The translations under genes and the position numbers were made by a program. 64,000 bases of DNA. Source: Escherichia phage vB_Eco_mar003J3. Shown in pieces: positions 1 to 64,000 of the stretch. The notes beneath the pieces were generated by a model. That model searched no databases and was not told the DNA's origin. It worked only from the letters and a program-made list of their open reading frames with translations. Every line of letters begins with the position of its first letter. Positions within the stretch are counted from its first letter, which is position 1. The stretch is from the sequence record NC_048203.1. One strand, written 5' to 3'.

Positions 1-302
1 ACCACCACGTCTTAGAGTTTTGTCGATTATGAACGCTTGAGATCTTCGCCTCATTAAAGTGCTTCAAAAGCATATAATCAGCCCCTAATTGCTCAAGTGG
101 AATGTGATCTCCACTAGAATCATAAACATAAGGCCGTTGATTAGCTCTGTAGTGATATACCTTATTAATCCGGCGTTTAAGCAAAGGACTAGTACAGTAT
201 ATAAAGAAGTTTTTAGGATGCATCAGCATCTCCTTCAAAATTGGTGCACCCCGTTGGTAACGATCCAACCTCTCAAGCTCTTCAGGCAAGCGCTAATCCA
301 TC

Positions 303-866
303 TCAGCTAAAGGTGCAAATATTTTTAGGGTCTCCCCCAAGAGCCTTATATCTCTTTCGGAGTCCATTATCAGATAGTCCAAGTTCTCTTGAAGCTATAG
401 CCCAGGAGAAGTTTCGTACCCAATACTCTATATCTTCTTTTGTAATATCTCTATTCTTAATCCTAGCCGAAGCAGTACACTTTAAGCAGGCTTTTGAGGA
501 TTTATGCTTAGTATCACCACAAATAGGACAAACATCCGTTCTTCTACTAATATTGTTATCAGAACATGTTTTTATTACGTGCTCTTCTTTACTAAGAACT
601 TGTAGGTTGCTTAGTTCAAAATTTGCCGGATTTCTATCTTTATGGTCTACTTCTTTAGAGGAATAAAGATCTTCTAAATCTTTAAATACTCTGCATAATA
701 GTCTAGATATTAAAAGAGTATGCTCAACACCATTTTTACTTAGCTTAACACATGGATAACCTTTATTGTTAAGATAAGTAGCTATTTCTCTGTTAACATG
801 CAATGAGTAAACTTTGCCTGTTTCAGAAATTTTATACATAGGAAATTCAGGTATTGTCTTAAACAT
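303..866 (-). CDS. HNH homing endonuclease
   Basis: 187 aa; HNH-like core VDHKDRNPANFELSNLQVL plus C-terminal Cys cluster CPICG...CLKC. Confidence 0.7.
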   Translation of the reverse strand: MFKTIPEFPMYKISETGKVYSLHVNREIATYLNNKGYPCVKLSKNGVEHTLLISRLLCRVFKDLEDLYSSKEVDHKDRNPANFELSNLQVLSKEEHVIKTCSDNNISRRTDVCPICGDTKHKSSKACLKCTASARIKNRDITKEDIEYWVRNFSWAIASRELGLSDNGLRKRYKALGGDPKNICTFS

Positions 867-880
867 ACTATTTTCTTATC

Positions 881-951
881 TGGCAGGGGTAAAGGTATTC
901 GAAACCTTTTCATGGGTTTTGGAGGCCCACTAGCAACCTATGCGTACCCCC
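881..951 (-). other. degenerate tRNA-like element
   Basis: Acceptor GGGGGTA/TACCCCT, T-arm AAGGT-TTCGAAT-ACCTT and CCA present, but only 71 nt with non-canonical D and anticodon arms. Confidence 0.3.
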
Positions 952-960
952 ATTATTAAT

Positions 961-1035
961 TGGCACACCCACGGAGAATTGAACTCCGATTCTCAGATTG
1001 AAATCCTGATGTCCTAACCATTAGACGATAGGTGC
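961..1035 (-). tRNA. tRNA, anticodon TTC (Glu) by manual fold
   Basis: 75 nt cloverleaf; acceptor GCACCTA/TGGGTGT, D stem GTCT/GGAC, anticodon loop ATTTCAA, T-arm CGGAG-TTCAATT-CTCCG, encoded CCA. Confidence 0.6.
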
Positions 1036-1044
1036 ATTAAATTT

Positions 1045-1126
1045 GGTGGGGGATGGAGGACTCGAACCTCCGCGTGATATACCCGGTCTACAGCCAGGCG
1101 CCGTCGCCACTGAGCCAATCCCCCAT
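1045..1126 (-). tRNA. tRNA-Tyr (anticodon GTA)
   Basis: Acceptor GGGGGAT/ATCCCCC perfect, anticodon stem CCTGG/CCGGG with loop CTGTAGA, extended variable region, T-arm GGAGG-TTCGAGT-CCTCC, CCA. Confidence 0.7.
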
Positions 1127-1248
1127 ATTTGAATGAAAAGTAAGTCGGTTAAACTCAAGGTGGAATATTTCAGGATTTCCTGACTTTACCCCTAAAAGCA
1201 ACTCGCTTAATTACTTCTCATTCAGATATGTTTCCAAATTAGATAAAT

Positions 1249-1278
1249 ATTATATCAAGTTTTAAGGCACTTGAGCAA
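1249..1278 (-). promoter_or_regulatory. sigma70-like promoter (-35 TTGCTC, 18-bp spacer, -10 TATAAT)
   Basis: Read on minus strand; lies upstream of the minus-strand tRNA pair. Confidence 0.4.
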
Positions 1279-1314
1279 GTCAAACTTTAAAGAACTTGCT
1301 CAGTGCTGTATCAG

Positions 1315-1590
1315 TTAATCAAATGAAGGAGTGACTTTCAAAGTGAATGGAAGTTCGAATACCTCTTCACCTTCATCAGTAACAGTGACTACTCGACCCT
1401 CTAGCTTATTCATGCTGATTTCAACATCAGCCGTAGCATCAGGAGCCATACCAGCTTCAACACATTTAGCTTTAATTTCCGGCAGAAGTTCTACATCATA
1501 GAAATAAAGCCATTCAATCTCACCTTCCCAGCCTTCCCAGGATTTACAGATTGCACTTTCAATACCAGTTGTTATAACACGATTTTGCAT
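1315..1590 (-). CDS. hypothetical protein (91 aa)
   Basis: ORF preceded by promoter-like element at 1621-1650. Confidence 0.5.
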   Translation of the reverse strand: MQNRVITTGIESAICKSWEGWEGEIEWLYFYDVELLPEIKAKCVEAGMAPDATADVEISMNKLEGRVVTVTDEGEEVFELPFTLKVTPSFD

Positions 1591-1620
1591 TCGTTAACTC
1601 CTTCATCAATTTATATAACT

Positions 1621-1650
1621 ATTATAACAGAAATCTTAAGTAAAAAGCAA
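1621..1650 (-). promoter_or_regulatory. sigma70-like promoter (-35 TTGCTT, 18-bp spacer, -10 TATAAT)
   Basis: Minus-strand reading of aagcaa ... attata. Confidence 0.45.
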
Positions 1651-1680
1651 GTACATTTTTAAAATTTCTGCTTGGAGGAG

Positions 1681-1953
1681 TTAAACTCCTGATTCTTCAG
1701 CCAGATCAAGCCCAACCAACGTGATTGCCATAATAGCCGCGCCATGTTCCTTCTCTCCTAGCTCTTTAGCTTGAGTGAGAATATTGAGGAATTGCTTTTG
1801 AAAATCTGTAACTTCTTCTGTCATGCCTGCTTCAGCAATAATTCCTTTCAGCATAAAGCGTTGTGCCGTAATTTCAGGATTAGCCATTTGTTTTCTCCAG
1901 TTATTTAGAATGTAAGCCAAACTTAGGATCATAGCGATCATAAGTCGTACCAT
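1681..1953 (-). CDS. hypothetical protein (90 aa)
   Basis: ORF only. Confidence 0.4.
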   Translation of the reverse strand: MVRLMIAMILSLAYILNNWRKQMANPEITAQRFMLKGIIAEAGMTEEVTDFQKQFLNILTQAKELGEKEHGAAIMAITLVGLDLAEESGV

Positions 1954-2038
1954 TAGTTGAAGTCTTGATGCTATGAAAACGACAGTACATAAATTTACGT
2001 AGTGCTTTCTTAATAGCTTTCATTTTATTTCCTTAATT

Positions 2039-2115
2039 TGGTAGGGGTGGTGGGATTCGAACCCACAAAACCTGAATTTTAAGTCCAGTACCTATGCCAA
2101 TTCGATTACACCCCC
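2039..2115 (-). tRNA. tRNA, anticodon TAA (Leu-type) in a short-variable-arm scaffold
   Basis: 77 nt; acceptor GGGGGTG/CACCCCT, discriminator A, CCA, anticodon stem CTGGA/TTCAG with loop CTTAAAA, T-arm GTGGG-TTCGAAT-CCCAC; D stem weak. Confidence 0.55.
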
Positions 2116-2124
2116 ATGTAATCT

Positions 2125-2472
2125 TTAGAGTTCGTAACCCTGAATATATCGAGCAAAACCAGTAATCTCGAACTGAATTGCCCATGCTACTTCCATATGC
2201 TCAATCTTACTAAAATGAGCGTCAGACTGTTCTAGGAAATAACGAGAGATTATAGGGAACTCAATGTCAAAATCTTCCTTATCCATACCATAGAAGAAGT
2301 TTCCAGAAATATTACGAACTTCACGAAAGAAATCCTCAATCTGAAAATCCATCAGAGGATAAGTATATTCCTCTTTGCTATCATCCGTTTGGAAGAAGCG
2401 GAAATGCACAAGGCAAGAGCCAATCAGATTTACTGCTGGAGTAGTGTAAATATCCATGTTAACCTCGATCAA
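2125..2472 (-). CDS. hypothetical protein (115 aa)
   Basis: ORF, acidic. Confidence 0.45.
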   Translation of the reverse strand: MIEVNMDIYTTPAVNLIGSCLVHFRFFQTDDSKEEYTYPLMDFQIEDFFREVRNISGNFFYGMDKEDFDIEFPIISRYFLEQSDAHFSKIEHMEVAWAIQFEITGFARYIQGYEL

Positions 2473-2644
2473 TATCTAGAGAAATTCCAAATTCTGGATT
2501 AATACCAGAACCATTACATGCTGCGCATTCCCACTCTTCAAAACGCATATCGCCAGGTTCAGCATCATTAATAGTACCTGTTCCTTGGCAGTGAGTACAC
2601 ATGCACTCTTCTAGTTCTTGTTTAAGCTCTTGAAACTTAGACAT
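2459..2644 (-). CDS. small zinc-ribbon protein (DnaJ-type CxxCxGxG repeats)
   Basis: 61 aa; CTHCQGTG and CAACNGSG motifs. Confidence 0.5.
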   Translation of the reverse strand: MSKFQELKQELEECMCTHCQGTGTINDAEPGDMRFEEWECAACNGSGINPEFGISLDIDRG

Positions 2645-2661
2645 ATAGTCTCCTAGTTAAT

Positions 2662-2739
2662 TGGTGGCTCCCGGAGGATTCGAACCTACCTACCTTTCGC
2701 TTATGAGGCGACGGCTCATACCAAATGAGCTTGAGAACC
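2662..2739 (-). tRNA. tRNA, anticodon CAT (Met or Ile-lysidine)
   Basis: Acceptor GGTTCTC/GGGAGCC with two G-U pairs, D stem GCTC/GAGC, anticodon loop CTCATAA, TTCGAAT T-loop, CCA. Confidence 0.55.
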
Positions 2740-2744
2740 AAATT

Positions 2745-2833
2745 TGGAGGAAGAAGTGGGAATCGAACCCACAAGGCTATGTTTCAAACCGACAGATTAG
2801 CAATCTGCTGCAATACCGTTATGCTATTCTTCC
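2745..2833 (-). tRNA. tRNA-Ser (anticodon GCT), class II
   Basis: 89 nt; acceptor GGAAGAA/TTCTTCC perfect, anticodon stem GCAGA/TCTGT with loop TTGCTAA, long variable arm, T-arm GTGGG-TTCGATT-CCCAC, CCA. Confidence 0.7.
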
Positions 2834-3343
2834 TTAATTATTTCGGGCATATTCCCCATGAAGTTTCTCTCTCAGTTGAATTAGAGCTTCATTTGCTGCT
2901 TCAGGAGTACTGTGCAGCCCTGCGGAGTATGACTTACCTTTAAACATTATTCTACCCTGCCACTGACCAGATGCTTTGTGGTAGGATACTCCCTTAAATC
3001 CGCTAGTATTCCTAGAAGATTTACTAGCATTATGAGTATTAGTGGTACTATCCGCTGCTCTTAAATTTAAAGGATGTATGTTTAACTTATTGCAGTCTTT
3101 ATGATCAATCATTTCCGGCCTATACCCATAATATAGTATAAATACTATGATATGAGCTAAGTAATCTTGGTGATCAACGTTAACTCTGATATACCCAGAG
3201 CTTTTGTGCAAAGATCCCGCAGGTTTATTGGCAAACTTAGTATTAAATATCTTCTCCTCTCTGGAGTTTCCGGAGAGCGGATTCCACACCAGTACACCAT
3301 CTTCTAAACGGAATCTATAAAGTATAGACTCATAGTCTAGCAT
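2834..3343 (-). CDS. HNH homing endonuclease
   Basis: 169 aa; IDHKDCNKLNIHPLNLRAA HNH core; C-terminal SGFKGVSYHK...W.GRI AP2-like region. Confidence 0.75.
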   Translation of the reverse strand: MLDYESILYRFRLEDGVLVWNPLSGNSREEKIFNTKFANKPAGSLHKSSGYIRVNVDHQDYLAHIIVFILYYGYRPEMIDHKDCNKLNIHPLNLRAADSTTNTHNASKSSRNTSGFKGVSYHKASGQWQGRIMFKGKSYSAGLHSTPEAANEALIQLREKLHGEYARNN

Positions 3344-3376
3344 AAATAGTTCCTAATCTTCCAAATTTATGAATAT

Positions 3377-3405
3377 ATTATACAGAAAATTTCGGCATTA
3401 AGCAA
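3377..3405 (-). promoter_or_regulatory. T5-type early promoter (-35 TTGCTT, 17 bp, -10 TATAAT)
   Basis: Minus-strand reading; part of a roughly 60-bp cassette repeated through the early region. Confidence 0.6.
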
Positions 3406-3413
3406 GTGAAATT

Positions 3414-3710
3414 TTACTGAACATTGCACTGATATACCTGTTTGATACGTGTCACTGACTTCTTAGTTGGGTTGATAGAAGAACCCTGCCACCAACGTGA
3501 CTCTGAGCTAAGAATAGCACCAGGAACAGCCTGCTCTTTTGGCAGAACAATATCAAAACACTGTTCACCCATATTATCTTTAATGTGTGACCAAATATCC
3601 AAAGTAAATCGTTCTAACTTATTACAAACCTGAACTTGACAAAGTTCCTGTTGCGGAGCAGCAAATACAGAAGTAGATACTAGAGTCAGTGCAAGTACAA
3701 TGCGTTTCAT
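3414..3710 (-). CDS. secreted small protein with N-terminal signal peptide
   Basis: 98 aa; MKRIVLALTLVSTSVFA-AP signal-peptidase-I-type leader; several Cys. Confidence 0.55.
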   Translation of the reverse strand: MKRIVLALTLVSTSVFAAPQQELCQVQVCNKLERFTLDIWSHIKDNMGEQCFDIVLPKEQAVPGAILSSESRWWQGSSINPTKKSVTRIKQVYQCNVQ

Positions 3711-3740
3711 GTTTGATTCCTCTCTCGAATTTATAAATAT

Positions 3741-3769
3741 ATTATATAGAAATTTTCTATATTAAGCAA
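3741..3769 (-). promoter_or_regulatory. T5-type early promoter (TTGCTT, 17 bp, TATAAT)
   Basis: Minus-strand reading. Confidence 0.6.
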
Positions 3770-3786
3770 GTGAAAATTTCTGTATA

Positions 3787-3809
3787 ATAGCCCTCGCTTA
3801 GAGGGCTAT
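3787..3809 (-). terminator. hairpin ATAGCCCTC-gctta-GAGGGCTAT just after pnuC stop
   Basis: Perfect 9-bp stem; flanking U-rich run is weak. Confidence 0.4.
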
Positions 3810-3816
3810 AACTACT

Positions 3817-4509
3817 TTATTTGTTAACGCGTACAAAGTATCCTTTATAGGCTCCCATAATAGAGTTACCTAAGAATACTAGCCACATTGCTAGGATTGC
3901 ATAAGATGCACCTGTAGATTGAGTAGTTACAAGCCAAATGTACACAGTACCAATGTTAATAGCAATCCAGATCAGCCACTGCTCGGCATACTGCTTAACC
4001 ATAAGCCACATAGCGATCACACTACCTACCGCAGTAAATGCATCCAACATTGGGAATGGATCAGCCGTAGTAGCTAAGAAACTACCATACCCTAACGTGG
4101 CTACTGCTAGAATCCCTAGAGTCAGCAGAGCTTGGACTTTAGTCAGAATCTTAGTTGGAACATCTGGCAGATTACTTGGCTTATTTTTATGCCATAAGTA
4201 CATTCCATAAAACTGCATAGGAACGTAGTATAGCAGGTTTAGTGCAGCGTTACCATAAAGATCTGCGTTTAAAGCTGTAATACCATAGGTAAGAACACCA
4301 ACTAAGCCCCAAATATAGTTAGAAACACGTCCTTTAGCAACCAAAATAACACAAACTACGTTGGTTATCGCAGTAGCCCAATCTAGAGGTGTACCATTAT
4401 AGTTAGCTAAACTAATGAAGGCAACCGCTATGAACAGCCACAGATATTCCAGAGGTTTCCAGTTTTTAAAGTCATTTACGAGATAGTTAGTCATATTAAA
4501 ACTCTCCAA
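3817..4509 (-). CDS. pnuC: PnuC-family nicotinamide riboside / NMN transporter
   Basis: 230 aa polytopic membrane protein; matches recalled E. coli PnuC in the YGxYxW and PFPxLD...WLxWIxINI regions; 14-nt overlap with upstream nadR-like gene. Confidence 0.85.
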   Translation of the reverse strand: MESFNMTNYLVNDFKNWKPLEYLWLFIAVAFISLANYNGTPLDWATAITNVVCVILVAKGRVSNYIWGLVGVLTYGITALNADLYGNAALNLLYYVPMQFYGMYLWHKNKPSNLPDVPTKILTKVQALLTLGILAVATLGYGSFLATTADPFPMLDAFTAVGSVIAMWLMVKQYAEQWLIWIAINIGTVYIWLVTTQSTGASYAILAMWLVFLGNSIMGAYKGYFVRVNK

Positions 4510-5551
4510 CGTTAAAGTGATGAATCAGCCAGTCTACTGCGTTTACTGCTTCGTCCATACGAACTTTGTAGTCCGGGGAGTCGATGTACACAGTACGCCC
4601 TTCAGGGAACTGATTTGGAAATTCTTTCTTCATCTGCTCGAACAGTTCAGAAGTAATTGAACGATCGGAGTTAATACGTAAACCATCATCTACCCACTTG
4701 ACAGTGGGCGCTAGAACAATTACTAAATCGTAATGTTCTTCTTTTGCAATTGCTGTAACCACAGGGTTCTTACGATGTTCATAAAGTCTGTGGTAGAACT
4801 CAGTAATAAAAGCATTTGTATCCACAAACATGATCTTATTTGCAGTACGTTCTGCCTCAAACTCTAGCTCTTTGTGTCTGAACGCAATTTTACTATAATC
4901 TTCGCTGGTAAGCAGATTTTCGTTACCAACTAGATCAACTTCACAATACGTTCGACCATATTCTTCTACCCACGAAGTGTTGTATAGCTTCGCAAGGTAT
5001 TTTGTTAAAGTAGTCTTTCCTGAGCTTTCAGTCCCAATGATTACAACCCTACGCACGTAATCTTTACGAACTACGCTAGGAAGAAACTCCCAATACTTCA
5101 TAAGATCATTACGAATCATTGTAGCTGAGATTGGAACACGAGTCCGATCAGAATCTACAATATAATGACCAAACTTCGGCAGATATTTCTTATATTCTGC
5201 ATCATAGTCTAGTTCGCTAGAGAAAATGGTGATCTCAGGCAAATGTCCGTAATTTTCATTAAGGATTCTAGCATATTCCGGCCAACCATTCGGATATTCA
5301 GGAATATCATCTTCAATAGTGTACTCTACCGAAATGTGCTCAATATCCGCGTAAGTTTGTTCTAACCAACGAAGTCGATTCTTTAACTGTAATACTTCCT
5401 GATCACGTGTGTTCTGCTTATCCAACCAACGATTATCATGACTAACTACAACAATAACTCGTTCACACATAGTTGCTGCTGTGTTTATTAGGTTAATATG
5501 ACCACGCGTTAATGGTGCGAACTTACCAATTACTAGACCAGTCTTAATCAT
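4496..5551 (-). CDS. nadR: NadR-like bifunctional NMN adenylyltransferase / ribosylnicotinamide kinase, no HTH domain
   Basis: GKFAPLTRGH nucleotidyltransferase motif, then Walker A GTESSGKTT kinase domain; start moved to MIKTG (SD GAGAGGAA) because the ORF-track extension to 5602 contains the promoter. Confidence 0.85.
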   Translation of the reverse strand: MIKTGLVIGKFAPLTRGHINLINTAATMCERVIVVVSHDNRWLDKQNTRDQEVLQLKNRLRWLEQTYADIEHISVEYTIEDDIPEYPNGWPEYARILNENYGHLPEITIFSSELDYDAEYKKYLPKFGHYIVDSDRTRVPISATMIRNDLMKYWEFLPSVVRKDYVRRVVIIGTESSGKTTLTKYLAKLYNTSWVEEYGRTYCEVDLVGNENLLTSEDYSKIAFRHKELEFEAERTANKIMFVDTNAFITEFYHRLYEHRKNPVVTAIAKEEHYDLVIVLAPTVKWVDDGLRINSDRSITSELFEQMKKEFPNQFPEGRTVYIDSPDYKVRMDEAVNAVDWLIHHFNVGEF

Positions 5552-5581
5552 ATTTGATTCCTCTCTCAAATTTATAAATAT

Positions 5582-5610
5582 ATTATACAGAGAATTTAGC
5601 ATTCAAGCAA
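5582..5610 (-). promoter_or_regulatory. T5-type early promoter (TTGCTT, 17 bp, TATAAT) for nadR-pnuC
   Basis: Minus-strand reading. Confidence 0.6.
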
Positions 5611-5769
5611 TCGAATTTTTTAACTTTTTAGTGGAAAAAATCTCAAGGCATTTAGTGGTAGCACGTTGTTGCTACAATAATAGTATATGATTCTAAAGAA
5701 TTAAAGAATTAAATACTAAAGACCTTAGTTGAATAACTTATGGGCTTTTCTTTTGCCTTAAATACAGAA

Positions 5770-5800
5770 AAGCCCACGCTCTCGGAGGAAACGCGGGCTT
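5770..5800 (-). terminator. hairpin terminator after SPFH gene
   Basis: AAGCCC...GGGCTT stem followed on minus strand by UUUCUGUAUUU. Confidence 0.5.
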
Positions 5801-5823
5801 GTTTCGAAGATTACGTGTAACTA

Positions 5824-6768
5824 TTACTTATTACGCATATCCATAATCATCTGGCCATCATAACCAGTACCTACAACAGTCTGAGGAACGCCACCCTGAT
5901 ATTTTTCAGCGCGTTTCATATCAACTTCCAGCTGTTTCCAGCGAATCATCTCTGGAGTGATGGTACGCTGCAGAGCGGTGTTAGCTTCAGCTTCTTTCTT
6001 AGCTGCATACAGTTTAGCATCTGCGTCACGTTCGTTAGCTACTGCCATATTTTCACGAGCAGAACGATCAGCCTCAGCTTGCTTAACTTTCTGCTGTGCT
6101 TCTTGTTCAACACGAGCTAGTTCAGCTTTTGCAGCGTTAACTTGTTCTTCACGAACTTTGGTGTTTTGTACCTGTTCCATGATTACCGGTGGCAGAGTAA
6201 TATCCTGAAGGAATACTTGCTTAACGGTGTAGCCATAAGGACGCGCATACTCTTCTACTTCTTGCTGAATAGCGGTTTGCAGTTGAGCCTGAATCTTAGC
6301 GTCGAACAGATCTTGTGCTTTTGGTACAGACTTACCAAACTCACGAATCGTAGACAGCATCTTCTCTTCAACGTACTTGTTCAGAGCTTGATCCTGAGTA
6401 CCTGCGTTAACACGGTTCATAGGAGCTTTAGCACCATCAAACTGCAACATAACTGTAATGTCAACTGTAGACTTAAACTTATCCTGGCTAGGAACCTGAA
6501 GTTTATCCAGTTTCATAGAAATATCTTTCGTACTAAAAGTATCAAAAGAGGCGAATGGGTTGACAATATGGAACCCCGGCAATACAGGATTAGGACTAAC
6601 TTTACCCAGGAAAGTCTGAGTTTTAACCGTACCATCCTGAACAACTGTATAGGAATTGAGAGCCAGAATAAGAGCGCCAAGACCAACTACAGCACCAACA
6701 CCCCAACGTTTAATAGCACGAATTACTTTTTGATCGGAAGTCAGTTCTTTAGTGTTTTTAGTAAACAT
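5824..6768 (-). CDS. SPFH/band-7 (prohibitin/HflC-like) membrane protein
   Basis: 314 aa; N-terminal TM helix, band-7-like core, long charged coiled-coil C-terminus. Confidence 0.65.
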   Translation of the reverse strand: MFTKNTKELTSDQKVIRAIKRWGVGAVVGLGALILALNSYTVVQDGTVKTQTFLGKVSPNPVLPGFHIVNPFASFDTFSTKDISMKLDKLQVPSQDKFKSTVDITVMLQFDGAKAPMNRVNAGTQDQALNKYVEEKMLSTIREFGKSVPKAQDLFDAKIQAQLQTAIQQEVEEYARPYGYTVKQVFLQDITLPPVIMEQVQNTKVREEQVNAAKAELARVEQEAQQKVKQAEADRSARENMAVANERDADAKLYAAKKEAEANTALQRTITPEMIRWKQLEVDMKRAEKYQGGVPQTVVGTGYDGQMIMDMRNK

Positions 6769-6779
6769 ATATTTCCTTA

Positions 6780-6980
6780 TTATTTAGAAGAGTTAGCTAC
6801 TACAGTTACTTTAGTTGCAGAAATAAACAGGCTAGCATCCACAGCAAATTCAGGAGCTTTGATATCTCCGTTATGAAATATGACTATACCGGAGACTACT
6901 TCAAATGCTAGCGCTGTAACATCGGTGGTATTTACTTGTGAATGTTCACCTACTACTTTTACTATATATCGTGTTTTCAC
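6780..6980 (-). CDS. hypothetical protein (66 aa)
   Basis: ORF only. Confidence 0.4.
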   Translation of the reverse strand: MKTRYIVKVVGEHSQVNTTDVTALAFEVVSGIVIFHNGDIKAPEFAVDASLFISATKVTVVANSSK

Positions 6981-7006
6981 TTTATTTTCCTAGCAGTTAA
7001 TAAAAT

Positions 7007-7081
7007 TGGCCGAGGTGACAGGATTCGAACCTGCATAAAGGAATTTAGAAGACTCCTGCCTATCCCTTAGACTACACCCCG
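7007..7081 (-). tRNA. tRNA-Arg (anticodon TCT)
   Basis: 75 nt; acceptor CGGGGTG/CACCTCG, D stem GTCT/AGGC, anticodon stem GGAGT/ATTCC with loop CTTCTAA, T-arm GCAGG-TTCGAAT-CCTGT, CCA. Confidence 0.7.
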
Positions 7082-7577
7082 TTTAGGTATTTTTAAGAAC
7101 TCTTATAAAAGCTCTTAAAGATACCGCCAGTAGCGAAGGACGAATCCCTTCATTAAGCGTCTCATTGGTACACACTACTGCCAGACGTATCTTCCAGTTT
7201 ACGTCAAGGTGACTTTGTGGTTATGTTCTCCGTATGTGAAGAACTCGGTTAGGCTTAGGTCATGACTCCCCGCCTACTGCTGCCACTCAACAGGAATTAT
7301 CGCGAATTACCTGTACTATTGGGCACCATTAGTGACATCTCTCATGTCAGCATTTCCCACTTTGTGGATAGCTTGAAAAACTACTCCGATATGGAGAAAG
7401 AACTTCACTATCCTAGAAATACCTTCTAAAGTTCTTCTTTAGCCTGGACATAGTTAAATCGTAATAAAACTATTCAGCAGACTGGTTGGTTAGCCTGGAA
7501 CCAACTACCGCGTGGTTTAGGCAGTGCGTAACTAACCTCGGAAGCTTTTACGTTAAAAGCTTCAGTTATCCAGTTCT

Positions 7578-7649
7578 TACCGACCGTAGGATTCGAACCT
7601 ACATCTTCCACCAGTTACGGCTTGATAATACCAATTATACTAGGACGGC
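7578..7649 (-). tRNA. tRNA-like gene, anticodon arm not resolvable (possible pseudo-tRNA)
   Basis: Acceptor GCCGTCC/GGTCGGT (one mismatch) and T-arm GTAGG-TTCGAAT-CCTAC clear; no 5-bp/7-nt anticodon arm found; no CCA. Confidence 0.4.
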
Positions 7650-7687
7650 AGTGTTACTACATAAGTGATTTCCACACACCACTATTA

Positions 7688-8170
7688 CTAACCAAAGTTA
7701 GTAAATTCTTTATGTAAGGATTCTCTTAATATCTTAGAGGCCTCGAAAGCCTCTTCCGCAGTTTTAAACCCTCTTTTACTGTAATTTTTTCCTTCATGTC
7801 TTACTTGGTATCTCCAGGAAGAGCCTTCCCAACTTACTCCTTTGTACCCAGAAGTATTATTGCATTGTTGGTTTCTATTCGCATTGTTTTGCGATCTAGA
7901 GGCGTCCCTTAGATTATTTTTCCTATTATTTCTAGGATTAGTATCCTTATGATCTACTTCTTCAGGCCTATATCCATAGTACATAATAAACAATAAGACA
8001 TGCAGTTGATAGGTGTCGCCCTGAAATCCCACATCTGGATGTGATTTCTTATTATTGGCACAACACTCTTTCAAACCTTTCTTTGTTTTCCTATATAGTA
8101 TCCCATTATCAGGATCAGCTACAAAATATTTTTCAAGTATTTCTTTAGTAGGGTATTCTTTCCTTTTCAT
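7688..8170 (-). CDS. HNH homing endonuclease
   Basis: 160 aa; EEVDHKDTNPRNNRKNNLR core; SGYKGVSW...WRYQV AP2-like C-terminus. Confidence 0.75.
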   Translation of the reverse strand: MKRKEYPTKEILEKYFVADPDNGILYRKTKKGLKECCANNKKSHPDVGFQGDTYQLHVLLFIMYYGYRPEEVDHKDTNPRNNRKNNLRDASRSQNNANRNQQCNNTSGYKGVSWEGSSWRYQVRHEGKNYSKRGFKTAEEAFEASKILRESLHKEFTNFG

Positions 8171-8176
8171 GAATAT

Positions 8177-8205
8177 ATGATACAGAATTTTGGAACGTTT
8201 AGCAA
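8177..8205 (-). promoter_or_regulatory. sigma70-like promoter (-35 TTGCTA, 17 bp, -10 TATCAT)
   Basis: Minus-strand reading. Confidence 0.5.
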
Positions 8206-8213
8206 ATCAATTT

Positions 8214-8657
8214 TTAATTAAATTCGCCAGCAACCTGAGCAGCAATGCCACCATCGTAACGACCAGGAAACTCTTCCTTAATCGCTTTCATCAGCATACC
8301 CTTTGTAATCCCAGGATTCAGCTTAACTAATTCTGCAAAGTATTTGCGAATCTCAGAATCAGATAGCTGAGGAGGCAAATACTGCTGTAACCATTTGTTC
8401 AGTATATATTCATACTGAGCAGACTGCAAGCTATAATTATCAAGATCTTGACTGTGAAGTTTAGATTTCGTCTGATTAATGCTTTTCAGTTGAGCTTTTA
8501 GATAAGATATAAACTGTTCAGAAGTAATGAAGTCTTTATCAACACGCTGAAGATCTCCGATTATGGTCTGGTAGCTTTTAGCTACTTCTTTATCAGAACC
8601 ATCAAACTTGGATTCCTGCAAAGCCCTACGCAAAACATCTAGAATATTCTCTTCCAT
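8214..8657 (-). CDS. GatB/YqeY-domain protein
   Basis: 147 aa; C-terminal GITKGMLMKAIKEEFPGRYDG resembles the YqeY signature as recalled. Confidence 0.6.
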   Translation of the reverse strand: MEENILDVLRRALQESKFDGSDKEVAKSYQTIIGDLQRVDKDFITSEQFISYLKAQLKSINQTKSKLHSQDLDNYSLQSAQYEYILNKWLQQYLPPQLSDSEIRKYFAELVKLNPGITKGMLMKAIKEEFPGRYDGGIAAQVAGEFN

Positions 8658-8827
8658 TATTTAATTCCCAGTGCTTGGTTAAAAAATTGTTCTGTCATAA
8701 CTGCCGAGACTTTAGCGAAATCAAACTTCTTAGGGTTTGTAGTAATTTCAGCAACGTTAGTAGTTTTAACTGTTTTCGTAGTACGGATACCACGAGTATT
8801 AACACCAATAATTACAACTGATTTCAT
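8657..8827 (-). CDS. small hypothetical protein (56 aa), absent from ORF track
   Basis: ATG at 8827 with SD GAGAGGAA; MKSVVIIGVNTRG...; stop overlaps next gene start. Confidence 0.35.
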   Translation of the reverse strand: MKSVVIIGVNTRGIRTTKTVKTTNVAEITTNPKKFDFAKVSAVMTEQFFNQALGIK

Positions 8828-8858
8828 ATTTCGCTTCCTCTCATTAATTTATGAAAGT

Positions 8859-8887
8859 ATTATACAGAAATTTAAGGCTTTAAGCAA
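8859..8887 (-). promoter_or_regulatory. T5-type early promoter (TTGCTT, 17 bp, TATAAT)
   Basis: Minus-strand reading. Confidence 0.6.
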
Positions 8888-8895
8888 TCGAATTT

Positions 8896-9363
8896 TTAAG
8901 TTTTCTTAACCACAGGTTTATAGAACGTATGGCCTTGAATCTTTGTTGTTTTCTTAAACTTCTTTGTCCAGTACGGTTTATCTTTACCACTATGGAAGTA
9001 TAACGCTCCATGTGTTGGATCTTGTGGTAAATCAACGTAGTATATCACTCTAGCTACATTCTTAGCAGTTTGCCAAGCCGCATCGGTTTTATCAACTTTT
9101 GGTCTCTTAGATACCCAAGAGAACTGGTTAGACTGATATACTACTTTACAGTAAGAATCCGGAAATGTACCAGAGTTAACACGGTTTTTAGTGACCTGTG
9201 CAACTGCAACCATTCCCTTCGTGCCCTCACCTCGGCTCTCAAAATAGACATTTTTTGCAATGCAATCAATCTGTTTAGCGTCGTAGGTCGCATGACTATT
9301 GAAGCTATAGGTTAGGGCAGCTATTAAAAGCAAAGCTGCCTTCATTTTATTTACTCCGGCCAA
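8896..9363 (-). CDS. secreted cell-wall hydrolase (SleB/Hydrolase_2-like)
   Basis: 155 aa; signal peptide MKAALLLIAALTYSFNSHA; NVYFESRGEG...AVAQVTKNRV motif. Confidence 0.6.
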   Translation of the reverse strand: MAGVNKMKAALLLIAALTYSFNSHATYDAKQIDCIAKNVYFESRGEGTKGMVAVAQVTKNRVNSGTFPDSYCKVVYQSNQFSWVSKRPKVDKTDAAWQTAKNVARVIYYVDLPQDPTHGALYFHSGKDKPYWTKKFKKTTKIQGHTFYKPVVKKT

Positions 9364-9668
9364 TCGTACTCAATACGATTAGGGCTTTCTTGATACCCTT
9401 CGTCTAAGAGATCATTACGCATGGTCTCTTTAGCTACTGGGTTCGAGGTTACTAGTACCACTTTCTTGGGTCTCTGACCAAATTCTAGGAGTAAACGAAG
9501 AATTTGATAACCTTCCATACCATCTACAGCCAGATCGTTATCCATATAAACGAAATGGCCTGTGGTATCGGTTTTATTCAGAAACTCAACAGCGGCTTCG
9601 GGGGTTCGAATGATAATGTCCATTCCATGGAGGTTACGCACATCATCAATCAGAATATGAAAAACCAT
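9351..9668 (-). CDS. hypothetical protein, possible receiver-like fold
   Basis: 105 aa; ILIDD...YMDNDL acidic pocket-like pattern; weak. Confidence 0.4.
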   Translation of the reverse strand: MVFHILIDDVRNLHGMDIIIRTPEAAVEFLNKTDTTGHFVYMDNDLAVDGMEGYQILRLLLEFGQRPKKVVLVTSNPVAKETMRNDLLDEGYQESPNRIEYDWPE

Positions 9669-9698
9669 AATAGCCTCGTCTCATCAATTTAAAAATAT

Positions 9699-9727
9699 AT
9701 TATACAGAAAACTAAACTAATTAGCAA
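9699..9727 (-). promoter_or_regulatory. T5-type early promoter (TTGCTA, 17 bp, TATAAT)
   Basis: Minus-strand reading. Confidence 0.55.
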
Positions 9728-10111
9728 ATACATTTTTAAATTGAGAGACTAGTAAACCGATAAACAGCCTAGAGGCGCCACAGGCCATATCTTATGAGCC
9801 ATGTACCTTTGATCTAGGGTTTGAATCATCAACGAATACTTTGCATCTTTTAGCTTTAGAAGGTTAGAAGTTTGAGTGCTTTTAACTTTTCAGCTTTCAT
9901 ACTTGAGCGTTGATCTTTGAAGTTGTGTTGGTACTACCAACGACCTTTTGTTTTTACGTGTCAGATTAAATGTCCGATGTAATAAACATAATCTCCAATA
10001 GATTATACTTTATAGTATGGTCAGCGGTCTTATTTAACCTCGTATTTCAACCGCTGCTGCGAGGTAAGATGCTTGGGCTTTCGTCTACCGATTTACTAGT
10101 CTTTTAAATTA

Positions 10112-10750
10112 TTACTCTACTTCGATAAAAGTAGAGGCGTTGGACTCAGACAGAACAAAGTCAACGTTGGTTGCAAAGTCCTGGTATTCTTCGTCGTGTT
10201 GCTTGATCAGCTTTTCCAGCTCCAGCGGATCGATCAGGAACGGAGTGTTCTTGAGTTCCAGCAGGTTAAGCTGCATCTTAACTTCATCCTCGGAAGTCTT
10301 CTTGTCGCGGGTAGCCATGGTATCCTGCAAACGCTCATACTTGGCATCAAACTGAGCCTTCTGAGTGTTAAACTTAACAGTAGCAGCATGGAACTGCTTA
10401 CGCATGTTAGCCAGCAACTGAGCTTTGAGTTCCATAGAACGCTTAGCTTCGATTGCTTCCGCAACAGTCATAGAGCGGGAACCGATCTCTACAACAGTTT
10501 CAGCATTGCTCTTGATCAGCGCTGCTTTCAGATGATCACGCTGGGTCATCATATCCAGCAGAGACTGGAAATCAGTTTTAATACGAGTAGACAGAGCATC
10601 TACTTCGATTGCAGCACCAACGACAACTTGATTCTTGTCTTTACCTTCACCAACAGCAATCAAAAGCTGTTGTTCAGTAGCTTTACGGATTTTAGCTTCC
10701 AGAGACTTGATAGTTGCCAGAGCACGAGTTTTAGAGATACGAGTAGTCAT
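10112..10750 (-). CDS. coiled-coil protein (212 aa)
   Basis: Start moved to MTTRISK (SD AAGGAAG); heptad-rich. Confidence 0.5.
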   Translation of the reverse strand: MTTRISKTRALATIKSLEAKIRKATEQQLLIAVGEGKDKNQVVVGAAIEVDALSTRIKTDFQSLLDMMTQRDHLKAALIKSNAETVVEIGSRSMTVAEAIEAKRSMELKAQLLANMRKQFHAATVKFNTQKAQFDAKYERLQDTMATRDKKTSEDEVKMQLNLLELKNTPFLIDPLELEKLIKQHDEEYQDFATNVDFVLSESNASTFIEVE

Positions 10751-10805
10751 TATTTGCTTCCTTATATGAAGTTTGAGATTTGAATTTGTTTTAAAAAACG
10801 GTCTA

Positions 10806-10988
10806 TTACAGACCGATTGCCAGCAGAGTGCGCAGAACAGTATCAGAACTGTTATCAATATTCGGATTGGCGCGATTCAGCACATTAAAGATTTTCTGGA
10901 TGCCGGACTGACGCTCAGCCATACGACGCAGACCCAGGTTACGTTTTGCTACTTTACCATTTTTACGGACGTTTTTAGATACTGGCAT
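10806..10988 (-). CDS. small basic protein (60 aa)
   Basis: SD AAGGAAA upstream; K/R-rich. Confidence 0.45.
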   Translation of the reverse strand: MPVSKNVRKNGKVAKRNLGLRRMAERQSGIQKIFNVLNRANPNIDNSSDTVLRTLLAIGL

Positions 10989-11028
10989 AATTATTTTCCT
11001 TTTGTTGTTCTCTCAAATTTATGAATAT

Positions 11029-11057
11029 ATTATACAGAATTTTGGAGCTGAAAGCAA
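11029..11057 (-). promoter_or_regulatory. T5-type early promoter (TTGCTT, 17 bp, TATAAT)
   Basis: Minus-strand reading. Confidence 0.6.
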
Positions 11058-11058
11058 A

Positions 11059-11760
11059 TCAAATTTTGATTTTTTCGATCATGACGGCTACACAATAACT
11101 TTCAACTAAAGCATCGAATGCTGGATCATGCTTCACAGGATAGATTCCATAACGAATGGTGTCCATCTTTTCCATTTTAGCTTTTGCCCAGCTAGTACCT
11201 TCGGCTTCTAGATCTTTATAGCTATAACCAGCTTGCATCCACTGATTACGGAAAGATCGAACGTTACCTAAGTTCCAGAATTTCCACGGAACTATTTCTT
11301 CATGGGTTCCGGCATGGAACGTATTTGCAGAGTAGATTGTCATATCAAACTCTGGGCCATTGCCGTAATACAGAGCATTATCTCCTAGAGACAATTCCAT
11401 AATGTTCTGAGCCATAGAGAAGGCAGCATAATTAGAGCCTACGTCATTAGTGCAGTGATGCTTACCATCACGGAAGGCAATCAGTTTAGGATTACGACCA
11501 TTTAGAGCCTCCATAATATGGAGCGCAGATGGACTGTTTTTAGCTTGATCCATCCAGAATGCAATAGTAGAGGCAGTTACCTTAGCACCCGCATTAAGCT
11601 GATCTTGAACGTCTAGAGTAACGAATACCAGATCAGGATCTTTATCAATTCCGTGCATCGCTACAAAAGCGAAAGAAGGCATTGCAATATGAGTAGTACC
11701 GCAATTTCCTGGAGTACCTAGAGATTCAATGTCTAGCATACCAAAGGGCTTGAATTTCAT
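11059..11760 (-). CDS. DEDDh-type 3'-5' exonuclease (DnaQ-like fold)
   Basis: 233 aa; LDIESLG (motif I D-x-E) and HDPAFDA (H-x4-D). Confidence 0.55.
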   Translation of the reverse strand: MKFKPFGMLDIESLGTPGNCGTTHIAMPSFAFVAMHGIDKDPDLVFVTLDVQDQLNAGAKVTASTIAFWMDQAKNSPSALHIMEALNGRNPKLIAFRDGKHHCTNDVGSNYAAFSMAQNIMELSLGDNALYYGNGPEFDMTIYSANTFHAGTHEEIVPWKFWNLGNVRSFRNQWMQAGYSYKDLEAEGTSWAKAKMEKMDTIRYGIYPVKHDPAFDALVESYCVAVMIEKIKI

Positions 11761-11790
11761 AATTATGTCCTTTATTGTTGTAGAAAACTA

Positions 11791-12003
11791 TTAAAGAGCT
11801 GTCTCTTTAATAGACTCCCACTGTTTGGGGTCTTTCAGAGGAAGTTCCTCTTCTTCAAACAGGTCTGTTTCATTTTCACTAACATCCCAGTTTTCTTCCA
11901 TGATTTCTTCTAGAAGCTCATGTTTAGAAAGACGAGTGTAGTCTCTAGCAGACTTGTGAGTGCTAGCACGGTTAAAATCATTCTTTGCAACGAAGTTACG
12001 CAT
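11791..12003 (-). CDS. small acidic protein (70 aa)
   Basis: ORF; E/D-rich C-terminus. Confidence 0.45.
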   Translation of the reverse strand: MRNFVAKNDFNRASTHKSARDYTRLSKHELLEEIMEENWDVSENETDLFEEEELPLKDPKQWESIKETAL

Positions 12004-12018
12004 AGTTTCTCCAAATAA

Positions 12019-12036
12019 GAGGGGCTTTCGCCCCCT
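12019..12036 (-). terminator. GGGGC-tttc-GCCCC hairpin terminator
   Basis: Followed on minus strand by CUUAUUUGG; sits 15 nt upstream of next start. Confidence 0.5.
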
Positions 12037-12044
12037 GATTTAAA

Positions 12045-12260
12045 TTACTTGCCCAGCAGTTTAAGGATATTTTCCTTAATAGTTTGAGCAGATTTTTCAC
12101 TCTTATTGGTTTCAGCCAGTTTCAGAGCGAGTTCTTCCTGCTGTTTCTGAATATCAGCAGCAGTTTTCTGGTCAGCTTCAATACGAGCTTGAAGTTCATC
12201 AGTAATAGTGGTAAAGGAAGCAACGATTTCAGTAACGGAACGTGGTTTCTTAGAGAACAT
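12045..12260 (-). CDS. small coiled-coil protein (71 aa)
   Basis: ORF only. Confidence 0.45.
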   Translation of the reverse strand: MFSKKPRSVTEIVASFTTITDELQARIEADQKTAADIQKQQEELALKLAETNKSEKSAQTIKENILKLLGK

Positions 12261-12297
12261 AAAAATATCCTTGATTAGTCAGAGAAAGAGTTAGTGT

Positions 12298-12315
12298 ATG
12301 GGGCTTTCGCCCCAT
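12298..12315 (-). terminator. ATGGGGC-tttc-GCCCCAT hairpin
   Basis: Second copy of the same hairpin type 280 bp from the first. Confidence 0.45.
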
Positions 12316-12321
12316 CAATCA

Positions 12322-12837
12322 TTACTTCGCTTTACGCTTACGAGTAGGTTTAGCGGATTTACGATCAGAAGCACCAGTAAACTTAATACCGATACCGTAG
12401 CACAGAGCGCGAACGTTGTCACGGCTATACTCTACACCGAAAATATTCGGTTTAACGGAGCCAAACTGTCCACGGGATTCACGCATTACGTCAGCCATTG
12501 GCTTACGCTTCTGATTGACTGCTTTTTCGTAGTCTTTCAGAGCCATACCGTTGCGGGCGAACATCTCAGCACCGCCGTTAAAGCTCAGAGTTACAGGTAC
12601 AGACTTATGACCTTCACCCTTGATGAACACAACCTGCTTAGCAGTTGCGCGAGTAGAGTTCTTGGCCTTCGGCTTCTGGCGAACCGGAGCCGCAGACTTC
12701 AGGGCAGTCTGAGCCTGAGCATCAGTAGGATGCTTACGCAGATGACGTTCCAGACGAGCCTTACGATTGGCTTCGGTCTGAGCGAAAGTTTTAACTGCCG
12801 GAGCTGCCTGAGTTTTTGCGTTTTTATGCTTAGCCAT
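12322..12837 (-). CDS. basic protein, possible nucleic-acid binding (171 aa)
   Basis: K/R-rich termini. Confidence 0.45.
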   Translation of the reverse strand: MAKHKNAKTQAAPAVKTFAQTEANRKARLERHLRKHPTDAQAQTALKSAAPVRQKPKAKNSTRATAKQVVFIKGEGHKSVPVTLSFNGGAEMFARNGMALKDYEKAVNQKRKPMADVMRESRGQFGSVKPNIFGVEYSRDNVRALCYGIGIKFTGASDRKSAKPTRKRKAK

Positions 12838-12875
12838 TATTTGTTTTCCTTTTTGTTGATCAATTTATGAGATAT

Positions 12876-12904
12876 ATTATACGAAATTTTGAAGAGTTTA
12901 GCAA
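12876..12904 (-). promoter_or_regulatory. T5-type early promoter (TTGCTA, 17 bp, TATAAT)
   Basis: Minus-strand reading. Confidence 0.55.
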
Positions 12905-12920
12905 ATGAATTTTTTAAAAA

Positions 12921-13199
12921 TTATCTGCCGATCATCTTAGCTTGTTCCTCACTGGAAACGTACTGATAACCACCCTTGTTATATGCAGGAGCAGTACACA
13001 GTTTCTTGCGCTCAATTTCTTCTTGAGCTTTGCGTTCCCTTTCGGCTAATTCTTCATCTAGATAAACTAGACGCTGCTCCGGAGGTGGTGGAAGCCTAGT
13101 TTCTGGCTCACCAATATTTGCCTTTCTGATCTGACGCGGAGATTGTGCGCGTTTTCTCAAAGGTTTAAATCCTAATGAATTTGAGTTGTAAATTCGCAT
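12921..13199 (-). CDS. hypothetical protein (92 aa)
   Basis: ORF only. Confidence 0.45.
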   Translation of the reverse strand: MRIYNSNSLGFKPLRKRAQSPRQIRKANIGEPETRLPPPPEQRLVYLDEELAERERKAQEEIERKKLCTAPAYNKGGYQYVSSEEQAKMIGR

Positions 13200-13226
13200 A
13201 AAGCCCTCCTCACTTTCAATACGAAT

Positions 13227-13255
13227 ATTATACTAAATTCGAGGGCTTTAAGCAA
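13227..13255 (-). promoter_or_regulatory. T5-type early promoter (TTGCTT, 17 bp, TATAAT)
   Basis: Minus-strand reading. Confidence 0.6.
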
Positions 13256-13275
13256 GTGAATTTTTAAATTATTTA

Positions 13276-13764
13276 TTACATCTCAGCAAGTTCTTGCTCA
13301 GTAATTACAGTATTGCATAGAGCATCAACTTCTTCATTACCACGAATACCTGAGTGACCTTTAACCTTAACAAAGGTTGGATTGGTATCATGGAAGTTAA
13401 TATACTGTTGAGTTAGTTTAAATGCTTCTTGCCAGAGTTCTAGATTAAGAGGAGTTTCACCATCTCCCTTCTTCCAGCCTTTCTTCTGCCAAGACCACAT
13501 CCAGCTTTCCATACCATTTTTGCAGTAAGCAGAATCAGTGTAGATAATTACTGGACGATTATCTTTCTTAGTAGACCAACGAAGAACTTCTACAATTGCA
13601 GTAAGTTCCATTTCGTTATTAGTAGTTTTAGGGCTGAATCCAGATTTAGAGCCAATACGATCATCATTATCATTATAGACAACGAATCCCCACGCACCTA
13701 AACCAGGATTGCCTTTACATGCACCATCTGTATATATGTGGAAAACCGACATTATTTGCTCCAA
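13276..13764 (-). CDS. rnhA: ribonuclease H
   Basis: 162 aa; YTDGACKGNPG start, TNNEMELTAI, YTDS, HSGIRGNEEVD. Confidence 0.85.
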   Translation of the reverse strand: MEQIMSVFHIYTDGACKGNPGLGAWGFVVYNDNDDRIGSKSGFSPKTTNNEMELTAIVEVLRWSTKKDNRPVIIYTDSAYCKNGMESWMWSWQKKGWKKGDGETPLNLELWQEAFKLTQQYINFHDTNPTFVKVKGHSGIRGNEEVDALCNTVITEQELAEM

Positions 13765-14021
13765 TCAATTTCAAGCCAAAAACCTTCACGCTGTTCATAC
13801 TTAGCTTCTACAACATAACCTAGTTTGCTAAATTTTTGCATGACGCTATTTCTAGCGTTTTCTGAGTATTCAGTTAATCCCTGGATGTGACAGTTAAATT
13901 CTTTATCTTTAATAGCTTTGTCAATCTCTACGGCAATAAGTGATTCTAGGTCAATTACTTCCTTTTTAATGCTAGCAATAGTATTTTGTTTTGCTTCTAA
14001 AGCAGATAAAAGAATAGACAT
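13752..14021 (-). CDS. hypothetical protein (89 aa)
   Basis: ORF only. Confidence 0.45.
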   Translation of the reverse strand: MSILLSALEAKQNTIASIKKEVIDLESLIAVEIDKAIKDKEFNCHIQGLTEYSENARNSVMQKFSKLGYVVEAKYEQREGFWLEIDWSK

Positions 14022-14023
14022 AT

Positions 14024-14602
14024 TTATTCTCCAATTACTAAAACATCATGTTGAGAAGATACACCACACATATAATCTGCACAATGCGTAAAAGCCAGAT
14101 CAATGATTTCAAATATATCATCTACATCTAAATCTGTGGCTCGACAATCCGCAATAGCTAAACCTGTACGAATACTGGAAAGTACATCTTCTCCTCCACA
14201 GCCTACACCGGCATATTCAACTTCTAGAATAGAAGCATTAGATTGGAAAATAAAGATTCTTCCTTTGTAGAGCATAATAAATTGTCCCAGATTAGGTTCA
14301 GCATATTTTTCATTTTTCTTTTCGCCAAAATCTTTCTGGTTAAACATATCACGTAGTTTAGGTACTATTTCCGTATATAAATATTTATCATCGGAAATAT
14401 CTGCTAAACGTGGTGGTACAGTAAAGCTATGCTCTAGTAATTGTCCCATGTAGAAGGAACTAGTGTATCCGAAGTACAAATCATCAGAGATTTTGAATAC
14501 TTTCGGATTTTTAACCAGCAGTTTCGTATAGCCATTAGAACCCATACGATCACCAGCTAAGTATACTTTATCTTTATATTTAAATGCTACTATGGCTGTC
14601 AT
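14024..14602 (-). CDS. HslV-like / proteasome beta-type Ntn-hydrolase peptidase
   Basis: 192 aa; MTAIVAFKYKDKVYLAGDRMGSNGY resembles the HslV N-terminus as recalled; glycine-rich GVGCGG; Thr at position 2. Confidence 0.55.
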   Translation of the reverse strand: MTAIVAFKYKDKVYLAGDRMGSNGYTKLLVKNPKVFKISDDLYFGYTSSFYMGQLLEHSFTVPPRLADISDDKYLYTEIVPKLRDMFNQKDFGEKKNEKYAEPNLGQFIMLYKGRIFIFQSNASILEVEYAGVGCGGEDVLSSIRTGLAIADCRATDLDVDDIFEIIDLAFTHCADYMCGVSSQHDVLVIGE

Positions 14603-14632
14603 TATTAAATCCTTCTGTCAAATTAGAAGTAT

Positions 14633-14661
14633 ATTATATTTGAATTTCACTCAGTAAGCAA
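14633..14661 (-). promoter_or_regulatory. T5-type early promoter (TTGCTT, 17 bp, TATAAT)
   Basis: Minus-strand reading. Confidence 0.6.
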
Positions 14662-14677
14662 ATGAAATTTAAATATA

Positions 14678-14695
14678 ATAGCCCCGAAGGGCTAT
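14678..14695 (-). terminator. ATAGCCC-cgaa-GGGCTAT hairpin
   Basis: Directly after membrane-protein stop. Confidence 0.45.
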
Positions 14696-14700
14696 TTGAA

Positions 14701-15054
14701 TTAGATTATAATCAAGATTATTAGGGCGTATGTCAGATAATGCAGTAACTGATCAAATCCTAAAGCTATCCAAAACTTAGCATCGCTTATAGCGTATTTA
14801 CAGCGTTGTGCTTTCCAATAATCTATAATAAAGTGTAGAATTAATTCCATAATAGCTAAAGCTATAGACATTCCTGGTGATGTGAATAGGATTAGAATTG
14901 CAAATGTTAATCCAGCATGTACTAGCGAATGGGTTAATAATGGAAGTTTCCACCCTATTTTATGCGTCTTTCTTAGCATATATGGTGTTTGGAGTGGATA
15001 ATCGGCCATAAAATGTTTTAGAAAGAATATGACAAATAATAGTATAATTAACAT
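14701..15054 (-). CDS. small integral membrane protein
   Basis: 117 aa; 3-4 hydrophobic helices. Confidence 0.5.
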   Translation of the reverse strand: MLIILLFVIFFLKHFMADYPLQTPYMLRKTHKIGWKLPLLTHSLVHAGLTFAILILFTSPGMSIALAIMELILHFIIDYWKAQRCKYAISDAKFWIALGFDQLLHYLTYALIILIII

Positions 15055-15057
15055 ATG

Positions 15058-15912
15058 TTACACCGTAAATGGATATGCAATAGCAGGATGGTGTTCATAG
15101 CCACGAACAGTAAAATCATCTTTACTTACCCACGTTAATACATCATCCAAAGTTCTAATATTTGGATTGATTTCTAAAGTAGGAGGTGCAAAAGGTTCAC
15201 GATCGAATTGCTTGTGCTCCATCAGAACATTATACTGATCTTCATAGATATGAAGATTAATAATCTTTTGACGAGCAATACCTGGCTTAAGACCTGTAAT
15301 CTGTGCCATAATAGCTAGAAGTGCATAGCATTGCACCATATTAAATACTTGGCCCAGCAAGAAATCATTAGACCTCTGGAAAGAGTTTAGGTATAGTGTA
15401 TCACCTAAAATAGAGAATTGATGGGTATGCATACACGGACGTAGGCATCCTTTACGAAATTCCCCAGGGTTCCAAAAAGTTAAAATTTCTCCACGATCGT
15501 CAATCCCTCTTTTCAAATTATGATAGACTTTGGCTAACTGATCAAATACCATACCATCAGAATTAGTCCAATGACGTCCTTGAACACCATAGACTCGTCC
15601 CATATCATCCTCGCCTTTACGGAATGGATTACCTAGCCAGGCAATATTTTCATTTGCATTAGCATTCCATGTATTAACACCAATAGCGCGGAATTGTGCT
15701 GCTGAGTCGTACCCACGGAGATATCCGATCATTTCCATTATTGCTTGTTTAGCAAATGCTTTACGAGTAGTTACTAGCGGCAGTTCTCCTGCTCCTACGT
15801 TAAAGGTAAAGTCTGCATCAATAATGGTTAGGCAACGAACCCCTGTTCTAGGATTCGTTACCCATACACCCTCTTCAATAATACGTTTTCCAGTTTCAAT
15901 ATATTGGCGCAT
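15058..15912 (-). CDS. thyA: thymidylate synthase
   Basis: 284 aa; [12 protein letters not shown] catalytic Cys region and other ThyA blocks. Confidence 0.9.
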
Positions 15913-16439
15913 TAATAAGTCACCAGTTCTTGTACAAAAGATAAACTTTTGTCTGCATTATGCCCTACTGCATAGTCCATCCTAGTTGCTGTTGAATTAG
16001 TCATAGTAATATGATGGTGAAGATGTACATCAGCAGATAATGGTGTAACTGAATTAATAGTAGATACATACGCCATATCTAGATGATTATTGACGTACAT
16101 TTCAAGAAGCAGAGTTGCTCCTCCTAATACTACAGTTACTTCTTCCTTGAGGAAATCAGGCAGACTGTATCCAATATTACTTATGCGTGTGGCTGATCCT
16201 ACAGAGTTAGGTAGTGGTCTATTTGCATAAATAAATAGGTCAGAATCTCCTAGTATTCTTTTTTGCAGAGTCTCAGGGAAGGCTAACCAAGTCCCTGCTC
16301 CTACAATAATATTATCAGGTGCTAGAGAATCCAAAGTAGCATAGAAGATATCTAGTTCTTCTTTGAAAGAACCCCAGGGGAGCTTACCATTAAGGCCGAA
16401 CTCCCCATTCGGCCCAGTTGCATAGATTGCTGCTATCAT
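15912..16439 (-). CDS. dihydrofolate reductase
   Basis: 175 aa; [27 protein letters not shown]-terminus; start overlaps thyA stop. Confidence 0.85.
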
Positions 16440-16948
16440 TTATTAAGTTCCTCTAGTGACGGAATAGTACCTTGAAATTCTTCTAATCGTGCAAAATCCC
16501 CTTGTTTTTGTACTCTAAGGTTATTGGCTTTTTTAATTGCTAAAGAGAGATCTTCATAGTTAAATACTCCCCCATATACACCTTGAATACGAACATACCA
16601 TTTTTGTCTCTGCTTATTCCAACTAATCCCAGAATAGCCTGATTTATTTGGTATTTTTCTGTTTTGCTTATTCTGCTTACTAGTAGATTTCCTAAGATTA
16701 TCCCACTTATTGTTAAGACCATCCCTATCCTTATGGTCTACTTCCTCCGGCATGTAACCCTCCATGTATAGAAAGGCTAACCTATGGGCATACTCTTTGG
16801 TACTATCTATACCTATAACTAAGTACCCGTCTCTCTCATAGCCTGCCACGCTTCCTGCCTTCTGGTTAGCTATGTCGATTAATCTAATAAATTCTCCCGT
16901 TTCCGGGAGATATTTAAATAGTTCCTTTAATCTTTGTTGTGTTACCAT
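16436..16948 (-). CDS. HNH homing endonuclease
   Basis: 170 aa; EEVDHKDRDGLNNKWDNLR; paralog of 39601-40131. Confidence 0.75.
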   Translation of the reverse strand: MVTQQRLKELFKYLPETGEFIRLIDIANQKAGSVAGYERDGYLVIGIDSTKEYAHRLAFLYMEGYMPEEVDHKDRDGLNNKWDNLRKSTSKQNKQNRKIPNKSGYSGISWNKQRQKWYVRIQGVYGGVFNYEDLSLAIKKANNLRVQKQGDFARLEEFQGTIPSLEELNK

Positions 16949-18093
16949 TAAAACATATCACTAAATTCATTACCCAAATCTTTTAGAGTATCCATAGATG
17001 TTTCTGTGACTTGACCTACGCGGTAGGCTGCACCAATCTGAATCTCTTGCGGAGCAGGTTGTAGAGAAGTAGTATCCAACCAGTTCATGATCCACGGAAT
17101 AGGGTTCTTAGTAATTACAGGTAAGTGGCTTGGCCATTCTACACCAATGTGCATAAATGCGTTACGTCCTACAAAGTAAAGGTATTCTTCAAGCAGTTCT
17201 GCGTTCAAACCAATCAGACTACGGCCTTTAAAGATAAAGTGACCCCATTCAATCTCAGTTTTCAGAGTTTTTAGGAGTTGTGTTGGTGCTTTAGCTAATG
17301 CTTCATCTACCAGATCTTTATCAAACTGCTGGAACATAATCTGGATGATAGCTTTAGACATTTGAGTATGTAGAGCTTCATCTTTAGCTATTAATTGCAG
17401 GTTCTTAGCAATACCTTGCAGAATATCGTTCTCTGCTAGAGCAAAGGTACATGCAAAAGATGCGTAGAACTGCATTGCTTCCAGACCGTAGATTGCAAAG
17501 TAAGCATCTAACAGCTTAGCCTGAGTTTCACGTTTAACTTCAGGGAACTCAGTTTCTGGATAAGTATTATCACCACGATGATCACGTACTGCAAGGAAAT
17601 ACTGACCTAACAGATACAATTCATCAAACAGTTCAACAGAATCTGCGATACGTGCAAATGCTTCTTGGTTTTTAGTTACAGAATCAATAAATTCTGCTGG
17701 ATCAGTCAGAACGTTACGAATAATGTTACTATATGCACGGCTGTGTAGATCTTCGAAGTAGCTCCACTGTTTGAGCATGCCTTCCAGTTCAGGACGGCTT
17801 ACTAGTGGCATAATAGCTGCTTCAGGAGCACGACTAATGAAAGAATCTGTTTGAACCTGCCAAGCTAAGTTCAGCAGTGTGATTTCTTGTATTTCTCTTG
17901 GTAGATTAGGCCATTGCTTTTTGTCACTTTCTAGACTGATTTCAGTTTCAGTCCAAAACTGACTCCTCTGCAAGAGTGCAAGTCGTTCTAGCTCTGGATG
18001 AGCAACGCGAACATAGTCTGCTACTCCCAGAGCATCTCCGAGAAACAGTTCTTCAGAATCAGGATTCCAGTTCAGATTTAGTAAAGTTGTCAT
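16948..18093 (-). CDS. nrdB: ribonucleotide reductase small subunit
   Basis: 381 aa; NrdB-like sequence by recollection; gene context with nrdA. Confidence 0.85.
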   Translation of the reverse strand: MTTLLNLNWNPDSEELFLGDALGVADYVRVAHPELERLALLQRSQFWTETEISLESDKKQWPNLPREIQEITLLNLAWQVQTDSFISRAPEAAIMPLVSRPELEGMLKQWSYFEDLHSRAYSNIIRNVLTDPAEFIDSVTKNQEAFARIADSVELFDELYLLGQYFLAVRDHRGDNTYPETEFPEVKRETQAKLLDAYFAIYGLEAMQFYASFACTFALAENDILQGIAKNLQLIAKDEALHTQMSKAIIQIMFQQFDKDLVDEALAKAPTQLLKTLKTEIEWGHFIFKGRSLIGLNAELLEEYLYFVGRNAFMHIGVEWPSHLPVITKNPIPWIMNWLDTTSLQPAPQEIQIGAAYRVGQVTETSMDTLKDLGNEFSDMF

Positions 18094-18124
18094 TGATTTT
18101 CCTCTTTCTCACTATTTCAGGAAT

Positions 18125-18153
18125 ATTATAGCAAATCTGGTAGCGATTAGCAA
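18125..18153 (-). promoter_or_regulatory. T5-type early promoter (TTGCTA, 17 bp, TATAAT)
   Basis: Minus-strand reading; upstream of nrdB. Confidence 0.55.
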
Positions 18154-18159
18154 GTAAAA

Positions 18160-18642
18160 TTATAAACTATCAAGCTCCAATAGTTTAGCATCGCGCCATT
18201 CTATAGCATCCTCTAATTCTTTAAATGTTTTAGTATGTTTTACACCTTTCCTAGCTATTTGGACTTGATAAGATCCACTTGCTTTTTGGTGTATATTTTT
18301 AATACCTAACTTATTGTCCTTATGTGCCCCAACGTTCTTTCCATTACTAAATCTGTCGGAGGCTAATAAATTAATTGCTCTATTATCATGACGTATTCTA
18401 TTATCATGATCTACTTCTTTTGGGATGTACCCATGAGTAATATAGAATGCTAGGATATGTGCATAGTATTTTGTACCTCTTACCTGCATTACTATGTATC
18501 CTGAGCATTTTTCCAAAGAGCCTGCCTCTTTGCCTGCAAACTTAGTATTAAATGATTTATCTTCTCTAGGTTTGTGGGTAAAGATTCCGGTTTCTGGATT
18601 ATAGTCAAATAACTCAGCTATTTCTTTGTATTTTTCTTCCAT
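18160..18642 (-). CDS. HNH homing endonuclease
   Basis: 160 aa; EVDHDNRIRHDNR core; inserted between nrdA and nrdB. Confidence 0.75.
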   Translation of the reverse strand: MEEKYKEIAELFDYNPETGIFTHKPREDKSFNTKFAGKEAGSLEKCSGYIVMQVRGTKYYAHILAFYITHGYIPKEVDHDNRIRHDNRAINLLASDRFSNGKNVGAHKDNKLGIKNIHQKASGSYQVQIARKGVKHTKTFKELEDAIEWRDAKLLELDSL

Positions 18643-18673
18643 AATCTAAAATTACAGCCATTATAGACCTAAT

Positions 18674-18693
18674 AAAGGGGCGAGAGCCCCTTT
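18674..18693 (-). terminator. AAAGGGGC-gaga-GCCCCTTT hairpin
   Basis: Between nrdA stop and HNH start; U-rich on both strands. Confidence 0.45.
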
Positions 18694-18698
18694 ATTTA

Positions 18699-21092
18699 TT
18701 ATAATTGACAACCACCAGATGCGCATCCAGCAGCAGTTTCTTCCCCTGCACCACCACCATTCTCGGTGTTAAAGTTTGCATAGTAGAAAGTTTTCCACCC
18801 ATACTTAACAGCAGTCATAAAGTCACGAACTACTACTGGGCCGGGAATGATTTCATTCTCGAACTTGGTGTAGTCGTAGTACATATTCGTACTGATAGAC
18901 TGACTGAAGAATTTCTGCATGGTTGCTACCCATTTAATCCACTCGATACGATCTACATCATAAGCCAGTTTATAACTCATTAATGTATCCCAATCGGTTG
19001 CACCTGGAGCAATTGCAATTACTTTATTCACTGCACTACCCTTGATAGATACAATCTTACGAGGTGGTTCAATAGAGTTAGTAACACCTAGCAGTACAGA
19101 GGAACTTTCACCCGGCATCTGAGCAGTCAGAACAGAGTTACGCATACCGTATTTCAGGATATCTGCACGCAGAGATTCCCAATCCATTTCTAGACCTACG
19201 GTTACCAGTTCATCAACAGTTTTCTTGTACGTGTCGATTACCAGAGTTCCTTTGGATGGCTTAGTACGATTAAACCAGTCACATGCACCTTGTTCTTTAG
19301 CCAGACGTACAGAGGCTTTATGCAGAAAGTAGGACAGCTTTTCAGCTTCACGGTGAATCCAGTTACGAGCTTCAACACCTTCGTAAGCCAAACCTTCTGC
19401 TGCCATTGCACCTGCTGCGTTCATCAGACCAATACCAACGTTACGACGTTTCTTAGCCGTGTATTCCATTGTTGGGAATGGGTAATCCTGAATCTCGATG
19501 ATTGTATCAACGAATTTCAGAAGGATGTAGCAAGTTTTCTCCCATTCAGCCAGAGATTCCATGCGGCCTAGTACAACACCACCTAAGTTACACAGAGATA
19601 CTTCACCAATATCTTCTGGACGCATATCGTCTAACTGATCTTGGGTTTTATACAGTTCCGTAATGTGATGGAATGGACGGGTTGGCTGAGTAATTTCAAC
19701 ACAAAGGTTGGTCATACGAATCGGGTCAAGGAAGTTACCATGACGGTTAGATTCACCAATGTGATGAGCATACATACGCCCTGTTTCCATACGGATACGT
19801 AACCAAGTATCTAGGATTTCTTTTGCAGAGATTCTAGGAGCTGCTGGAATTGTTTTTCCTTCGTGGTCGATCTTTGTAAGAGATGCCACACGTTTCTCCG
19901 CTGCCATGTAGATTTCTTCAAACTTAGCCTCATCTTCGCCATAAAACGCTTCATGAACTTCTGGTGCGTAGAAGTAGGACATTAGCGTAATATCTTCGTT
20001 TTTCAGGTAACGTTTTAACAGAAGGTTATTAAAGCTCAGAGAGTAATCCATCTTATCGATTTTATTCTCATCTGTAGCACGTTGCTGCTTAACCTGCATC
20101 AACTGAATGATTTCAGGATCGAAGTATGGATAAGATACAGTAGCAGAACCACCACGGGTTTGCTGAGTGTTAGCTTTTACTGATCGGTCAATGTGTCGAT
20201 AATATGGCAGTTTTCCGGAATGCGGGAATGCCCCATTTCGCACCGGATCAGCAATTGATCGGCTTTCAAGATGATACCCGATTCCCGCTCTGGCTGCGAC
20301 CATTTTGAAGACGATGTGCTCGGCTGTGTCGATTGAATCCAGCGTGTCAGTGGAATCCACGAGACAGCAACTAGCAAATCCACGGTCACTAGAGCGCAGG
20401 CCAACCAGTGGCGGCGTAGGAACGTTGATTTTGTGGAGCGACATTGCATTGTAGAGGTCGATTGCATCTAGAATTGTCCAGTTAGGTTGAGATAACATCG
20501 CCATTGCCATACCCATGTAGGCAAACTGCGGGGTTTCATAAATTTCACCAGTTGCAATATTACGACGAGAATACTTGTCGAAGAACTGTTTCAGTCCACC
20601 ACTGGTGAATAAACGATCGCGATCATGATCAATAACTTGGTTCAGAGCGTCAAACTGATCATCGCTAATCCATGCACTCATGTCTTCCCAAGCGCCAACA
20701 CGAACCATATGATCGTGGAAGAAACGCAGAGAAGGAGGTTCAAAGGAATCATATAGGCGTTTACGCATCTGCGCAAGACGTAATTCCTTTGCTACAGTAT
20801 CATATGCTGGGTTGTCTTTGATAAGACCTTCAGCGGCTTTAATTAACACATCTTGGAGTGTATCGGAGTCTACAACACCTTTGGGTAGATTTTTCAGGGC
20901 AGCCATAACTACGGCAGACCAACTTACGTCAGTATCTTTACATGCCCATGCAGCCCAATCATTGAGTTTTTCAGGAGCAAAGTCCTGAACAGTACCGTCA
21001 CGTTTAATTACTTTTTCGATACGATGGCTCATTTGGCTTTCCTTTTTGTAGTTATCAGGATTTAAATAGTATTCTACTTTATTCTCAGTCAT
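18699..21092 (-). CDS. nrdA: ribonucleotide reductase large subunit
   Basis: 797 aa; N-terminal ATP cone, C-terminal Cys pair CASGGCQL. Confidence 0.9.
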   Translation of the reverse strand: MTENKVEYYLNPDNYKKESQMSHRIEKVIKRDGTVQDFAPEKLNDWAAWACKDTDVSWSAVVMAALKNLPKGVVDSDTLQDVLIKAAEGLIKDNPAYDTVAKELRLAQMRKRLYDSFEPPSLRFFHDHMVRVGAWEDMSAWISDDQFDALNQVIDHDRDRLFTSGGLKQFFDKYSRRNIATGEIYETPQFAYMGMAMAMLSQPNWTILDAIDLYNAMSLHKINVPTPPLVGLRSSDRGFASCCLVDSTDTLDSIDTAEHIVFKMVAARAGIGYHLESRSIADPVRNGAFPHSGKLPYYRHIDRSVKANTQQTRGGSATVSYPYFDPEIIQLMQVKQQRATDENKIDKMDYSLSFNNLLLKRYLKNEDITLMSYFYAPEVHEAFYGEDEAKFEEIYMAAEKRVASLTKIDHEGKTIPAAPRISAKEILDTWLRIRMETGRMYAHHIGESNRHGNFLDPIRMTNLCVEITQPTRPFHHITELYKTQDQLDDMRPEDIGEVSLCNLGGVVLGRMESLAEWEKTCYILLKFVDTIIEIQDYPFPTMEYTAKKRRNVGIGLMNAAGAMAAEGLAYEGVEARNWIHREAEKLSYFLHKASVRLAKEQGACDWFNRTKPSKGTLVIDTYKKTVDELVTVGLEMDWESLRADILKYGMRNSVLTAQMPGESSSVLLGVTNSIEPPRKIVSIKGSAVNKVIAIAPGATDWDTLMSYKLAYDVDRIEWIKWVATMQKFFSQSISTNMYYDYTKFENEIIPGPVVVRDFMTAVKYGWKTFYYANFNTENGGGAGEETAAGCASGGCQL

Positions 21093-21112
21093 TCTGCAAA
21101 TACTTTTTTACA

Positions 21113-21601
21113 TTATTCATGTCTGGCGAATTCGCCATGTAAACTTTCTCGCAGCTTAACTGCATACTCATTAGCTTCTTCTGGAGAATTGAAACCACTC
21201 TTAGAGTAACATTTACCAGCAATAGTAATTTTTACCTGCCAGTATGTGCCATTCTTATATACGCCTTTATAGCCAGAAGAATTATCTTTTCTTAGTCTAG
21301 TATTACATGAGTTTTGGGTATGGGTTGCTTCTCTTAAATTTCCTGGTCTATTATTAAGAGTATTACCGTCTTCATGATCTACTATGTTTTCTGGTTGATA
21401 CCCCCTACCCATAATAAAGGAGATAATATGGGCATAGTAATATGTGCCCTTAAAAGATACTTGTACATACCCTGATGAAGTAGCCGATCCTGCTCTCTTA
21501 ACTTTACCTGATTTCAGGCGTCTCATTAAGATTCCAGTAGAGTCATCTATAAAGAATACTTTCTCCAGCTCTTCTTTGGGCGGGTAGATTAATTTTCCCA
21601 T
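21113..21601 (-). CDS. HNH homing endonuclease
   Basis: 162 aa; IVDHEDGNTLNNRPGNLR; SGYKGVYKNGTYWQ AP2-like. Confidence 0.75.
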   Translation of the reverse strand: MGKLIYPPKEELEKVFFIDDSTGILMRRLKSGKVKRAGSATSSGYVQVSFKGTYYYAHIISFIMGRGYQPENIVDHEDGNTLNNRPGNLREATHTQNSCNTRLRKDNSSGYKGVYKNGTYWQVKITIAGKCYSKSGFNSPEEANEYAVKLRESLHGEFARHE

Positions 21602-21663
21602 TATAACTTCCTAATACAAAGGATAAAAGAGCCTGGATATTTTCATACCCAGGCTCATCTGTC

Positions 21664-21906
21664 TTACCATTTAGTTTTATCGACCATATCTCTTAATTTC
21701 TCTCGTATTTCCTTAGCCATTAAAATATCTACGGAAGTATTCAATTCATTATAGTTGAACGGTCGATTTGGATTAGAGGCTACAATTTTCCATGCTAGAG
21801 AAGTCTTAGGACTTTCTTCACCCTCTTTACGGGTGATCATGTTTGCAGCACTCAACGAAGTGCGGTGAATTTTAGTTTTGCGATGTAGATGTACGACATT
21901 TCCCAT
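21664..21906 (-). CDS. hypothetical protein (about 80 aa)
   Basis: Track ORF 21664-21984 trimmed to Met at 21906 to avoid 77-nt overlap with phoH. Confidence 0.3.
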   Translation of the reverse strand: MGNVVHLHRKTKIHRTSLSAANMITRKEGEESPKTSLAWKIVASNPNRPFNYNELNTSVDILMAKEIREKLRDMVDKTKW

Positions 21907-21907
21907 A

Positions 21908-22666
21908 TTACACCAGCCCCATCTCTTTAAAGATGTCATAGAATGCTTTAGATTCTCGGGAACGTACGTTCTCAATAAGTTCAATCATTGAGAATGGAGA
22001 GTAATCATACCTCTTATACACTTCCATTAGAAGTGCTAAGCCTGAGTCACCCTTAATGTCTTTCTGAGCGATATCTCCGCAAATGACTAAGCGACAATCT
22101 TGTCCTACACGAGTTAGGAGACAGATCATTGCTTCGACTGAGATATTCTGAGCTTCATCGACAATCACATAGGAGTTGTTGAAAGTTCGTCCACGAGCAT
22201 GCTCGATAGCCAGGAATTTAACTTTCTGACGTTCTACATACCCTTTATATGCCTGATCACCTATAGCCCATTTCATGCCATCTGCAATCGGTTCCAGCCA
22301 AGGTTCTAGCTTCTCAGCCAGGTCACCCGGTAGCATCCCAAGAGATTTGCCTAGAGGTTCGTTAGGACGCACTAAAATCACTTGCTCAATATTAGAGCGA
22401 GGATTAGTAAGTTCCTGAGCAGCAAGAACGGAAGGGATAAAAGTCTTACCCGTACCTGGTTCACCAATACCAACGGTAATGGTGTTGTTCTTGATCATAT
22501 TGATATATGATTTTTGCTCTTTGTTTTTACCTTCTAGGGACTTAGCAACGGGAATAGCAAAATCAGAGAAGTTTCCCTGAATAATGTTATCTTCATAGTT
22601 GCTGTTACGCTTTCTTGACCCGTTACGGGTTTCTCTTTTCTGACGCAGTTTTCCCATAAATAACAC
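21908..22666 (-). CDS. phoH: PhoH-like ATPase
   Basis: 252 aa; Walker A GEPGTGKT, Walker B VIVDEAQN. Confidence 0.85.
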   Translation of the reverse strand: MLFMGKLRQKRETRNGSRKRNSNYEDNIIQGNFSDFAIPVAKSLEGKNKEQKSYINMIKNNTITVGIGEPGTGKTFIPSVLAAQELTNPRSNIEQVILVRPNEPLGKSLGMLPGDLAEKLEPWLEPIADGMKWAIGDQAYKGYVERQKVKFLAIEHARGRTFNNSYVIVDEAQNISVEAMICLLTRVGQDCRLVICGDIAQKDIKGDSGLALLMEVYKRYDYSPFSMIELIENVRSRESKAFYDIFKEMGLV

Positions 22667-22730
22667 TCCTATAGTGTACTTCGCTAACAGAGGATCAACA
22701 AAAAGATCTTGTTTATCAACTTACAAATAT

Positions 22731-22759
22731 ATTATACCAATATCTACAGTAAAAAGCAA
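22731..22759 (-). promoter_or_regulatory. T5-type early promoter (TTGCTT, 17 bp, TATAAT)
   Basis: Minus-strand reading; divergent from the nrdD promoter. Confidence 0.6.
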
Positions 22760-22959
22760 CTACAATTTTAAATAAGCCTATGACATTGCAGTTAAATAAA
22801 AAATTTGCTTGCTTATAGAGGGAGATGTATGATACTAGATAATCATTTTATATCGCGTACATGGGCGCGGGATTATAGTATAAAATAGGGTAAGGTGTCA
22901 ACAACAATTTTCCAAAAATTGAGCCAGATCAAGTTACTTAGCTCTTTAGAAAATTTATA

Positions 22960-22988
22960 TTGACATACGCCTTCAAATGAGCTATAAT
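22960..22988 (+). promoter_or_regulatory. consensus sigma70 promoter (TTGACA, 17 bp, TATAAT) for nrdD
   Basis: Perfect hexamers; SD GAAGGAG precedes ATG at 23018. Confidence 0.7.
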
Positions 22989-23017
22989 AGTAGTCTTAGT
23001 TAGAGAAGGAGAATATA

Positions 23018-24892
23018 ATGAATCACAATGATCAGATGAAGATTAAAATAATGCAGTCTTTAATTACAAACTGCAAGGAAATTATCGAAGGTTCAGCAGA
23101 TGAAGAGCTGCTGTTTAATAACGCCAATAAACCTTCAGAACGCTTCCCTACTCAAAGGGATATGCTAGCAGGTGAGTTGAGTAAGTATCTGATTCTAGAA
23201 GAAATGCCGATTCAGATTCGAAATGCTCATATGATTGGTGATATTCACTTCCACGATGCTGACTATGCAGCTTTAGGTATGACTAACTGTTGCCTCGTTG
23301 CTTTGGAAGATATGTTGAAGAATGGTATGAAGGTTGGTAATGCTGAAATCAGTACGCCAAATTCTATCACTACTGCGGCTGCTATTACAGCTCAGATTAT
23401 TACTCAGGTTAGCTCCCATCAATATGGTGGTACTTCTGTAGACCGATTAGATGAAGTACTGGCTCCTTATGTTCGTAAGTCTTATGATAAGAATCATGCG
23501 TTTGCAAAACGTTGGACTAAGGATGAAGCCAAAGCATCTGTAATGGCTACGGAAATGACTGAGAAAGAAGTTTACGATGCCTGTCAAGGTCTAGAGTATG
23601 AAATCAATACGATGTTCAACTCTAATGGTCAGAGTCCATTTATTACCTTTGGTTTTGGTCTAGGAACTTCCTGGGAAGCACGTCTTGTACAGAAAGCAAT
23701 CTTAGAAGTGCGTATGGATGGTTTGGGTATCAATAAACGTACAGCTATCTTCCCTAAACTGGTATTTGTTCTGCGTGACGGCGTAAACATGAAACCTGGT
23801 GATGTTAACTATGATATCAAGAAGTTAGCCATGAAATGTACTGCCGAACGTATGTACCCCGACTATATCAGTTATGATAAGGTTGTAGAAGTTACTGGTG
23901 ACTATAAAGTCTCTATGGGTTGTCGTTCATTCCTGGCTGCTGCGGAAGATGGTGAAACTTCTGGTCGTAACAACTTAGGCGTTGTTTCCGTAAACCTTCC
24001 TCGAATCGCTATCGAAGCAGAAGGAAATATTGATCTATTCTTCGATCTGCTTGAGCTGCGTGTTGATACTGCACTTAAAGCATTGGAGTGGAGGGTTGAT
24101 CGCCTGAAATACATTCAAGCTAAAGCTGCGCCCATCCTCTATATGTCAGGAGCCTTTGGATTACGTCTGGGGCCAGATGAGTATGTGTTTGATCATTTCT
24201 ACAGGCGTGCTTCTGTATCTCTAGGGTACATTGGTTGCCATGAAATGTTGCAGTTCATGTTTGGTAAAGACGTAGATACAATGTCTGACACCTGTATCAA
24301 GTTTGTACAACGTGTTTTACAGTATATGCGTGATCGTGCAGATCAGAAGAAGGAAGAAACTCAGCTAGGATACAGTTTGTATGCAACACCTTCTGAATCC
24401 CTATGTGATCGCTTCTGTCGTCTAGACCGTGAATATTTCCCAGAGCATGAAGATATTCTTGGTAAAGGGTACTATACTAACTCACATCACCTTGATGTGG
24501 AACGTAAGGTTGCTCCAAACGTGAAGTTTGATTATGAGTCTAACTTTACCCCAATTGCTTCTGGTGGGTGCATTTCCTATGTGGAATTACCTGATATGAA
24601 GAAATTCCCTGATGCACTGGAATGGGTTATTAACTATGCTGCAAGTAAGGTTCATTACTTCGGTATTAATACCCCCGTAGATTCCTGTGGTGAGTGTGGA
24701 TTCTTGGGTGAGACTATCGCTTCTGAGGACGGATTCAAGTGTCCTATCTGTGGAAACCATGATCCTGAAACTTTAGAGGTAACTCGTCGAGTTTGTGGTT
24801 ATCTTGGGAACCCAGGAGCACGTCCTTTTAACCCAGGTAAACAACATGAGGTTATGGGTCGAGTGAAACATAGAGACGTTCGCGCTAAATAA
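23018..24892 (+). CDS. nrdD: anaerobic ribonucleoside-triphosphate reductase
   Basis: 624 aa; C-terminal Cys cluster and glycyl-radical motif RVCGYLG. Confidence 0.9.
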   Translation: MNHNDQMKIKIMQSLITNCKEIIEGSADEELLFNNANKPSERFPTQRDMLAGELSKYLILEEMPIQIRNAHMIGDIHFHDADYAALGMTNCCLVALEDMLKNGMKVGNAEISTPNSITTAAAITAQIITQVSSHQYGGTSVDRLDEVLAPYVRKSYDKNHAFAKRWTKDEAKASVMATEMTEKEVYDACQGLEYEINTMFNSNGQSPFITFGFGLGTSWEARLVQKAILEVRMDGLGINKRTAIFPKLVFVLRDGVNMKPGDVNYDIKKLAMKCTAERMYPDYISYDKVVEVTGDYKVSMGCRSFLAAAEDGETSGRNNLGVVSVNLPRIAIEAEGNIDLFFDLLELRVDTALKALEWRVDRLKYIQAKAAPILYMSGAFGLRLGPDEYVFDHFYRRASVSLGYIGCHEMLQFMFGKDVDTMSDTCIKFVQRVLQYMRDRADQKKEETQLGYSLYATPSESLCDRFCRLDREYFPEHEDILGKGYYTNSHHLDVERKVAPNVKFDYESNFTPIASGGCISYVELPDMKKFPDALEWVINYAASKVHYFGINTPVDSCGECGFLGETIASEDGFKCPICGNHDPETLEVTRRVCGYLGNPGARPFNPGKQHEVMGRVKHRDVRAK

Positions 24893-24899
24893 GTGAATC

Positions 24900-24932
24900 A
24901 GCCAGGTTGCTAGTCGACCTGGCTTTTATTTT
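24900..24932 (+). terminator. rho-independent terminator after nrdD
   Basis: AGCCAGGT...ACCTGGCT stem followed by TTTTATTTT. Confidence 0.6.
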
Positions 24933-24934
24933 AC

Positions 24935-24963
24935 TTGCTTTCTAGCTAAAACTTAGGTATAAT
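24935..24963 (+). promoter_or_regulatory. T5-type promoter (TTGCTT, 17 bp, TATAAT)
   Basis: Plus-strand reading. Confidence 0.6.
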
Positions 24964-24980
24964 TGTACAAGGAGGGCTAA

Positions 24981-25667
24981 ATGGTACGAAGGAAGTTAGA
25001 TAAAGACACTATCAATAAAGATTTAGAGCCGAGAAGAATTAAGCTAATAAGTGAGTATTCTGGAATCCTTAATAAAGGCACATTCATATGTAGTGTAGGT
25101 CATACATGGGAAGCTACTGTTAATAATGTAAGGAATAGCAAATCTGGCTGTCCAATATGCGCAGGTACTTTTAAACTTACTAAAGATTCGGTAAATGAAG
25201 GGTTACGTAGTAGGGGTATTACTCTTATTGGAGAGTATAAAAATAATGCTACTAAAACTCTTTTTGAATGTGAGCATGGGCATAGGTGGGAAGCCACAGT
25301 AGGCAATGTAAAGAATAAAAATTCTGGGTGTCCTGTGTGCGATACTGATTGGAATACCCCTGGTTTTATATACATTATGCGTAGTAGTATGGGAACTAAA
25401 ATAGGAATTAGTATCTCTCCTGAAAGACGGTGGAAAGAGATAGTTAAAAGCTCCAATATACTAGATTTATATATTTTTGGTGTCTATTCAATAGATTCTG
25501 GTACCAAATCTAAAAGTAGGTCTATCGAGAAACAGACTCATGAATATTTTTCAGAATATAGATTAAAGTATACAGGATTTGCTGGATGTACTGAATTCTT
25601 TGATATATCTCCCATAGCCGTAGAAAAGCACTTAATTAATAATGGGTGTATAAAGGTAGAAAAATAA
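24981..25667 (+). CDS. putative homing endonuclease: duplicated zinc-ribbon module plus GIY-YIG-like core
   Basis: 228 aa; two repeats of W-EATV-NV-N-SGCP-C; then GFIYIMRSSMGTKIGIS...RRWKE. Confidence 0.4.
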   Translation: MVRRKLDKDTINKDLEPRRIKLISEYSGILNKGTFICSVGHTWEATVNNVRNSKSGCPICAGTFKLTKDSVNEGLRSRGITLIGEYKNNATKTLFECEHGHRWEATVGNVKNKNSGCPVCDTDWNTPGFIYIMRSSMGTKIGISISPERRWKEIVKSSNILDLYIFGVYSIDSGTKSKSRSIEKQTHEYFSEYRLKYTGFAGCTEFFDISPIAVEKHLINNGCIKVEK

Positions 25668-25676
25668 ATAAAGTAC

Positions 25677-25705
25677 TTGCTTATATTACTTTTATTTGAT
25701 ATTAT
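25677..25705 (+). promoter_or_regulatory. T5-type promoter (TTGCTT, 17 bp, TATTAT)
   Basis: Plus-strand reading. Confidence 0.5.
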
Positions 25706-25732
25706 ATTATTATAAATTAGAGAGGAGGGTGT

Positions 25733-26092
25733 ATGAAATTAAAACCATTTATTGTTGTATCTAAACTAGGGCATTATCACGTAGGAGTAGATACAATTCA
25801 GGAAGCTATTTTTGCTGCTACAGGTGATTACTCATTACTAGAAGGTATTGGGTATCCTACATTACTAGGTGACTTCGTAGAGCAAGAACTAGATATTACT
25901 GTCTATAATCCTATATATGAAGAACCTGAAGACTTAAAAGAGACTCTAGAATTTGTATACTGGAACCACTTACAAGTATTTAATGTTACCTCTAATGGCA
26001 CAGAGGATTTCTCTTCTGCTATTAAGTATTATATTAAACAAGTTTACTATGATTATTTCTATGAGGATATTGGAGCGGAGCTAAAAGTATGA
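25733..26092 (+). CDS. hypothetical protein (119 aa)
   Basis: SD GAGAGGAGGG upstream. Confidence 0.5.
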   Translation: MKLKPFIVVSKLGHYHVGVDTIQEAIFAATGDYSLLEGIGYPTLLGDFVEQELDITVYNPIYEEPEDLKETLEFVYWNHLQVFNVTSNGTEDFSSAIKYYIKQVYYDYFYEDIGAELKV

Positions 26093-26319
26093 AAAACGTA
26101 AAACATCTTAAGTATCGCTTAATTTACAACGGACGTATGGAAACAGAAGATCTAGCTCAGCTAGCGATCAATTCAGATGAAGTTACAGTTCGTGCTTTGT
26201 CCATCGAGAAGCTGCGTGCTTCTTACGAAAATCATATTATGGAATTAGAGGAGAGACTTTATGGATTTCTTGAATCAGAAGCTAAAAGTAACCCAGGGGA
26301 CAGGCCTTCTAAGCAATAG
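26089..26319 (+). CDS. hypothetical protein (76 aa)
   Basis: ORF, start overlaps previous stop. Confidence 0.45.
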   Translation: MKNVKHLKYRLIYNGRMETEDLAQLAINSDEVTVRALSIEKLRASYENHIMELEERLYGFLESEAKSNPGDRPSKQ

Positions 26320-26371
26320 AAGGTATGCCTATAGGGAATAATTTTACCCAAAACATTATCGAAGGATTTAA

Positions 26372-27211
26372 GTGAGGAATTGTACAGTGCGTAGATTAAT
26401 TATTATTAGCGGTGCAGGTTTGAGTGTTGGAAGTGGTGTACGAGCTTTTCGTACTGATACTGCTAGTGGTAAAGCACTGTGGGATGATTATGATCTAGAA
26501 GAAGTATGTAATATTCATGCCTTTCGTGGTAATTTTTATCATAAAACCCATATGTTTTACAACAAGCGTCGTGAAGAGCTAAAAACTGTTGAACCCAATC
26601 TTGCACATTTGCGTATTGGTGAATGGTATAAACAATATCCAGGTCAAGTAGTAAACTTGACTACCAATGTTGATGACCTTATTGAACGTGCTGGCGTTCC
26701 ACATAGTGACATTCTGCACATTCACGGATATTTAAAAGAGGTTGTTGTAGCTGACAGCTACAATAGTAGTAATAAACGAATTATTGATGTTGGGTATAAC
26801 TCTATTGACCCAGATGATTATAAATGGGTTAAACCTAATGTAATCTTCTTTGGTGAGCATGCTCCAGCATATACAGAAATGTACAATGTTTTTGATGGTA
26901 TTACCAGTCAAGATATGATCATTGTGGTTGGTTGCTCTAACCAAGTAATTAACTTCTACTGGGAATTATTTCCTGTTCTTAATTTGACTGCTGCCAAATT
27001 AATGGTAGTTAACTACTATGATAGTGCCCTGGCGACAGAGCCAGGCTATCAAGGTATGACTCGTAGTGAGATGTACCAGCTGGAAGAACGCGGTATCCCT
27101 TACTGGAGTAAAGGGGCTGTAGATGCCTTCAGTGACCCTGATTTTATTGCTCGTGTAGAAGCTCATCTAGAGGGTAGACCTTATATGCCGGGGAAACAAA
27201 TATGTCCATAA
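26372..27211 (+). CDS. Sir2-family NAD+-dependent deacylase / NAD-utilising enzyme
   Basis: 279 aa; ISGAGLSVGSGVRAFR (GAGIS...GIPxFR-like), TTNVDDL (TQNIDxL-like), HG dyad. Confidence 0.7.
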   Translation: MRNCTVRRLIIISGAGLSVGSGVRAFRTDTASGKALWDDYDLEEVCNIHAFRGNFYHKTHMFYNKRREELKTVEPNLAHLRIGEWYKQYPGQVVNLTTNVDDLIERAGVPHSDILHIHGYLKEVVVADSYNSSNKRIIDVGYNSIDPDDYKWVKPNVIFFGEHAPAYTEMYNVFDGITSQDMIIVVGCSNQVINFYWELFPVLNLTAAKLMVVNYYDSALATEPGYQGMTRSEMYQLEERGIPYWSKGAVDAFSDPDFIARVEAHLEGRPYMPGKQICP

Positions 27212-27384
27212 TTAAATCTGTGTATACACACCCTGATGATATATTTGTATGGGCGGATGGTAGTTGGTGCTACCGATGTGAGCTATGGGAAATGGACTAT
27301 AAATCTGATGACTATGGTGTCATATATGTTGATACGGTTGAGTATGATACGTTCTTAGAAAGGGACAAAAATGGAAATAAGTAA
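27202..27384 (+). CDS. hypothetical protein (60 aa)
   Basis: ORF only. Confidence 0.4.
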   Translation: MSIIKSVYTHPDDIFVWADGSWCYRCELWEMDYKSDDYGVIYVDTVEYDTFLERDKNGNK

Positions 27385-27877
27385 TACTCCTGTGATTTTC
27401 CTGGATATTGATGGGGTGCTCAATTCGAGCATCTCTCACCATCATGCTCCAGATAGTGAGAAGCTATTCTTTGGTGGTGATTGGGTTTACAAGCCATTAC
27501 TCCAGGCTTTTAAGAACTTTCTTAAGCCATCCCCAATAATGATTGTTTGGGTATCTTCATGGTTTTCTGTACGAAACGAGATGGAGAACGTCCAGATTAT
27601 GACCGGACTCGGTTTGATCGATCGTTTTCTTGGTACTACAGATTTTACTGGTGGCGGTTTATCTCGTGGTAATTCTGTCTTACGTTTTGTCGAAAAATAT
27701 AAGCTCAAGCATTGGTGTGTCCTAGATGATGCTGGTGCTATGATGTATCAATTTCCTACTGTTATTGTAAATGGCAGGACTGGAATAAACCTTCAAGATT
27801 TAAATGCTATCAGCTATATGCTGGAGTTTAGTCCAGATCTTGAAATGTGTAAGGCTCTTCAGAAACTTAAGGTGTAA
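27371..27877 (+). CDS. HAD-superfamily hydrolase (phosphatase/nucleotidase-like)
   Basis: 168 aa; motif I FLDIDGVL near N-terminus. Confidence 0.6.
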   Translation: MEISNTPVIFLDIDGVLNSSISHHHAPDSEKLFFGGDWVYKPLLQAFKNFLKPSPIMIVWVSSWFSVRNEMENVQIMTGLGLIDRFLGTTDFTGGGLSRGNSVLRFVEKYKLKHWCVLDDAGAMMYQFPTVIVNGRTGINLQDLNAISYMLEFSPDLEMCKALQKLKV

Positions 27878-27879
27878 AT

Positions 27880-28308
27880 ATGTTCAATAATATTTTCATG
27901 AAAGAGGTAAATCCTATGCTTCTCAACTTCTGGCGCTCTCTCCCTAATGGTATGTATAATGAAACCATCAATCTGCTCAAGATTTGGTGTGAGAATAACG
28001 ATATCTTCTTATCCTTTAAAGGCCCGCTAGAGGAAGCTCCGTGTATTGGAGTTAGCGTGGATTTAGGGGAGGGAGTAGAAGAGATTGTAGACTGGAAAGA
28101 ACTCGATGAAATGGGTCTGGTTTTTGCCTTGAATCATAAGCTGTTTATGCCTGCAAATCACCGTCTTATTGTAAATTATCGCACTGGTGAAGCTCCTGCT
28201 TTCCAGGTAAATGAACGTGAGGGCTGGTCATATTCGCCCGAGGAAGTAAATGAGGGGATTCAGAAACTTCGTCGTTTCGGGTATATGATCCCAGGTTTAA
28301 CTGCTTAA
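27880..28308 (+). CDS. hypothetical protein, paralog A of tandem pair
   Basis: 142 aa; shares W.ELDEMGLVFALN...GYMIPGL with next ORF. Confidence 0.5.
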   Translation: MFNNIFMKEVNPMLLNFWRSLPNGMYNETINLLKIWCENNDIFLSFKGPLEEAPCIGVSVDLGEGVEEIVDWKELDEMGLVFALNHKLFMPANHRLIVNYRTGEAPAFQVNEREGWSYSPEEVNEGIQKLRRFGYMIPGLTA

Positions 28309-28317
28309 GGAGGCAGA

Positions 28318-28713
28318 ATGGAACAAGTATTTTGGCGTCAGATAGATCCTAGTTTGGTAGAGCGTGCTGAGGGGCTCCTTGCACGTTGGTTGGGGGTTGA
28401 CAAGGTTAGTGTAACATTTCCGTTTACTTCTGTAACAGACCCTAGTGTAGGTGTCTTTGTGGACGAAGGTGAAGATGATGGTTGGGAAGCTGACTGGAAT
28501 GAATTGTCCAGCATGGGCTTGATTGTTGCCCTCAACTTCTCTATATTCCATCCACGTGGCTTAGCCATTACACGTGACCCCGAAACTGGTGAATCCCCTT
28601 ATCTTTTGCAAGTAGAAGATGATATTTGGGAGTACACCGAAGATATTCTCGAAGAAGCTAAAACTCAATTAGATAGTGTTGGGATCTATGTACCAGGCCT
28701 AAATGATGATTGA
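28318..28713 (+). CDS. hypothetical protein, paralog B of tandem pair
   Basis: 131 aa; W.ELSSMGLIVALN...GIYVPGL. Confidence 0.5.
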   Translation: MEQVFWRQIDPSLVERAEGLLARWLGVDKVSVTFPFTSVTDPSVGVFVDEGEDDGWEADWNELSSMGLIVALNFSIFHPRGLAITRDPETGESPYLLQVEDDIWEYTEDILEEAKTQLDSVGIYVPGLNDD

Positions 28714-28785
28714 TTTTCATTAACTAAACTCTATAATCCGGACTATTAGTGCTCGGATTATTACCTAATCTTTCCAGTCGATTGA

Positions 28786-28833
28786 TTGTCAAAATAAATT
28801 GTCATTGACAATTTGGATGGATTATGTAATAAT
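28786..28833 (+). promoter_or_regulatory. candidate promoter with palindromic operator-like repeat
   Basis: ATTGTCA-T-TGACAAT perfect palindrome containing TTGACA, 17 bp from AATAAT. Confidence 0.35.
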
Positions 28834-28852
28834 ATATGTATTGGAGGTGAGG

Positions 28853-29305
28853 ATGTCATTCACACAGCAGGAACTTTTAGATAACTTCCGATATGAAGAT
28901 GGTAAGTTATTTAGAACTACAGGAAGAAATGCAGGGAAAGAATGTTGTGTTTCTACGGGTAACGGATATTATCGTATATCTCTAGGGAATAGGACTATGC
29001 TTCGGCATAGAGCAATATTTTTAATGCATCATGGATACTTACCTGATTTAGTAGATCATGTGAATACTATAAAAGGCGATGATCGTATTGAAAATCTTAG
29101 AGAGCAGACAGTATCCGGTAATCTAAGAAATATCAAATATAAGAAAGGAATGCATGTTTACCCTTCTGGTAGTAAGAACTGGCAAGTAGTATTTACTATT
29201 AATCGTAAACGAGTAGTTAAAGGAACATATGATAACTATGAAGTTGCATGTTCTATGGCCAAGATGTTTAGAGGTCAATTATACGGTAGAGAATCAATCC
29301 AGTAA
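28853..29305 (+). CDS. HNH homing endonuclease
   Basis: Start at MSFTQQ (SD GGAGGTGAGG); LVDHVNTIKGDDRIENLR core. Confidence 0.7.
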   Translation: MSFTQQELLDNFRYEDGKLFRTTGRNAGKECCVSTGNGYYRISLGNRTMLRHRAIFLMHHGYLPDLVDHVNTIKGDDRIENLREQTVSGNLRNIKYKKGMHVYPSGSKNWQVVFTINRKRVVKGTYDNYEVACSMAKMFRGQLYGRESIQ

Positions 29306-29313
29306 AATTTCAT

Positions 29314-29343
29314 TTGCAAGGGAGTATTATTTTATAGTATAAT
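29314..29343 (+). promoter_or_regulatory. sigma70-like promoter (TTGCAA, 18 bp, TATAAT)
   Basis: Heads a roughly 490-nt ORF-free leader. Confidence 0.45.
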
Positions 29344-29837
29344 ATTCCCATAAATGAGAGACATTAGTAAAAATTGATTTTGCTAATTTTTCTTGTTTAC
29401 AATCCGCAATACGGAACAGTTAGGCTGCCCCATTAAGGGTTGTTTTAACTATTACTAGTGTTTATACTGCATTAGTTAATTATCAATTAAGTGATCTGCG
29501 TACCCTGAATTCGGAAAGGTAAATCCAAACCGTGCATATTTAGCTCGTTATATAGGCAGAGCTTTATATGGGGGTGCGAACGAAAAGAGCAGCGAATGGT
29601 GACACGTCCAGTAGCCACCTACCAATAGGATAGTGAGGGCAATCAGAATCGGCTTAGCGGCCAATGACCTAGGTTCTGATCTGGATAAGAGTTAAGAGAG
29701 CGCAGCACTGAGGTATGATAACTTATTCATACTGCTTGATGATTATTAATGTTTGTGTAAATGGTAGTAATAGTTGTTCTATTCTTTTGAATAGTCCTAA
29801 AGAAAGATATCCGAATAACCAACATAGGAGTATTGTT

Positions 29838-32627
29838 GTGTTCTCAATCCTACAAGGTCACGCAGGATTTTCCAGAGATAAAGCCACTGGCATCTGGAAA
29901 GAGATCAAAGTGGAAGATTACACCTTTGCAAAGCGATTCTCTAAAGAGCATCCAGAAGGTAAACCAGCTTCCATGCCCTTCAAATTTGACGTACTTGAAG
30001 AACTTGACCCGCAAAACCTTGCTGAAATGTTACCTATCATGCGTCGTCTTACCAAAGACCCGCATATTGTAGCTATTCGTGGTAAATGTCTAGCTCCAAA
30101 AGATAATGTGCGTCGTACCAGAGGAAACTTTAACGTATCCAATCCTAGTCATATTATCGCTATGGACGTGGATGGTATTGTAGATACTGGTGGCTATGAC
30201 AAGTTTAATCTTGTTGGCATGGCACGTCATATTATTAAGATGTTGAATAGTATTAGTGAGGATATGTTTCCTCTTGATGCAGGGTTTATTGCTCATGCAT
30301 CGTCTTCGGCTGGATTAAAACCAGGTATCCGAATGCACTTAATGCTAGAATCTAATGTCAAGGTAACGCAGGGGCAATTAAAATTCTTATTTACATCCAT
30401 CAATGACAGTAGTAAGCAAAAGTATGGCTTTGATATTGCTGACTTAGCTTATTATTCTTCTGTTCAGCTTCACTATTTCGCAGATCCCTTATTTGATGAT
30501 GGTATAGTCGATCCGTTTAAAGCGGAGAATAAACCACGTCTTGTGTATGTTAAGGGTTCGAAAGTGAATCTACCCAATAACCTAGTTGACTTTGAAACAA
30601 CTAGAGGTGAGTTTAAAGAAGAATTCTACTCCTTACTTGACCAAATTAAAGGCAAGAAGGCTGCATCTGATAAAGTGGAAGAAACCATCAGCGAACTAGA
30701 AGAAGCTGAGGATGGGGTGTACCTGCGTATTATCCCAAAACTTTATCACAGAGCGTTAGAAGATGGTGTTGACTTTACGTGGTTAGAACGTGAGATTAAA
30801 CCAGCTTTATCTGAATATATTGCAACTAAAGATAATAGTCGTAATATTCAAGATTACTTTAATAACGGTCGTAAGCAGGCTCTCAAAGCCTTTGTAAATA
30901 ACTCCAAACGTGAGATTCCACCCAACTTAAAAGGTGTACCATTAAAACGTCTGGACACAGATTCTCCACCAGAAGTTCCATACCTGAAAATTAACATTGT
31001 ACCACCAAAAGGACATTTAACATTTGTTAAGGCAAGTCTTGGTACGGGTAAAACTACAGCAGTAACTAAGTGGCTAGATGCAGGTGTTCTTCCAGGGAAC
31101 TTTATTGCAATCACAAATACTAGGGCACTTGTATCTTCTAACGCGAAGAAATTCGGTGCTGGCCAGTATGATAAGTCAGTTGATATGCTGAACTTCAAAC
31201 GTGGTGCTATTGATCGTATGTCTTCAACTATTCACTCTATCCATAAGTTCAAGAGCTTTGTGGGTCAGATTGATACGATCTTTATTGATGAATGTGACGC
31301 AGTAATGAATGATCTGTTATTCGCTCCTGTTGTTAAAAACCGTCGTGAATGTATTCAGGTTCTTCGTGATATCCTTATTACTGCTAAAACTGTTATCTTA
31401 TCTGATGGTGATATCAGTGCAGAAACGATTGAAGCCTATGGTTCTTTGATTGATTTTGATAAACCAGTTGCATTCTATAATCATCACCGTAAAATGCTGG
31501 CGAAAGCTCACGCTTATGAATTCCCTGACGAATCCAGTATTTGGGTTGCACTTCAAACATCTCTAGAGATGGGTGAGAAGTCAATCCTAGTATCTGACTG
31601 TGGACCAGATGAACTGAATGAAAAGGGAATGGCGTTACGTCGTAATACTGGTGCGTTAGTTAAAGAAATTCACTCAAACTCTACGTCTGATATAGATATC
31701 AGACGTATTCTGGATTATACAACTAATGAGCTAATTGATCAACAGATTGATTGTTTGTTATGTAGTCCATCTGTAACTAGTGGTGTTGACTTTAACTATT
31801 TTGATAACGTATTCGTAATCACTAGAACCTCAAACCAAGCGCCAAACATGCGTTTTCAAGCAATCAGGCGCGACCGTGGTGCTCAGAACATTTATTATTT
31901 TATTGATAAATCTACGAGTGGATTCTCTGCGGGTTCCGAGCAATATAATATTGACGAGGGTTGGATTGAGTTAGCTCAGCAACTGTACGCACGCCGTCGT
32001 GAGCTGGAATCTAGAAACTATACCAGTACTTTGCGTTATTATCTTCTCGATCAAGGTGCAACTATTGATATCTTCAGTGAAAGCTGGGGGACTATCGAAG
32101 GTGCAGGCAAAGAGTATACAGAAGAGCGAATCAAAGCTATTCTGCACTCAACTCCTGAATATTGCGCACCACGTCATGCAGATGCCTATGAAGCCAAGTT
32201 ACTTCTGGTTCGCTATTATCATCTGGATTCTATTAAAGATGTAACAGTGGAACACGTTGAACAGTATATCAAGGATAAACCGAATGATCGAGCTGCATTT
32301 TTCCATAAGATGCACGAGATGTTCTGGGAAGATATTAAAAAGTGTTCAAACGTAACAATCAAACCGTTTATCGAAGCTCTTAAGAATAAGAAGAAAGATT
32401 TCTTCCTTAAGACAGGTCAGAGCGCTAACCCAAAGTATGCTCGTATGTATCTTGGCATGATGGGTATCGGTAAAGATCTGGATACGGAAAAGATTGTGGA
32501 CTGGTACAGAACTTACTGTAAGATCGAATGTATGCCGATTCCAGTTAAGTTTATGACAGATGAAGAACGTCAGATGCATGAGGAAGCTCTTGCTGAATTG
32601 GGAGCTAGAAATGACAGTGAAGAATAA
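29838..32627 (+). CDS. P-loop NTPase, putative replication origin-binding / SF2 helicase-like protein
   Basis: Central Walker A GTGKTTAVT, DE-type Walker B FIDECDAV; start set to GTG after GGAG; track start 29715 rejected. Confidence 0.5.
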   Translation: MFSILQGHAGFSRDKATGIWKEIKVEDYTFAKRFSKEHPEGKPASMPFKFDVLEELDPQNLAEMLPIMRRLTKDPHIVAIRGKCLAPKDNVRRTRGNFNVSNPSHIIAMDVDGIVDTGGYDKFNLVGMARHIIKMLNSISEDMFPLDAGFIAHASSSAGLKPGIRMHLMLESNVKVTQGQLKFLFTSINDSSKQKYGFDIADLAYYSSVQLHYFADPLFDDGIVDPFKAENKPRLVYVKGSKVNLPNNLVDFETTRGEFKEEFYSLLDQIKGKKAASDKVEETISELEEAEDGVYLRIIPKLYHRALEDGVDFTWLEREIKPALSEYIATKDNSRNIQDYFNNGRKQALKAFVNNSKREIPPNLKGVPLKRLDTDSPPEVPYLKINIVPPKGHLTFVKASLGTGKTTAVTKWLDAGVLPGNFIAITNTRALVSSNAKKFGAGQYDKSVDMLNFKRGAIDRMSSTIHSIHKFKSFVGQIDTIFIDECDAVMNDLLFAPVVKNRRECIQVLRDILITAKTVILSDGDISAETIEAYGSLIDFDKPVAFYNHHRKMLAKAHAYEFPDESSIWVALQTSLEMGEKSILVSDCGPDELNEKGMALRRNTGALVKEIHSNSTSDIDIRRILDYTTNELIDQQIDCLLCSPSVTSGVDFNYFDNVFVITRTSNQAPNMRFQAIRRDRGAQNIYYFIDKSTSGFSAGSEQYNIDEGWIELAQQLYARRRELESRNYTSTLRYYLLDQGATIDIFSESWGTIEGAGKEYTEERIKAILHSTPEYCAPRHADAYEAKLLLVRYYHLDSIKDVTVEHVEQYIKDKPNDRAAFFHKMHEMFWEDIKKCSNVTIKPFIEALKNKKKDFFLKTGQSANPKYARMYLGMMGIGKDLDTEKIVDWYRTYCKIECMPIPVKFMTDEERQMHEEALAELGARNDSEE

Positions 32628-32844
32628 AAAGTGGGAAACAAGGAAGTTTCCAGTAAAAGAACGTAAAACTTCTGTTTACGATACTGCGGAGAAACTATGT
32701 AGGGTTGTACCACCTCGTCTCGCTGGCATCCCTAATGTCTCCATATGGTTACTTAAACAACGGAAGACTCGTGTGTCTCTTCGCATTGGCTTTGAGTTAG
32801 ATAAAGTCTATGCTGAACTTGCTTCTTTGCTCAAAGAATCATAA
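32611..32844 (+). CDS. hypothetical protein (77 aa)
   Basis: Start at MTVKNKK after GGAG; track start 32560 rejected. Confidence 0.4.
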   Translation: MTVKNKKWETRKFPVKERKTSVYDTAEKLCRVVPPRLAGIPNVSIWLLKQRKTRVSLRIGFELDKVYAELASLLKES

Positions 32845-32913
32845 AAATTTTATTTGCTTTCAGGAAAAATTTTCTGTATAATAGATTCATAAATTTGAGA
32901 GAGGAGTTTAAAT

Positions 32914-33618
32914 ATGGCTGGTTCTCGTAGAAAGAAACTTATCCATGAAATCCCTGATGAAACCTTTAAAAAGGTCATTGAACATCTGGAGAACGGTGGT
33001 ACTAAGAAAGCAGCATGTGAGATGCTCGGTGTTTCTTCTAACCCAACTATGGAACGAATGATCGAAGAATGGAGAGATCGTCAGGTTCAAGTTGCGGAAA
33101 TGAAAAAGAAGAAGCGTGGAACACTGATTGAGGGTGTTGAGCTTGCAAACGTAATTGAACAGTATCTTTCTGGTGATTCTTTTGAAGAAATTGCTGATCG
33201 TAACTATCGTTCTGTAGCGATGATTAAATCTGTTCTGGAACGTTATGGTGCTCTGCTTCGTTTAAACGATATTGTTGATCCATTGAATCCTCCGTTGATT
33301 CCTGATGATGCAATGGCAGAAGAATTTGAAGTTGGTGAACTTGTTTGGGTTCCTGGCTATCAGTGTATTGGTGAAATCAAGAAAGCAATGACCAACCCAG
33401 TTGGCTGCTACCGTGTTTGGTTGTTATCAGAAGGTAAACAACAGAACGTTCACTATATGCACTACGAATTAGCTTCTGTTAAACATCTGGAAAAGCTGGG
33501 TGTTGATGTTAAGGCTCTGGGCTTTAAGTGGAGTCGTGAAGAAGTTATCACGTTGGTTAATGAAGCTGTTAAAGCTGCCCTGAAACTAGATAAAGAGAAA
33601 GGAAAACGTCGTGAGTAA
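32914..33618 (+). CDS. DNA-binding protein with N-terminal HTH
   Basis: 234 aa; GGTKKAACEMLGVSSNPTMERMI helix-turn-helix-like. Confidence 0.45.
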   Translation: MAGSRRKKLIHEIPDETFKKVIEHLENGGTKKAACEMLGVSSNPTMERMIEEWRDRQVQVAEMKKKKRGTLIEGVELANVIEQYLSGDSFEEIADRNYRSVAMIKSVLERYGALLRLNDIVDPLNPPLIPDDAMAEEFEVGELVWVPGYQCIGEIKKAMTNPVGCYRVWLLSEGKQQNVHYMHYELASVKHLEKLGVDVKALGFKWSREEVITLVNEAVKAALKLDKEKGKRRE

Positions 33619-33847
33619 ACTAACTGATCTGTTAAAAGCTGGAGACGTAAAATATCTCCAGCGAACTAGTTGGGAAAATAATAAAGATTACACAGTAATC
33701 CTGAAATTCTTTGTAGATAGCAATACCGTACGCCAGTACGTGTGGATGCCTTTTGATACATCATTATTCCCAAGTGATGAAGTGTGTGAACTAACCCTAG
33801 AAGAAGCCCTGGCCGACGATTGGGAGATCGTTGAACTAGATGTGTAG
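33611..33847 (+). CDS. hypothetical protein (78 aa)
   Basis: GTG start overlapping previous stop. Confidence 0.4.
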   Translation: MSKLTDLLKAGDVKYLQRTSWENNKDYTVILKFFVDSNTVRQYVWMPFDTSLFPSDEVCELTLEEALADDWEIVELDV

Positions 33848-33954
33848 CAGTTACTGAAAAATTTCAGTTGCTTAATCCTGTAATTCTTGATATAATATTC
33901 TCATAGTTTGAAAGAACTATTCTGTTTAATTCTTAATTAAGGAAATCGAAAAAT

Positions 33955-34365
33955 ATGACTACTCCAACTCAGTGGACTGATGAACTGTTCGAAAAAATGT
34001 CTTCCGACTACGTTGCTCGTATGGAGCAATTCCCAGAAGATGAGCGTCCGGGCGTTAGCATGGAAATTGTTAGCGAAATTGCTCAGGAAAATGGTGTAAC
34101 TCCGAACGGTTTCCGTATGAAGCTGACCAAAGCAGGTCTGTATATCAAGAAAGCTGCTGGCTCTACTTCTAAATCAAGCGCATCTACTGGAGAAAAAGCT
34201 TCTGGTGGTTCTCGTACTTCCAAAGCTCAGGCTCACTCCGATCTTCGCTCTGCATTCTCTGATGCTGGCTTAGCCCCGGACTTCCTGGACGACGCAATCA
34301 TCGACAAGCTGACCGGTAAAGCAGCTGCTCATCTGGCAGAAGCTATCCGAGCTATCACTAAGTAA
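33955..34365 (+). CDS. hypothetical protein (136 aa), Ser/Ala-rich linker
   Basis: SD AAGGAAA upstream. Confidence 0.5.
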   Translation: MTTPTQWTDELFEKMSSDYVARMEQFPEDERPGVSMEIVSEIAQENGVTPNGFRMKLTKAGLYIKKAAGSTSKSSASTGEKASGGSRTSKAQAHSDLRSAFSDAGLAPDFLDDAIIDKLTGKAAAHLAEAIRAITK

Positions 34366-34401
34366 TTCTTAGATAAATCCACCAACACAAGGAATACAGT
34401 T

Positions 34402-34698
34402 ATGAATAAAGCTGAAATTATTGCTCAATGCGAAAAATTTGGTGAGTTTTATCTTCATTACGAAAAACTTCGTCAGAAAGGAACCACGTACCTTCAGGGT
34501 ACGATGGAATTTGATCCAGCTCAGGATAAATACCTGGCTGAGCGTATTAAACGTGAGCGCATCCGTAAGCCGAAAGAAGATGAAATCCTCGTTTTCTCTC
34601 GTACTAATGATAGCTTCCGTTTCATTCCTGTTGCGAAAGTTCGCCGTGTGACGAGCCTCCAGTCAGAGTTAGATCGTGCTTCTCCAGTAGGCCGATAA
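34402..34698 (+). CDS. hypothetical protein (98 aa)
   Basis: ORF followed by terminator. Confidence 0.5.
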   Translation: MNKAEIIAQCEKFGEFYLHYEKLRQKGTTYLQGTMEFDPAQDKYLAERIKRERIRKPKEDEILVFSRTNDSFRFIPVAKVRRVTSLQSELDRASPVGR

Positions 34699-34708
34699 GA
34701 AACCAATT

Positions 34709-34735
34709 AGCCCCTATATGGGGCTTTTTGTGTAT
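34709..34735 (+). terminator. rho-independent terminator
   Basis: AGCCCC-tatat-GGGGCT then TTTTTGTGTATTT. Confidence 0.65.
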
Positions 34736-34748
34736 TTGGGATATGTAA

Positions 34749-35057
34749 ATGAGCGATCAGGTAAATCAAAACTATGAAGGACACGTTGACGACCAGTCCA
34801 TCATGCTTTGGGAGAAGGAGGGGGAACAAGTAAGACTAACCGTATCTGAATTTCGTGGGAATCTATACATGGGAATTCGTTACTGGCTCCAAGATATTAC
34901 TGGAGAGTGGTTTCCAACGAAATCCGGCTTCTCTTTTCCTTATACCCTAGAAACTACATCACAGCTATTCTACGCTTTTACGCAAATCCTCAGTGAATCA
35001 GAGGTCTTGCATGAAGTACAGAAACGAGCTGAAGAACTCAAAGCCAAGAATGTCTAG
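34749..35057 (+). CDS. hypothetical protein (102 aa)
   Basis: ORF followed by terminator. Confidence 0.5.
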   Translation: MSDQVNQNYEGHVDDQSIMLWEKEGEQVRLTVSEFRGNLYMGIRYWLQDITGEWFPTKSGFSFPYTLETTSQLFYAFTQILSESEVLHEVQKRAEELKAKNV

Positions 35058-35075
35058 TTCTTGGCTTTTTCTTTA
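35042..35075 (+). terminator. rho-independent terminator
   Basis: AGCCAAGAA...TTCTTGGCT then TTTTTCTTT. Confidence 0.6.
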
Positions 35076-35084
35076 TAAATGTAC

Positions 35085-35113
35085 TTGCTTTCGACTCAGT
35101 TTTCATATATAAT
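35085..35113 (+). promoter_or_regulatory. T5-type promoter (TTGCTT, 17 bp, TATAAT)
   Basis: Plus-strand reading. Confidence 0.6.
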
Positions 35114-35124
35114 ATTTATATAAA

Positions 35125-35343
35125 TTGATGAGAGGATCAATTATGGCAATGACAATAACACTTCCAAAGATTCAAGCAAAACTTAATTTGCTCTCCATAG
35201 CAAGAATCAATTACCAGGATAGTATCGGCACTCCAAACCAGAAAGCGTACAAAGATGCGTGGTTGAAAGAAGCTGCTGATTTAGCTGGTATGGCTGCGCA
35301 GTATAGTAAAGAACTCAAAATGGAAATCGCAGATGATGAATAA
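35125..35343 (+). CDS. hypothetical protein (72 aa)
   Basis: SD GAGAGGA upstream. Confidence 0.45.
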   Translation: MMRGSIMAMTITLPKIQAKLNLLSIARINYQDSIGTPNQKAYKDAWLKEAADLAGMAAQYSKELKMEIADDE

Positions 35344-36307
35344 TGTAAAAGACTTTATTAAACGTTGTCAAGAAGCGTACTACCAGGGAATGAGTCTTAT
35401 TTCCGATGAAGAATATGATCGTCTGATTAAAAGATTCCCACTAGAGGAAGAAATCGGACCGAAAGGTGATATCCCTCATTTGTATCGTATGTATTCTTTG
35501 CAGAAAGTCTATTACGATCGTGGTGATAAAGCTCCATTCAACCCACTTGGTCAGGTTGAAACTGATAAGTTAGATGGTTGTGCGATTTCTCTATTATATA
35601 TTAATGGTGAGTTTGTTCAAGCGTTAACTCGTGGTAACGGTATTCTAGGAAATGATGTAACGCATAATGTTAAAATGCTGAACATCCCCAAAACTATTTC
35701 CCAAAAAGTACCAACTCAAATCACTGGTGAAGTTCTCATTACTAAAGAAGTAGAGAACAAACGTAACTATGCTTCTGGTGCTATTAACCTGAAAGATAGT
35801 GATGATTTCATGCAACGTATTGGTGAAGGTGGTTTAATCTTCGTTGCATATGGTATCCAGTGTTCAGCGGAAACAGTCGGTATTACAGAAGCCTATTTAA
35901 AAGATATGCTTTGGCTAGAGAATGAGAACTTCTTGACAGTTGTTAATGTTCGTTCCTTTTTTAAATGGATTCCGACGGACGGTAAAGTTGTTCGTATTAA
36001 CGACAACAATAAATTCTTCCGTGAAGGTTGGACTAATAAATTTCCTCGTGGTGCATTTGCTATTAAAGAGGATGAAGAAGGCGAAATTACCACACTTGTT
36101 AAAGTTGAATGGCAAGTAGGGGCTTCTGGTAAAGTAACTCCAGTTGGTTATTTCGAGCCGGTGATTATTGATGATGCCACAATCGTTAAAGCAACTCTTA
36201 ATAACGTTGATTATATTAACGCTCTCGATTTAGAGATCGGTTGCCAGATTCGAGTGATTCGTGCTGGTGGTGTAATCCCTTGTATAGTAGAGCGAGTATA
36301 CGACTAA
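35333..36307 (+). CDS. NAD+-dependent DNA ligase, adenylation (N-terminal) subunit
   Basis: 324 aa; LISDEEYDRL Ia-like start and KxDG adenylation motif KLDG. Confidence 0.8.
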   Translation: MMNNVKDFIKRCQEAYYQGMSLISDEEYDRLIKRFPLEEEIGPKGDIPHLYRMYSLQKVYYDRGDKAPFNPLGQVETDKLDGCAISLLYINGEFVQALTRGNGILGNDVTHNVKMLNIPKTISQKVPTQITGEVLITKEVENKRNYASGAINLKDSDDFMQRIGEGGLIFVAYGIQCSAETVGITEAYLKDMLWLENENFLTVVNVRSFFKWIPTDGKVVRINDNNKFFREGWTNKFPRGAFAIKEDEEGEITTLVKVEWQVGASGKVTPVGYFEPVIIDDATIVKATLNNVDYINALDLEIGCQIRVIRAGGVIPCIVERVYD

Positions 36308-36357
36308 TTCGTAACCCTTTGCTACCCGTTTACCATGTCGGAATTATAAAGTGGTTA

Positions 36358-36386
36358 TTGACATTTTCGCCGCTTAGGTATATACT
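36358..36386 (+). promoter_or_regulatory. sigma70 promoter (TTGACA, 17 bp, TATACT) between ligase halves
   Basis: Plus-strand reading. Confidence 0.55.
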
Positions 36387-36450
36387 ATTATCATTCAGTT
36401 GAGGGATAGAAAGTTATGGCGAGGGTAAGCAAAGTTAGTTAAAATTGTAG

Positions 36451-36479
36451 TTGCTAAATGCTTAAATACTTGTTATAAT
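36451..36479 (+). promoter_or_regulatory. T5-type promoter (TTGCTA, 17 bp, TATAAT) between ligase halves
   Basis: Plus-strand reading. Confidence 0.55.
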
Positions 36480-36506
36480 ATTTATATAAATTGATAAGGA
36501 AGAAAT

Positions 36507-37289
36507 TTGATGAAAATCGAAATTCCAACACAATGTCCCTCTTGTGGTTCTAAGCTAGATCTTGTCAACGGGCAATTATTCTGTAGGAATAAGTCCAACT
36601 GTCCAGCACAATCAAGTAAGTTAATCGAGAACTTCTGCACAAAAATGAAGTTAAAGGGCTTTGGCCCGAAAACTATTGAGAAGCTGGAACTGACCAAGAT
36701 CTCAGAACTGTTTTACCTGACCGAAGAAGATTTGGTCGGAGCTGTGGGTAGCAAGGTTGCCGCTAAGTTGATTAGCGAGTTAAATACTAAGGTTCGCGGA
36801 GACATTGACTTTGGTTCGGTTCTCGGTTCTTTAGGAATTCCTCTTATTGGAGAGGTTGCAGCAAAGAAACTGTCCCAAAATTGCACTAGCTTCCACGATG
36901 TGAAGGCTGACGGCAAGGCTGGAGAAAATTACAAAACCTGGCTAAATTCCCCACAAGGCAAGGATGTTATTGAATTACCCTGGAAATTCTCAACTGGTAT
37001 TCGAGGTACTAAAGCTGATATCATCATTACGGATGATTTAGTTGCCCAGCCAAATGGAATCACGATCTGTATTACCGGATCTTTGCAAGATTTTGCAAAT
37101 CGAACGGATGCAACAAACTATTTAGAAAGTCTAGGATATACGGTTAAGAAATCCGTTACCAAAGACGTCAAATACCTAATCTGTGAGGATGAATCAAAAC
37201 GTTCTTCCTCATCTTATAAGAAAGCCGAAACGAATGGGATAGAAATCCTGTCGATTAAAGAACTATTGGAGAAAAATAATAATGTCTAA
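36507..37289 (+). CDS. NAD+-dependent DNA ligase, C-terminal subunit (Zn-finger, HhH, BRCT-like)
   Basis: 260 aa; CPSCGSKL...C..KSNCP zinc finger, then HhH-like and BRCT-like regions. Confidence 0.7.
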   Translation: MMKIEIPTQCPSCGSKLDLVNGQLFCRNKSNCPAQSSKLIENFCTKMKLKGFGPKTIEKLELTKISELFYLTEEDLVGAVGSKVAAKLISELNTKVRGDIDFGSVLGSLGIPLIGEVAAKKLSQNCTSFHDVKADGKAGENYKTWLNSPQGKDVIELPWKFSTGIRGTKADIIITDDLVAQPNGITICITGSLQDFANRTDATNYLESLGYTVKKSVTKDVKYLICEDESKRSSSSYKKAETNGIEILSIKELLEKNNNV

Positions 37290-38049
37290 ACTGAACTGGA
37301 ACGTAGAAGGTGTAACCGAGTCTCTGAAAGCAAAAGCCACTGCTCTGGGTGTTGCTGTAATCTCTCAAGAACAAGTAGCTGCTATCGCTGCTGAACTGGC
37401 TACCGAGACTGGTAAAGACGTTACCGCTCGCTCTGTTGGCTCTAAGCTGCGTAAAGAAGGTTTCGAAGTACAGAAAGCTAACGAAGTACAGAAATCCCCG
37501 TGGACTCCTGAGCAGGAAGCTGAACTAGTTGATTTCCTGAACGCTCATGCTGGTCAGTATACTTACGCTGAAATCGCTGCTGCTGTAGCTGGTGGTCAGT
37601 TCGGTACTAAGCAGGTACAGGGTAAGATCCTGAGTCTGGAAATGACTGCTTCTGTTAAGCCAACTGAAAAAGCTGCTGCTGTTCGTTCCTTCACTCCTGA
37701 CGAAGAAACTGATTTCGTTAATCAGGTTGTTGCTGGTGCTACTATTGAAGCTATCGCTGCTCACTTCGGTCGTAATATTAAGCAGATCCGTGGTAAAGCT
37801 CTGAGCCTGCTTCGTGAAGGTCGTATCGCTGCTATGCCGGTACAGGAAACATCAAGTGCTAAGACTCGTGAAGATCTGTTAGAAGGTCTGGATCTGGCTT
37901 CCATGACTGTTGCAGAAGTTGCTGAGAAAACTGGTAAGTCTGAGCGCGGTGTTAAATCTATGCTGTCTCGTCGTGGTCTGGTTGCTAAGGACTATGATGG
38001 TGCTGCTAAGCGTGCTAAACTGGATGCAAAAGCTGCGGCTGCTGAATAA
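37282..38049 (+). CDS. hypothetical protein with four internal HTH-like repeats
   Basis: 255 aa; roughly 50-aa unit repeated four times; Ala-rich. Confidence 0.45.
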   Translation: MSKLNWNVEGVTESLKAKATALGVAVISQEQVAAIAAELATETGKDVTARSVGSKLRKEGFEVQKANEVQKSPWTPEQEAELVDFLNAHAGQYTYAEIAAAVAGGQFGTKQVQGKILSLEMTASVKPTEKAAAVRSFTPDEETDFVNQVVAGATIEAIAAHFGRNIKQIRGKALSLLREGRIAAMPVQETSSAKTREDLLEGLDLASMTVAEVAEKTGKSERGVKSMLSRRGLVAKDYDGAAKRAKLDAKAAAAE

Positions 38050-38066
38050 TCTGGTAAATTAAACCT

Positions 38067-38100
38067 AAGGGGAGGGGGCTATGCTCCTTCCCCTTTTTGC
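38067..38100 (+). terminator. rho-independent terminator
   Basis: AAGGGGAGG...CCTTCCCCTT then TTTGCATTT. Confidence 0.6.
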
Positions 38101-38131
38101 ATTTAGAAGGCACGAAAGCGTGCAAAGGAGA

Positions 38132-39604
38132 ATGACCTTGTTTAACGTGCAAGCTGTAGTGTTGAAGATGCTTCTCGCTTCTGAACAGAAGCAAATAGCA
38201 TTGGAAACATTCTCAAAACTGCATAAAGATCATTTTAATGACGCTTTCTCCTCAATTTACCAAGCCGTCCAGAATTATTATAAGAAATATAACGCAATGC
38301 CGTCCATTGACGCACTGATGCTTGAGGCCAATAGGAACGCCCGCCTTTCTCAAGCTCTTGTCGTCTTAGCTAACACTCAAATTCCAGAAGTGAGCATGGA
38401 ACAGGCACTTGAAGTCCTAGAAGCTGAATATACACAGGATCTATTCCTGAAACTTCTAGAAACAGACGTGCTTCAAGATTTAACAATGCTGGATCAGGGA
38501 GAAATTCTCAATCGAGTTGCCTCCCTTCACTTAAAATTAGAAGAGAAAGTAACGAATACTGGAAAGGTATTCAACGCAGACACAATGCGTATTTTCCAGA
38601 GAGAAGAAGATACCAAACTGAACTTGATCGCTCTTGGTATTTGTAATGAGTTCGACGCTCAAATTGGTTTAGCTCGCACAGAAACGTTACTGCTTGGTGG
38701 TTGGCGTGGTACTGGTAAATCCATTATCTGTTCAAACATACAGGTTCAGCAATATTTGAATGGGGATATTGCTCCATACTTCTCAATTGAGATGAAAGAA
38801 CATGAAGTATTTAGACGTAATCTAGCCATGTTAGCTGGCGTATCAGCACTAGCAATGCGTAATAATACTCTAGAAGGTGCAGCTCTGTTGAGATTAGCCA
38901 GAACTAGAGCTAGGATGTTTAACGGCGGTGAAGAGCTTTTCGATAACTTCGTTAAACAGTACACAATGGCTAAGATGAGTGATTTCTACGATATGGAAAG
39001 TAAGCTAATAGAAGGGTATGAGCTACATACTCCTATGATTATTGTTTATGACCCTGAACTGTCCATTACAACAGTTGACGTAGAATTAAATAAATTAGTT
39101 GCTAGATATGGTGATAAAGTTACAGTAGCTTTACTGGACTATATTAACCAAACCCGACTTCCAGACTCTAAAACCATTGATATGTATGACTGGAAAGAAC
39201 AGATGGTTGTTAGCTCGTCTTTCAAATCTATCTGCCAGAAACATAACGTGGCTGGTGTAGCCCCTTACCAGATCGATCAAGATGGTAGAACACGTATGTC
39301 AAAGGGGATTCTTGATTCCGCAGACATGGCTGCTAATCTTAATGCTGCAAAAGCTGATAATGGTCAAGGTGCTATTATGTTTGACTTCGTTAAGACCCGT
39401 TCTTCTGATAGCGTGAAGTTTATGCCTAAAATGAACTGGGAAACCCTACGGATGGATAACACTACCAACCTAGCAATGGAAGATATATCTCAAATGGAAG
39501 CTGAGTTCGTTATCCCTATTGAGAAGGATAAGCCGGCTCAATCTAAACGTGCTAAGAAAGACAAAGCTGAAAATTCAACAGGTGAACAGGCCAGCGATAT
39601 ATGA
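38132..39604 (+). CDS. DnaB-like replicative helicase
   Basis: Start moved to MTLFNVQ (SD AAGGAG); Walker A GGWRGTGKS; RecA-like C-terminal domain. Confidence 0.65.
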   Translation: MTLFNVQAVVLKMLLASEQKQIALETFSKLHKDHFNDAFSSIYQAVQNYYKKYNAMPSIDALMLEANRNARLSQALVVLANTQIPEVSMEQALEVLEAEYTQDLFLKLLETDVLQDLTMLDQGEILNRVASLHLKLEEKVTNTGKVFNADTMRIFQREEDTKLNLIALGICNEFDAQIGLARTETLLLGGWRGTGKSIICSNIQVQQYLNGDIAPYFSIEMKEHEVFRRNLAMLAGVSALAMRNNTLEGAALLRLARTRARMFNGGEELFDNFVKQYTMAKMSDFYDMESKLIEGYELHTPMIIVYDPELSITTVDVELNKLVARYGDKVTVALLDYINQTRLPDSKTIDMYDWKEQMVVSSSFKSICQKHNVAGVAPYQIDQDGRTRMSKGILDSADMAANLNAAKADNGQGAIMFDFVKTRSSDSVKFMPKMNWETLRMDNTTNLAMEDISQMEAEFVIPIEKDKPAQSKRAKKDKAENSTGEQASDI

Positions 39605-40131
39605 TAACACAGGAACGACTAAAAGAACTGTTTGACTACTCCCCAGATACTGGGGAGTTTACTAGAAAAGTATCTAGAGGCAATCAGAAAGCTGGTAGTA
39701 TTGCGGGTACTCTAGATAGTGGATACATACGGATAAAGGTAGATAGAAAATTATACTTTGCACACCAACTAGCCTTCCTATATATGGAAGGATATATGCC
39801 AGAGGAAGTAGACCATATTAATCGAATTACTTGGGATAATAGATGGATTAATATTAGGCCATCCACCCGGCAAGAAAATAGCAGAAATAAAACAGCTAGA
39901 AGTAAATCTGGATACTTGGGAGTTTTCTGGTTTAAGCGGGATCACAAATGGCATGTAAGAGTAGTAAATTCTATGGGAGAAAAAGTTCACGGTGGGCTCT
40001 TTAATTACGCAGATCTAAAGCTTGCAGTCACTAAAGCCAATGAACTACGTCTACAATTACATGGAGAAAATGCTGTTCAAGAGATCTTTGATCCAACTAA
40101 GTATCCTTCACTGGAGGAGTTAAATTCATGA
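39601..40131 (+). CDS. HNH homing endonuclease
   Basis: 176 aa; EEVDHINRITWDNRWINIR; paralog of 16436-16948. Confidence 0.75.
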   Translation: MITQERLKELFDYSPDTGEFTRKVSRGNQKAGSIAGTLDSGYIRIKVDRKLYFAHQLAFLYMEGYMPEEVDHINRITWDNRWINIRPSTRQENSRNKTARSKSGYLGVFWFKRDHKWHVRVVNSMGEKVHGGLFNYADLKLAVTKANELRLQLHGENAVQEIFDPTKYPSLEELNS

Positions 40132-41018
40132 GTCGAATAACAGAATTACTTGATCTTAAGGGAATTGAGTATAAAGATACTGGTGGAGATATTTTAATCT
40201 GTTGCTTAAATCCAGATCATGACGATAAACACCCAAGTTTGCGTATTGACCCTGAAACAGGTATTATGCACTGCTTGAGTTGTGGCTTCGGTAAAGGTAT
40301 ACCGAGCATTTACCATTATTTTAATGAGACTCAGTACCGACAGTCCCCAAGGCTATCGCAAGTACGTAAAAAGATTTCAGAGATTAGGAATGGATCAACG
40401 AATCTTGCAATTCCTGAATCTGCTTACCTTTTCGAAGGTGATTTCCGAGGTATAAGTTCTAAGACCTTGAAGAAATATTTTGCTTTCCAACACCAAGCAG
40501 ACTGGGAAGGCAGAATTGTATTCCCAATCACAGATGCTGTTGGACGCAATATCCTATTTTTGGGTCGTTCTATAAACAGTTCTGCCCCTCCTAAATACTT
40601 AGTAAAACCAAAACAAGTTTCACCGCCAATTTTTCCTGTACGATATAATACTCCAGTTCTTATTCTAGTTGAAGGCATCTTTGATATGCTGAACCTAGAG
40701 GATAATGGTATAGACTATGCTTCTTGCTGCTTTGGTACACATCAGTTTACTTCGGATAACATTGCAGATAAGTTCAGTCCTTATATTATTGCCGGTGTAA
40801 AAGTTGTTGTTATCTTACTAGATAATGATGCTTCTGGTAATAAAGCTGCCCAGGCTCTAGCAAAATTAATTCGTACAAAAACGCGTTTAACACCTGTAGT
40901 TGCTAACTTTCTTCTTCCTGAAGGTAAAGACCCTGGTGACTTAAATAAAGAAGAGATTGATATGTTAGCAAAACGTATTGAAATTTTAGTTGCTGAATCA
41001 CTTAAAGATTTGGTATAA
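40128..41018 (+). CDS. DNA primase (zinc finger + Toprim)
   Basis: 296 aa; CCLNPDHDDKHPSLRI...CLSCGF zinc finger; acidic Toprim-like LVEG and LLDNDASG. Confidence 0.65.
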   Translation: MSRITELLDLKGIEYKDTGGDILICCLNPDHDDKHPSLRIDPETGIMHCLSCGFGKGIPSIYHYFNETQYRQSPRLSQVRKKISEIRNGSTNLAIPESAYLFEGDFRGISSKTLKKYFAFQHQADWEGRIVFPITDAVGRNILFLGRSINSSAPPKYLVKPKQVSPPIFPVRYNTPVLILVEGIFDMLNLEDNGIDYASCCFGTHQFTSDNIADKFSPYIIAGVKVVVILLDNDASGNKAAQALAKLIRTKTRLTPVVANFLLPEGKDPGDLNKEEIDMLAKRIEILVAESLKDLV

Positions 41019-41080
41019 TATATTGGTAAGTTAGAGAAGAAACACTGAAGTTATACTTACTTACCAAGAGGAGATTAAAT

Positions 41081-43648
41081 TTGAAAATCGCAGTAGTTGA
41101 TAAAGCTCTAAATAACACTCGTTATGATAAACATTTCCAGCTATACGGCGAGGAAGTTGATGTATTCCATATGTGTAACGAGAAGTTGTCCGGTCGTTTG
41201 CTCAAAAAGCATATTACTATCGGGACTCCAGATAACCCGTTCGATCCGAACGATTACGATTTTGTTGTACTAGTTGGTGCTGAACCTTTCCTGTATTTCG
41301 CAGGTAAGAAAGGTATCGGTGATTATACTGGTAAACGTGTAGAGCATGGAGGCTATGCCAACTGGATTGCAAGTATTAGTCCAGCTCAGCTACACTTTAA
41401 ACCTGAAATGAAACCAGTTTTCGATGCAACTGTTGAAAGTATTCATGACATTATTAATGGTCGTGAGAAGATTGCAAAAGCTGGTGATTATCGTCCTATT
41501 ACTGATCCAGATGAAGCTGAAGAATACATCAAGATGGTGTATAATATGGTTATCGGACCTATCGCATTCGACTCCGAAACCTCAGCTCTGTATGCTCGTG
41601 ATGGTTATCTTCTTGGTGTTTCTATGTCTCACCAAGAGTATCAGGGTGTCTATATTGACTCTGACAGCATTACCGAAGTAGCTGTACATTATCTCCAGAA
41701 AATTCTGGATAGCAAGAATCATCAGATCGTTTTTCATAACTTGAAGTTCGATATGCACTTTTACTCCTATCATCTAGGACTTTCCTTCGAGAAAGCACAT
41801 AAAGAGCGTAGACTTCATGATACCATGTTGCAACACTATGTTCTTGATGAACGTCGTGGTACTCACGGCTTGAAATCTCTGGCTATGAAGTATACTGACA
41901 TGGGCGATTATGACTTTGAACTGGATAAGTTCAAGGATGATTATTGCAAGGCACATAAGATCAAAAAAGAGGATTTCAGCTATGATCTGATTCCATTTGA
42001 TATTATGTGGCCTTATGCTGCAAAAGATACCGATGCTACTCTGCGTCTGCATAATTTCTTCTTACCGAAAATTGAGAAGAATGAAAAGCTTTGCAGTCTA
42101 TACTATGACGTTCTGATGCCTGGTTGTGTATTCTTGCAACGTGTGGAAGATCGTGGTGTACCGATTTCTGTTGATCGCTTGAAAGAAGCTCAGTATCAGC
42201 TAACTCACAATCTGAACAAGGCTCGTGAGAAACTGTATACTTATCCAGAAGTCGTTCAGCTAGAAAAAGACCAGAACGAAGCATTTAACCCTAACTCTGT
42301 TAAGCAACTCCGTGTTCTTCTGTTTGATTATGTTGGTTTGACTCCAACTGGTAAACTGACGGATACAGGTGCAGATTCTACAAATGCAGAAGCTCTGAAT
42401 GAACTGGCTACTCAGCACCCGATTGCTAAAACTCTGCTAGAGATTCGTAAGCTGACTAAGCTGATCTCTACTTATGTTGAGAAGATTCTTCTGAGCATCG
42501 ATGCAGATGGTTGCATTCGTACCGGTTTCCACGAACACATGACTACTTCTGGTCGTCTGAGTTCTTCTGGTAAGCTAAACCTGCAACAGTTACCACGTGA
42601 TGAATCTATTATCAAGGGTTGTGTAGTAGCTCCCCCTGGATATCGTGTAATCGCATGGGACTTAACAACTGCGGAAGTTTATTACGCTGCTGTACTGTCT
42701 GGTGACAGAAACATGCAACAAGTATTTATCAACATGAAGAATGAGCCGGATAAATACCCTGACTTCCACTCAAACATCGCACACATGGTATTTAAACTGA
42801 CCTGTGAACCACGTGATGTTAAAAAGCTGTTCCCAGCTCTGCGTCAGGCTGCTAAGGCAATTACCTTCGGTATTCTGTATGGTTCTGGCCCAGCGAAAGT
42901 AGCTCATTCTGTTAACGAAGCTCTTCTGGAACAGGCTGCTAAGACAGGCGAACCGTTTGTTGAATGTACCGTTGCAGATGCTAAGGACTATATCGAAACT
43001 TACTTCGGTCAGTTCCCTCAGCTTAAGCGTTGGATTGATAAGTGCCACGATCAGATCAAGAACTTTGGATTCATCTATAGTCACTTTGGTCGTAAGCGTC
43101 GTCTGCACAACATCCATTCCGAAGATCGTGGTGTTCAGGGTGAAGAAATCCGTTCTGGATTTAACGCAATCATTCAGTCTGCATCTTCTGATAGCCTGTT
43201 GTTAGGTGCTATTGATGCTGATGAAGAAATCCTGTCACTGGGTCTAGGAAAAGAGATGAAGATCGTCATGTTGGTTCACGACTCCGTGGTTGCCATTGTA
43301 CGTGAAGATCTGATCGATCAGTATAACGAGATTCTGATTCGTAACATCCAGAAGGATCGTGGTATTAGTATCCCTGGCTGCCCAATCGGTATTGATTCTG
43401 ATTCTGAGAAAGGTGGTTCTCGCGACTACTCTTGTGGTAAGATGAAGAAACAGCACCCATCAATCGCTTGTATTGATGATGATGAATATACTCGTTATGT
43501 TAAGGGTGTATTACTCGATGCAGATTTCGAGTATAAGAAGTTAGCTGCAATGGATAAAGAGCATCCAGACCACAGCAAGTACAAGGATGATAAGTTTATT
43601 GCTGTATGTAAAGATCTGGATAATGTGAAAAGGATTTTAGGTGCTTGA
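41081..43648 (+). CDS. DNA polymerase, family A
   Basis: 855 aa, TTG start; 3'-5' exo DxE FDSET; RQAAKAITFGILYG motif; VHDS motif C region. Confidence 0.9.
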   Translation: MKIAVVDKALNNTRYDKHFQLYGEEVDVFHMCNEKLSGRLLKKHITIGTPDNPFDPNDYDFVVLVGAEPFLYFAGKKGIGDYTGKRVEHGGYANWIASISPAQLHFKPEMKPVFDATVESIHDIINGREKIAKAGDYRPITDPDEAEEYIKMVYNMVIGPIAFDSETSALYARDGYLLGVSMSHQEYQGVYIDSDSITEVAVHYLQKILDSKNHQIVFHNLKFDMHFYSYHLGLSFEKAHKERRLHDTMLQHYVLDERRGTHGLKSLAMKYTDMGDYDFELDKFKDDYCKAHKIKKEDFSYDLIPFDIMWPYAAKDTDATLRLHNFFLPKIEKNEKLCSLYYDVLMPGCVFLQRVEDRGVPISVDRLKEAQYQLTHNLNKAREKLYTYPEVVQLEKDQNEAFNPNSVKQLRVLLFDYVGLTPTGKLTDTGADSTNAEALNELATQHPIAKTLLEIRKLTKLISTYVEKILLSIDADGCIRTGFHEHMTTSGRLSSSGKLNLQQLPRDESIIKGCVVAPPGYRVIAWDLTTAEVYYAAVLSGDRNMQQVFINMKNEPDKYPDFHSNIAHMVFKLTCEPRDVKKLFPALRQAAKAITFGILYGSGPAKVAHSVNEALLEQAAKTGEPFVECTVADAKDYIETYFGQFPQLKRWIDKCHDQIKNFGFIYSHFGRKRRLHNIHSEDRGVQGEEIRSGFNAIIQSASSDSLLLGAIDADEEILSLGLGKEMKIVMLVHDSVVAIVREDLIDQYNEILIRNIQKDRGISIPGCPIGIDSDSEKGGSRDYSCGKMKKQHPSIACIDDDEYTRYVKGVLLDADFEYKKLAAMDKEHPDHSKYKDDKFIAVCKDLDNVKRILGA

Positions 43649-44138
43649 TTTCAAATTGCCCGTATATGCTTTACGGGCGTTTGTATCAATTGAGCAGGAA
43701 GGTGATTATTCCGTAATTACAACAAGATATAATAAATATGTGCTAGATAACAGGAAGTTGCCTGGCACATTCTCTCAACGTAGGTTAGACCTATTCGAGA
43801 AGCGGAAAGAATTACCTTATAAGCTCTATCCTATTCGTGGTAGAATATCAATGTTGTCCCAATTAGTTGGGTCAAAGCGTAGCCAGTTCATAGATTCTGA
43901 TGGAAATCTTATTAATTGGAAGAAAACTACGTTCTATGATGTTATCACGTCTAAAGTTCTGCATTCTGCAAGAATTTATAATGGAAAGTATCAATGTTAT
44001 GTGGCCAAAGTTCCATATCCATTCGTACTATCCTATGTTCCAGCTTATATAAGCTATATTCTGGTAAATAATAGCCCTGTTATTTACCAAGTCCATCAAG
44101 AGGAGCCTGAAATTCCTAGACTTAGAATAAAATTATGA
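43641..44138 (+). CDS. hypothetical protein (165 aa)
   Basis: ORF only. Confidence 0.5.
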   Translation: MLDFKLPVYALRAFVSIEQEGDYSVITTRYNKYVLDNRKLPGTFSQRRLDLFEKRKELPYKLYPIRGRISMLSQLVGSKRSQFIDSDGNLINWKKTTFYDVITSKVLHSARIYNGKYQCYVAKVPYPFVLSYVPAYISYILVNNSPVIYQVHQEEPEIPRLRIKL

Positions 44139-45487
44139 AGGTTGTTATATCTAATAAAGCCTATTTCAAGCCCGATGATGAACTCTGGGATTATTGTAGT
44201 AAACAAACCACTTACCACATCGAGACAATGACTAGTAAATACCCTATTATGTATAAGAATAGTGGTGTTGTTGCTAAAGAGATTAAGTGGATTCCCATTA
44301 CGCGTCTGGATTTGCTAGATGCTAAGGGAGTAAAATACGAATTAGTTGATAAACGCACGTTAGCTCCGGTAAAAATACCAGAACCTCAGTTCAAGCTGCG
44401 TGAAGAAGATCAACTCCCTATATATGAAGAGTGTGATGATACTTGTATTATCAATGGTAAGCCCGGATTTGGTAAAACTATCCTAGCTTTAGCTCTTGCA
44501 TATAAGTTTGGCCAGAAAACTCTGGTAATCTGCACCAACACATCCATACGGGAAATGTGGGCTGCAGAAGTTCGTAAATGGTTTGGATTCGAGCCTGGTA
44601 TTATAGGTTCTGGAAAGTATAATATTGATCCACCAATCGTGGTCAGTAATATACAAACCGTGAATAAACATGCGAATAATCTTTCTAAGGTGTTCGGTAC
44701 TGTTATAGTTGATGAAGTTCACCACTGTGTGGCTACAACTTTCACTAATTTCTTAGAGATCTCGTGTGCTCGCTACAAGATTGGTTTATCGGGTACGTTA
44801 AAACGTAAAGATGGCCTACAAGTTATGTTCAAAGATTTCTTTGGATATAAGATCTTTAGTCCGCCTGTCAATAACACTGTTCCACCCACAATCCATAGGT
44901 ACTCCGTGCCTGTTGAGTTATCAGGAAACCAGAACGTACCGTGGGCATTACGTGCTAACGATGTGTATAACCATCCTGAATATCGAGAGACTATTATAAA
45001 TCTAGCTCATTTATATGTGTCTATGGGGCATAAGGTTCTCTTTGTAAGTGATAGAACAGAACTAATTCAAACAATACTAGAAGCTCTCGCACAACGTGGT
45101 GTTACAACCTATGAGATTATAGGTGCAACTCCTTTGGATGATCGATTGAGAATCCAGAAAGATGTAGCGGAGGGCGGACCTTGTGTACTTGCAGCAGCTC
45201 AGAGTATCTTCTCAGAAGGTATTTCTCTTAACGAGCTATCTTGTTTAATAATGGGAAGTCTCATTAATAATGAATCTCTCATAGAACAGCTAGCAGGTCG
45301 CGTTCAACGTATTGTTGACGGAAAACTAGATCCGATTGTTGTAGATTTAATTATGAAAGGAGGTACTGGTTTAAGACAGGCTTCTGGACGTATGGCCGTA
45401 TATCGCAATAACGCATGGAAAACTATTACTATGACTCCGGAGAAAGCAGTACAATTAGCTAAAATTGCATTTGGCAACTGCTCATAA
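44135..45487 (+). CDS. SF2 DNA helicase
   Basis: 450 aa; Walker A GKPGFGKT, DEVH box VIVDEVHH. Confidence 0.8.
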   Translation: MKVVISNKAYFKPDDELWDYCSKQTTYHIETMTSKYPIMYKNSGVVAKEIKWIPITRLDLLDAKGVKYELVDKRTLAPVKIPEPQFKLREEDQLPIYEECDDTCIINGKPGFGKTILALALAYKFGQKTLVICTNTSIREMWAAEVRKWFGFEPGIIGSGKYNIDPPIVVSNIQTVNKHANNLSKVFGTVIVDEVHHCVATTFTNFLEISCARYKIGLSGTLKRKDGLQVMFKDFFGYKIFSPPVNNTVPPTIHRYSVPVELSGNQNVPWALRANDVYNHPEYRETIINLAHLYVSMGHKVLFVSDRTELIQTILEALAQRGVTTYEIIGATPLDDRLRIQKDVAEGGPCVLAAAQSIFSEGISLNELSCLIMGSLINNESLIEQLAGRVQRIVDGKLDPIVVDLIMKGGTGLRQASGRMAVYRNNAWKTITMTPEKAVQLAKIAFGNCS

Positions 45488-45499
45488 TTATTGTATAAT
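45471..45499 (+). promoter_or_regulatory. sigma70 promoter (TTGGCA, 17 bp, TATAAT)
   Basis: Overlaps helicase stop. Confidence 0.5.
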
Positions 45500-45570
45500 A
45501 TACACATAAATTTGAGAGAGAAAGTTTCGGATTGATAAGAAAGTCCGAAGCAGAAAAATAAAAATTGTAC

Positions 45571-45600
45571 TTGTCAAATCCTCCCGATTTAATGTATAAT
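45571..45600 (+). promoter_or_regulatory. sigma70 promoter (TTGTCA, 18 bp, TATAAT)
   Basis: Plus-strand reading. Confidence 0.5.
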
Positions 45601-45627
45601 ATATACATAAATTGATGAGAGACAAAA

Positions 45628-45990
45628 ATGAAATTCTTTGATTACGAGAGAATTTACCTCTTAGCTAGAGGAAACTCCGACCTGATTGTCAAGCTATTTA
45701 ATAGAATGCTTGCAGAGCCTGATGCTCACCAACTACTGGTCGGTTCTTCATTCATCTTGAATGAATCAACTATTGTTGATAACCCTTACAAATTGTCTAA
45801 TAGACAACTGGCAGAATATCTAGGAATTCTAAGTCTACGAAATTATGCCGAATATAAGTTTACAAACGATCCGAGTTTGGACATGCAATATGTTCCCGTA
45901 TGGATACCACGTTCTGTAATCGATACTAACCCACTAATTGCAATCAATAAATCGAAGATAATCTTTAAAGAGGAAATAAAATATGGCTAA
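45628..45990 (+). CDS. hypothetical protein (120 aa)
   Basis: SD GAGAGA upstream. Confidence 0.5.
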   Translation: MKFFDYERIYLLARGNSDLIVKLFNRMLAEPDAHQLLVGSSFILNESTIVDNPYKLSNRQLAEYLGILSLRNYAEYKFTNDPSLDMQYVPVWIPRSVIDTNPLIAINKSKIIFKEEIKYG

Positions 45991-46756
45991 GTCTTGGGGC
46001 GAAACTACTGGCGGTTCTAACGATAAAATCGACTTCCTGAAATTCAACAACGGTGTAACTCGTGTTCGTATCGTTTCTGGTGTTCTTCCACGTTATGTCT
46101 ACTGGCTGACTAACAAAGATGGTAATGCAGCTCCGTTTGAGTGCCTGCGTTTCAACCGTACTAAAGAGAGCTTCATCCGCGGTAAAGCTGACCCGATTCA
46201 CGAAATGGGCTTCTTCGAAAAAGAGCTGGACAAAGATGGTAATCGTGTTCCGCTGAAACCGAAGAAAAACTACATCGCCTTCGTTATCGACCGTTCCGAT
46301 AACAAACTGAAAGTTATGGAAGTTAAAGCTACTATCCTGAAAGGCATCCAGTCTATCATGAAGCAGCTTGAACTGGCAGATCCATTCGATATCGATATTT
46401 CTATCGAGAAGAAAGGTAAAGGCTTCGATACTGAGTACGATGTACAGCAGATCGCAGCAATGCAGTTCCAGATGAAACTGAAAGATCCTACCAGTGCTGA
46501 GTCTAAACTGCACGCCGCTGATGTTGATATCCTCGGTGAAGCTATGTGTGATGATACTGGTGAGTTCATCAAGTTCGAAAAAGTTCCTTCTCTGGAAGAA
46601 ACCTACCCGGTTCCGTCCTATGAAGAGCAGAAAGAAGCTATTCTCGCCTTCATGGAAGGTCGTGAGAAGCAAGACGGCGGTGACGCTAAGTCTGGTGGAG
46701 ATGCTGGTTCTCAGAAAGGCATCGACGCTGAAGCTGCTAGCGATCTGGACGACTAA
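45983..46756 (+). CDS. putative single-stranded DNA-binding protein
   Basis: 257 aa; acidic C-terminal tail ...EAASDLDD typical of SSBs. Confidence 0.4.
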   Translation: MAKSWGETTGGSNDKIDFLKFNNGVTRVRIVSGVLPRYVYWLTNKDGNAAPFECLRFNRTKESFIRGKADPIHEMGFFEKELDKDGNRVPLKPKKNYIAFVIDRSDNKLKVMEVKATILKGIQSIMKQLELADPFDIDISIEKKGKGFDTEYDVQQIAAMQFQMKLKDPTSAESKLHAADVDILGEAMCDDTGEFIKFEKVPSLEETYPVPSYEEQKEAILAFMEGREKQDGGDAKSGGDAGSQKGIDAEAASDLDD

Positions 46757-46762
46757 TAAACC

Positions 46763-46790
46763 AAGGGGAGCTACGGCTCCCTTTCTTTTT
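46763..46790 (+). terminator. rho-independent terminator
   Basis: GGGGAGC-tacg-GCTCCC then TTTCTTTTT. Confidence 0.6.
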
Positions 46791-46795
46791 AACTT

Positions 46796-47773
46796 ATGAA
46801 AATACTATTTAGTGCTGATCATCATATCAAATTAGGACAAGATAAAGTTCCAAAGGAATGGCAGAAGCGTCGCTTCCTGATGCTAGGAGAACGGTTAAAT
46901 GACATATTCCATAATCATAACTGTGATCTGCATATTGCTGGTGGTGATATTCTTGATGTTGCCGACCCATCGTCGGAAGAAATAGAACTTCTTGAACAGT
47001 TCATGTCAAGGCTTGACCATCCAGGCAAGATCTTCACTGGGAATCATGAAATGTTAACTAAAACTATTTCATGTCTGTATCATTATGCAGGAGTTATTAA
47101 TAAAGTAACAAACGGAAATTGGGAAGTCATTAATAAACCATATCGTTCTCCTGAATTTGATATTATCCCTTATGATGAAATCCACAAACCAAAGTGGAAA
47201 CCATCTGAGTCAAAATTATGTTTCACGCATGTTCGTGGTGAAATCCCTCCACATGTAAAACCAGAGATTGATCTAACGAGGTATAACTGTTATGACATTG
47301 TAATTGCTGGCGATTTACATTCTTATACTAATAGTCAAACTGTTGGTTCTACTAGACTTCTTTATCCAGGATCTCCACTAACTACATCGTTCCATAGAGA
47401 ACGCACAAAAGGTACAAATGGTTGTTTTATCATTGATACCGACACATTAAAAGTAGAATGGATTGAACTTGGTGACTTACCACAACTGATTCGTAAAACA
47501 ATCGGAGTTGGTGAGGAAATGGAGCCTAGTGACTATGACCGTGTAATTTATGAAGTCACTGGTGACGTCGTTCAGTTAAAGTCTATCAAAGATTCCGATC
47601 TCTTAGATAAAAAGATTAACCATCGAGTTACTAAAGATGCTAAGTTAAATCTTGTCGATCTTGATATGTTAGGCGAGCTTGAGCTTTACTTCCGTGAAGT
47701 TGAAAAGCTGTCTCAAGGCGACATTGATAGAATCTTAGCTAGAGCTGCTAAATATGTCAAAGATTACAATTAA
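46796..47773 (+). CDS. SbcD/Mre11-like nuclease subunit
   Basis: 325 aa; metallophosphatase start LFSADHH and GNHE motif. Confidence 0.8.
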   Translation: MKILFSADHHIKLGQDKVPKEWQKRRFLMLGERLNDIFHNHNCDLHIAGGDILDVADPSSEEIELLEQFMSRLDHPGKIFTGNHEMLTKTISCLYHYAGVINKVTNGNWEVINKPYRSPEFDIIPYDEIHKPKWKPSESKLCFTHVRGEIPPHVKPEIDLTRYNCYDIVIAGDLHSYTNSQTVGSTRLLYPGSPLTTSFHRERTKGTNGCFIIDTDTLKVEWIELGDLPQLIRKTIGVGEEMEPSDYDRVIYEVTGDVVQLKSIKDSDLLDKKINHRVTKDAKLNLVDLDMLGELELYFREVEKLSQGDIDRILARAAKYVKDYN

Positions 47774-49592
47774 GACACTAAAATTCAGCAACGTTATGTC
47801 TTACGGTAAGGATATCGTAATTCATTTCGATAAGAATCCAGTTACTCAGTTAATCGGAGGAAACGGTCTAGGGAAGTCCACTATTGCTACTGTTATTGAG
47901 GAATTGTTTTATAACAAGAACTCACGTGGTATCAAGAAGGACGCCCTATTCTCTTGGGGTTCTCCGAAGAAAGAGTATGATATGCACGCTTACTTCTCGA
48001 AAGATGAAGATGAGTATGAATTGCATAAAGTAGTTAAATCAACTGCTAAGGTTACGCTGATTAAGAACGGAGAAGATATCAGTGGACACACAGCAACTCA
48101 AACGTACAAGATGATTGAAGAGATTATGGGTGGTGACTTCCAAACATTCACTAAACTGATCTATCAATCTGTTGGTTCCAATCTAGACTTCCTCAAAGCA
48201 ACTGATGCAACACGTAAAGCTTTTCTTGTTAATCTGTTCAATCAGGAACAGTATAAAGAGATGTCAGAAACTATTAAGGCTGATCGTAAAGAAGTGGCAA
48301 GTACGTTAAGTAACTTGCAAGGCCAGATGGCCGTAATTACGAAGATCCTCAATGGAAAAGGTAATCTCGGAAGTTTACAAGAGCCAGTTGAAGTTCCAGA
48401 GTTTGAGGAAGAACCGTTAGCACAAGAACTTACTGAATCGAAAATTAAGGCGGCATTAGCCAAGTCACAAGAGGCTAATATTACTAAACTTCGTAATTTG
48501 GACAAAGCTGTACAAGTTGCCGAACAATCTTTCGAGCCTTTCAAAAATTTCCCCGCGCCCACTGACCAATCTGAAGAGATCTCAAGTGTTACGCGTGACC
48601 TAACGATTGTTACCTCACGTGCAGGAGAAGTCAAGAAACGTTATCAGAAGTTCAAGCAAGAGGCTTCAAATACTGAATGTCCTACTTGTGGCACTCACCT
48701 TGATACAACTGCTGCTCAAAAAGCAATGGATATGGCTAGAACAGAATACGATCCTCTGTTTAAAGAGAAACAATCTCTTGAAGCTACATTGGAGCAGTTG
48801 AAGAAAGAACAAGTTGAGTATACTGCATATATTAGAGCTAAGGATGCTTTGGATAAGGCAGTAGCAGCTAGAGACGAGTTCAAAAATTCAATGAGTGATG
48901 CTTCTTTTGAAGAACTCAATGTGCAAATCCTACAGGTGCAAATCCGACAATTAGAACAGGAAATCGCAGATGGACGTTCTAAAGTTGCAATTGCCAAAGA
49001 GCATAATGCAAATGTCGAGTTAGCCAATGCAAAATATAAAGCGAAACTAGAACAGATTGAGAAAGCTGAGGCAGAAATGTCTGAGATAACGTCCAAACTG
49101 GATGGAGTATCAGAAGCTGTTGCTGATCTTGATATTCTGATCACTGCATTGAAAAATCTGGTAGGATATAAATTAGAGCATAGTGTGAAAGTATTTGAGG
49201 AATTGATTAATAAATATCTTTCTATTATGACTGGTGGTAAGTTCGCACTTGGATTTGAGCTTGATGAAACGAAATTACAAGTAGTAATCTTCAATGATGG
49301 GAACCGTACCAGTATGGAAAACTGCTCTACTGGTCAGCAAAGTAGAATTAACCTAGCAACTCTGTTAGCTATTCGAATGCTGTTAACATCTATTAGTAAA
49401 GTTAATATTAATCTTCTGTTCCTTGATGAAGTTATTAGCTTTATTGATACGAAAGGACTTGATACTCTCGTTGAATTATTAAATGAGGAAGATAGTCTGA
49501 ATTCTATCATTGTTTCTCATGGGCATACGCATCCATTAGCCCATAAGATTACTGTCAAAAAAGATGCAGAAGGATTTTCCTACTTAGAATAA
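47754..49592 (+). CDS. SbcC/Rad50-like ATPase subunit
   Basis: 612 aa; Walker A GGNGLGKST, coiled coil with CPTCG zinc hook, LLFLDEVISFID Walker B. Confidence 0.8.
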   Translation: MSKITIKTLKFSNVMSYGKDIVIHFDKNPVTQLIGGNGLGKSTIATVIEELFYNKNSRGIKKDALFSWGSPKKEYDMHAYFSKDEDEYELHKVVKSTAKVTLIKNGEDISGHTATQTYKMIEEIMGGDFQTFTKLIYQSVGSNLDFLKATDATRKAFLVNLFNQEQYKEMSETIKADRKEVASTLSNLQGQMAVITKILNGKGNLGSLQEPVEVPEFEEEPLAQELTESKIKAALAKSQEANITKLRNLDKAVQVAEQSFEPFKNFPAPTDQSEEISSVTRDLTIVTSRAGEVKKRYQKFKQEASNTECPTCGTHLDTTAAQKAMDMARTEYDPLFKEKQSLEATLEQLKKEQVEYTAYIRAKDALDKAVAARDEFKNSMSDASFEELNVQILQVQIRQLEQEIADGRSKVAIAKEHNANVELANAKYKAKLEQIEKAEAEMSEITSKLDGVSEAVADLDILITALKNLVGYKLEHSVKVFEELINKYLSIMTGGKFALGFELDETKLQVVIFNDGNRTSMENCSTGQQSRINLATLLAIRMLLTSISKVNINLLFLDEVISFIDTKGLDTLVELLNEEDSLNSIIVSHGHTHPLAHKITVKKDAEGFSYLE

Positions 49593-49595
49593 AAC

Positions 49596-50078
49596 ATGGC
49601 CGTAGATAGTAGAGAGAAAGGTAAACGTGGTGAATATCAGGTAAGAGATATACTGCGTGAACGTACAGGTCTTGAGTGGGAACGTGTTCCAGGCTCTGGT
49701 GCTTTTGGCCAGAGCCATGGACTGAAGGGTGACATCTACCTTCCACCACAGAGCGGACATATTAGTAAATACTGCTTCGAAGTTAAGTGGTATAAAGATG
49801 ATAACATATCAAGTAATTTATTTAACGTTGGTGAATCCACTCTAGAGAAGTGGTGGCAGCAGTGTTCCCGTGAAGGTGAACAGATGAACTCCAAACCAGC
49901 CTTAATATTCAAGAAAGACAGAGGACAGTGGTTAATTGCTTTGGGTAGCTCAGATCCTATGGTTGACAACTTAATGTGTCGTACCCATATGGTGTTAAAT
50001 AAGAAAGACATGGAAATCGTAATCGGGTTATTTGAACCATGGTTACACCACGCATCTGTTGAGGACTTAATTAAATAA
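49596..50078 (+). CDS. putative PD-(D/E)XK-type nuclease / resolvase-like protein
   Basis: 160 aa; GDIYL...FEVKW pattern; weak. Confidence 0.35.
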   Translation: MAVDSREKGKRGEYQVRDILRERTGLEWERVPGSGAFGQSHGLKGDIYLPPQSGHISKYCFEVKWYKDDNISSNLFNVGESTLEKWWQQCSREGEQMNSKPALIFKKDRGQWLIALGSSDPMVDNLMCRTHMVLNKKDMEIVIGLFEPWLHHASVEDLIK

Positions 50079-50953
50079 TGAGTAAATCCTGGGGAAAATT
50101 TATTGAAGAGGAAGAAGCTGAGCTGGCTTCTCGTCGCAACCTAATGATTGTTGATGGAACTAACTTAGGCTTCCGCTTCAAACATAATAATAGTAAGAAA
50201 CCATTCGCATCAAGTTATGTTTCTACAATTCAATCTCTAGCAAAATCCTACTCAGCTAGAACTACAATCGTTCTCGGTGATAAAGGAAAGTCTGTATTCC
50301 GTTTAGAGCACCTTCCTGATTATAAGGGCAACCGTGATGAAAAGTATGCTCAACGTACAGAAGAAGAGAAAGCACTAGATGAACAGTTCTTCGAGTATCT
50401 TCGTGATGCTTTCGAATTGTGTGAAACCACATTCCCAACTTTCACTATTCGTGGTGTAGAAGCAGACGATATGGCAGCTTATATTGTTAAGCTCATTGGT
50501 CATTTATATGATCATGTTTGGCTGATTTCTACTGATGGTGACTGGGATACTCTATTAACTGATCGAGTTTCTCGCTTCTCCTTTACCACACGTCGTGAGT
50601 ATCATCTTCGTGACATGTATGAACATCATAACGTTGACGATGTAGATCAGTTTATCTCTCTGAAAGCAATTATGGGAGATCTTGGTGATAACATCCGTGG
50701 TGTTGAAGGCATCGGTGCAAAACGTGGTTATAATATTATCCGTGAATTTGGTAATGTTCTGGATATTATTGATCAACTCCCTCTGCCTGGGAAACAGAAA
50801 TATATACAGAATCTGAACGCATCGGAGGAGTTGCTTTTCCGAAACTTGATTCTGGTTGATTTACCGACCTATTGTATAGATGCTATTGCTGCTGTGGGTC
50901 AAGACGTACTAGATAAGTTTACGAAAGATATTTTGGAGATCGCAGGACAATGA
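50078..50953 (+). CDS. flap endonuclease / 5'-3' exonuclease
   Basis: 291 aa; acidic clusters MIVDGTNL and STDGDWD; H3TH-like GIGAKRG. Confidence 0.85.
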   Translation: MSKSWGKFIEEEEAELASRRNLMIVDGTNLGFRFKHNNSKKPFASSYVSTIQSLAKSYSARTTIVLGDKGKSVFRLEHLPDYKGNRDEKYAQRTEEEKALDEQFFEYLRDAFELCETTFPTFTIRGVEADDMAAYIVKLIGHLYDHVWLISTDGDWDTLLTDRVSRFSFTTRREYHLRDMYEHHNVDDVDQFISLKAIMGDLGDNIRGVEGIGAKRGYNIIREFGNVLDIIDQLPLPGKQKYIQNLNASEELLFRNLILVDLPTYCIDAIAAVGQDVLDKFTKDILEIAGQ

Positions 50954-51396
50954 TTAAAATTAAACTAACTCATCCAGATTGCATGCCAAAGATTGGTTCT
51001 AATGATGCCGCAGGTATGGATCTGCGTGCATTCTTTGGTACTAACCTTGCAGCAGATTTACGTGCTATTGCACCAGGCAAATCCCTTATGATAGACACCG
51101 GTGTCGCGGTGGAAATTCCGCGAGGTTGGTTTGGTTTGGTAGTTCCTCGCAGCTCTTTAGGTAAGCGTAAACTGATGATCGCAAATACCGCAGGAGTGAT
51201 CGACTCAGACTACCGTGGTACTATTAAGATGAACCTGTTTAACTACGGTTCTGAAATGCAAACTCTGGAGAATTTCGAGAGACTTTGTCAGCTAGTGGTA
51301 CTACCACACTATTCAACCCATCATTTTGAAATCGTTGACGAACTAGAGGAGACTGATCGTGGAGAAGGCGGCTTTGGAAGCTCAGGAAGTAAGTAA
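50950..51396 (+). CDS. dut: dUTPase
   Basis: 148 aa; AGMDLRA, RSS, GVIDSDYRG, RGEGGFGSSG. Confidence 0.85.
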   Translation: MIKIKLTHPDCMPKIGSNDAAGMDLRAFFGTNLAADLRAIAPGKSLMIDTGVAVEIPRGWFGLVVPRSSLGKRKLMIANTAGVIDSDYRGTIKMNLFNYGSEMQTLENFERLCQLVVLPHYSTHHFEIVDELEETDRGEGGFGSSGSK

Positions 51397-51625
51397 TTTT
51401 GCAGATCCTAATATGATAGGAGTAGATGTAGATCAATCTAATTTTTACAAGATTGATATTAAATACGTTGAACCTGAGAAAATAGTATTGAGGGTTGATG
51501 TATCTGGTGTAGTAGAGCAGTGGGATGAAGAGGGATTTATCGCACTTTGCACTGAATCTCAGGATCCTATGCTTAAAGCTATGCTAGCAGTGTATAACTT
51601 AGGTATTATTGCAGGTAGTAGATAA
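51359..51625 (+). CDS. hypothetical protein (88 aa)
   Basis: Overlaps dut 3' end in another frame. Confidence 0.35.
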   Translation: MEKAALEAQEVSNFADPNMIGVDVDQSNFYKIDIKYVEPEKIVLRVDVSGVVEQWDEEGFIALCTESQDPMLKAMLAVYNLGIIAGSR

Positions 51626-51632
51626 TAATAAA

Positions 51633-51667
51633 CCCCAGTGGATTATCCACTGGGGTTTTCTTTTACT
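51633..51667. terminator. bidirectional terminator between convergent modules
   Basis: CCCCAGTGG-attat-CCACTGGGG flanked by T-runs on both strands. Confidence 0.65.
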
Positions 51668-52931
51668 TAGAACTTCTTAGTGCATTAAGTTCTCTCTGCA
51701 TATATTCTAACTGTTCCTTATAGTCCACTATTTGTTTTTGTAGTTCCTGTACAACTGTGATAATATCAGCCATAACAGCCTTATCATTTACGTTTAGAAT
51801 CTCAAATTCTTTTCCATTATCATCTACAGACTGACCCCCACTAAAAACATAAATAGGGTCAATAGCTTCCATCTGCTGTGCTAAATACCCACGCTGGGGA
51901 ACTACATTTCCTTTATATGTGAATTCTACAATCCCTATTTGTTCAATTCGTTCCCACGCACCCGATTTCGGCAATTTAAAATTGTCTTTGATACGAACAT
52001 CAGAACCTTGAATAGCAACTTGCCCTAAAGGAGTATGCATTGTGCTGTCCGCTCGCATAGAATACCAGAGATTTATATTATCAGATCTTGTTAATTGCCA
52101 TGTATATTGTGCGACTCCATCTACAGTATAAATGTAGTTGGCTACCGTACAGTCAGAGTTTTCAAGATGGGATAACTTGTTATGTCTAACACCGTCTAAC
52201 GACTCTTGGCTTTTTAGCTTTACAATTGTAGCAGTGTATGCGTCAGAATTCCCAAAAAGTGCTCGAGCTACAAGGTTTGATTGTGTTTCTAATCCATTCT
52301 GTGGTAGTAAAGTCCCTGGTATATAAAGGTGTCCATTAGAATTAAAACGCATTACTGCTGTATTTGTTCCATGTGCTTCAACCCTTGCTTCGGTAATTCC
52401 ATTTCCAATTGCTGCTTGTGCGTAGAAATCTGCACTAAAGTTATCGGTAGCTCCTACTTTATACTTTGAACTAACTCTGCCACCACTTACTACAGTATTC
52501 ACTGGGGGTAATACTGCATCGGCATTGTTAACACTCCAAGAAGTATTTGCCGCAACAAAACCACCAGATGCACGAATAACCCAAACACCAACAAAACTAC
52601 GTGGCAATATGTTGTTTTTTATTGAATATTTTCCATAGACTCCATCACTGGCCCCAGCGTTAATTGTTAATACTGCGTTGTTTCTTACTCTGCTAAAAGT
52701 ACCATCATTAGGTAAAAATGTATCTTCAACTGCAGAATTATATCCGAAAGCTCCGCTTACAGCTTTAGGTGCTGGTTGCCAAACTTTTCCGCTTGTATCG
52801 TTTGCTGCCGTACCATAAATATTAGGTGCTGCCGCTTCATAGACACGCCCATCTTCGGAAGAATTACCACCATCACCACGCCCAAAAAGACTTAACGTAG
52901 AATTTGGTTGCGCACCGTTCCGGTCAGGCAC
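51663..52931 (-). CDS. L-shaped tail fibre protein, distal part with C-terminal intramolecular chaperone domain
   Basis: 422 aa; in frame with 53013-53888 across one TAG; GTG start without convincing SD; C-terminus parallels LtfA. Confidence 0.6.
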   Translation of the reverse strand: MPDRNGAQPNSTLSLFGRGDGGNSSEDGRVYEAAAPNIYGTAANDTSGKVWQPAPKAVSGAFGYNSAVEDTFLPNDGTFSRVRNNAVLTINAGASDGVYGKYSIKNNILPRSFVGVWVIRASGGFVAANTSWSVNNADAVLPPVNTVVSGGRVSSKYKVGATDNFSADFYAQAAIGNGITEARVEAHGTNTAVMRFNSNGHLYIPGTLLPQNGLETQSNLVARALFGNSDAYTATIVKLKSQESLDGVRHNKLSHLENSDCTVANYIYTVDGVAQYTWQLTRSDNINLWYSMRADSTMHTPLGQVAIQGSDVRIKDNFKLPKSGAWERIEQIGIVEFTYKGNVVPQRGYLAQQMEAIDPIYVFSGGQSVDDNGKEFEILNVNDKAVMADIITVVQELQKQIVDYKEQLEYMQRELNALRSSK

Positions 52932-53012
52932 ACGGAATGTAGTAGATCCGTTACCCGTTGAATACCTACCTCGTTTTTCTGGGTCAGCAAGCCATTCAGC
53001 ATCGGAAATAGG

Positions 53013-53888
53013 CTATAACATTTGAGCGTATGCCCACAATTCAGGCCAGTCTGCGCGATTTAGCAATTGACCATCTGATAAGACTTCATATGGTTGAATA
53101 TACGCACGACTATCACGAAGATGGAAATCACCAACGCCATAGTTCATTACACCATTCATTGTCGGGCCGACAGTGCCTGTATTTACAAGGTTTTGCACCC
53201 AACGTTTCGTCGCTGCATCATAATCGTTAACTGGATCACCAGACAGTGGGGTAGGACCTTGGGGCCTAACAACAGACCATAAAGCTTCCCTATTGGTTAC
53301 TCCTGTACCTCCCTGTTCAACAGATAATGATATCCACTTGTTTTCTACGTCACTATACGCACCCCAAGCACCTGAATTCTGAATAGTTAACCTTGAGCTT
53401 TTATCTCCACTATACACTCGAGTTTCTGTTCCAAATTCCTGGCTAAATCTATCAAGTTCTAGTGCAGTTTTAGCCCCATCTACAGTAGAAGAACCAGTAC
53501 CACCCTGAGCAATAGTAATAGCTTTGGTAAGTGAATTTAGTTCTGTAATATCGTTATTAGCACCCTTACCTGCTTTAGTATCTAGGCCAGTATTAATACT
53601 CTCAATGGATGTGTTAATACCACCCAAGGCAGAATTAATACCACCAATAGACTCGTTAATGCTACTAACAGACTCATTAGTATTGTTAATAGAAGTATCA
53701 ATTCCACTTAGACGAGTGTTTAATTCTTGCTGATCTATATTATACTTAGAGATTTGTAAGTATTTAGAAGTTAATACAACAGCACCAGCCTCTCCATCAA
53801 CAGAGAAAACACCAGCAACAGCAGCATCTCTGTTAACTACAATATATGGCGCCATTGCGCCAGATTTAGGCATTAAATTACGTGACAT
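53013..53888 (-). CDS. L-shaped tail fibre protein, N-terminal part (ends at in-frame amber)
   Basis: 291 aa; SD AGGAAAT; GGTG repeats; stops at TAG inside a tail-collar-like motif. Confidence 0.6.
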   Translation of the reverse strand: MSRNLMPKSGAMAPYIVVNRDAAVAGVFSVDGEAGAVVLTSKYLQISKYNIDQQELNTRLSGIDTSINNTNESVSSINESIGGINSALGGINTSIESINTGLDTKAGKGANNDITELNSLTKAITIAQGGTGSSTVDGAKTALELDRFSQEFGTETRVYSGDKSSRLTIQNSGAWGAYSDVENKWISLSVEQGGTGVTNREALWSVVRPQGPTPLSGDPVNDYDAATKRWVQNLVNTGTVGPTMNGVMNYGVGDFHLRDSRAYIQPYEVLSDGQLLNRADWPELWAYAQML

Positions 53889-54286
53889 AAGATTTCCTAA
53901 TAAGATTAGAATTACTCCCTAATCTCTTGTAAACTTTTAGAGTAAAGTGCGAGTCCCTTCGCACAATAGGTTATTATGGAGTATTTTTTATTTTACTCAC
54001 TTCTGTTTCAAGTGTGGACACACAGTTAACTAAAGCTAGAGCTTGATTTACTTCCGTAAGAAGTTTCTTAAGAGTAGTAATCCCTCCCTTTAAGCTATCA
54101 ATTTCTTTTGCTTACTGGTCATTTTCATCCCTTAGCTGAAGAAGAGCTTCATGGTGTAGTACTCTGTCTTTTCATCGAACATGATGTTGTCCGCATATTG
54201 CCGAGTTTGATCGGACTGTATACTCACAACATCCGCGCGGATGTAAAAACCTGCAACAGCATGGTTTAGGAGGAATCCAAATGGTG

Positions 54287-56929
54287 TTACTTTTGTAACA
54301 TCAGATTAACTAGTTCTTTAAGCTCTGCGACTTCTGACTTCAGCGTTTCGATTTCCGTATTCTTTCTCTGTAACTCCTGAACGACGGTTACTACATCCGC
54401 CATGACCGCGCGGTCATTTACGTTCATTATCTCAAATTCATTACCGTCATCACCAAGAGCGGTCCCCCCAAAGTAAGTATAGGTATCGTCGATATCAGCC
54501 ATTTGCTGTGCAAGAAAACCGCGCTGACGGATTTTACTTCCGTTATAGTAAAATTCCATGACACCTATTTTAGCAATCCTTTCCGCTGCGCCATCCCTTG
54601 CAGGAGCAAAGCTATTCTTAATGCGGATATCAGATCCTTGGATGGCGACGCGCCCTTCAGGGGTGTACATCCCGTTATCTGCTCGGATCGAAAAATATTT
54701 AATATCAAGACCTGTTACGTCCATCCTTGTTACAAACTGTTGTTGTGAACCTCCTGGAGATACAAGATAGTGATATATTTTTGTTGTGTTATTTTCGACT
54801 TGGCTCAGATAGTTGACGTTATCCGCGTCCGTCGACGATCTATCCGCTTTTTTTATGACCGCCGGGCCGAAAGCGCCATCACGGCCCGAAAATACGCGCC
54901 CCCGGGCTTCACTCTCACATGACATATTGCCATCAGAGTCTATCGCCAAAATAGCCTGTTTAAGTACGCCACCGATTCTGGATACTGCTGATATGCGAGT
55001 CACCACCACTGACGACCCTTTCGTCGCAGCCACGGACATCGACGCATCGGCGATATTAACGCCGTTTTCGGATAGTCGGCTAGTCAGCCACCCGCCCGCC
55101 GTAGCCCCCGCAGGTAGAACAGTCTCCTTATGTACGACCTGCAACGTGTCCTGGATATTAGGGTTAGTCACCTTTTCCAGAACCCAGCCACGCGTCGCGG
55201 CATCCATCTCGCTAACTGGATCTGCTGCTAATGGCGTGGCACCTACTGGGCGGACGTTAAGCCAAGCAGCGGCGCGGTCTGCGAGATCGCTCAAGTTATT
55301 TGCTTTCTTGAGTACATCTGAAGAAGCTGGAACTTCTAGGGCAGTTCTAGCCTCTTCTACTGTAGAAGCTCCGGTACCACCTTTATTTATCGGGATAATA
55401 TCTTCTACAGAGGCTTCTCCAAGTCCTAAAGCTGATCTTGCAGTCTCAATAGTAGAAGCTCCGGTACCACCTTTATTTATTGGGATAATATCTTCTACAG
55501 AGGCTTCTCCAAGTCCTAAAGCTGATCTTGCAGTCTCAATAGTAGAAGCACCAGTACCTCCTTTAGCTACAGGTAAAATTCCCTCAAAACTATCTGTAGA
55601 AATGGCAATATTAACAGAACCATCTGCAGAAGGTCCAATCCCATTAACCATAGTAATATACGGAATTTGTTCCTTAATAGCACCAGCGTTTTCCTCGCCT
55701 TTTGCAGCAGCACGGAATGCTTGACCCTGCATCATATCAGGTAGACGGAAAGTAGTAGTACCATTACCAGTGGAGAAATAGAGAGTTGCACCAGCTTGCC
55801 ATTGTTCCTCAGTAACCGAAGGGATTAAGCCAGCTTCAATAGCTTCCCAAGTATCTGGGTAGTCTACACGTAGAACCTCACGACCATCAGCAGGAAGAAC
55901 ACCAGGGTACCCAACGCCTGAATCCTTATCATAAGGGAACCAAGTAACTTCACCTAACCACAGAGAAGGATTACCACCAGGAAGAGTAATCTGTATGTTA
56001 CCTACATCATCTGCACGAACGTTATTAATAGAAACTATCTTTTGCTCTGCCTCTACTAACTCTAATTCTGGAGTCTCAGCAGTTCCAGCTACTTTGTACC
56101 ACCCATATTTTGAGTCAGTTTGGTTCCATACTAGGATCTTTTCACCTAGTGCGCGACTACTAACGTCAGTATCTGCTTCTTCTTTGGTCTTGTAGACTTT
56201 GATAAAGCCAGATATATCTTCTTTATCCAGTTTGCTATCTACAATCTGAGTAGCACGATCTGCCTCAGCTTTAGCACGATCTGCCTCAGTAGTAGCATCG
56301 ATAGCTTTATCGCCAGCTTCAGTAGCAGAACCAGCAGCATTAGTTTCAGAAATCTTAGCGTTTAGTTCTGATTGCTTAGCAGCAGCAGCATGCTCACCAG
56401 CAGTTGTTGCAGCAGCATCGGCTCCTTCTTTAGCAGTTTCTGCACCAGTTTGTGCAGTTTCAGCGGCTACTTGAGCTTGTTGAGCAGCAGTTTTAGCTTG
56501 TTCGGCTAGTTCTCTACTTCTTTCAGCATTTTGAGCAGCTAACTGAGCCGCATCTTTGTGTGTGCCGGCTTCTGTAGCAGATGCAGCGGATTCTTCAGCG
56601 CTAGCCTTAGATAATCCAGCTTGTCTCTCAGATTCCGTAGCAGAAGTAGCTGCTTGAGTAGCAGAAGCTTCAGAAGAATCAGCGTAAATAGCAGCTCTAT
56701 TTTCTGAGTCTCTAGCGTTAGTTTCAGATAATTTTGCTGCAATTTCAGAATCTTTTGCAGCAGCAGCTGAAGCTGCGGATGATTCCACAGCCGCAGTCAG
56801 TTCACCCGCAGTAATAGAACTGATAGAGTTACCTAAAACTACTGTATATTTAGGATACTTACTAGCAGTAGTTGTAGTATCATCTATGTTCAGAATCTGC
56901 TGTACAATAATTTTAGTTTTAAGTGCCAT
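54287..56929 (-). CDS. ltfA: L-shaped tail fibre protein LtfA-like
   Basis: 880 aa; Ala-rich coiled N-terminus, GGTGASTIETARSALGLG repeats, tail-collar-like STGNGTTTFRLPD, C-terminal chaperone-like domain. Confidence 0.75.
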   Translation of the reverse strand: MALKTKIIVQQILNIDDTTTTASKYPKYTVVLGNSISSITAGELTAAVESSAASAAAAKDSEIAAKLSETNARDSENRAAIYADSSEASATQAATSATESERQAGLSKASAEESAASATEAGTHKDAAQLAAQNAERSRELAEQAKTAAQQAQVAAETAQTGAETAKEGADAAATTAGEHAAAAKQSELNAKISETNAAGSATEAGDKAIDATTEADRAKAEADRATQIVDSKLDKEDISGFIKVYKTKEEADTDVSSRALGEKILVWNQTDSKYGWYKVAGTAETPELELVEAEQKIVSINNVRADDVGNIQITLPGGNPSLWLGEVTWFPYDKDSGVGYPGVLPADGREVLRVDYPDTWEAIEAGLIPSVTEEQWQAGATLYFSTGNGTTTFRLPDMMQGQAFRAAAKGEENAGAIKEQIPYITMVNGIGPSADGSVNIAISTDSFEGILPVAKGGTGASTIETARSALGLGEASVEDIIPINKGGTGASTIETARSALGLGEASVEDIIPINKGGTGASTVEEARTALEVPASSDVLKKANNLSDLADRAAAWLNVRPVGATPLAADPVSEMDAATRGWVLEKVTNPNIQDTLQVVHKETVLPAGATAGGWLTSRLSENGVNIADASMSVAATKGSSVVVTRISAVSRIGGVLKQAILAIDSDGNMSCESEARGRVFSGRDGAFGPAVIKKADRSSTDADNVNYLSQVENNTTKIYHYLVSPGGSQQQFVTRMDVTGLDIKYFSIRADNGMYTPEGRVAIQGSDIRIKNSFAPARDGAAERIAKIGVMEFYYNGSKIRQRGFLAQQMADIDDTYTYFGGTALGDDGNEFEIMNVNDRAVMADVVTVVQELQRKNTEIETLKSEVAELKELVNLMLQK
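55362..55541. repeat. 90-bp tandem duplication (2 copies, 1 mismatch) inside ltfA
   Basis: 55362-55451 and 55452-55541 identical except one C/T; encodes 30-aa repeat; degenerate third copy follows. Confidence 0.8.
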
Positions 56930-57351
56930 TATTGAGTTACTCCATCGCTGATGTATACTTTACCTTCCATAATACGGAAAGAACTGACTTCAGAGCCAAT
57001 TACATCACGAGTCATTAGGATATCATAATAACCAGCAAAACGTTGTCTTGGGTTATACTTATCACGTTCTTTAGATGCTTTTTCACCAATATTAGTAACG
57101 TCTGCAACGGAAAGACTAATTGCAGCAGCACCTTGAGCAGCATCAATAACACGAGTTTTAAAGTTAGCTAGAACCTCGGCGTTCTCATCTAAACTAGACT
57201 TAATAGTTCCTCGGAGTGAATATCCGGTTAAGTTAACAGGAACTTCTGTTGGTGGATATACACTGTCATCAACATCCATAAACTGCATGATAAGACCATA
57301 AGGTACTTTCTCATCAACAACAATATCAATAACTCGGTTTTCTGTACTCAT
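56929..57351 (-). CDS. tail collar / small tail protein (T5 p132-like by size and position)
   Basis: 140 aa; lies between fibre and pb4-like gene. Confidence 0.45.
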
Positions 57352-57356
57352 TATAA

Positions 57357-59414
57357 TTACCTTATATGGATATACCCACTATTTAGGTCTATCTTCATCT
57401 TGTAGTATGCTTCAGGGTTCCCTGATAACGCAGCATTTCTATCGTAGATTATATTAACACCGATTTGTGATAAGAAGGCATTTCCTGCCACAATCTTATC
57501 CGCAGTAACAGTTCCATTAACAATCATATTGCCATGAAGAACCATTGCAGGGTTAATCCATCCAGCTCCGTTCCACTGACGGGTAAATGCTGTTTGTGGA
57601 GCATTACTGTTAAATTGTGTTAGAACATCGTATTTAACCGGAGGTTTTCCAAAGTTATTTTGAAAGAATGCGTTAGCTTGTCCATCATCCCAACCGCCTA
57701 ATCCAGGAATACCCATGGAGTACATCCCAGGACCACGCTGTCCATCATGTCCTATAGTACCTTCAGTACCACTCCATTGAACTACATCAGACCAGCTAGT
57801 ACCTTCAAGAAGTTTGTTAGTAACTGGATCAAGTGTACCTGTAGTCGCATAGATATTTTGTGTCATATCTGTACGGTTAGGTGGAGTTTTTGACCAACCA
57901 GGAGGTGGATAATCTTGTTCTAGCGGTTTGGCCGGTAAAGATGTTGCTAACTTATAAACAAATACTGTTTGCTTACCTTGTAAACCAGTTCCAATATCTA
58001 CGTCACCATTTGGTGTTCCAATCACTACACCACTAGAAATACGCAGAGTAGTACCATCATAACGTATCCATTGTGTAGCATTACCAATGTCTAACTTAGC
58101 TTTGGCAGAGGTATTATCCATACCCATCCAAATACCAGAGTTATTATCCCCCCAGGATTTACCTTGAGTGTAAATTGCTGGGTTATCTTTACCAGACAAG
58201 TTAGTCATGATAAAGTTCGCAGCATTAATATCTCTAGTAATTACTTTACCATCAACGTTAACAACACGGTTTATAGGGTCAAAAGAAATAGGTGCTTTAC
58301 CTTCTTCATCTAGCAGACCAATGTTAATAGCACCAGTAGCTGCATCAATTAGGAATGTTTGTCTCCAGATTTCCCCATCTTTCATGCTGCCTTTAATAAA
58401 GGCATAGTTAACATCAATACCCGTCTCATTGACAAAACTATTATCTAGAGGAGTATCTTCATTCAGAATAAACGTTACAGGAGCTGACTCTGTTATATCT
58501 TGTTTACTTGGTCCCCAGGCAATTGATGATACCTTAAAAGTATGTTCAACTTTCCATGGGAATGATATAATTGTTGCAGCTCTGGCAGCACCCACGTTTA
58601 TCTTTTGAGCTTTAGCCCATCCGGTTTTAGCATATTCCTCGGAGTTTATGTAAGTAACCAAGAATTCACGAACGTTAGCACCAGCACCACGTTCCCAGTC
58701 CCACTCAATTCTAACATCATATCGTTCTTTACCATCAGCAATTCGTGCAGCTTTAAAAACAATATCGATAGGTGCAGTAGGAGGAACAAAATTATAAGCT
58801 ACAGTTAGAATATTAGTGAACTCATAGTACCCAGAAGAATCAACTGTAACACCATCAGGCATAGTTACTTGACCAGATATTCTGATCTTATAATCTCCGA
58901 TAGGAACTCCACCAAATTTAATAGTAGAACCTAAAGCCCCAATATAATATTTAGTCCATGGACTGTCTTCAGTGGCTGTACTTTTTAACTCAATAGTACA
59001 GTAGCTTGCTTCACCAGTTGTTTCCACAACAACTATTGGTGCGCCCACCCCAACATCCACAGGTTCTGACTCAGATCTTGCTGCAACAATTATTGGCTTC
59101 TCTTTTGTTTTAAAGTTAGTTTCATTAGAGAGGTTAATACCAATTTTTGCATTTAAAAGTTCTGAGTCAATAATTGAGTCATAAAAAGCTCCCTGAACCT
59201 GATAGGTAGTTGAGGGAGTTAAGTTATTGATCATAACAAAGAAAGTGTCGATTCCAGTGAAATCTCTTCTATCCACTTCTTCGCCAAGTTTAAGCCAGAA
59301 TGATCTACCGATAACATCGTAGTCGGTATAGATAGAATGCTGGATATACGCCATAGTATATCCAGTCATAATACTATTTAAGACCATCTTGGCTGGTGCA
59401 TTATTCGAAATCAT
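57357..59414 (-). CDS. baseplate / central fibre protein (T5 pb4-like)
   Basis: 685 aa; beta-rich; position and size match recalled T5 order. Confidence 0.55.
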
Positions 59415-62264
59415 TTAAATAGATGCCCAATCCACAGATTGCTCGCCATTATCACCTTCTGCTCTTATACGGAAGCGTAACTTCCTATTAATACCTAGAG
59501 CATCCTCGTTATGAAGAGCATAGTCTGCCTTATTGTATATCAGTAGATAATCGTAGACATACTGATCTTCAATTCGTACACTTCTTAATAAACGATCTAG
59601 GTTATCGTAGATTTCGAGAGTGTAGAAGATTCCATCAATGATATCTTCTTCTGGAATTCTATCCCAGGCCAACTTAACGTCTGGTCCTACAAACTCCGAT
59701 ACATCTCCTGAAGCTGTATTAGTAACTCTGAAGTTACTAACGACGCTTAAGTTTTTAGCAGAGTTAAGTTCTACTGATAGTGTTACTGGAGAACTTCGTC
59801 TACCATTAATATCTACAGCTCTAATCTCAAATACTGCTAAACCAGCAGGTTCTCCAATAATTTCTTGGATCATTCGTAGATTTGGATTAGTTTCTAATTG
59901 CTGTACGATATAAGGATCAGCATGTCCAGAGTGAACGATGGAGTAATAAACAACGTTATTAGTTAAGCTAGGAAGCCAAGATAGCTCACCATTCTTACCA
60001 ATAGATCCTACTTGTCCACCCGGTGTTGGTGTATACATAAAGTCTCTAGGAGGCAGTACGTTATTACTAACATCAGGGATATCGTTACCACTATTATCAA
60101 CCTGCTCGGAGTTAATGAATACATCCTCACCGTACTCTTGCAGTGTAATATTAATCTTACCTTCTCTAGAGTTTTCAACTTCATCAACTAGGAAGTATTT
60201 CTTGTCCCAACCATAACGACCGTATGTAAAAGCAATCGGATCGTTAGGCTCAATGCCTATGAAATGATATGGTAATGAGAATGTGAGAGTTCGTGAGTAA
60301 CGAGACTTTTTCAGTTCTCTATCTGCAAAGCTACGCGCAGTATAGTAGTTAGTGATGTTTGCAAAAGAAAGCTGAAGTTTTTTATCTAACCCTTTATCTT
60401 GCTCCTTAAATATAGAGTTAAAGAATGTAATGGAGTTAGTTTTCCAGCTTAATGCGGGATCTAGTATAGAGGCTTGTACTGAGTTGAATTTATTTCTACC
60501 AGTAGTATCTGACAATTCCAGATCACCATAGGTATCTAAGAAGTCAATCTCCAGTGGAGTATTCGAGAACTTCTCAACAGTTATTCTATACTGACCAGAT
60601 AAGTTGTTGATAGCACCTCCATAAGACTCTATTAATCCCTGCACGTTTTTAAATACTGACTCAGAGGTATCGAGAATAGTATTCATTTGAACTATTTGTC
60701 TATTCTCTCCTACAGCATCAGTCCATCCAACGTATCTCCAGTAGGGTTGCCAAGAAACCTGATAGGATTCATCAATGATATCCAGGATAGCTGCTTCTTG
60801 AATAAGTTGCTGGAGAGGGAACTGATCAATAGTGATATTAGCACCGTAGCGGTCAGAGGTTAGGTAGTCCAGAGTTTGCCAGATACCGTTTAAGCTAGTC
60901 TTATCAGCAGTTACTCTACCATCTGAATGGTAGATTTTAGTCTTCTTACCTTGAACTTCAGCACTAACTTCTGGAATTTCTGTTCTGTTTTCGTTAATAG
61001 TAAAGCGAACAATAGCATAAGCAGTATCTAACAGTTTATAACGAGAGTCCCAGTATTCCGGTCCATTCTCATTCATGTTCTGTAGATAGAAACCTTTCTC
61101 TTTTGCAATGTTAACTAGAACATCCGCAGCAGATTGGTCTGCTCTACCATGGTAAGTCCAGATACGGATATCACCATTACCATCATTATACCTATATTCC
61201 TGTCCATGAACAGAAGGTTCAGAGCTTGATTGACCAGAAGCAATACGTTGCATGGTATCTCCAGCTACTTTCTTAGTACCAAAGCAAGTACGAGACTTAC
61301 TATCATTAGGATCAATACAGATCATTGGTACATCACCAAAGTAGAAATCTAGAAATCCATCAATCTCACCCTCACAGAATGCATACACTATATATACGAT
61401 ATTAGGGTTATGCAGCTCAGTATCTGCGAATACGGGGATTCCAGGAATTTTCTGAGTTCCATACACTACCGGGAGGAACTTAGCCGCTAAGTTAAAATCG
61501 ATATCAACTTCCTTAGTCACAGTCTCATAGTATTTCTTCATGCTATAGCTTCTAGAAAGACCAAATAACTTTTTCTTAGACTGTAACTTGTAGCGTTCTT
61601 CCTGAACCTGATACTTAGCTAGAATAGAGATACTCTTATTAGCGTGGAAGAATCCATAGTCCTCTTGATATTCAGGTCGCTTAGCGCCGTTAGATGGAAC
61701 TAATTGGCCAGCAACAATCTCAAGTCCCCTATGGGCAGCATCATCTGTGAAACGTCCGTTTACTCTATCAAAGTCATAGAATTGATTTGAACAGTTCCAT
61801 GTGATAGTAGATGTGCTAATTCCAGAAGTACCAATGTTATCCTTAATACCTCCACCAGTAATTTTACCACGAAAGTAAAGTAAAGGACCATTAGTGTCTG
61901 AATCTACAGGAAGAATATTGCCTTCTTCATCAATAACCGCTTGATGGATTGAGATAGACCTATCTAGGAAGGATACACCATTTTGGACTAGTTTTAATAC
62001 TTCATCCTCAGCAGTACCTGTGATAGTAAAAGAAAGACTACCAATGGAAAGATCTCTATTTTGTTTATGTGTTGTTATAGACTTAACCTTACCGGATGTA
62101 TAAAGAATACCATTATATCTTACATCTCTAAAATAATCTGTAAGATATATGTACGCAGAACTTGATCCGGTAGAGCTTGGCAATTCAAGAGTAATAAGGC
62201 ATGCAGTTTTTATTTTATTATTGGTTCTTAGATACTCTCTTGCACTGTCAAGAATTTTCTTCAT
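59415..62264 (-). CDS. baseplate hub / tail tip protein (T5 pb3-like)
   Basis: 949 aa; size and position after distal tail protein. Confidence 0.7.
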   Translation of the reverse strand: MKKILDSAREYLRTNNKIKTACLITLELPSSTGSSSAYIYLTDYFRDVRYNGILYTSGKVKSITTHKQNRDLSIGSLSFTITGTAEDEVLKLVQNGVSFLDRSISIHQAVIDEEGNILPVDSDTNGPLLYFRGKITGGGIKDNIGTSGISTSTITWNCSNQFYDFDRVNGRFTDDAAHRGLEIVAGQLVPSNGAKRPEYQEDYGFFHANKSISILAKYQVQEERYKLQSKKKLFGLSRSYSMKKYYETVTKEVDIDFNLAAKFLPVVYGTQKIPGIPVFADTELHNPNIVYIVYAFCEGEIDGFLDFYFGDVPMICIDPNDSKSRTCFGTKKVAGDTMQRIASGQSSSEPSVHGQEYRYNDGNGDIRIWTYHGRADQSAADVLVNIAKEKGFYLQNMNENGPEYWDSRYKLLDTAYAIVRFTINENRTEIPEVSAEVQGKKTKIYHSDGRVTADKTSLNGIWQTLDYLTSDRYGANITIDQFPLQQLIQEAAILDIIDESYQVSWQPYWRYVGWTDAVGENRQIVQMNTILDTSESVFKNVQGLIESYGGAINNLSGQYRITVEKFSNTPLEIDFLDTYGDLELSDTTGRNKFNSVQASILDPALSWKTNSITFFNSIFKEQDKGLDKKLQLSFANITNYYTARSFADRELKKSRYSRTLTFSLPYHFIGIEPNDPIAFTYGRYGWDKKYFLVDEVENSREGKINITLQEYGEDVFINSEQVDNSGNDIPDVSNNVLPPRDFMYTPTPGGQVGSIGKNGELSWLPSLTNNVVYYSIVHSGHADPYIVQQLETNPNLRMIQEIIGEPAGLAVFEIRAVDINGRRSSPVTLSVELNSAKNLSVVSNFRVTNTASGDVSEFVGPDVKLAWDRIPEEDIIDGIFYTLEIYDNLDRLLRSVRIEDQYVYDYLLIYNKADYALHNEDALGINRKLRFRIRAEGDNGEQSVDWASI

Positions 62265-62875
62265 AGACTTTCCCTCAAGGAAAGTGAAATACCAGTATAT
62301 GTACCATTACTATTTAACGTAGAGCCAAAACTGTCTCCGTTCATTAATTTAGTTCTAAACAGAATACCATTAAATACCGGTTTCTCACTACCCGTAGTAG
62401 TAATGAATAGATCAGGATAAACACTTATATTCCAAGTATTTCCTGCTGTGTTGATAGAAGTGATTTTGTACACTTTTGGATGGTTGGACAATTTAAATAA
62501 ATCGCCTGGTTTAGGCAGTCCACGAAGTGTACCTTTAGTGTCCATAATAACTATTGAACCTTTTTGTCCGGCAGGAATATTTACAGCACTAGTATCACCA
62601 CGAACTCGGAAAGCTTCATATTGTGGTAATAACACATCAATATAGCTACCTGTTCTTTTATAATCTAGAATGAATGAGTCTAATTTAGCAAATTCATCTG
62701 GGAATAATTCTGGATAAGAGATATTAATACCCCAATATTGAGCAGACACCTTAACCTCCCTAACTTTACCATTAGGTAATTCATCACGAATCATAGGGTC
62801 ATTGTCTACTAAGTTAACGCTTTCAAAACCTAACCCTGATAGCTCTGGGTTCGTGTATGGGTCTGGTAGTCTCAT
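62261..62875 (-). CDS. distal tail protein (Dit, T5 pb9-like)
   Basis: 204 aa; between tape measure and hub. Confidence 0.65.
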   Translation of the reverse strand: MRLPDPYTNPELSGLGFESVNLVDNDPMIRDELPNGKVREVKVSAQYWGINISYPELFPDEFAKLDSFILDYKRTGSYIDVLLPQYEAFRVRGDTSAVNIPAGQKGSIVIMDTKGTLRGLPKPGDLFKLSNHPKVYKITSINTAGNTWNISVYPDLFITTTGSEKPVFNGILFRTKLMNGDSFGSTLNSNGTYTGISLSLRESL

Positions 62876-62983
62876 AGTTAATTTCTCCTCTTAATAACAA
62901 TATTATAATAGGATTGGAAAATTTTATCAAGAAATTTTTATTTTTCCATAAAGAAAAGGAGGACATAAAGTCCTCCTCCAGTA

Positions 62984-63999
62984 TTAAGAATTACCAAGTG
63001 ATTTCAGGGTGGTTCCATTCTCATTAAGAGCCTGTTCTACGGCATCCCTGAAAGCAGCACTGTTGCTCGAAGCAAAGTCTCGGAAGCTAGCCGCATCCAT
63101 CGTACTGATGTTCAGCACAATAGGTCTACCCGATGTACCCTTTGAAGATCCTTTGAGTTCATCAGTAGGAGTAGCCTTCATCGGAACCATAGGAGTGATT
63201 ACTTCGGTACCATGTTCACCCATCTGGTAACTAACTCCAGGATACATATTACCACCTTCTGCACGGGGTACGAAAGAGTTAGCATTACCAATCCCTTGAT
63301 CTCCTCGAATATAAGAAAGCTCACCTGCGTTAGCCGACATAGAAACGTCTACGTTCTTCTGGCGCTCTCCAAGAGTTAAGTAACCAGCTGTCTCAGCACC
63401 AGAGTCCCCAATAGAAGACATACCAGATGCAGAGGATGCTTGAGCAAGAGCCATAGCACCTGCTAAACCAGCCGCAACCATCAGAGGAATAGAGAATGGA
63501 TACGGAACAGCTGTTGCTGCCTGCATCACCGCTACTGCCGTCTGGATAATGATTTGCTTCTTAGCCGCATCTTGCTGGATCTTGAGCTTTTCAGCCTCTA
63601 ACTTCTTGATCTTAGCTTTAGATTGCTCAGATTTACCATCACGTTTCTGTTCTGCTGCAATAGCTGCATCAATAGCACTTACCTGTTGACCAACACTATA
63701 CTGAATCATTGAAGATACAGTTTGCATACCAGCCGCTACTAGAGAAGTGGTATCCAGAGATCCTTGTGAAAACTGGATCATAGCATTAGTTAGGTTACCC
63801 ATGCTTTGTGCTACAGCAGTTGCTTCGGAGTTCAGTTCAGACAGCTTAGAAATAGCCTGGTCATAGGATGCCATTCTATTCTGCATATCCATATTTGCTT
63901 TATCATCTCCTTCCAGTCCAGTTGTTGGAGTGTAAACACCACCAACAGAAGAAGTGACTTGCTGCTGCATCTGAGCATCACGTTGCATCTTAAGCTGTG
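62984..63999 (-). CDS. tail tape measure protein, C-terminal portion (5' end beyond window)
   Basis: Frame open to window edge; coiled coil then hydrophobic Gly/Ala-rich segment. Confidence 0.7.
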   Translation of the reverse strand, partial: QLKMQRDAQMQQQVTSSVGGVYTPTTGLEGDDKANMDMQNRMASYDQAISKLSELNSEATAVAQSMGNLTNAMIQFSQGSLDTTSLVAAGMQTVSSMIQYSVGQQVSAIDAAIAAEQKRDGKSEQSKAKIKKLEAEKLKIQQDAAKKQIIIQTAVAVMQAATAVPYPFSIPLMVAAGLAGAMALAQASSASGMSSIGDSGAETAGYLTLGERQKNVDVSMSANAGELSYIRGDQGIGNANSFVPRAEGGNMYPGVSYQMGEHGTEVITPMVPMKATPTDELKGSSKGTSGRPIVLNISTMDAASFRDFASSNSAAFRDAVEQALNENGTTLKSLGNS

Positions 64000-64000
64000 C

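What the first reader, a model, noticed from the sequence alone, without database searches (positions are those of the whole stretch)
14024..14602. Orphan HslV-like / proteasome-type Ntn-hydrolase
The N-terminus MTAIVAFKYKDKVYLAGDRMGSNGY and a glycine-rich GVGCGG segment resemble the HslV fold as recalled, with Thr directly after the initiator Met as in Ntn-hydrolases. No HslU-like ATPase is nearby. A phage-borne proteasome-like peptidase could process phage proteins or degrade host factors.
Basis: partly seen in the sequence, partly recalled or inferred. Interest (0 to 1): 0.5.

Follow-up and report, generated by a model that had tools for sequence, protein, structure and literature searches.

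The report
Phage proteasome-like threonine peptidase gene
A T5-like Salmonella/E. coli phage carries an optional gene for a small proteasome-type threonine peptidase that has no partner ATPase; the gene and its family are already annotated and described, but nobody has tested what it does.

Summary
The ORF is real: window 14024..14602, minus strand, 192 aa, starting MTAIVAF. The window is a T5-like phage of the genus Epseptimavirus. The protein is 100% identical to the phage EPS7 protein ACB97546.1, which public records already name 'peptidase HslV family', 'proteasome subunit-like protein' or 'threonine-type endopeptidase'.

Thr directly after Met1, Asp18, Lys34 and Gly45 are invariant in 59 diverse homologues. 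Cys135 sits where HslV has the Ser of its GSGG motif. dN/dS against close relatives is 0.03-0.06.

It is not HslV proper. No HslV equivalog model matches, identity to HslV is 16-19%, and the loop after helix 2 is long. No AAA+ unfoldase is annotated within 20 kb.

Its bacterial relatives are mainly Streptomyces, alphaproteobacteria and Polyangiaceae. That distribution fits the 'AAH' group of Fuchs et al. 2021, which is also found in phages.

The gene is accessory: about 124 of about 443 matching T5-like records carry it. No neighbouring gene is conserved with it.

The parts
14024..14602 (-). Gene for a 192-aa proteasome-like N-terminal-threonine peptidase. Key residues in precursor numbering: T2, D18, K34, G45, G134-C135-G136.
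14610..14614 (-). Shine-Dalgarno-like AAGGA, 7 nt upstream of the ATG
   Evidence: Read directly from the sequence.
14633..14661 (-). Candidate sigma-70 promoter, TTGCTT-17 nt-TATAAT. The -10 hexamer is perfect; the -35 hexamer is weak (3 of 6).
   Evidence: Read from the sequence. The consensus scan did not list it. This is an inference only.
14678..14695 (-). 7-bp stem with a UUCG loop directly after the stop codon of the upstream DUF3307 gene; terminator-like, so the peptidase gene may start its own transcript
   Evidence: Fold: the whole intergenic region gives -26 kcal/mol, z -3.69. The terminator scan did not call it.
14701..15054 (-). Upstream neighbour: 117-aa DUF3307 membrane protein. 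It is gained or lost together with the peptidase gene relative to phage 1-29, but it is absent next to the peptidase in phage KKP_3711.
   Evidence: Pfam DUF3307 46.4 bits. PHROG 2470. Comparisons.
13752..14021 (-). Downstream 89-aa ORF of unknown function. Its ATG lies 2 nt after the peptidase stop codon and its end overlaps the RNase H start. It is also annotated at the same position, at the same length, in phage 1-29, which lacks the peptidase, so it is not a dedicated partner.

Best explanation
The gene encodes a stand-alone member of the proteasome (MEROPS T1) superfamily, carried by a T5-like phage among its nucleotide-metabolism and replication genes. The proposed mechanism is as follows. 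Host methionine aminopeptidase removes Met1 and frees the alpha-amino group of Thr. Thr1 then acts as the nucleophile, with Asp17 and Lys33 (D18 and K34 in precursor numbering) and a backbone oxyanion hole at the invariant Gly45. Cys135 takes the place of the Ser in the G-S-G motif. By analogy with its nearest structural relatives, BPH and HslV, the subunits probably assemble into stacked rings with the active sites inside. Because no dedicated ATPase is present, the protein would cleave peptides, unfolded chains or a narrow set of specific proteins without ATP, with the long charged loop after helix 2 gating or selecting substrates. It is an optional fitness gene rather than part of the core lytic programme. 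Shown here: family membership, fold, conservation of the catalytic residues, purifying selection, accessory status, and absence of a linked ATPase. Inferred only: Met removal, oligomer formation, peptidase activity, expression timing and substrates.
For: - Catalytic residues: HMMER aligns T2, D18 and K34 with Thr1, Asp17 and Lys33 of T. maritima HslV and M. tuberculosis PrcB. It aligns G45 with the HslV glycine that counts as Gly45 in the printed chain, and GCG with the HslV GSG.
- Conservation: M1, T2, D18, K34, G45, G134 and G136 are invariant in 59 sequences that are 26-74% identical to the query.
- Selection: dN/dS is 0.063 and 0.032.
- No partner ATPase: no unfoldase is annotated within +-20 kb of the gene in a near-identical phage. 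No neighbour is conserved across 80 bacterial and 80 viral loci. Relatives are abundant in Streptomyces, a phylum in which the table in PMC8665760 lists no HslV.
- Precedent: BPH has no partner unfoldase, loses its start Met when made in E. coli, and reacts with epoxomicin at Thr1 (PMC5777263).
- Accessory status: about 124 records carry a copy at >=90% identity, out of about 443 T5-like records that match the region. The gene is absent from Tequintavirus VEc33 and Epseptimavirus 1-29 at the same site.
Against: - No activity, oligomeric state or substrate has been measured for this protein or its family. I found no functional paper.
- BPH, the closest solved structure, showed no activity on the model substrates tried (PMC5777263). 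An intact active site therefore does not guarantee general peptidase activity.
- The Ser-to-Cys change at the position of the HslV GSG serine has an unknown effect.
- Only a monomer could be modelled, so ring assembly rests on analogy.
- Early expression is inferred from gene position only.
Confidence: 0.6

Rival explanations
1. The phage protein uses the host's HslU. It forms HslV-like hexameric rings that dock onto E. coli or Salmonella HslU, or it co-assembles with host HslV. This would create an ATP-dependent protease with altered specificity, or redirect or poison host HslUV.
For: HslV is among the top structural matches. The best sequence-profile match among solved structures is T. maritima HslV, at 4.9e-6. 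Enterobacterial hosts encode HslU (established knowledge). UniRef names the cluster 'ATP-dependent protease', but that is a name and not a test.
Against: The family is common in Streptomyces, whereas the table in PMC8665760 lists no HslV for Actinobacteria, so the family as a whole cannot depend on HslU. Identity to HslV is only 16-19%, and no HslV equivalog model matches. The loop after helix 2 is about 18 residues, whereas HslV has a short linker there and the unfoldase-free BPH has a long loop (PMC5777263). No docking prediction could be made.
Confidence: 0.12
2. It is not a degradative protease. It is a specific transpeptidase or ligase in the manner of connectase, or an amidohydrolase acting on a non-protein substrate, using the same Thr1 chemistry.
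Confidence: 0.1
3. It takes part in virion head maturation or in processing of structural proteins.
For: In 12 of 80 viral loci the homologue lies near ORFs that, judged by eye, look like an HK97-type prohead protease; smaller sets of loci have portal-like and major-capsid-like ORFs. These three ORF families were not checked with a profile search.
Against: In this phage the gene lies among thymidylate synthase, DHFR, ribonucleotide reductase and RNase H genes, not among structural genes. It is absent from most T5-like phages, which build the same kind of virion. The loci with head genes appear to carry their own prohead protease already. Bacterial homologues have no phage-head context.
Confidence: 0.05
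4. The gene is a selectively neutral passenger with no function in this phage.
For: It is accessory and sits in a hypervariable slot between rnh and thy.
Against: dN/dS is 0.03-0.06 with dS up to 0.67. All catalytic residues are invariant. The protein is conserved at >=99% identity in 107 records.
Confidence: 0.03

Closest known systems
[quoted passage not shown]
   Same: The taxonomic spread matches. Relatives at 30-40% identity are found mainly in Streptomyces, Azospirillum, Mesorhizobium, Devosia, Polyangiaceae and Paraburkholderia, and in many phages. The subunit is compact, about 180-190 aa, with helices H1-H4 and no fifth helix, no propeptide and no linked ATPase.
   Different: The assignment rests on distribution and architecture only. 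The AAH reference sequence (WP_035979212) and the authors' cluster map could not be compared here. The T5-like copies form a tight clade of their own with a GCG motif.
BPH (Betaproteobacteria proteasome homologue; PDB 5ovs, 5ovu; PMC5777263)
   Different: Sequence identity is 13-21% and the profile E-value is only 4e-3. The loop here is of mixed charge (KDFGEKKNEKYAEPNLGQ) rather than strongly acidic. Host range and taxonomy differ. Tetradecamer formation was not tested.
HslV (ClpQ), the peptidase of the HslUV protease
   Different: No hslU gene is present. No HslV equivalog model matches. Identity is 16-19%. The loop after helix 2 is long rather than a short linker. Cys replaces the motif Ser.
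PPH (proteasome homologue of phages and their hosts), Fuchs et al. 2021
   Same: A phage-borne group I proteasome homologue with Thr1, Asp17 and Lys33.
   Different: PPH is described as about 140 residues and lacking helix H2. This protein has 192 residues and a confident H2 at residues 71-89. The second proteasome-like gene next to this family's member in Aeromonas and Vibrio phages has a C-terminal extension, which resembles the paper's description of the PPH-related RPC group, and shows no BLAST similarity to this protein.

Membership tests
Proteasome-like superfamily (Pfam PF00227, MEROPS T1) | Score above the curated Pfam gathering threshold | tested here: met
   38.5 bits against a cut-off of 22.4; residues 2-189 match profile positions 5-188 of 189.
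Proteasome-like superfamily (Pfam PF00227, MEROPS T1) | Proteasome-type Ntn-hydrolase fold with two flanking helix pairs | tested here: met
Proteasome-like superfamily (Pfam PF00227, MEROPS T1) | N-terminal Thr (or Ser) nucleophile, plus Asp17 and Lys33 | tested here: met
   T2, D18 and K34 are invariant in 59 of 59 sequences. They align with Thr1, Asp17 and Lys33 of HslV and PrcB.
Proteasome-like superfamily (Pfam PF00227, MEROPS T1) | Oxyanion-hole glycine (Gly47 in the proteasome; by my count Gly45 of the HslV chain) | tested here: met
   G45 is invariant. It aligns with the glycine that counts as residue 45 in the T. maritima HslV chain printed.
Proteasome-like superfamily (Pfam PF00227, MEROPS T1) | Ser in the G-S-G motif that supports Thr1 (role recalled from memory) | tested here: not met
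   The residue is Cys135 here, present in >=90% of close homologues. Wider family members listed have Cys, Ser or Ala at this position. This is a substitution within the motif, not its loss.
Proteasome-like superfamily (Pfam PF00227, MEROPS T1) | Peptidase activity and ring assembly | not testable with these tools
   These need biochemistry, or multimer modelling, which the structure tool does not offer.
HslV proper (ClpQ) | Match to the curated HslV equivalog model | tested here: not met
   The NCBIfam scan returned no HslV model. The only proteasome-related hits were 20S_bact_beta at 14.7 bits (cut-off 191.9) and arc_protsome_B at 12.6 bits.
HslV proper (ClpQ) | Encoded with, or working with, the AAA+ partner HslU | tested here: not met
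   No AAA+ unfoldase is annotated within +-20 kb in a near-identical phage or among the neighbours in the window. Use of host HslU was not tested.
HslV proper (ClpQ) | Short linker between helix H2 and the next strand | tested here: not met
   The model has an unstructured stretch of about 18 residues, 90-107, between H2 (71-89) and the next strand (108-112). The HslV linker is described as short in PMC5777263.
AAH (Fuchs et al. 2021) | Distribution centred on Actinobacteria and Alphaproteobacteria, and also in phages | tested here: met
   391 confirmed loci among species-representative genomes. Of the 80 kept, Streptomyces, Azospirillum, Mesorhizobium, Devosia, Polyangiaceae and Paraburkholderia predominate. 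367 loci were found in viral contigs.
AAH (Fuchs et al. 2021) | Clusters with the AAH reference WP_035979212 in the authors' map | not testable with these tools
PPH (Fuchs et al. 2021) | About 140 residues, with helix H2 missing | tested here: not met
   192 aa, with H2 predicted at residues 71-89 and pLDDT above 90 there. PPH is described.
BPH | Long, strongly acidic pore loop | tested here: inconclusive
   The loop is long but of mixed charge (4 Lys, 4 Asp/Glu).
BPH | Significant sequence-level membership | tested here: not met
   The family profile matches C. metallidurans BPH at only E 4.4e-3, 19.9 bits.

The most novel reading that the evidence does not exclude
The phage peptidase is a host-takeover or counter-defence effector. 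It would act as an ATP-independent protease that selectively destroys a host protein, such as an immunity or stress factor, or it would hijack host HslU. That would explain why it is an optional cassette in a hypervariable early-region slot. It would also explain why the family is spread across unrelated phages near other auxiliary genes (PhoH-like, Sir2-like).
Probability: 0.12. Interest if true: 0.65.

Novelty: already known. Interest (0 to 1): 0.28.

Why it matters
Proteasome-like peptidases encoded by phages have been known from sequence analysis since 2021, but none has a known substrate or phenotype. This copy sits in a well-studied, genetically tractable phage group (T5-like phages of E. 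coli K-12 and Salmonella). Natural isolates with and without the gene exist, so it is a convenient entry point for finding out what partner-less proteasome homologues do. As a discovery, though, it adds nothing new: the gene is already annotated with this identity.

Tried and rejected
- PADLOC defence models: no match.
- NCBIfam: no equivalog reached threshold, and no HslV model was listed at all.
- Single-sequence search of solved structures: only marginal matches to P. falciparum beta-7 (E 0.013). The family profile was needed to see HslV, PrcB and BPH.
- Search for a conserved partner gene: all-against-all clustering of ORFs in 80 bacterial loci and 80 viral loci found none. The largest non-target clusters were shadow ORFs overlapping the gene on the opposite strand.
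- The two immediate neighbours as dedicated partners: rejected. An 89-aa ORF of the same length is annotated at the same position in phage 1-29, which lacks the peptidase. DUF3307 is missing next to the peptidase in KKP_3711.
- Homology between the small ORFs that fill the rnh-thy slot in other T5-like phages and the ORFs here: none found.
- AFDB fold search: the library was unavailable.
- Literature searches for functional work on phage HslV-like proteins, and for the HslV residues that contact HslU, returned nothing usable. I therefore make no argument from specific HslU-contact residues.
- Multimer structure prediction was not possible with the tool.

Full report
**Observation.** The ORF exists as described, but on the minus strand: window 14024..14602, 192 aa, beginning MTAIVAFKYKDKVYLAGDRMGSNGY and containing GVGCGG at residues 132-137. 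There is no upstream in-frame start. An AAGGA ribosome-binding sequence lies 7 nt before the ATG.

**What the window is.** A 5-kb stretch around the gene matches 443 phage records, almost all T5-like phages of Salmonella and E. coli (family Demerecviridae). The best matches, at 99% identity, belong to the genus Epseptimavirus. The protein is 100% identical to proteins of EPS7, rokbiter, Seafire, IrmaTschudi and many others. Some records call it 'hypothetical protein'. Others already call it 'peptidase HslV family', 'HslV family peptidase', 'proteasome subunit-like protein' or 'threonine-type endopeptidase'. The exact sequence is GenBank ACB97546.1; the sources name it 'peptidase HslV family [Escherichia phage Eps7]', and UniRef labels its cluster 'ATP-dependent protease'.

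**Family and fold.**
- Pfam Proteasome (PF00227) matches end to end at 38.5 bits, above the 22.4-bit gathering score.
- PHROG 1040 'peptidase HslV family' matches at 1.9e-21.
- No NCBIfam equivalog (bacterial 20S beta, archaeal beta) comes near its threshold, and no HslV model appears at all. No PADLOC defence model matches.
- An AlphaFold2 model built on 18 homologues is confident (pLDDT 89.7, pTM 0.87). It shows the expected order of strands and four helices: H1 50-59, H2 71-89, H3 137-153, H4 160-177.
- Foldseek gives the same picture, with the highest TM-score for C. metallidurans BPH (0.70).

**Active site.** A profile of the family was aligned by HMMER to solved HslV and mycobacterial PrcB sequences. 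T2 aligns with Thr1, D18 with Asp17, K34 with Lys33, G45 with the glycine that counts as residue 45 in the printed HslV chain, and G-C-G (134-136) with the HslV G-S-G.
- In 59 family members that are 26-74% identical to the query, M1, T2, D18, K34, F36, G45, G106, G134 and G136 are invariant.
- The motif GYTSSF(R/Y)MGQ(L/I)L is a family signature.
- The one departure is Cys135 at the position of the HslV motif serine. It is Cys in at least 90% of close relatives and Cys, Ser or Ala among the wider members listed.
- Thr as the second residue is a good substrate for methionine aminopeptidase (established knowledge). BPH, which also begins Met-Thr, loses its Met when made in E. coli (PMC5777263).

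**The gene is under constraint.** Against two diverged T5-like copies, dN/dS is 0.063 (dS 0.105) and 0.032 (dS 0.67).

**It is not HslV itself.**
- Sequence relationships to solved proteins are weak and roughly equidistant: HslV 4.9e-6, PrcB 1e-3, BPH 4e-3. Identity in the structural alignments is 13-21%.
- The stretch after H2 (residues 90-107, KDFGEKKNEKYAEPNLGQ) is about 18 residues long. In HslV this is a short linker; in the unfoldase-free BPH it is long (PMC5777263; PMC8665760).
- No AAA+ unfoldase is annotated within 20 kb on either side in the near-identical phage rokbiter. The neighbours in the window are an exonuclease, RNase H, a DUF3307 membrane protein, thymidylate synthase, DHFR, an HNH endonuclease and NrdB.

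**Wider family.** An exhaustive profile search finds 6704 cluster representatives at E<=1e-3 and 836 at E<=1e-30. Most are 175-195 aa and start at Met-Thr; a minority have long C-terminal extensions.
- In species-representative bacterial genomes there are 391 confirmed loci. Those kept are dominated by Streptomyces, Azospirillum, Mesorhizobium, Devosia, Polyangiaceae and Paraburkholderia, at 30-40% identity.
- This distribution, the compact four-helix subunit and the frequent occurrence in phages fit the AAH group of Fuchs, Alva and Lupas 2021. It does not fit their PPH group, which is about 140 aa and lacks H2 (PMC8665760).
- I could not compare with their reference sequences, so the AAH label is an inference.
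- The table in that paper lists no HslV for Actinobacteria, so the family cannot in general depend on HslU.

**Context.** Clustering all ORFs in 80 bacterial and 80 viral loci found no neighbour conserved with the gene.
- Recurrent but minority contexts in the viral loci are ORFs that look like an HK97-type prohead protease (12 of 80 loci; judged by eye, as were the less frequent portal-like and capsid-like ORFs), PhoH-like ORFs (8 of 80), and a second, unrelated proteasome-like gene directly downstream in Aeromonas- and Vibrio-type phages (5 of 80).
- Within T5-like phages the interval between rnh and thy is a variable slot. Tequintavirus VEc33 has one 93-aa ORF there. Epseptimavirus 1-29 has the 89-aa ORF plus an unrelated 84-aa ORF. 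This window has the 89-aa ORF, the peptidase and DUF3307. The more distant Demerecviridae phage KKP_3711 has a 63-aa ORF followed by the peptidase at 56% identity.
- About 124 of roughly 443 matching records carry the gene at 90% identity or more. The gene is therefore accessory.

**Local anatomy.** A 7-bp hairpin with a UUCG loop follows the DUF3307 stop codon (14678..14695). A TTGCTT-17-TATAAT element (14633..14661) precedes the gene; the consensus scan did not list either one. The peptidase stop codon is 2 nt from the ATG of the 89-aa ORF, which in turn overlaps the RNase H start. The three genes are therefore probably co-transcribed. This is an inference.

**Mechanism and rivals.**
- Best-supported reading (confidence 0.6): a partner-less Thr1 peptidase that probably forms rings and works like BPH, carried as an optional gene among the phage's nucleotide-metabolism and replication genes.
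- What is shown: family, fold, conserved catalytic residues, purifying selection, accessory status, and lack of a linked ATPase.
- What is inferred: Met removal, assembly, activity and substrates.
- Rivals: recruitment of host HslU (0.12), a non-degradative ligase or amidase (0.10), a role in head maturation (0.05), and a neutral passenger (0.03).
- No experimental paper on any phage member was found.
- BPH itself showed no activity on the model substrates tried. This is the main caution.

**Verdict.** The feature is an already annotated member of a described family, so novelty is 'already known' and interest is low to moderate. Its residual value is as a tractable system for learning what phage-borne, ATPase-less proteasome homologues do.

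Noticed in passing
window 16436..16948 (-): A 170-aa HNH_3 endonuclease ORF (Pfam 47.6 bits) lies between the DHFR gene and nrdB. Most close relatives lack it at this site: their megablast matches stop at window position 16440, and in rokbiter frd abuts nrdB. It looks like a free-standing homing endonuclease insertion.
   Followed up: partly
window 13752..15054, compared with L001, L002 and L004: The interval between rnh and thy is a hypervariable slot in T5-like phages. Different phages fill it with small ORFs that show no detectable similarity to one another.
   Followed up: yes
L005 3070..3954; L007 3145..3489; L094 5570..6442: Aeromonas and Vibrio phages carry two adjacent proteasome-like genes. 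One belongs to this family. The other is a paralogue of about 290 aa with an acidic C-terminal extension; it has no BLAST similarity to the first and only a sub-threshold Pfam Proteasome hit (17.9 bits). This hints at a two-subunit assembly.
   Followed up: partly
L006 (phage 121Q), L005, L007, L168 (rokbiter): PhoH-like genes, and in two of the four phages also Sir2-like genes, lie within a few kb of the proteasome-like gene in unrelated phages. In 121Q a ClpP-like protease gene is also adjacent. This may only reflect shared placement among auxiliary genes.
   Followed up: no
window 14595..14710 (-): The intergenic region folds much better than shuffled controls (-26 kcal/mol, z -3.69). It contains a UUCG-capped hairpin after the DUF3307 stop codon and a second, longer hairpin that overlaps the weak -35 element of the candidate promoter and ends just before its -10 hexamer.
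   Followed up: partly
window 12045..12260 (-) and 11059..11760 (-): Public names look unreliable here. The 71-aa ORF is called 'tail length tape-measure protein' in several records. The 233-aa ORF is called 'metallopeptidase' in some records but matches exonuclease families (PHROG 255; Pfam Rv2179c-like 3'-5' exoribonuclease).
   Followed up: partly
window 961..7081 (-): Six tRNA genes (Glu, Tyr, Leu, Met, Ser, Arg) form the end of the large tRNA cluster typical of T5-like phages.
   Followed up: no
window 12322..12837 (-): A 171-aa, very basic, Lys-rich protein matches DUF7022 end to end (265 bits). It is conserved in T5-like phages and has no known function.
   Followed up: no

Follow-up and report, generated by a model that had tools for sequence, protein, structure and literature searches.

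The sir2 locus of a T5-like phage

The window, meaning the whole 64,000-nucleotide stretch of DNA analysed here, comes from a T5-like phage (Demerecviridae). The list of open reading frames and the translation give an intact sir2 gene on the plus strand at 26372-27211, encoding 279 aa when counted from the GTG at 26372. A second GTG at 26387 has a GAGGA Shine-Dalgarno sequence 8 nt upstream, and its equivalent is the annotated start in the GenBank records of the T5-like phages HildyBeyeler, bombadil and vB_Sen_I1. Either start is plausible. Residue numbers refer to the 274-aa form, and the coordinates of all features are collected in Table 1.

Table 1. Genes and sequence features at and around sir2, with positions in the window.
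Feature	Position	Strand	Remarks
PnuC-like transporter	3817-4509	minus	PF04973, E 4e-43
NadR-like NMNAT and ribosylnicotinamide kinase	4496-5602	minus	PF13521 and PF01467
Perfect consensus promoter	22960-22988		Opens the plus-strand block
sir2 CDS	26387-27211	plus	274 aa; alternative GTG at 26372 gives 279 aa; PF02146, phrog_2162, AF2 model
Rossmann NAD-binding motif and cofactor loop, GAGLSVGSGVRAFR, aa 9-22	26411-26452	plus	Aligned with CobB GAGISAESGIRTFR
FYNKRR, aa 57-62, with Tyr58/Arg61	26555-26572	plus	Equivalent to CobB Y92/R95, the class III anion-binding pair
TTNVDDL, aa 92-98, nicotinamide/ribose pocket motif	26660-26680	plus	Thr93 replaces the canonical Gln of TQNID
HIHG, aa 111-114, catalytic His113	26717-26728	plus	Aligned with CobB HMHG; His113 corresponds to CobB H147
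Small-domain segment, aa 115-148, in place of the zinc ribbon	26729-26830	plus	No Cys; aligns with CobB CxxC...CxxC
KPNVIFFGE, aa 149-157, substrate-channel 'FGE' loop	26831-26857	plus	V152 aligns with CobB V187
GCSNQVINF, aa 182-190, G-x-S NAD motif followed by V-I-N/D-F	26930-26956	plus	CobB: GTSGHVYPA
orf60, small acidic protein	27202-27384	plus	Overlaps the sir2 stop; phrog_5116 (T5.103/T5.104); pI 4.3
HAD-type phosphatase, 'Swiss Army Knife RNA repair' family HAD_SAK_2	27371-27877	plus	PF18143, E 5.6e-19
Two paralogous DUF7415 genes	27880-28308, 28318-28713	plus	Close the operon
Split NAD-dependent DNA ligase	35333-36307, 36507-37289	plus	PF01653 and PF03120; BRCT/HhH; ligase A and B subunits in HildyBeyeler

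Over positions 1-178 of the 180 in the model, the sir2 product matches the Pfam SIR2 family PF02146 with 86.2 bits (cut-off 24) and an E value of 3.4e-24; its match to PHROG 2162 has an E value of 3.5e-120 over 266 of 277 positions. On the strength of these two matches the family assignment lies far above chance, and the Sir2 membership given in the preliminary description is upheld. PF02146, which covers the canonical sirtuins, is the sole Pfam match. Judged from its sequence, the product is a true canonical Sir2-family protein with a complete set of NAD-binding and catalytic residues and no zinc site.

The gene is already known as the long-recognised "Sir2-like" gene of T5-like phages. A "Sir2-like / NAD-dependent deacetylase" label is attached to it in hundreds of phage records, including that of the T5 gene T5.102, which is assigned to phrog_2162. 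The T5 gene has reportedly carried this kind of annotation since the T5 genome paper. Sir2 homologues are present in 999 phage records. Escherichia phage vB_EcoD-Elw has an annotated protein with 99.6% identity to the sir2 product, and a 121,750-bp viral contig, which we take to be T5, has a homologue with 94% identity. A search for the phage clade in 185,579 species genomes returned only six weak loci, and the sole zinc-less one among them lies on a phage-like contig. The zinc-less sirtuin clade is restricted to phages.

Operon structure and gene neighbourhood

The consensus promoter heads a plus-strand block that runs from nrdD through sir2 and primase to ligase, and the early plus-strand module described previously is therefore real. 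Within this block, sir2, orf60, the HAD_SAK_2 phosphatase and the two DUF7415 genes form a tight overlapping early operon. The orf60 family immediately follows sir2 in 30 loci and has been exchanged jointly with it in a mosaic segment: a Tequintavirus-type sir2-orf60 cassette sits in an Epseptimavirus-like backbone. The synteny of sir2 is kept in every T5-like locus examined. T5.102 of phage T5 is the same gene in the same order (nrdD ... sir2, small ORF, HAD, two DUF7415 genes, primase), with no difference of substance.

Two genes downstream of sir2 lies its informative neighbour, the HAD_SAK_2 phosphatase, which the preliminary description had not mentioned. Its sequence carries a DxDG motif (FLDIDGVLN) and a VLDDAG motif, and a sequence search against solved structures gave no significant match. 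Of 59 viral loci, 28 have HAD_SAK_2 downstream of sir2. Other recurring neighbours are nrdD and NAMPT. Where Sir2 is missing from the RNA-repair module of PaulScherrer, three small uncharacterised ORFs take up its place; relatives carry Sir2 elsewhere.

Fold and relationship to known sirtuins

The AF2 model of the sir2 product has a pLDDT of 92, and its best Foldseek matches are the deacylase structures CobB, Sir2Af1 and SIRT5 (E 1e-17 to 1e-13). A sequence profile compared with solved structures scores CobB at 108 bits, Sir2Af1 at 85, SIRT5 at 76, Sir2Tm at 61 and SIRT2 at 45, and Foldseek ranks the sirtuin structures in the same order. The nearest solved relatives are class III sirtuins. CobB of E. 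coli has the same fold as the phage protein (Foldseek E 1e-17, TM 0.83 normalised to the target) at approximately 25% sequence identity. The class III sirtuins CobB, Sir2Af1 and SIRT5 have the NAD-binding and catalytic residues and the FGE loop in common with the phage sirtuin, which also retains, as Y58/R61, the Tyr/Arg pair used for acidic acyl groups (Y92/R95 in CobB and Y102/R105 in SIRT5).

The phage protein differs from CobB in several respects. It lacks the zinc ligands, has Thr for the Gln of TQNID, V-I-N/D-F for V-Y-P and Cys for Ala76, and ends in a 65-residue C-terminal region with a clade-specific insertion. All seven NCBIfam CobB models (NF040867, NF001753 and related) score it below their cut-offs, with 97.2 bits against 243 and 87.7 against 320. 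A CobB orthologue taken from the host is ruled out by the low identity, these scores and the near absence of the clade outside phages. The Sir2/CobB proteins of KVP40 and other large Vibrio phages are likewise canonical and zinc-less, and have been modelled on CobB with a proposed deacetylase role (PMC5107563). Vibrio phage relatives are found by tblastn at approximately 40% identity. They form a distant branch that keeps the Pro of the V-x-P loop (I-N-P; PMC5107563), unlike the T5-type clade, in which Phe follows Asn or Asp. The extra parts of long distant relatives are confined to WG repeats, LRR repeats or a second Sir2 domain, and these fusions were dropped as uninformative hints to function.

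Defence-system SIR2 NADases (ThsA, DSR1/2, SIR2-HerA and SPARSA) share only a distantly related Rossmann-type NAD-binding domain with the phage sirtuin, which unlike them is phage-encoded and single-domain and has no sensor or partner ATPase. Its neighbours are phosphatase and DUF genes, with no partner sensor or ATPase gene among them. No PADLOC defence model matches the sir2 product at E 0.01, a PF13289-type match is absent, and no defence SIR2 structure occurs among the top 50 Foldseek matches. The preliminary description had raised a defence-type NADase or host-takeover effector, to be checked by comparing sirtuin and NADase structures. That suggestion finds no support, and a defence-type SIR2 NADase is ruled out.

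The active site is intact and the zinc site is lost

We examined conservation in 69 diverse homologues with mutual identities below 80%. The sequence motifs by which the preliminary description recognised the protein are all present (Table 1). In the Rossmann motif and cofactor loop, S13, S16, G17, F21 and R22 are invariant. Y58, R61 and R62 are likewise invariant, the register of Tyr58/Arg61 having been set by alignment to CobB and to the chain of its Y92A mutant. The same holds for T93, N94, V95 and D96 in the nicotinamide/ribose pocket, for H113 and G114, and for K149, P150, V152, F154, F155 and E157 in and around the FGE loop. The catalytic His/Asn/Asp constellation, whose His/Asn part the earlier description had singled out for checking, is thus intact and without exception in the 69 sequences. 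CobB engineering studies define a set of acyl-pocket positions, and those that can be aligned are all invariant in the phage clade (A76 to C41, Y92 to Y58, I131 to V95 and V187 to V152), as is R61 at the position of CobB R95.

Two parts that give canonical sirtuins their peptide cleft, the zinc ribbon and the V-x-P loop, are altered across the clade. Cysteines occur only at positions 41, 183 and 273 and nowhere in residues 115-148, in agreement with the earlier remark that a Zn-ribbon Cys tetrad is missing. The Cys4 zinc module, typical of the Sir2 family and not required in it, is therefore absent; the AF2 model places a three-stranded sheet in this segment with high confidence. Across 150 representative relatives, Thr at the TQNID Gln position coincides with loss of the zinc cysteines. 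In the last motif G182, S184, V187 and F190 are invariant, and V-I-N/D-F stands where canonical sirtuins have the V-x-P peptide-binding loop; of the 69 homologues, 52 have N at position 189, 17 have D and none has P.

NAD supply and consumption in the phage

The window also encodes a PnuC-NadR pair, to which the preliminary description had tied the sirtuin through their common cofactor. The genes are real; the tie to sir2 is loose, as the pair lies 21 kb away on the opposite strand. The pair constitutes the anti-defence NAD-rebuilding pathway NARP3, a function demonstrated by experiment with the Bas30 orthologues (PMC13464706). Full-length copies of the pair occur in approximately 201 phage records, against 999 with Sir2 homologues, and phages such as Lindwurm have sir2 without it, which rules out an obligatory coupling. 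The other NAD consumer of the phage is its split NAD-dependent DNA ligase.

Possible functions of the phage sirtuin

We infer catalytic activity, deacylase chemistry and an acyl-lysine substrate for the phage sirtuin, and tentatively prefer to see it as a catalytically competent, zinc-less accessory deacylase that would act on host or phage proteins early in infection. The phage-restricted clade would derive from class III (CobB/SIRT5-like) sirtuins, and sir2 would be expressed from the early plus-strand block together with the rest of its operon. The enzyme is predicted to bind NAD+, expel nicotinamide and move ADP-ribose to an oxygen nucleophile held in the tightly conserved pocket, with His113 driving the second reaction step. 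Its likeliest substrate would be an acylated lysine, either acetylated or bearing an acidic acyl group such as succinyl, the latter being considered because the Tyr58/Arg61 pair is retained. Such an enzyme would remove acyl groups from its targets and would not be an NAD-destroying weapon.

The exclusive match to PF02146, the structural and profile ranking and the invariant CobB-type acyl pocket all argue for the deacylase. The charge of the clade points the same way: all 69 members are acidic (net charge -6 to -20, median -12; median pI 5.2), similar to the CobB core (pI 5.4). Such a charge fits a protein substrate better than it fits RNA, although whole-protein charge is a crude guide. Knock-down of T5.102 in a CRISPRi screen left fitness unaffected in the laboratory host (PMC11879866 supplement), as expected of an accessory modifier; the same screen scored the primase 'Not Fit' too and is for that reason not very sensitive. 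Several lineages, the phAPEC8-like phages among them, carry sir2 without RNA-repair neighbours. A literature search found no experimental work on phage sirtuins. The deacylase has to be reconciled with scores far under the CobB cut-offs, with the clade-wide changes to the peptide cleft and the TQNID Gln, and with the nucleic-acid end-processing enzymes that adjoin sir2 in at least three lineages.

These neighbours lead to a close rival, RNA or nucleic-acid end repair, which we regard as possible and somewhat doubtful. The sirtuin would here act like KptA/Tpt1 and use NAD+ to clear the 2'-phosphate of cleaved tRNA. The 2'-phosphate would attack NAD+, and a His113-assisted attack by the ribose 2''-OH would free ADP-ribose 1'',2''-cyclic phosphate and leave a 2'-OH. 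Other steps would fall to HAD_SAK_2 in T5-like phages, or to cREC, kinase and Rnl1 in rV5-like phages. Tpt1 works by an established two-step NAD-dependent mechanism, to which sirtuin chemistry is formally analogous, as both are NAD-dependent two-step transfers and that of Tpt1 ends in a cyclic ADP-ribose product. The likeness is one of function at most, since KptA/Tpt1 has an unrelated fold of the ADP-ribosyltransferase superfamily and is not homologous to sirtuins.

Because of such neighbours, Iyer, Burroughs, Anantharaman and Aravind (2022) proposed a different substrate and predicted a KptA-like role in RNA repair for the phage sirtuin clade (PMC9503650, section 3.7.3). Their third type of neighbourhood is that of the T5-like phage SP15, where the sirtuin adjoins a Swiss-army-knife HAD phosphatase (PMC9503650). 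Neither this prediction nor the annotation in hundreds of genomes was covered by the preliminary description. We reproduce the SP15-type arrangement, with HAD_SAK_2 two genes downstream in the same overlapping operon, and likewise the rV5-type arrangement (Rnl1, cREC, kinase and MazG): in 13 rV5-like loci, in PVP-SE1 and in HMD-6, sir2 lies between Rnl1/cREC/PNK-like kinase and MazG/DNA ligase. On an unrelated 607-kb contig, Rnl1 lies two genes before the sir2 homologue, and on a 279-kb contig the homologue is flanked by DUF4326 and a deoxyribosyltransferase-like domain. A phosphate could fit the invariant Tyr58/Arg61 anion site, and a cleft without zinc or V-x-P would suit a non-peptide substrate.

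Several observations count against RNA repair and add to what was a prediction. A phmmer search of the 64-kb window found no Rnl1 or PNK-kinase homologue, so that a full healing-and-sealing pathway is not present there, and no kinase or cREC adjoins sir2. All clade members are acidic, the hydrophobic residues of the lysine channel are still invariant, and the recurring neighbours nrdD and NAMPT are not RNA enzymes. The neighbour associations are drawn from few independent lineages. The phAPEC8-like phages hold a whole RNA-repair module without Sir2, which is located elsewhere. A more specific version, in which the sirtuin is a Tpt1/KptA analogue that works with HAD_SAK_2, perhaps under regulation by orf60, and strips tRNA 2'-phosphates or ADP-ribosylates phosphate ends, seems to us unlikely. 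If true, it would add a reaction class to those of the sirtuin fold and give phages a new answer to anticodon-nuclease defences.

It is improbable that the sirtuin is a protein or nucleic-acid ADP-ribosyltransferase, which would modify a target in the host or phage with ADP-ribose and so reprogram or disarm it. Sirtuin folds able to ADP-ribosylate are known from SirTM systems (reviewed in PMC9503650), Thr93 and the changed cleft could tip the enzyme from deacylation to transfer, and ADP-ribose-processing domains flank the sir2 homologue in one locus. The defining context of SirTM is a Macro-domain partner, however, and no Macro domain was found among the flanking genes in the window or at loci L028, L059 and L060; the catalytic His and the class III pocket are moreover kept exactly as in deacylases. 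Least probable is a free NADase that depletes NAD+ as a host-takeover or anti-defence effector. In its favour, NADase activity is what Sir2 domains of defence systems have, and sir2 is an early gene that the phage can do without in the laboratory. Such an enzyme would, however, counteract both the phage's own LigA-type ligase, which needs NAD+, and the NARP3 pair carried to rebuild it, and a plain hydrolase would not need so strictly conserved a substrate channel.

Significance

The gene itself is not news, as about a thousand phage records carry a sirtuin. T5-like phages contest NAD+ with their hosts, and NARP3 restores the NAD+ destroyed by Sir2-HerA-type defences. This makes a conserved phage enzyme with its own demand for NAD+ worth studying by simple biochemistry. 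Should the phage sirtuin prove to be an RNA 2'-phosphotransferase, the sirtuin fold would gain a new activity; as a deacylase, the protein would join the small number of phage enzymes known to rewrite host lysine acylation.

An intact Sir2 gene without a zinc ribbon

The sir2 reading frame is intact and has two possible GTG starts: 26372, with AAGGA 5 nt upstream, and 26387, with GAGGA 8 nt upstream. The second gives a protein of 274 aa, is equivalent to the start used in GenBank records of related phages, and is the origin of our residue numbers. The product matches the entire canonical sirtuin model PF02146 (E = 3.4e-24, 86 bits, cut-off 24) and PHROG 2162, 'Sir2 (NAD-dependent deacetylase)' (E = 3.5e-120). 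It has three cysteines (41, 183 and 273), and none lies in residues 115-148, the segment aligned to the CxxC...CxxC ribbon of the E. coli sirtuin CobB. The preliminary description had reported a Sir2-like protein without a zinc-ribbon cysteine tetrad, and since every motif it quoted is present and residues 115-148 are free of cysteine, this observation is right in all details; its interpretation is partly right.

Features of the window bearing on sir2 and its surroundings
Feature	Position	Strand	Remarks
Six tRNA genes	961-7081	-	Glu, Tyr, Leu, Met, Ser, Arg
Homing endonuclease	2834-3343
PnuC-like transporter	3817-4509	-
NadR-like NMNAT/RNK	4496-5602	-	HTH-less
SPFH/Band 7 protein	5824-6768	-	early region
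Homing endonuclease	7688-8170
Rv2179c-like 3'-5' exoribonuclease	11059-11760	-	early region
Proteasome-subunit-like ORF	14024-14602	-	early region
Homing endonuclease	21113-21601
Back-to-back promoter pair	22872-22988		perfect sigma-70 consensus (TTGACA-17/18-TATAAT)
Consensus promoter	22960-22988		ahead of nrdD
Strong terminator-like hairpin	24900-24924		3' of nrdD
Homing endonuclease	24965-26085		insertion relative to phage bombadil
T5orf172/GIY-YIG	24981-25667		treble-clef zinc fingers
sir2 ORF	26372-27211	+	intact; ORF list and translation
Motif GAGLSVGSGVRAFR	aa 9-22		sir2 product
Motif TTNVDDL	aa 92-98		sir2 product
Motif HIHG	aa 111-114		sir2 product
orf60	27202-27384		60 aa, acidic (pI 4.3); overlaps sir2 stop; phrog_5116
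Homing endonuclease	28722-29338		insertion relative to phage bombadil
Split NAD-dependent ligase	35333-37289
Homing endonuclease	39601-40131

An essentially phage-confined relative of class III sirtuins

Among proteins of solved structure, E. coli CobB is the best match by sequence; the Sir2Af proteins of archaea and SIRT5 come next, and Sir2Tm and SIRT2 are more distant. Built with 69 diverse homologues, an AlphaFold2 model reaches high confidence (pLDDT 92, pTM 0.89), and a Foldseek search with it ranks the solved relatives in the same order. The phage sirtuin is no orthologue of CobB either: none of the seven CobB-type models in NCBIfam comes near its cut-off (one, for example, gives 97 bits where 243 are required).

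The register of the CobB-phage alignment was fixed by mutant CobB chains in the PDB. CobB A76, Y92, R95, H147 and V187 correspond to phage C41, Y58, R61, H113 and V152; Q129-N130-I131-D132 corresponds to T93-N94-V95-D96; and the FGE, GTS and V-Y-P stretches correspond to F155-G156-E157, G182-C183-S184 and V187-I188-N189. Across 69 homologues with mutual identity below 80%, most of these positions are invariant, including N94, D96 and H113 (69/69); the exceptions are G156 (57/69), C183 (58/69), I188 (68/69) and residue 189, which is Asn in 52 and Asp in 17. Because of this conservation the phage sirtuin looks active, and its pocket for small groups is under strict constraint, as is the class III Tyr/Arg anion site within it. 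The clade differs from characterised sirtuins in having lost the zinc ligands, in carrying Thr for the Gln of TQNID, and in replacing the V-x-P peptide-binding loop with V-I-N/D-F.

A search of 1.84 billion representative proteins with a clade profile returned 161 clusters at E<=1e-30 and 2298 at E<=1e-10. Among the best 150 relatives (P0121-P0269), those with Thr at residue 93 comprise 36 with at most two cysteines and 8 with three or more; the corresponding counts for Gln are 10 and 80. Thr93 is associated with absence of the four zinc cysteines (Fisher 5e-16), an association that may mark just one clade because the test is uncorrected for shared ancestry. Both groups retain Cys41. When 185,579 species were scanned, with one genome apiece, six weak loci came up; only one of them is zinc-less, and it sits on a phage-like contig, flanked by NAMPT and, on the opposite side, by endonuclease VII-NrdD-NrdG. 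The zinc-less Thr-type sirtuin is essentially confined to phages.

Distribution, operon and cassette

The window comes from a T5-like phage (Demerecviridae, Markadamsvirinae). At the nucleotide level sir2 is present in 232 phage records, the majority annotated as Sir2-like protein or NAD-dependent deacetylase; at the protein level relatives occur in 999, with a top match 99.6% identical, and the T5 counterpart is T5.102. Every T5-like locus examined keeps the same order: promoter, nrdD, an optional homing endonuclease, small ORFs, sir2, orf60, HAD phosphatase, two DUF7415 genes, an optional HNH endonuclease and primase. Placement in an early plus-strand module, as first proposed, agrees with the consensus promoter heading the nrdD/sir2/replication block. 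In the stretch that runs from sir2 to the end of the DUF7415 pair, successive frames either overlap or leave gaps of no more than 10 nt, and they therefore form one operon. The back-to-back promoter pair marks the point where minus-strand nucleotide-metabolism genes diverge from this block. Homing-endonuclease genes are numerous and include several HNH_3 genes; at least two of the intervals are insertions relative to bombadil.

The genome is a mosaic created by recombination precisely at sir2 and orf60. Positions 26380-27370 are about 100% identical to Tequintavirus vB_Sen_I1, whereas the flanks (26108-26286 and 27398-31000) share 95-100% identity with Epseptimavirus bombadil, in which sir2 itself is just 83% or so identical. 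A second sir2 allele type, with about 52% protein identity, occupies the same T5-like position in loci L039, L040, L044 and L045. The orf60 family, duplicated in T5 (T5.103/T5.104), lies directly 3' of sir2 in 30 loci, two of which have no other T5-type neighbours, and its divergence follows the sir2 allele, not the HAD gene. These shared loci, the parallel divergence and the joint mosaic segment suggest that the two genes make up a cassette with products that may act jointly; orf60 may encode a partner or regulator of the sirtuin.

RNA end-processing genes near phage sirtuins

Two genes 3' of sir2 lies a 168-aa PF18143 protein ('HAD domain in Swiss Army Knife RNA repair proteins', E = 5.6e-19) with intact DxDG and DD motifs. 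This locus is the third sirtuin neighbourhood type of Iyer et al. 2022, sirtuin plus HAD, typified by T5-like phage SP15 (PMC9503650, section 3.7.3). Their second type is likewise reproduced: Salmonella phage PVP-SE1 (L028) has Rnl1-type RNA ligase, cREC, P-loop kinase, Sir2, ATP-dependent DNA ligase ... MazG, and variants occur in 12 more rV5-like loci and phage HMD-6 (L064). A 607-kb contig encodes a distant Sir2 with Rnl1 two genes upstream, and in a 279-kb contig Sir2 is flanked by DUF4326 and a deoxyribosyltransferase-like gene. Among 59 viral loci, which stem from few independent lineages, HAD_SAK_2 is found in 28, the Rnl1-centred module in 13, these singleton contexts in two, and solely unknown neighbours in about 15.

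Coupling of Sir2 to the RNA-repair module is not universal. Unlike PVP-SE1 and HMD-6, the phAPEC8-like Escherichia phage PaulScherrer (L063) has the phosphoesterase, cREC, Rnl1, kinase, DNA ligase and MazG module without Sir2, and in its relatives Sir2 sits at another site, adjoining genes of unknown function. Three small unknown ORFs fill Sir2's place in PaulScherrer, with NAMPT and PRPP synthetase nearby. The anaerobic ribonucleotide reductase gene nrdD is another repeated neighbour, no more than a few kb from sir2 both in T5-like loci and in L057, L058 and L065; this proximity could reflect ancestral synteny or a functional link. Several of the lineages are quite divergent (Sir2 identity 41-46%), and L065 also has NAMPT close by. 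The six tRNA genes in the window are the edge of the T5-type tRNA region, which bears on any tRNA-repair hypothesis.

Candidate reactions

We tentatively favour a deacylase-type reaction, at somewhat less than an even chance. Every feature that can be set against characterised sirtuins is retained, the FFGE loop and the hydrophobic residues of the lysine channel among them. Members of the clade are without exception acidic, with a median pI of 5.2 and net charges between -6 and -20, and in this they resemble the CobB core. Iyer et al. 2022 proposed a KptA/Tpt1-like function for this distinct clade of phage sirtuins, in which NAD+ is used to take 2'-phosphates off RNA (PMC9503650, section 3.7.3). 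That activity is a close rival here, somewhat less probable than deacylation: RNA end-processing genes are repeatedly associated, in partly independent cases, both elements that build the peptide cleft are changed, and the invariant anion site could accommodate phosphate, but no RNA ligase or kinase of the T5-like phage is seen within the 64-kb window, and sirtuin plus phosphatase alone would leave tRNA unligatable, which again favours deacylation. A role as a macromolecular ADP-ribosyltransferase is unlikely, with no Macro partner among the flanking genes examined (window, L028 and other loci). Free NADase activity is the least probable, since no PADLOC defence model matches the product, no defence-type SIR2 is within the best 50 Foldseek matches, and the reaction is at odds with the phage's split NAD-dependent ligase and its own NAD-rebuilding genes.

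NAD supply and standing of the gene

In the preliminary description, the PnuC-NadR module would supply the NAD that the sirtuin consumes. The pair exists and corresponds to a characterised anti-defence pathway, NARP3, whose phage Bas30 orthologues, in experiments, took up nicotinamide riboside and restored NAD+ in the face of Sir2-HerA defence (PMC13464706). It is not a functional pair with sir2, however: some 201 phage records have the complete module, against 999 for Sir2 relatives, and Lindwurm has sir2 with a NARP3 query match over 55 nt only. The sirtuin is one of at least two NAD consumers, with the ligase, that would gain from NARP3.

The sole functional datum found is a CRISPRi-ART screen of T5, which rated the genes from T5.102 to T5.106 'Not Fit' on knock-down but T5.107 'Fit' (PMC11879866, supplement file 16). 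The outcome fits an accessory, condition-dependent gene, in a screen that was not sensitive, as it also missed primase. sir2 is already known and annotated, and a predicted function has been published for it (PMC9503650). It is an ordinary finding, yet a reasonable subject for a short biochemical study.

What the first reader, a model, noticed from the sequence alone, without database searches (positions are those of the whole stretch)
29314..29837. Promoter followed by a roughly 490-nt ORF-free leader upstream of the origin-binding helicase-like gene
A TTGCAA-18-TATAAT promoter at 29314-29343 is followed by about 490 nt with no ORF before the GTG start at 29838, far longer than other 5' UTRs here. 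The stretch mixes AT-rich and GC-rich blocks. Because it lies directly upstream of the putative origin-binding protein, it could be a replication origin, a structured regulatory RNA, or both.
Basis: inference. Interest (0 to 1): 0.45.

Follow-up and report, generated by a model that had tools for sequence, protein, structure and literature searches.

The report
Large structured RNA leader before T5 helicase gene
The ~490-base gap before the replication helicase gene of this T5-like phage is not empty spacer: it is a promoter-driven leader that folds into a large, pseudoknotted RNA conserved across T5-like phages, matches no described RNA family, and has an unknown function.

Summary
The window is a T5-like phage (Demerecviridae). 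TTGCAA-N18-TATAAT (29314-29343) lies 495 nt upstream of the GTG start (29838) of the D2 "origin-binding" helicase gene, with no conserved ORF between. The same promoter-plus-leader (477-502 nt, longer with an optional insert) occurs in T5 itself and in about 440 phage records.

Comparative analysis shows a structured RNA on the + strand:
- a 5' hairpin;
- a conserved motif;
- a 34-44 bp closing stem (P1: 29446-86/29736-76);
- a ~240-nt multi-helix core holding the conserved hairpin GGCUUAGCGGCC and a loop-bulge pseudoknot.

Within the window's sequence type, 12 of 110 predicted pairs carry compensatory double changes, against 0-3 in equal-sized coding controls. Across six lineages whose sequences cannot be aligned, helix strands pair 98% with their own partner and 62% with another lineage's partner.

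Nothing in Rfam 15 matches. There are no iterons, no terminator and no consistent masking of the ribosome-binding site.

Most likely it is a cis-acting 5' leader RNA of the D2 mRNA, acting as a processing or protein-binding platform. An origin-associated RNA or a released trans-acting RNA remain open. Function is inferred, not shown.

The parts
29314..29343 (+). Sigma-70 early promoter: -35 TTGCAA (29314-19), 18-nt spacer, -10 TATAAT (29338-43). The start site is inferred at about 29350.
   Evidence: Equivalent promoters lie at the same place in all relatives and are annotated in T5 and AKFV33. Here 29306-29354 is a divergent allele that arrived with the upstream HNH cassette.
29356..29394 (+). 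H0: the 5'-proximal hairpin of the transcript (GAGAGACAUUAGUAAAAAU / AUUUUGCUAAUUUUUCUU).
   Evidence: Present in the MFE folds of all 12 relatives. The arms covary by eye in L045, My1 and Sugarland (sequences). The inner part is annotated 'terminator' in the phage Shivani record.
29400..29442 (+). Local stem CAAUCC/GGGUUG enclosing the conserved motif ACGGAACAGUUAGGCUGCCCC (29411-31).
   Evidence: 97% identical between types A and B. The motif ACAGUYNGGCUGC recurs about 75 nt after the -10 element in Sugarland, My1 and L045.
29446..29486 (+). P1, 5' strand: a long AU-rich closing stem.
   Evidence: 38 intermolecular bp with 29736-76, 7 of them G.U. It is 34-44 bp in five lineages with unrelated sequences and appears in the RNAalifold consensus.
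29736..29776 (+). P1, 3' strand.
29496..29501 (+). P2, 5' strand: CUGCGU, which pairs with GCGCAG at 29700-05.
   Evidence: Variants are CUGUGU/GCACAG (T5), CUACAC/GUGUAG (DT57C, L045, My1), CUAGAA/UUCUAG (Sugarland) and CUGUAU/GUACAG (L187). 4 of 6 columns are compensatory.
29700..29705 (+). P2, 3' strand: GCGCAG.
29513..29526 (+). P3a hairpin: GGA-AAGGUAAA-UCC.
   Evidence: Analogous hairpins with purine-rich loops occur in other lineages, judged by eye from the sequences.
29529..29600 (+). Extended hairpin carrying P4 (29542-46/29559-63) and loop L4 (29547-58).
   Evidence: Helix 6 has 2 compensatory pairs. P4 covaries in 5 of 7 columns across lineages.
29553..29556 (+). Pseudoknot, 5' partner: UAGG in loop L4.
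   Evidence: It pairs with CCUA at 29668-71. The other lineages have (U)GAGG/CCUC(A), UUAAGG/CCUUAA, UUAAGG/CCUUAG, CAUGU/ACAUG and UAGAG/CUCUA at the same two places. 5 of 6 columns are compensatory.
29668..29671 (+). Pseudoknot, 3' partner: CCUA in the 3' bulge of P7.
29606..29686 (+). Module P6 (29606-11/29681-86), hairpin 29614-40, P7 (29642-50/29672-80) and P8 hairpin GGCU-UAGC-GGCC (29651-62).
   Evidence: Helices 9-12 have 6 compensatory pairs. Covariance model R2, built from type A only, finds the equivalent place in type B (E 5e-4 and 5e-3) and Sugarland (E 0.03), and it is the top hit in L045. GCUUAGCGG lies about 310 nt after the -10 element in all lineages.
29712..29733 (+). P9 hairpin between the P2 3' strand and the P1 3' strand.
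   Evidence: Helix 13 has 2 compensatory pairs. A hairpin sits at the same place in all lineages. In types other than A its loop is conserved (AAGUUGCCACC).
29779..29794 (+). 3' hairpin CUAUUC-UUUU-GAAUAG, inside a highly conserved block (29764-29806).
   Evidence: 90% identical between types A and B, while the core is 25-55% identical.
29826..29840 (+). Shine-Dalgarno AGGAG (29826-30) and GTG start (29838-40) of the D2 helicase gene (29838-32627).
   Evidence: The start is conserved in all relatives.

Best explanation
The interval is the promoter and 5' leader of the mRNA for the D2 replication helicase of a T5-like phage.

What happens, as far as can be said:
1. Host RNA polymerase starts at about 29350.
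2. The first ~490 nt fold into an autonomous, ornate RNA: a 5' hairpin (H0), a conserved motif, and a ~340-nt domain closed by a 38-bp stem (P1). The pseudoknotted core of that domain contains the invariant hairpin GGCUUAGCGGCC.
3. There is no terminator, so every D2 message carries this domain.

The domain does not mask the ribosome-binding site in any consistent way. The most likely role is therefore a cis-acting platform that sets D2 output after transcription. Two routes are plausible: endonucleolytic processing at the long P1 duplex, which looks like an RNase III substrate, or binding of a protein such as D2 itself or a host factor.

Shown: the promoter motif and its conservation, the absence of coding capacity, the RNA secondary structure with covariation, the strand bias, and the distribution across the family. 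Inferred: transcription, processing and the regulatory role.

My confidence is about 0.9 that it is a conserved structured RNA, and about 0.4-0.45 that its main role is cis control of D2 expression.
For: Identity. The window is a T5-like phage. The gap is conserved in 440 phage records and in T5 itself, where a terminator, a promoter and a 470-nt gap precede T5.108.

Type A covariation.
- 110 predicted pairs, 99.5% of cells paired, against 32-50% when partners are slid.
- 12 pairs with double changes, against 5.7 +/- 1.1 in shuffles (0 of 500 reach the observed value).
- The same phages over four equal-sized D2 coding segments give 0-3 compensatory pairs and alifold energies of -42 to -62, against -93.5 kcal/mol for the leader.

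Type B. 109 pairs, 6 of them compensatory.

Across six lineages. 231 of 236 helix positions are canonical with their own partner strand, against 62% with another lineage's partner. Compensatory columns: P2 4/6, P3 4/5, P4 5/7, pseudoknot 5/6, P5 4/5, P7 6/6, P9 5/7.

Geometry. P1 is 34-44 bp in five lineages. The core lies at +147-157 to +378-393 of a 477-502-nt leader.

Covariance models.
- R1, built without L187, finds L187 at E 1.8e-14.
- R2, built from type A only, finds types B and Sugarland at the homologous spot.

Strand. The + strand folds 11-30 kcal/mol better than the - strand in all six lineages.

Conservation. The leader is 93-97% identical between window and T5, against about 85% for the adjacent coding DNA.

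No terminator-like site was found between the RNA and D2. No conserved ORF was found.
Against: - No transcript, processing or phenotype data exist in the searchable literature.
- The cross-lineage alignment was curated by hand with pairing in mind, so its pair counts are biased upward. Only six independent lineages are available, and sequences within a type are close relatives.
- The 5' half of the core differs between types. R1 does not detect type A, Sugarland, L049 or Kamaji. 'Same fold' therefore holds only for P1, P2, P4 with the pseudoknot, P6-P8 and P9.
- No conserved helix sequesters the ribosome-binding site, so a classical riboswitch-like expression platform is not evident.
- RNase III cleavage is only inferred from the length of the duplex.
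- Such elaborate tertiary structure is more than simple processing would need, which favours the rival explanations.
Confidence: 0.45

Rival explanations
1. Origin-associated RNA. The promoter and leader are part of the phage's primary replication origin. The transcript, folded in a specific way like ColE1 RNA II, forms an R-loop or primer, or recruits D2. The AT-rich P1 arms double as DNA unwinding elements.
For: - The locus lies directly upstream of the candidate initiator helicase in every family member.
- In T5 it lies at 48.5% of the genome, and T5 origins were mapped near the centre (10.1101/866236).
- The distance from the promoter to the RNA elements and the leader length are conserved.
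- The divergent block between type A and type B phages covers the RNA core plus the first ~1.7 kb of D2, while the flanks are 94-99% identical.
Against: - No iterons or repeated boxes were found.
- No origin has been mapped at sequence resolution.
- The D2 'origin-binding' label comes from helicase-domain similarity only.
- Selection clearly acts on RNA pairing, including G.U pairs.
- A pseudoknotted tertiary fold is not needed for an R-loop primer.
Confidence: 0.2
2. Trans-acting stable RNA. The 340-nt domain is cut out of the leader at P1 and acts on its own, as an RNP scaffold, a decoy for a host factor or defence system, or a self-assembling ornate RNA like ROOL or GOLLD. Co-transcription with D2 would only provide early timing.
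For: - The fold is autonomous, closed by a 34-44 bp duplex.
- A conserved tertiary pseudoknot and an invariant hairpin loop are present.
- There is no coupling to the ribosome-binding site.
- The core exists as sharply different sequence types that swap between otherwise near-identical phages, as is seen at arms-race loci.
Against: - It is always immediately upstream of D2 and never elsewhere: one copy per genome.
- There is no terminator of its own.
- No similarity to any known ornate RNA was found.
- No stable ~300-nt T5 RNA was found in the literature searched.
Confidence: 0.2
3. DNA-level element only: an origin cruciform, a single-strand initiation signal, or a protein-binding region. The RNA fold would be incidental.
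For: Long inverted repeats. Ultra-conserved flanks at 29355-29455 and 29764-29806.
Against: - The arms are 250 nt apart.
- Many G.U pairs are present, and stability is biased by 11-30 kcal/mol towards the transcribed sense in all lineages.
- Nested helices and a pseudoknot covary.
Confidence: 0.03
4. Non-functional spacer or recombination scar left by the neighbouring HNH homing endonuclease, or a missed small protein gene.
For: The HNH cassette abuts the promoter. Some GenBank records call small CDSs in the gap.
Against: - T5 and most relatives have the same leader without the HNH gene.
- The leader is more conserved than the adjacent coding DNA.
- No ORF is conserved between lineages, and the window has none of 25 codons or more on the + strand.
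Confidence: 0.03

Closest known systems
ColE1-type RNA II preprimer
   Same: A promoter-driven, structured RNA of about 500 nt placed next to replication-initiation functions. Its fold matters rather than its sequence.
   Different: RNA II is not an mRNA leader. It has an antisense partner (RNA I), a mapped RNase H site and an origin. No pseudoknotted core of this kind is known for it. None of these features was found or testable here.
Large ornate phage- or prophage-associated RNAs (ROOL RF03087, GOLLD RF01998; also OLE, HEARO)
   Same: More than 300 nt, many helices, tertiary contacts, phage-borne, function not obvious from context.
   Different: No covariance-model match, even at E <= 10. 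Those RNAs are stand-alone genes, often near tRNAs. This one is a 5' leader fixed upstream of one gene and confined to Demerecviridae.
Structured leaders of replication-protein mRNAs (T4 gene 32 and gene 43 operators; IncI-alpha/IncB repZ leader pseudoknot)
   Same: Leader of a replication gene. A long-range loop pairing (pseudoknot) lies within the leader.
   Different: Those elements are tens of nucleotides long and act directly on the ribosome-binding site. Here the domain is ~340 nt, ends about 60 nt before the start codon, and shows no consistent masking of the ribosome-binding site.
RNase III-processed phage leaders (lambda N leader, T7 early mRNA sites)
   Same: A long duplex in an early phage transcript upstream of a gene.
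   Different: Known sites are simple hairpins of about 20-30 bp. Here the duplex closes a complex conserved core, and cleavage is untested.
Herpesvirus oriS/oriL with UL9
   Same: The downstream protein shares the UL9-type SF2 helicase region. GTGCGAACG at 29574-82 equals the core of the UL9 box.
   Different: The box is present only in type A and is probably a chance match. D2 lacks a recognisable UL9 DNA-binding domain. There is no palindromic box-AT-box layout.

Membership tests
Any Rfam 15 family (4227 models, incl. riboswitches, RNase P, tmRNA, 6S, group I/II introns, ROOL, GOLLD, HEARO) | Covariance-model score at or near the gathering threshold | tested here: not met
   The whole window at gathering threshold gave only tRNAs. 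Region 29200-29950 at E <= 10 gave only noise at 16-19 bits against thresholds of 94-100. Seven related loci at E <= 1 gave nothing in the leader.
Sigma-70 (T5 early-type) promoter | -35 TTGCnn and -10 TATAAT hexamers spaced 17-18 nt apart, conserved in position | tested here: met
   T5 and AKFV33 annotations. Activity in vivo cannot be tested here.
Riboswitch / cis-regulatory leader | Conserved structured domain in the 5' UTR of the regulated gene | tested here: met
Riboswitch / cis-regulatory leader | Expression platform: an intrinsic terminator, or a helix that sequesters the ribosome-binding site and alternates with the aptamer | tested here: not met
   No terminator-like site was found. 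Pairing partners of the ribosome-binding site differ in every lineage, and its unpaired probability ranges from 0.02 to 0.65.
Riboswitch / cis-regulatory leader | Specific ligand or protein binding | not testable with these tools
   Needs in-line probing, ITC, EMSA or CLIP.
Iteron- or DnaA-box-type replication origin | Three or more repeated initiator-binding sites next to an AT-rich unwinding element | tested here: not met
   Only short two-copy direct repeats were found. The AT-rich stretches are the two arms of P1.
Transcript-primed origin (ColE1 RNA II, T7 or T4 R-loop type) | Promoter immediately upstream whose RNA stays hybridised or is processed into a primer at a mapped origin | not testable with these tools
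   A promoter and a structured RNA are present. The T5 locus is at 48.5% of the genome and origins are 'near the centre'. No hybrid or origin data exist.
RNase III substrate | Roughly 20 bp or more of near-continuous double-stranded RNA | tested here: met
   P1 is 38 bp in the window and 34-44 bp in five lineages. Cleavage itself was not tested.
Small protein-coding gene | An ORF conserved in frame and sequence among relatives | tested here: not met
   1-nt indels occur between close relatives.
Group I intron carrying a homing endonuclease | Interrupts a gene and has a P3-P9 catalytic core | tested here: not met
   The element lies between genes. The HNH gene is outside the RNA and is absent in T5. 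No intron model matches.

The most novel reading that the evidence does not exclude
The leader is a new class of large, pseudoknotted phage RNA that works as a physical partner of the D2 helicase. For example, it could mark or prime the T5 origin as an RNA-protein complex. The RNA core type and the N-terminal two-thirds of D2 would then be exchanged together as a specificity module. This would make RNA a defining component of replication initiation in a classical model phage.
Probability: 0.2. Interest if true: 0.85.

Novelty: new variant of a known kind. Interest (0 to 1): 0.68.

Why it matters
T5 has been a model phage for 70 years, yet its origin and the control of its initiator helicase remain undefined. 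Conserved structured RNAs of 340-480 nt with a pseudoknot are rare, and each one characterised so far has revealed unexpected biology.

This one has a fixed genetic partner (D2), natural sequence variants with the same framework (types A and B, Sugarland, My1, L045, L187), and a tractable host. Swap, deletion and compensatory-mutation experiments are therefore straightforward.

The finding also corrects annotation. Several GenBank records place spurious CDSs or extended D2 starts over the RNA.

Tried and rejected
- Rfam at gathering and permissive thresholds: nothing.
- tRNA/tmRNA scan: only the tRNA cluster elsewhere in the window.
- Terminator scan: none.
- Iteron search: none.
- Gapped motif scan of IMG/VR (CTTAGCGG-N40-68-GTTGCCA): far too unspecific. 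It gave 120+ chance hits and was discarded.
- Sequence-only nhmmer profile: finds the window copy only. It finds no homologue in Vibrio phages, Kamaji or L049.
- MAFFT alignment of all lineages: unreliable outside the anchors, so helices were curated by hand. mafft-qinsi was unavailable.
- Metagenome scan with the D2 N-terminal profile: only 15 loci and one new lineage, L187.
- RNase P-like reading of ACAGAAC..CGGCU: rejected, because no RNase P model hit was found and the motif is in the wrong position.
- CsrA-sponge idea: rejected by eye, because GGA motifs are no more frequent than expected. No formal test was run.
- D2 N-terminal domain as a primase-polymerase: no Pfam or PDB support. Only 2 fragment homologues turned up in the big protein index.
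- G.U versus A.C counts on the alifold structure: circular, because alifold admits only canonical pairs (see the controls). I replaced this with comparisons of the two strands' folding energies.
- Long-range pairing UUUCUU/AAGAAA ('P0'): dropped, because UUUCUU more simply closes the base of H0.

Full report
**What the window is.** The 651 nt around the finding match about 440 phage records. All are T5-like siphoviruses of the family Demerecviridae (Tequintavirus and Epseptimavirus), at 80-99.8% identity.

**Gene context.**
- The downstream gene (GTG 29838-32627, 929 aa) is the homologue of T5.108. This is the "replication origin binding protein", studied biochemically as the bipolar D2 helicase (PMC3632103).
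- Its only Pfam match is to the helicase part of herpesvirus UL9: residues 391-533 against profile positions 48-197 of 820. The "origin-binding" label is therefore weak evidence that an origin lies nearby.
- The upstream ORF (28850-29305) is an HNH_3 homing endonuclease. It is absent from T5.
- In T5, T5.107 is followed by an annotated terminator, an annotated promoter and then a 470-nt gap before T5.108.

**Check of the observation.** TTGCAA-N18-TATAAT is at 29314-29343. AGGAG (29826-30) and GTG (29838) follow 495 nt later.
- The + strand has no ORF of 25 codons or more in between.
- The in-frame ATG at 29715 is not credible. Close relatives differ by 1-nt indels inside 29715-29837.
- A promoter-like hexamer pair is not significant by itself: 9 found against 6.9 expected.
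- However, a TTGCnn-N17-18-TATAAT element sits 330-620 nt upstream of the D2 start in every enterobacterial Demerecviridae locus I fetched. This includes lineages whose leaders cannot be aligned.
- In the window, 29306-29354 is a divergent allele of this promoter that came with the HNH cassette. Phages Shivani and SHSML-45 carry both alleles in tandem.

**Conservation pattern.** I aligned 12 Markadamsvirinae and computed identity profiles. Three zones appear.
- A 5' block (29355-29455) is 97% identical even between the most different phages.
- A central ~310 nt exists in two sequence types that are no more alike than random (25-55%). Type A includes the window, T5, AKFV33 and oselot. Type B includes DT57C, mar004NP2 and fp01. 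The two types have the same length (344-347 nt).
- A 3' block (29764-29806) is 90% identical.

Between window and T5 the leader is 93-97% identical, while the adjacent D2 coding DNA is about 85%. More distant family members have the same layout: promoter, 477-528-nt leader, D2. These are Klebsiella phage Sugarland, Pectobacterium phage My1, IMG/VR contig L045 and metagenome contig L187. Two short motifs recur at fixed distances from the -10 element: ACAGUYNGGCUGC at about +75 and GCUUAGCGG at about +310.

**The structure is RNA and it is conserved.**

Type A (20 sequences, 14 distinct):
- RNAalifold predicts 110 pairs.
- 99.5% of cells are paired, against 32-50% when partners are slid by 1-3 columns.
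- 12 pairs show changes on both sides, against 5.7 +/- 1.1 in column shuffles (0 of 500 shuffles reach the observed value).

As a control for relatedness, I ran the same procedure on four equal-sized D2 coding segments from the same phages. It gave 0-3 compensatory pairs and consensus energies of -42 to -62, against -93.5 kcal/mol for the leader. Type B gives 109 pairs, 6 of them compensatory.

Both types share one framework:
- a 34-44 bp AU-rich closing stem P1 (window 29446-86/29736-76);
- P2 (29496-501/29700-05);
- a hairpin P4 whose loop L4 is complementary to the 3' bulge of P7, giving the pseudoknot UAGG 29553-56 / CCUA 29668-71;
- P6 enclosing a hairpin;
- P7 capped by the invariant hairpin P8, GGCU-UAGC-GGCC (29651-62);
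- P9 (29712-33).

**Across lineages.** I curated these helices by hand in six lineages (A, B, L045, My1, Sugarland, L187).
- Strands form canonical pairs at 231 of 236 positions with their own partner. With the partner strand of another lineage the figure is 62%.
- Compensatory columns number 4/6 in P2, 4/5 in P3, 5/7 in P4, 5/6 in the pseudoknot, 4/5 in P5, 6/6 in P7 and 5/7 in P9.
- P1 is 34-44 bp in each of the five lineages measured, although its sequences are unrelated. The core occupies +147-157 to +378-393 of the leader in those lineages.

Hand curation is biased, so I added two model-based tests.
- Covariance model R1 covers P3-P5 and was built from type B, L045 and My1. It finds L187, which was not used to build it, at E 1.8e-14 with the expected helices.
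- Model R2 covers P6-P8 and was built only from type A. Its top hits are the homologous site in type B (E 5e-4 and 5e-3), in Sugarland (E 0.03) and in L045 (E 0.3).

R1 does not detect type A, Sugarland, L049 or Kamaji. The 5' half of the core therefore differs between lineages, and the claim of a common fold is limited to the framework listed above.

**Strand.** In all six lineages the + strand domain folds 11-30 kcal/mol better than its reverse complement.
- Window: -106.1 kcal/mol (z -4.35) against -77.6 (z -3.0).
- The alifold consensus energies show the same gap: -93.5 against -64.7 for type A, and -95.8 against -68.1 for type B.

This fits selection on an RNA read in the D2 sense, not a DNA cruciform. 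I withdrew my earlier G.U versus A.C count as evidence. Alifold admits only canonical pairs, so the count is circular.

**What it is not.**
- No Rfam 15 family matches at any threshold tried.
- There is no tRNA or tmRNA, no terminator-like site, no iterons and no conserved ORF.
- The element occurs once in the window.
- Predicted pairing of the ribosome-binding site differs from lineage to lineage. A classical expression platform is therefore not evident.
- Full-text searches found no paper describing this leader.

**How it most likely works.** The RNA is made as the obligatory 5' end of the D2 message. It folds autonomously, ends about 60 nt before the start codon, and is closed by a duplex long enough to be an RNase III substrate.

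I therefore favour a cis-acting leader that tunes D2 output after transcription, through processing at P1 or through binding of a protein. My confidence is about 0.45.

Two rivals remain serious, at about 0.2 each.
- An origin-associated RNA. The locus is at 48.5% of the T5 genome, and origins were mapped near the centre. Between T5 and type B Tequintaviruses, the divergent block covers the RNA core plus the first ~1.7 kb of D2, while the flanks are 94-99% identical. This is consistent with co-adaptation or with simple linkage.
- A stable RNA released from the leader and acting in trans.

A purely DNA-level element, a hidden gene and junk are each unlikely.

**Verdict.** The "structured RNA" reading is strongly supported. 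The "origin" reading is neither supported nor excluded. As far as Rfam 15 and the searchable literature show, the element is an undescribed family of large structured RNAs restricted to T5-like phages. Its function awaits experiments.

Noticed in passing
window 28850-29305 (ORF from 28799), junction 29306-29354: An HNH_3 homing endonuclease gene is inserted between the T5.107 homologue and the D2 promoter. T5 lacks it. The cassette brings its own divergent allele of the promoter. Shivani and SHSML-45 (L002, L030) keep both promoter alleles and a duplicated first ~50 nt of the leader in tandem.
   Followed up: partly
L011 (DT57C) 660-756, equivalent to an insertion after window 29394: A 97-nt optional insertion lies directly after the H0 hairpin, flanked by a TTTTTCTT repeat. 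It is present once per genome in 51 phage records, in both type A and type B backgrounds. It may be a small mobile or expansion segment of the leader.
   Followed up: partly
L004 (oselot) 1042-1072: The 9-mer ATTTTGCTA in the 3' arm of H0 is triplicated. The GenBank record annotates it as repeat_region.
   Followed up: no
L009 (Vibrio phage Quinn) 1205-1916; L010 (JSF10) 831-1931: Vibrio-infecting Demerecviridae have ORF-poor gaps of 0.7-1.1 kb upstream of their D2 homologue. These gaps are GC-richer than the genome. They show no sequence or covariance-model similarity to the enterobacterial leader; the best hit is L010 1663-1721 at E 0.25. They may hold a different or expanded RNA.
   Followed up: partly
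window 29574-29582: GTGCGAACG is the reverse complement of CGTTCGCAC, which I recall as the core of the HSV-1 UL9 recognition box. It is conserved in type A leaders only and absent from type B, so it is probably a chance match.
   Followed up: no
window 29838-31007 (D2 residues 1-390): The N-terminal 390 aa of D2 match no Pfam or PDB family. They contain an IIAMDVDG (DxD-like) motif that is invariant in part across the family, which could mark a nucleotidyl-transferase or primase-type domain. The single-sequence AlphaFold model failed (pLDDT 35.6).
   Followed up: partly
L016 (fp01) CDS from 956; L004 (oselot) CDS from 1425; L005 (mar004NP2) CDSs 1058-1240 and 1307-1423: Several GenBank records extend the D2 CDS to an upstream in-frame start or call small hypothetical proteins inside the leader. 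These calls overlap conserved RNA helices and are not conserved, so they are probably mis-annotations.
   Followed up: partly
L027 (T5) vs L034, relative positions -454 to +1700 from the D2 start: Between T5 and type B Tequintaviruses, a divergent mosaic block covers the RNA core and the first ~1.7 kb of D2 (71-90% identical; 43-65% in the core). The flanking genes and the D2 C-terminal part are 94-99% identical.
   Followed up: partly
window 9669-10111, 11761-12297, 22667-23017, 53889-54286: These are other stretches of 350-540 nt without an ORF of 75 codons or more. None has an Rfam hit at gathering threshold. I did not examine them further.
   Followed up: no
window 27880-28308 and 28318-28713: Two adjacent ORFs lie just upstream, homologues of T5.106 and T5.107. 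The second matches DUF7415. Their translations look alike by eye, so they may be paralogues, but the first was not scanned and the two were not compared.
   Followed up: no
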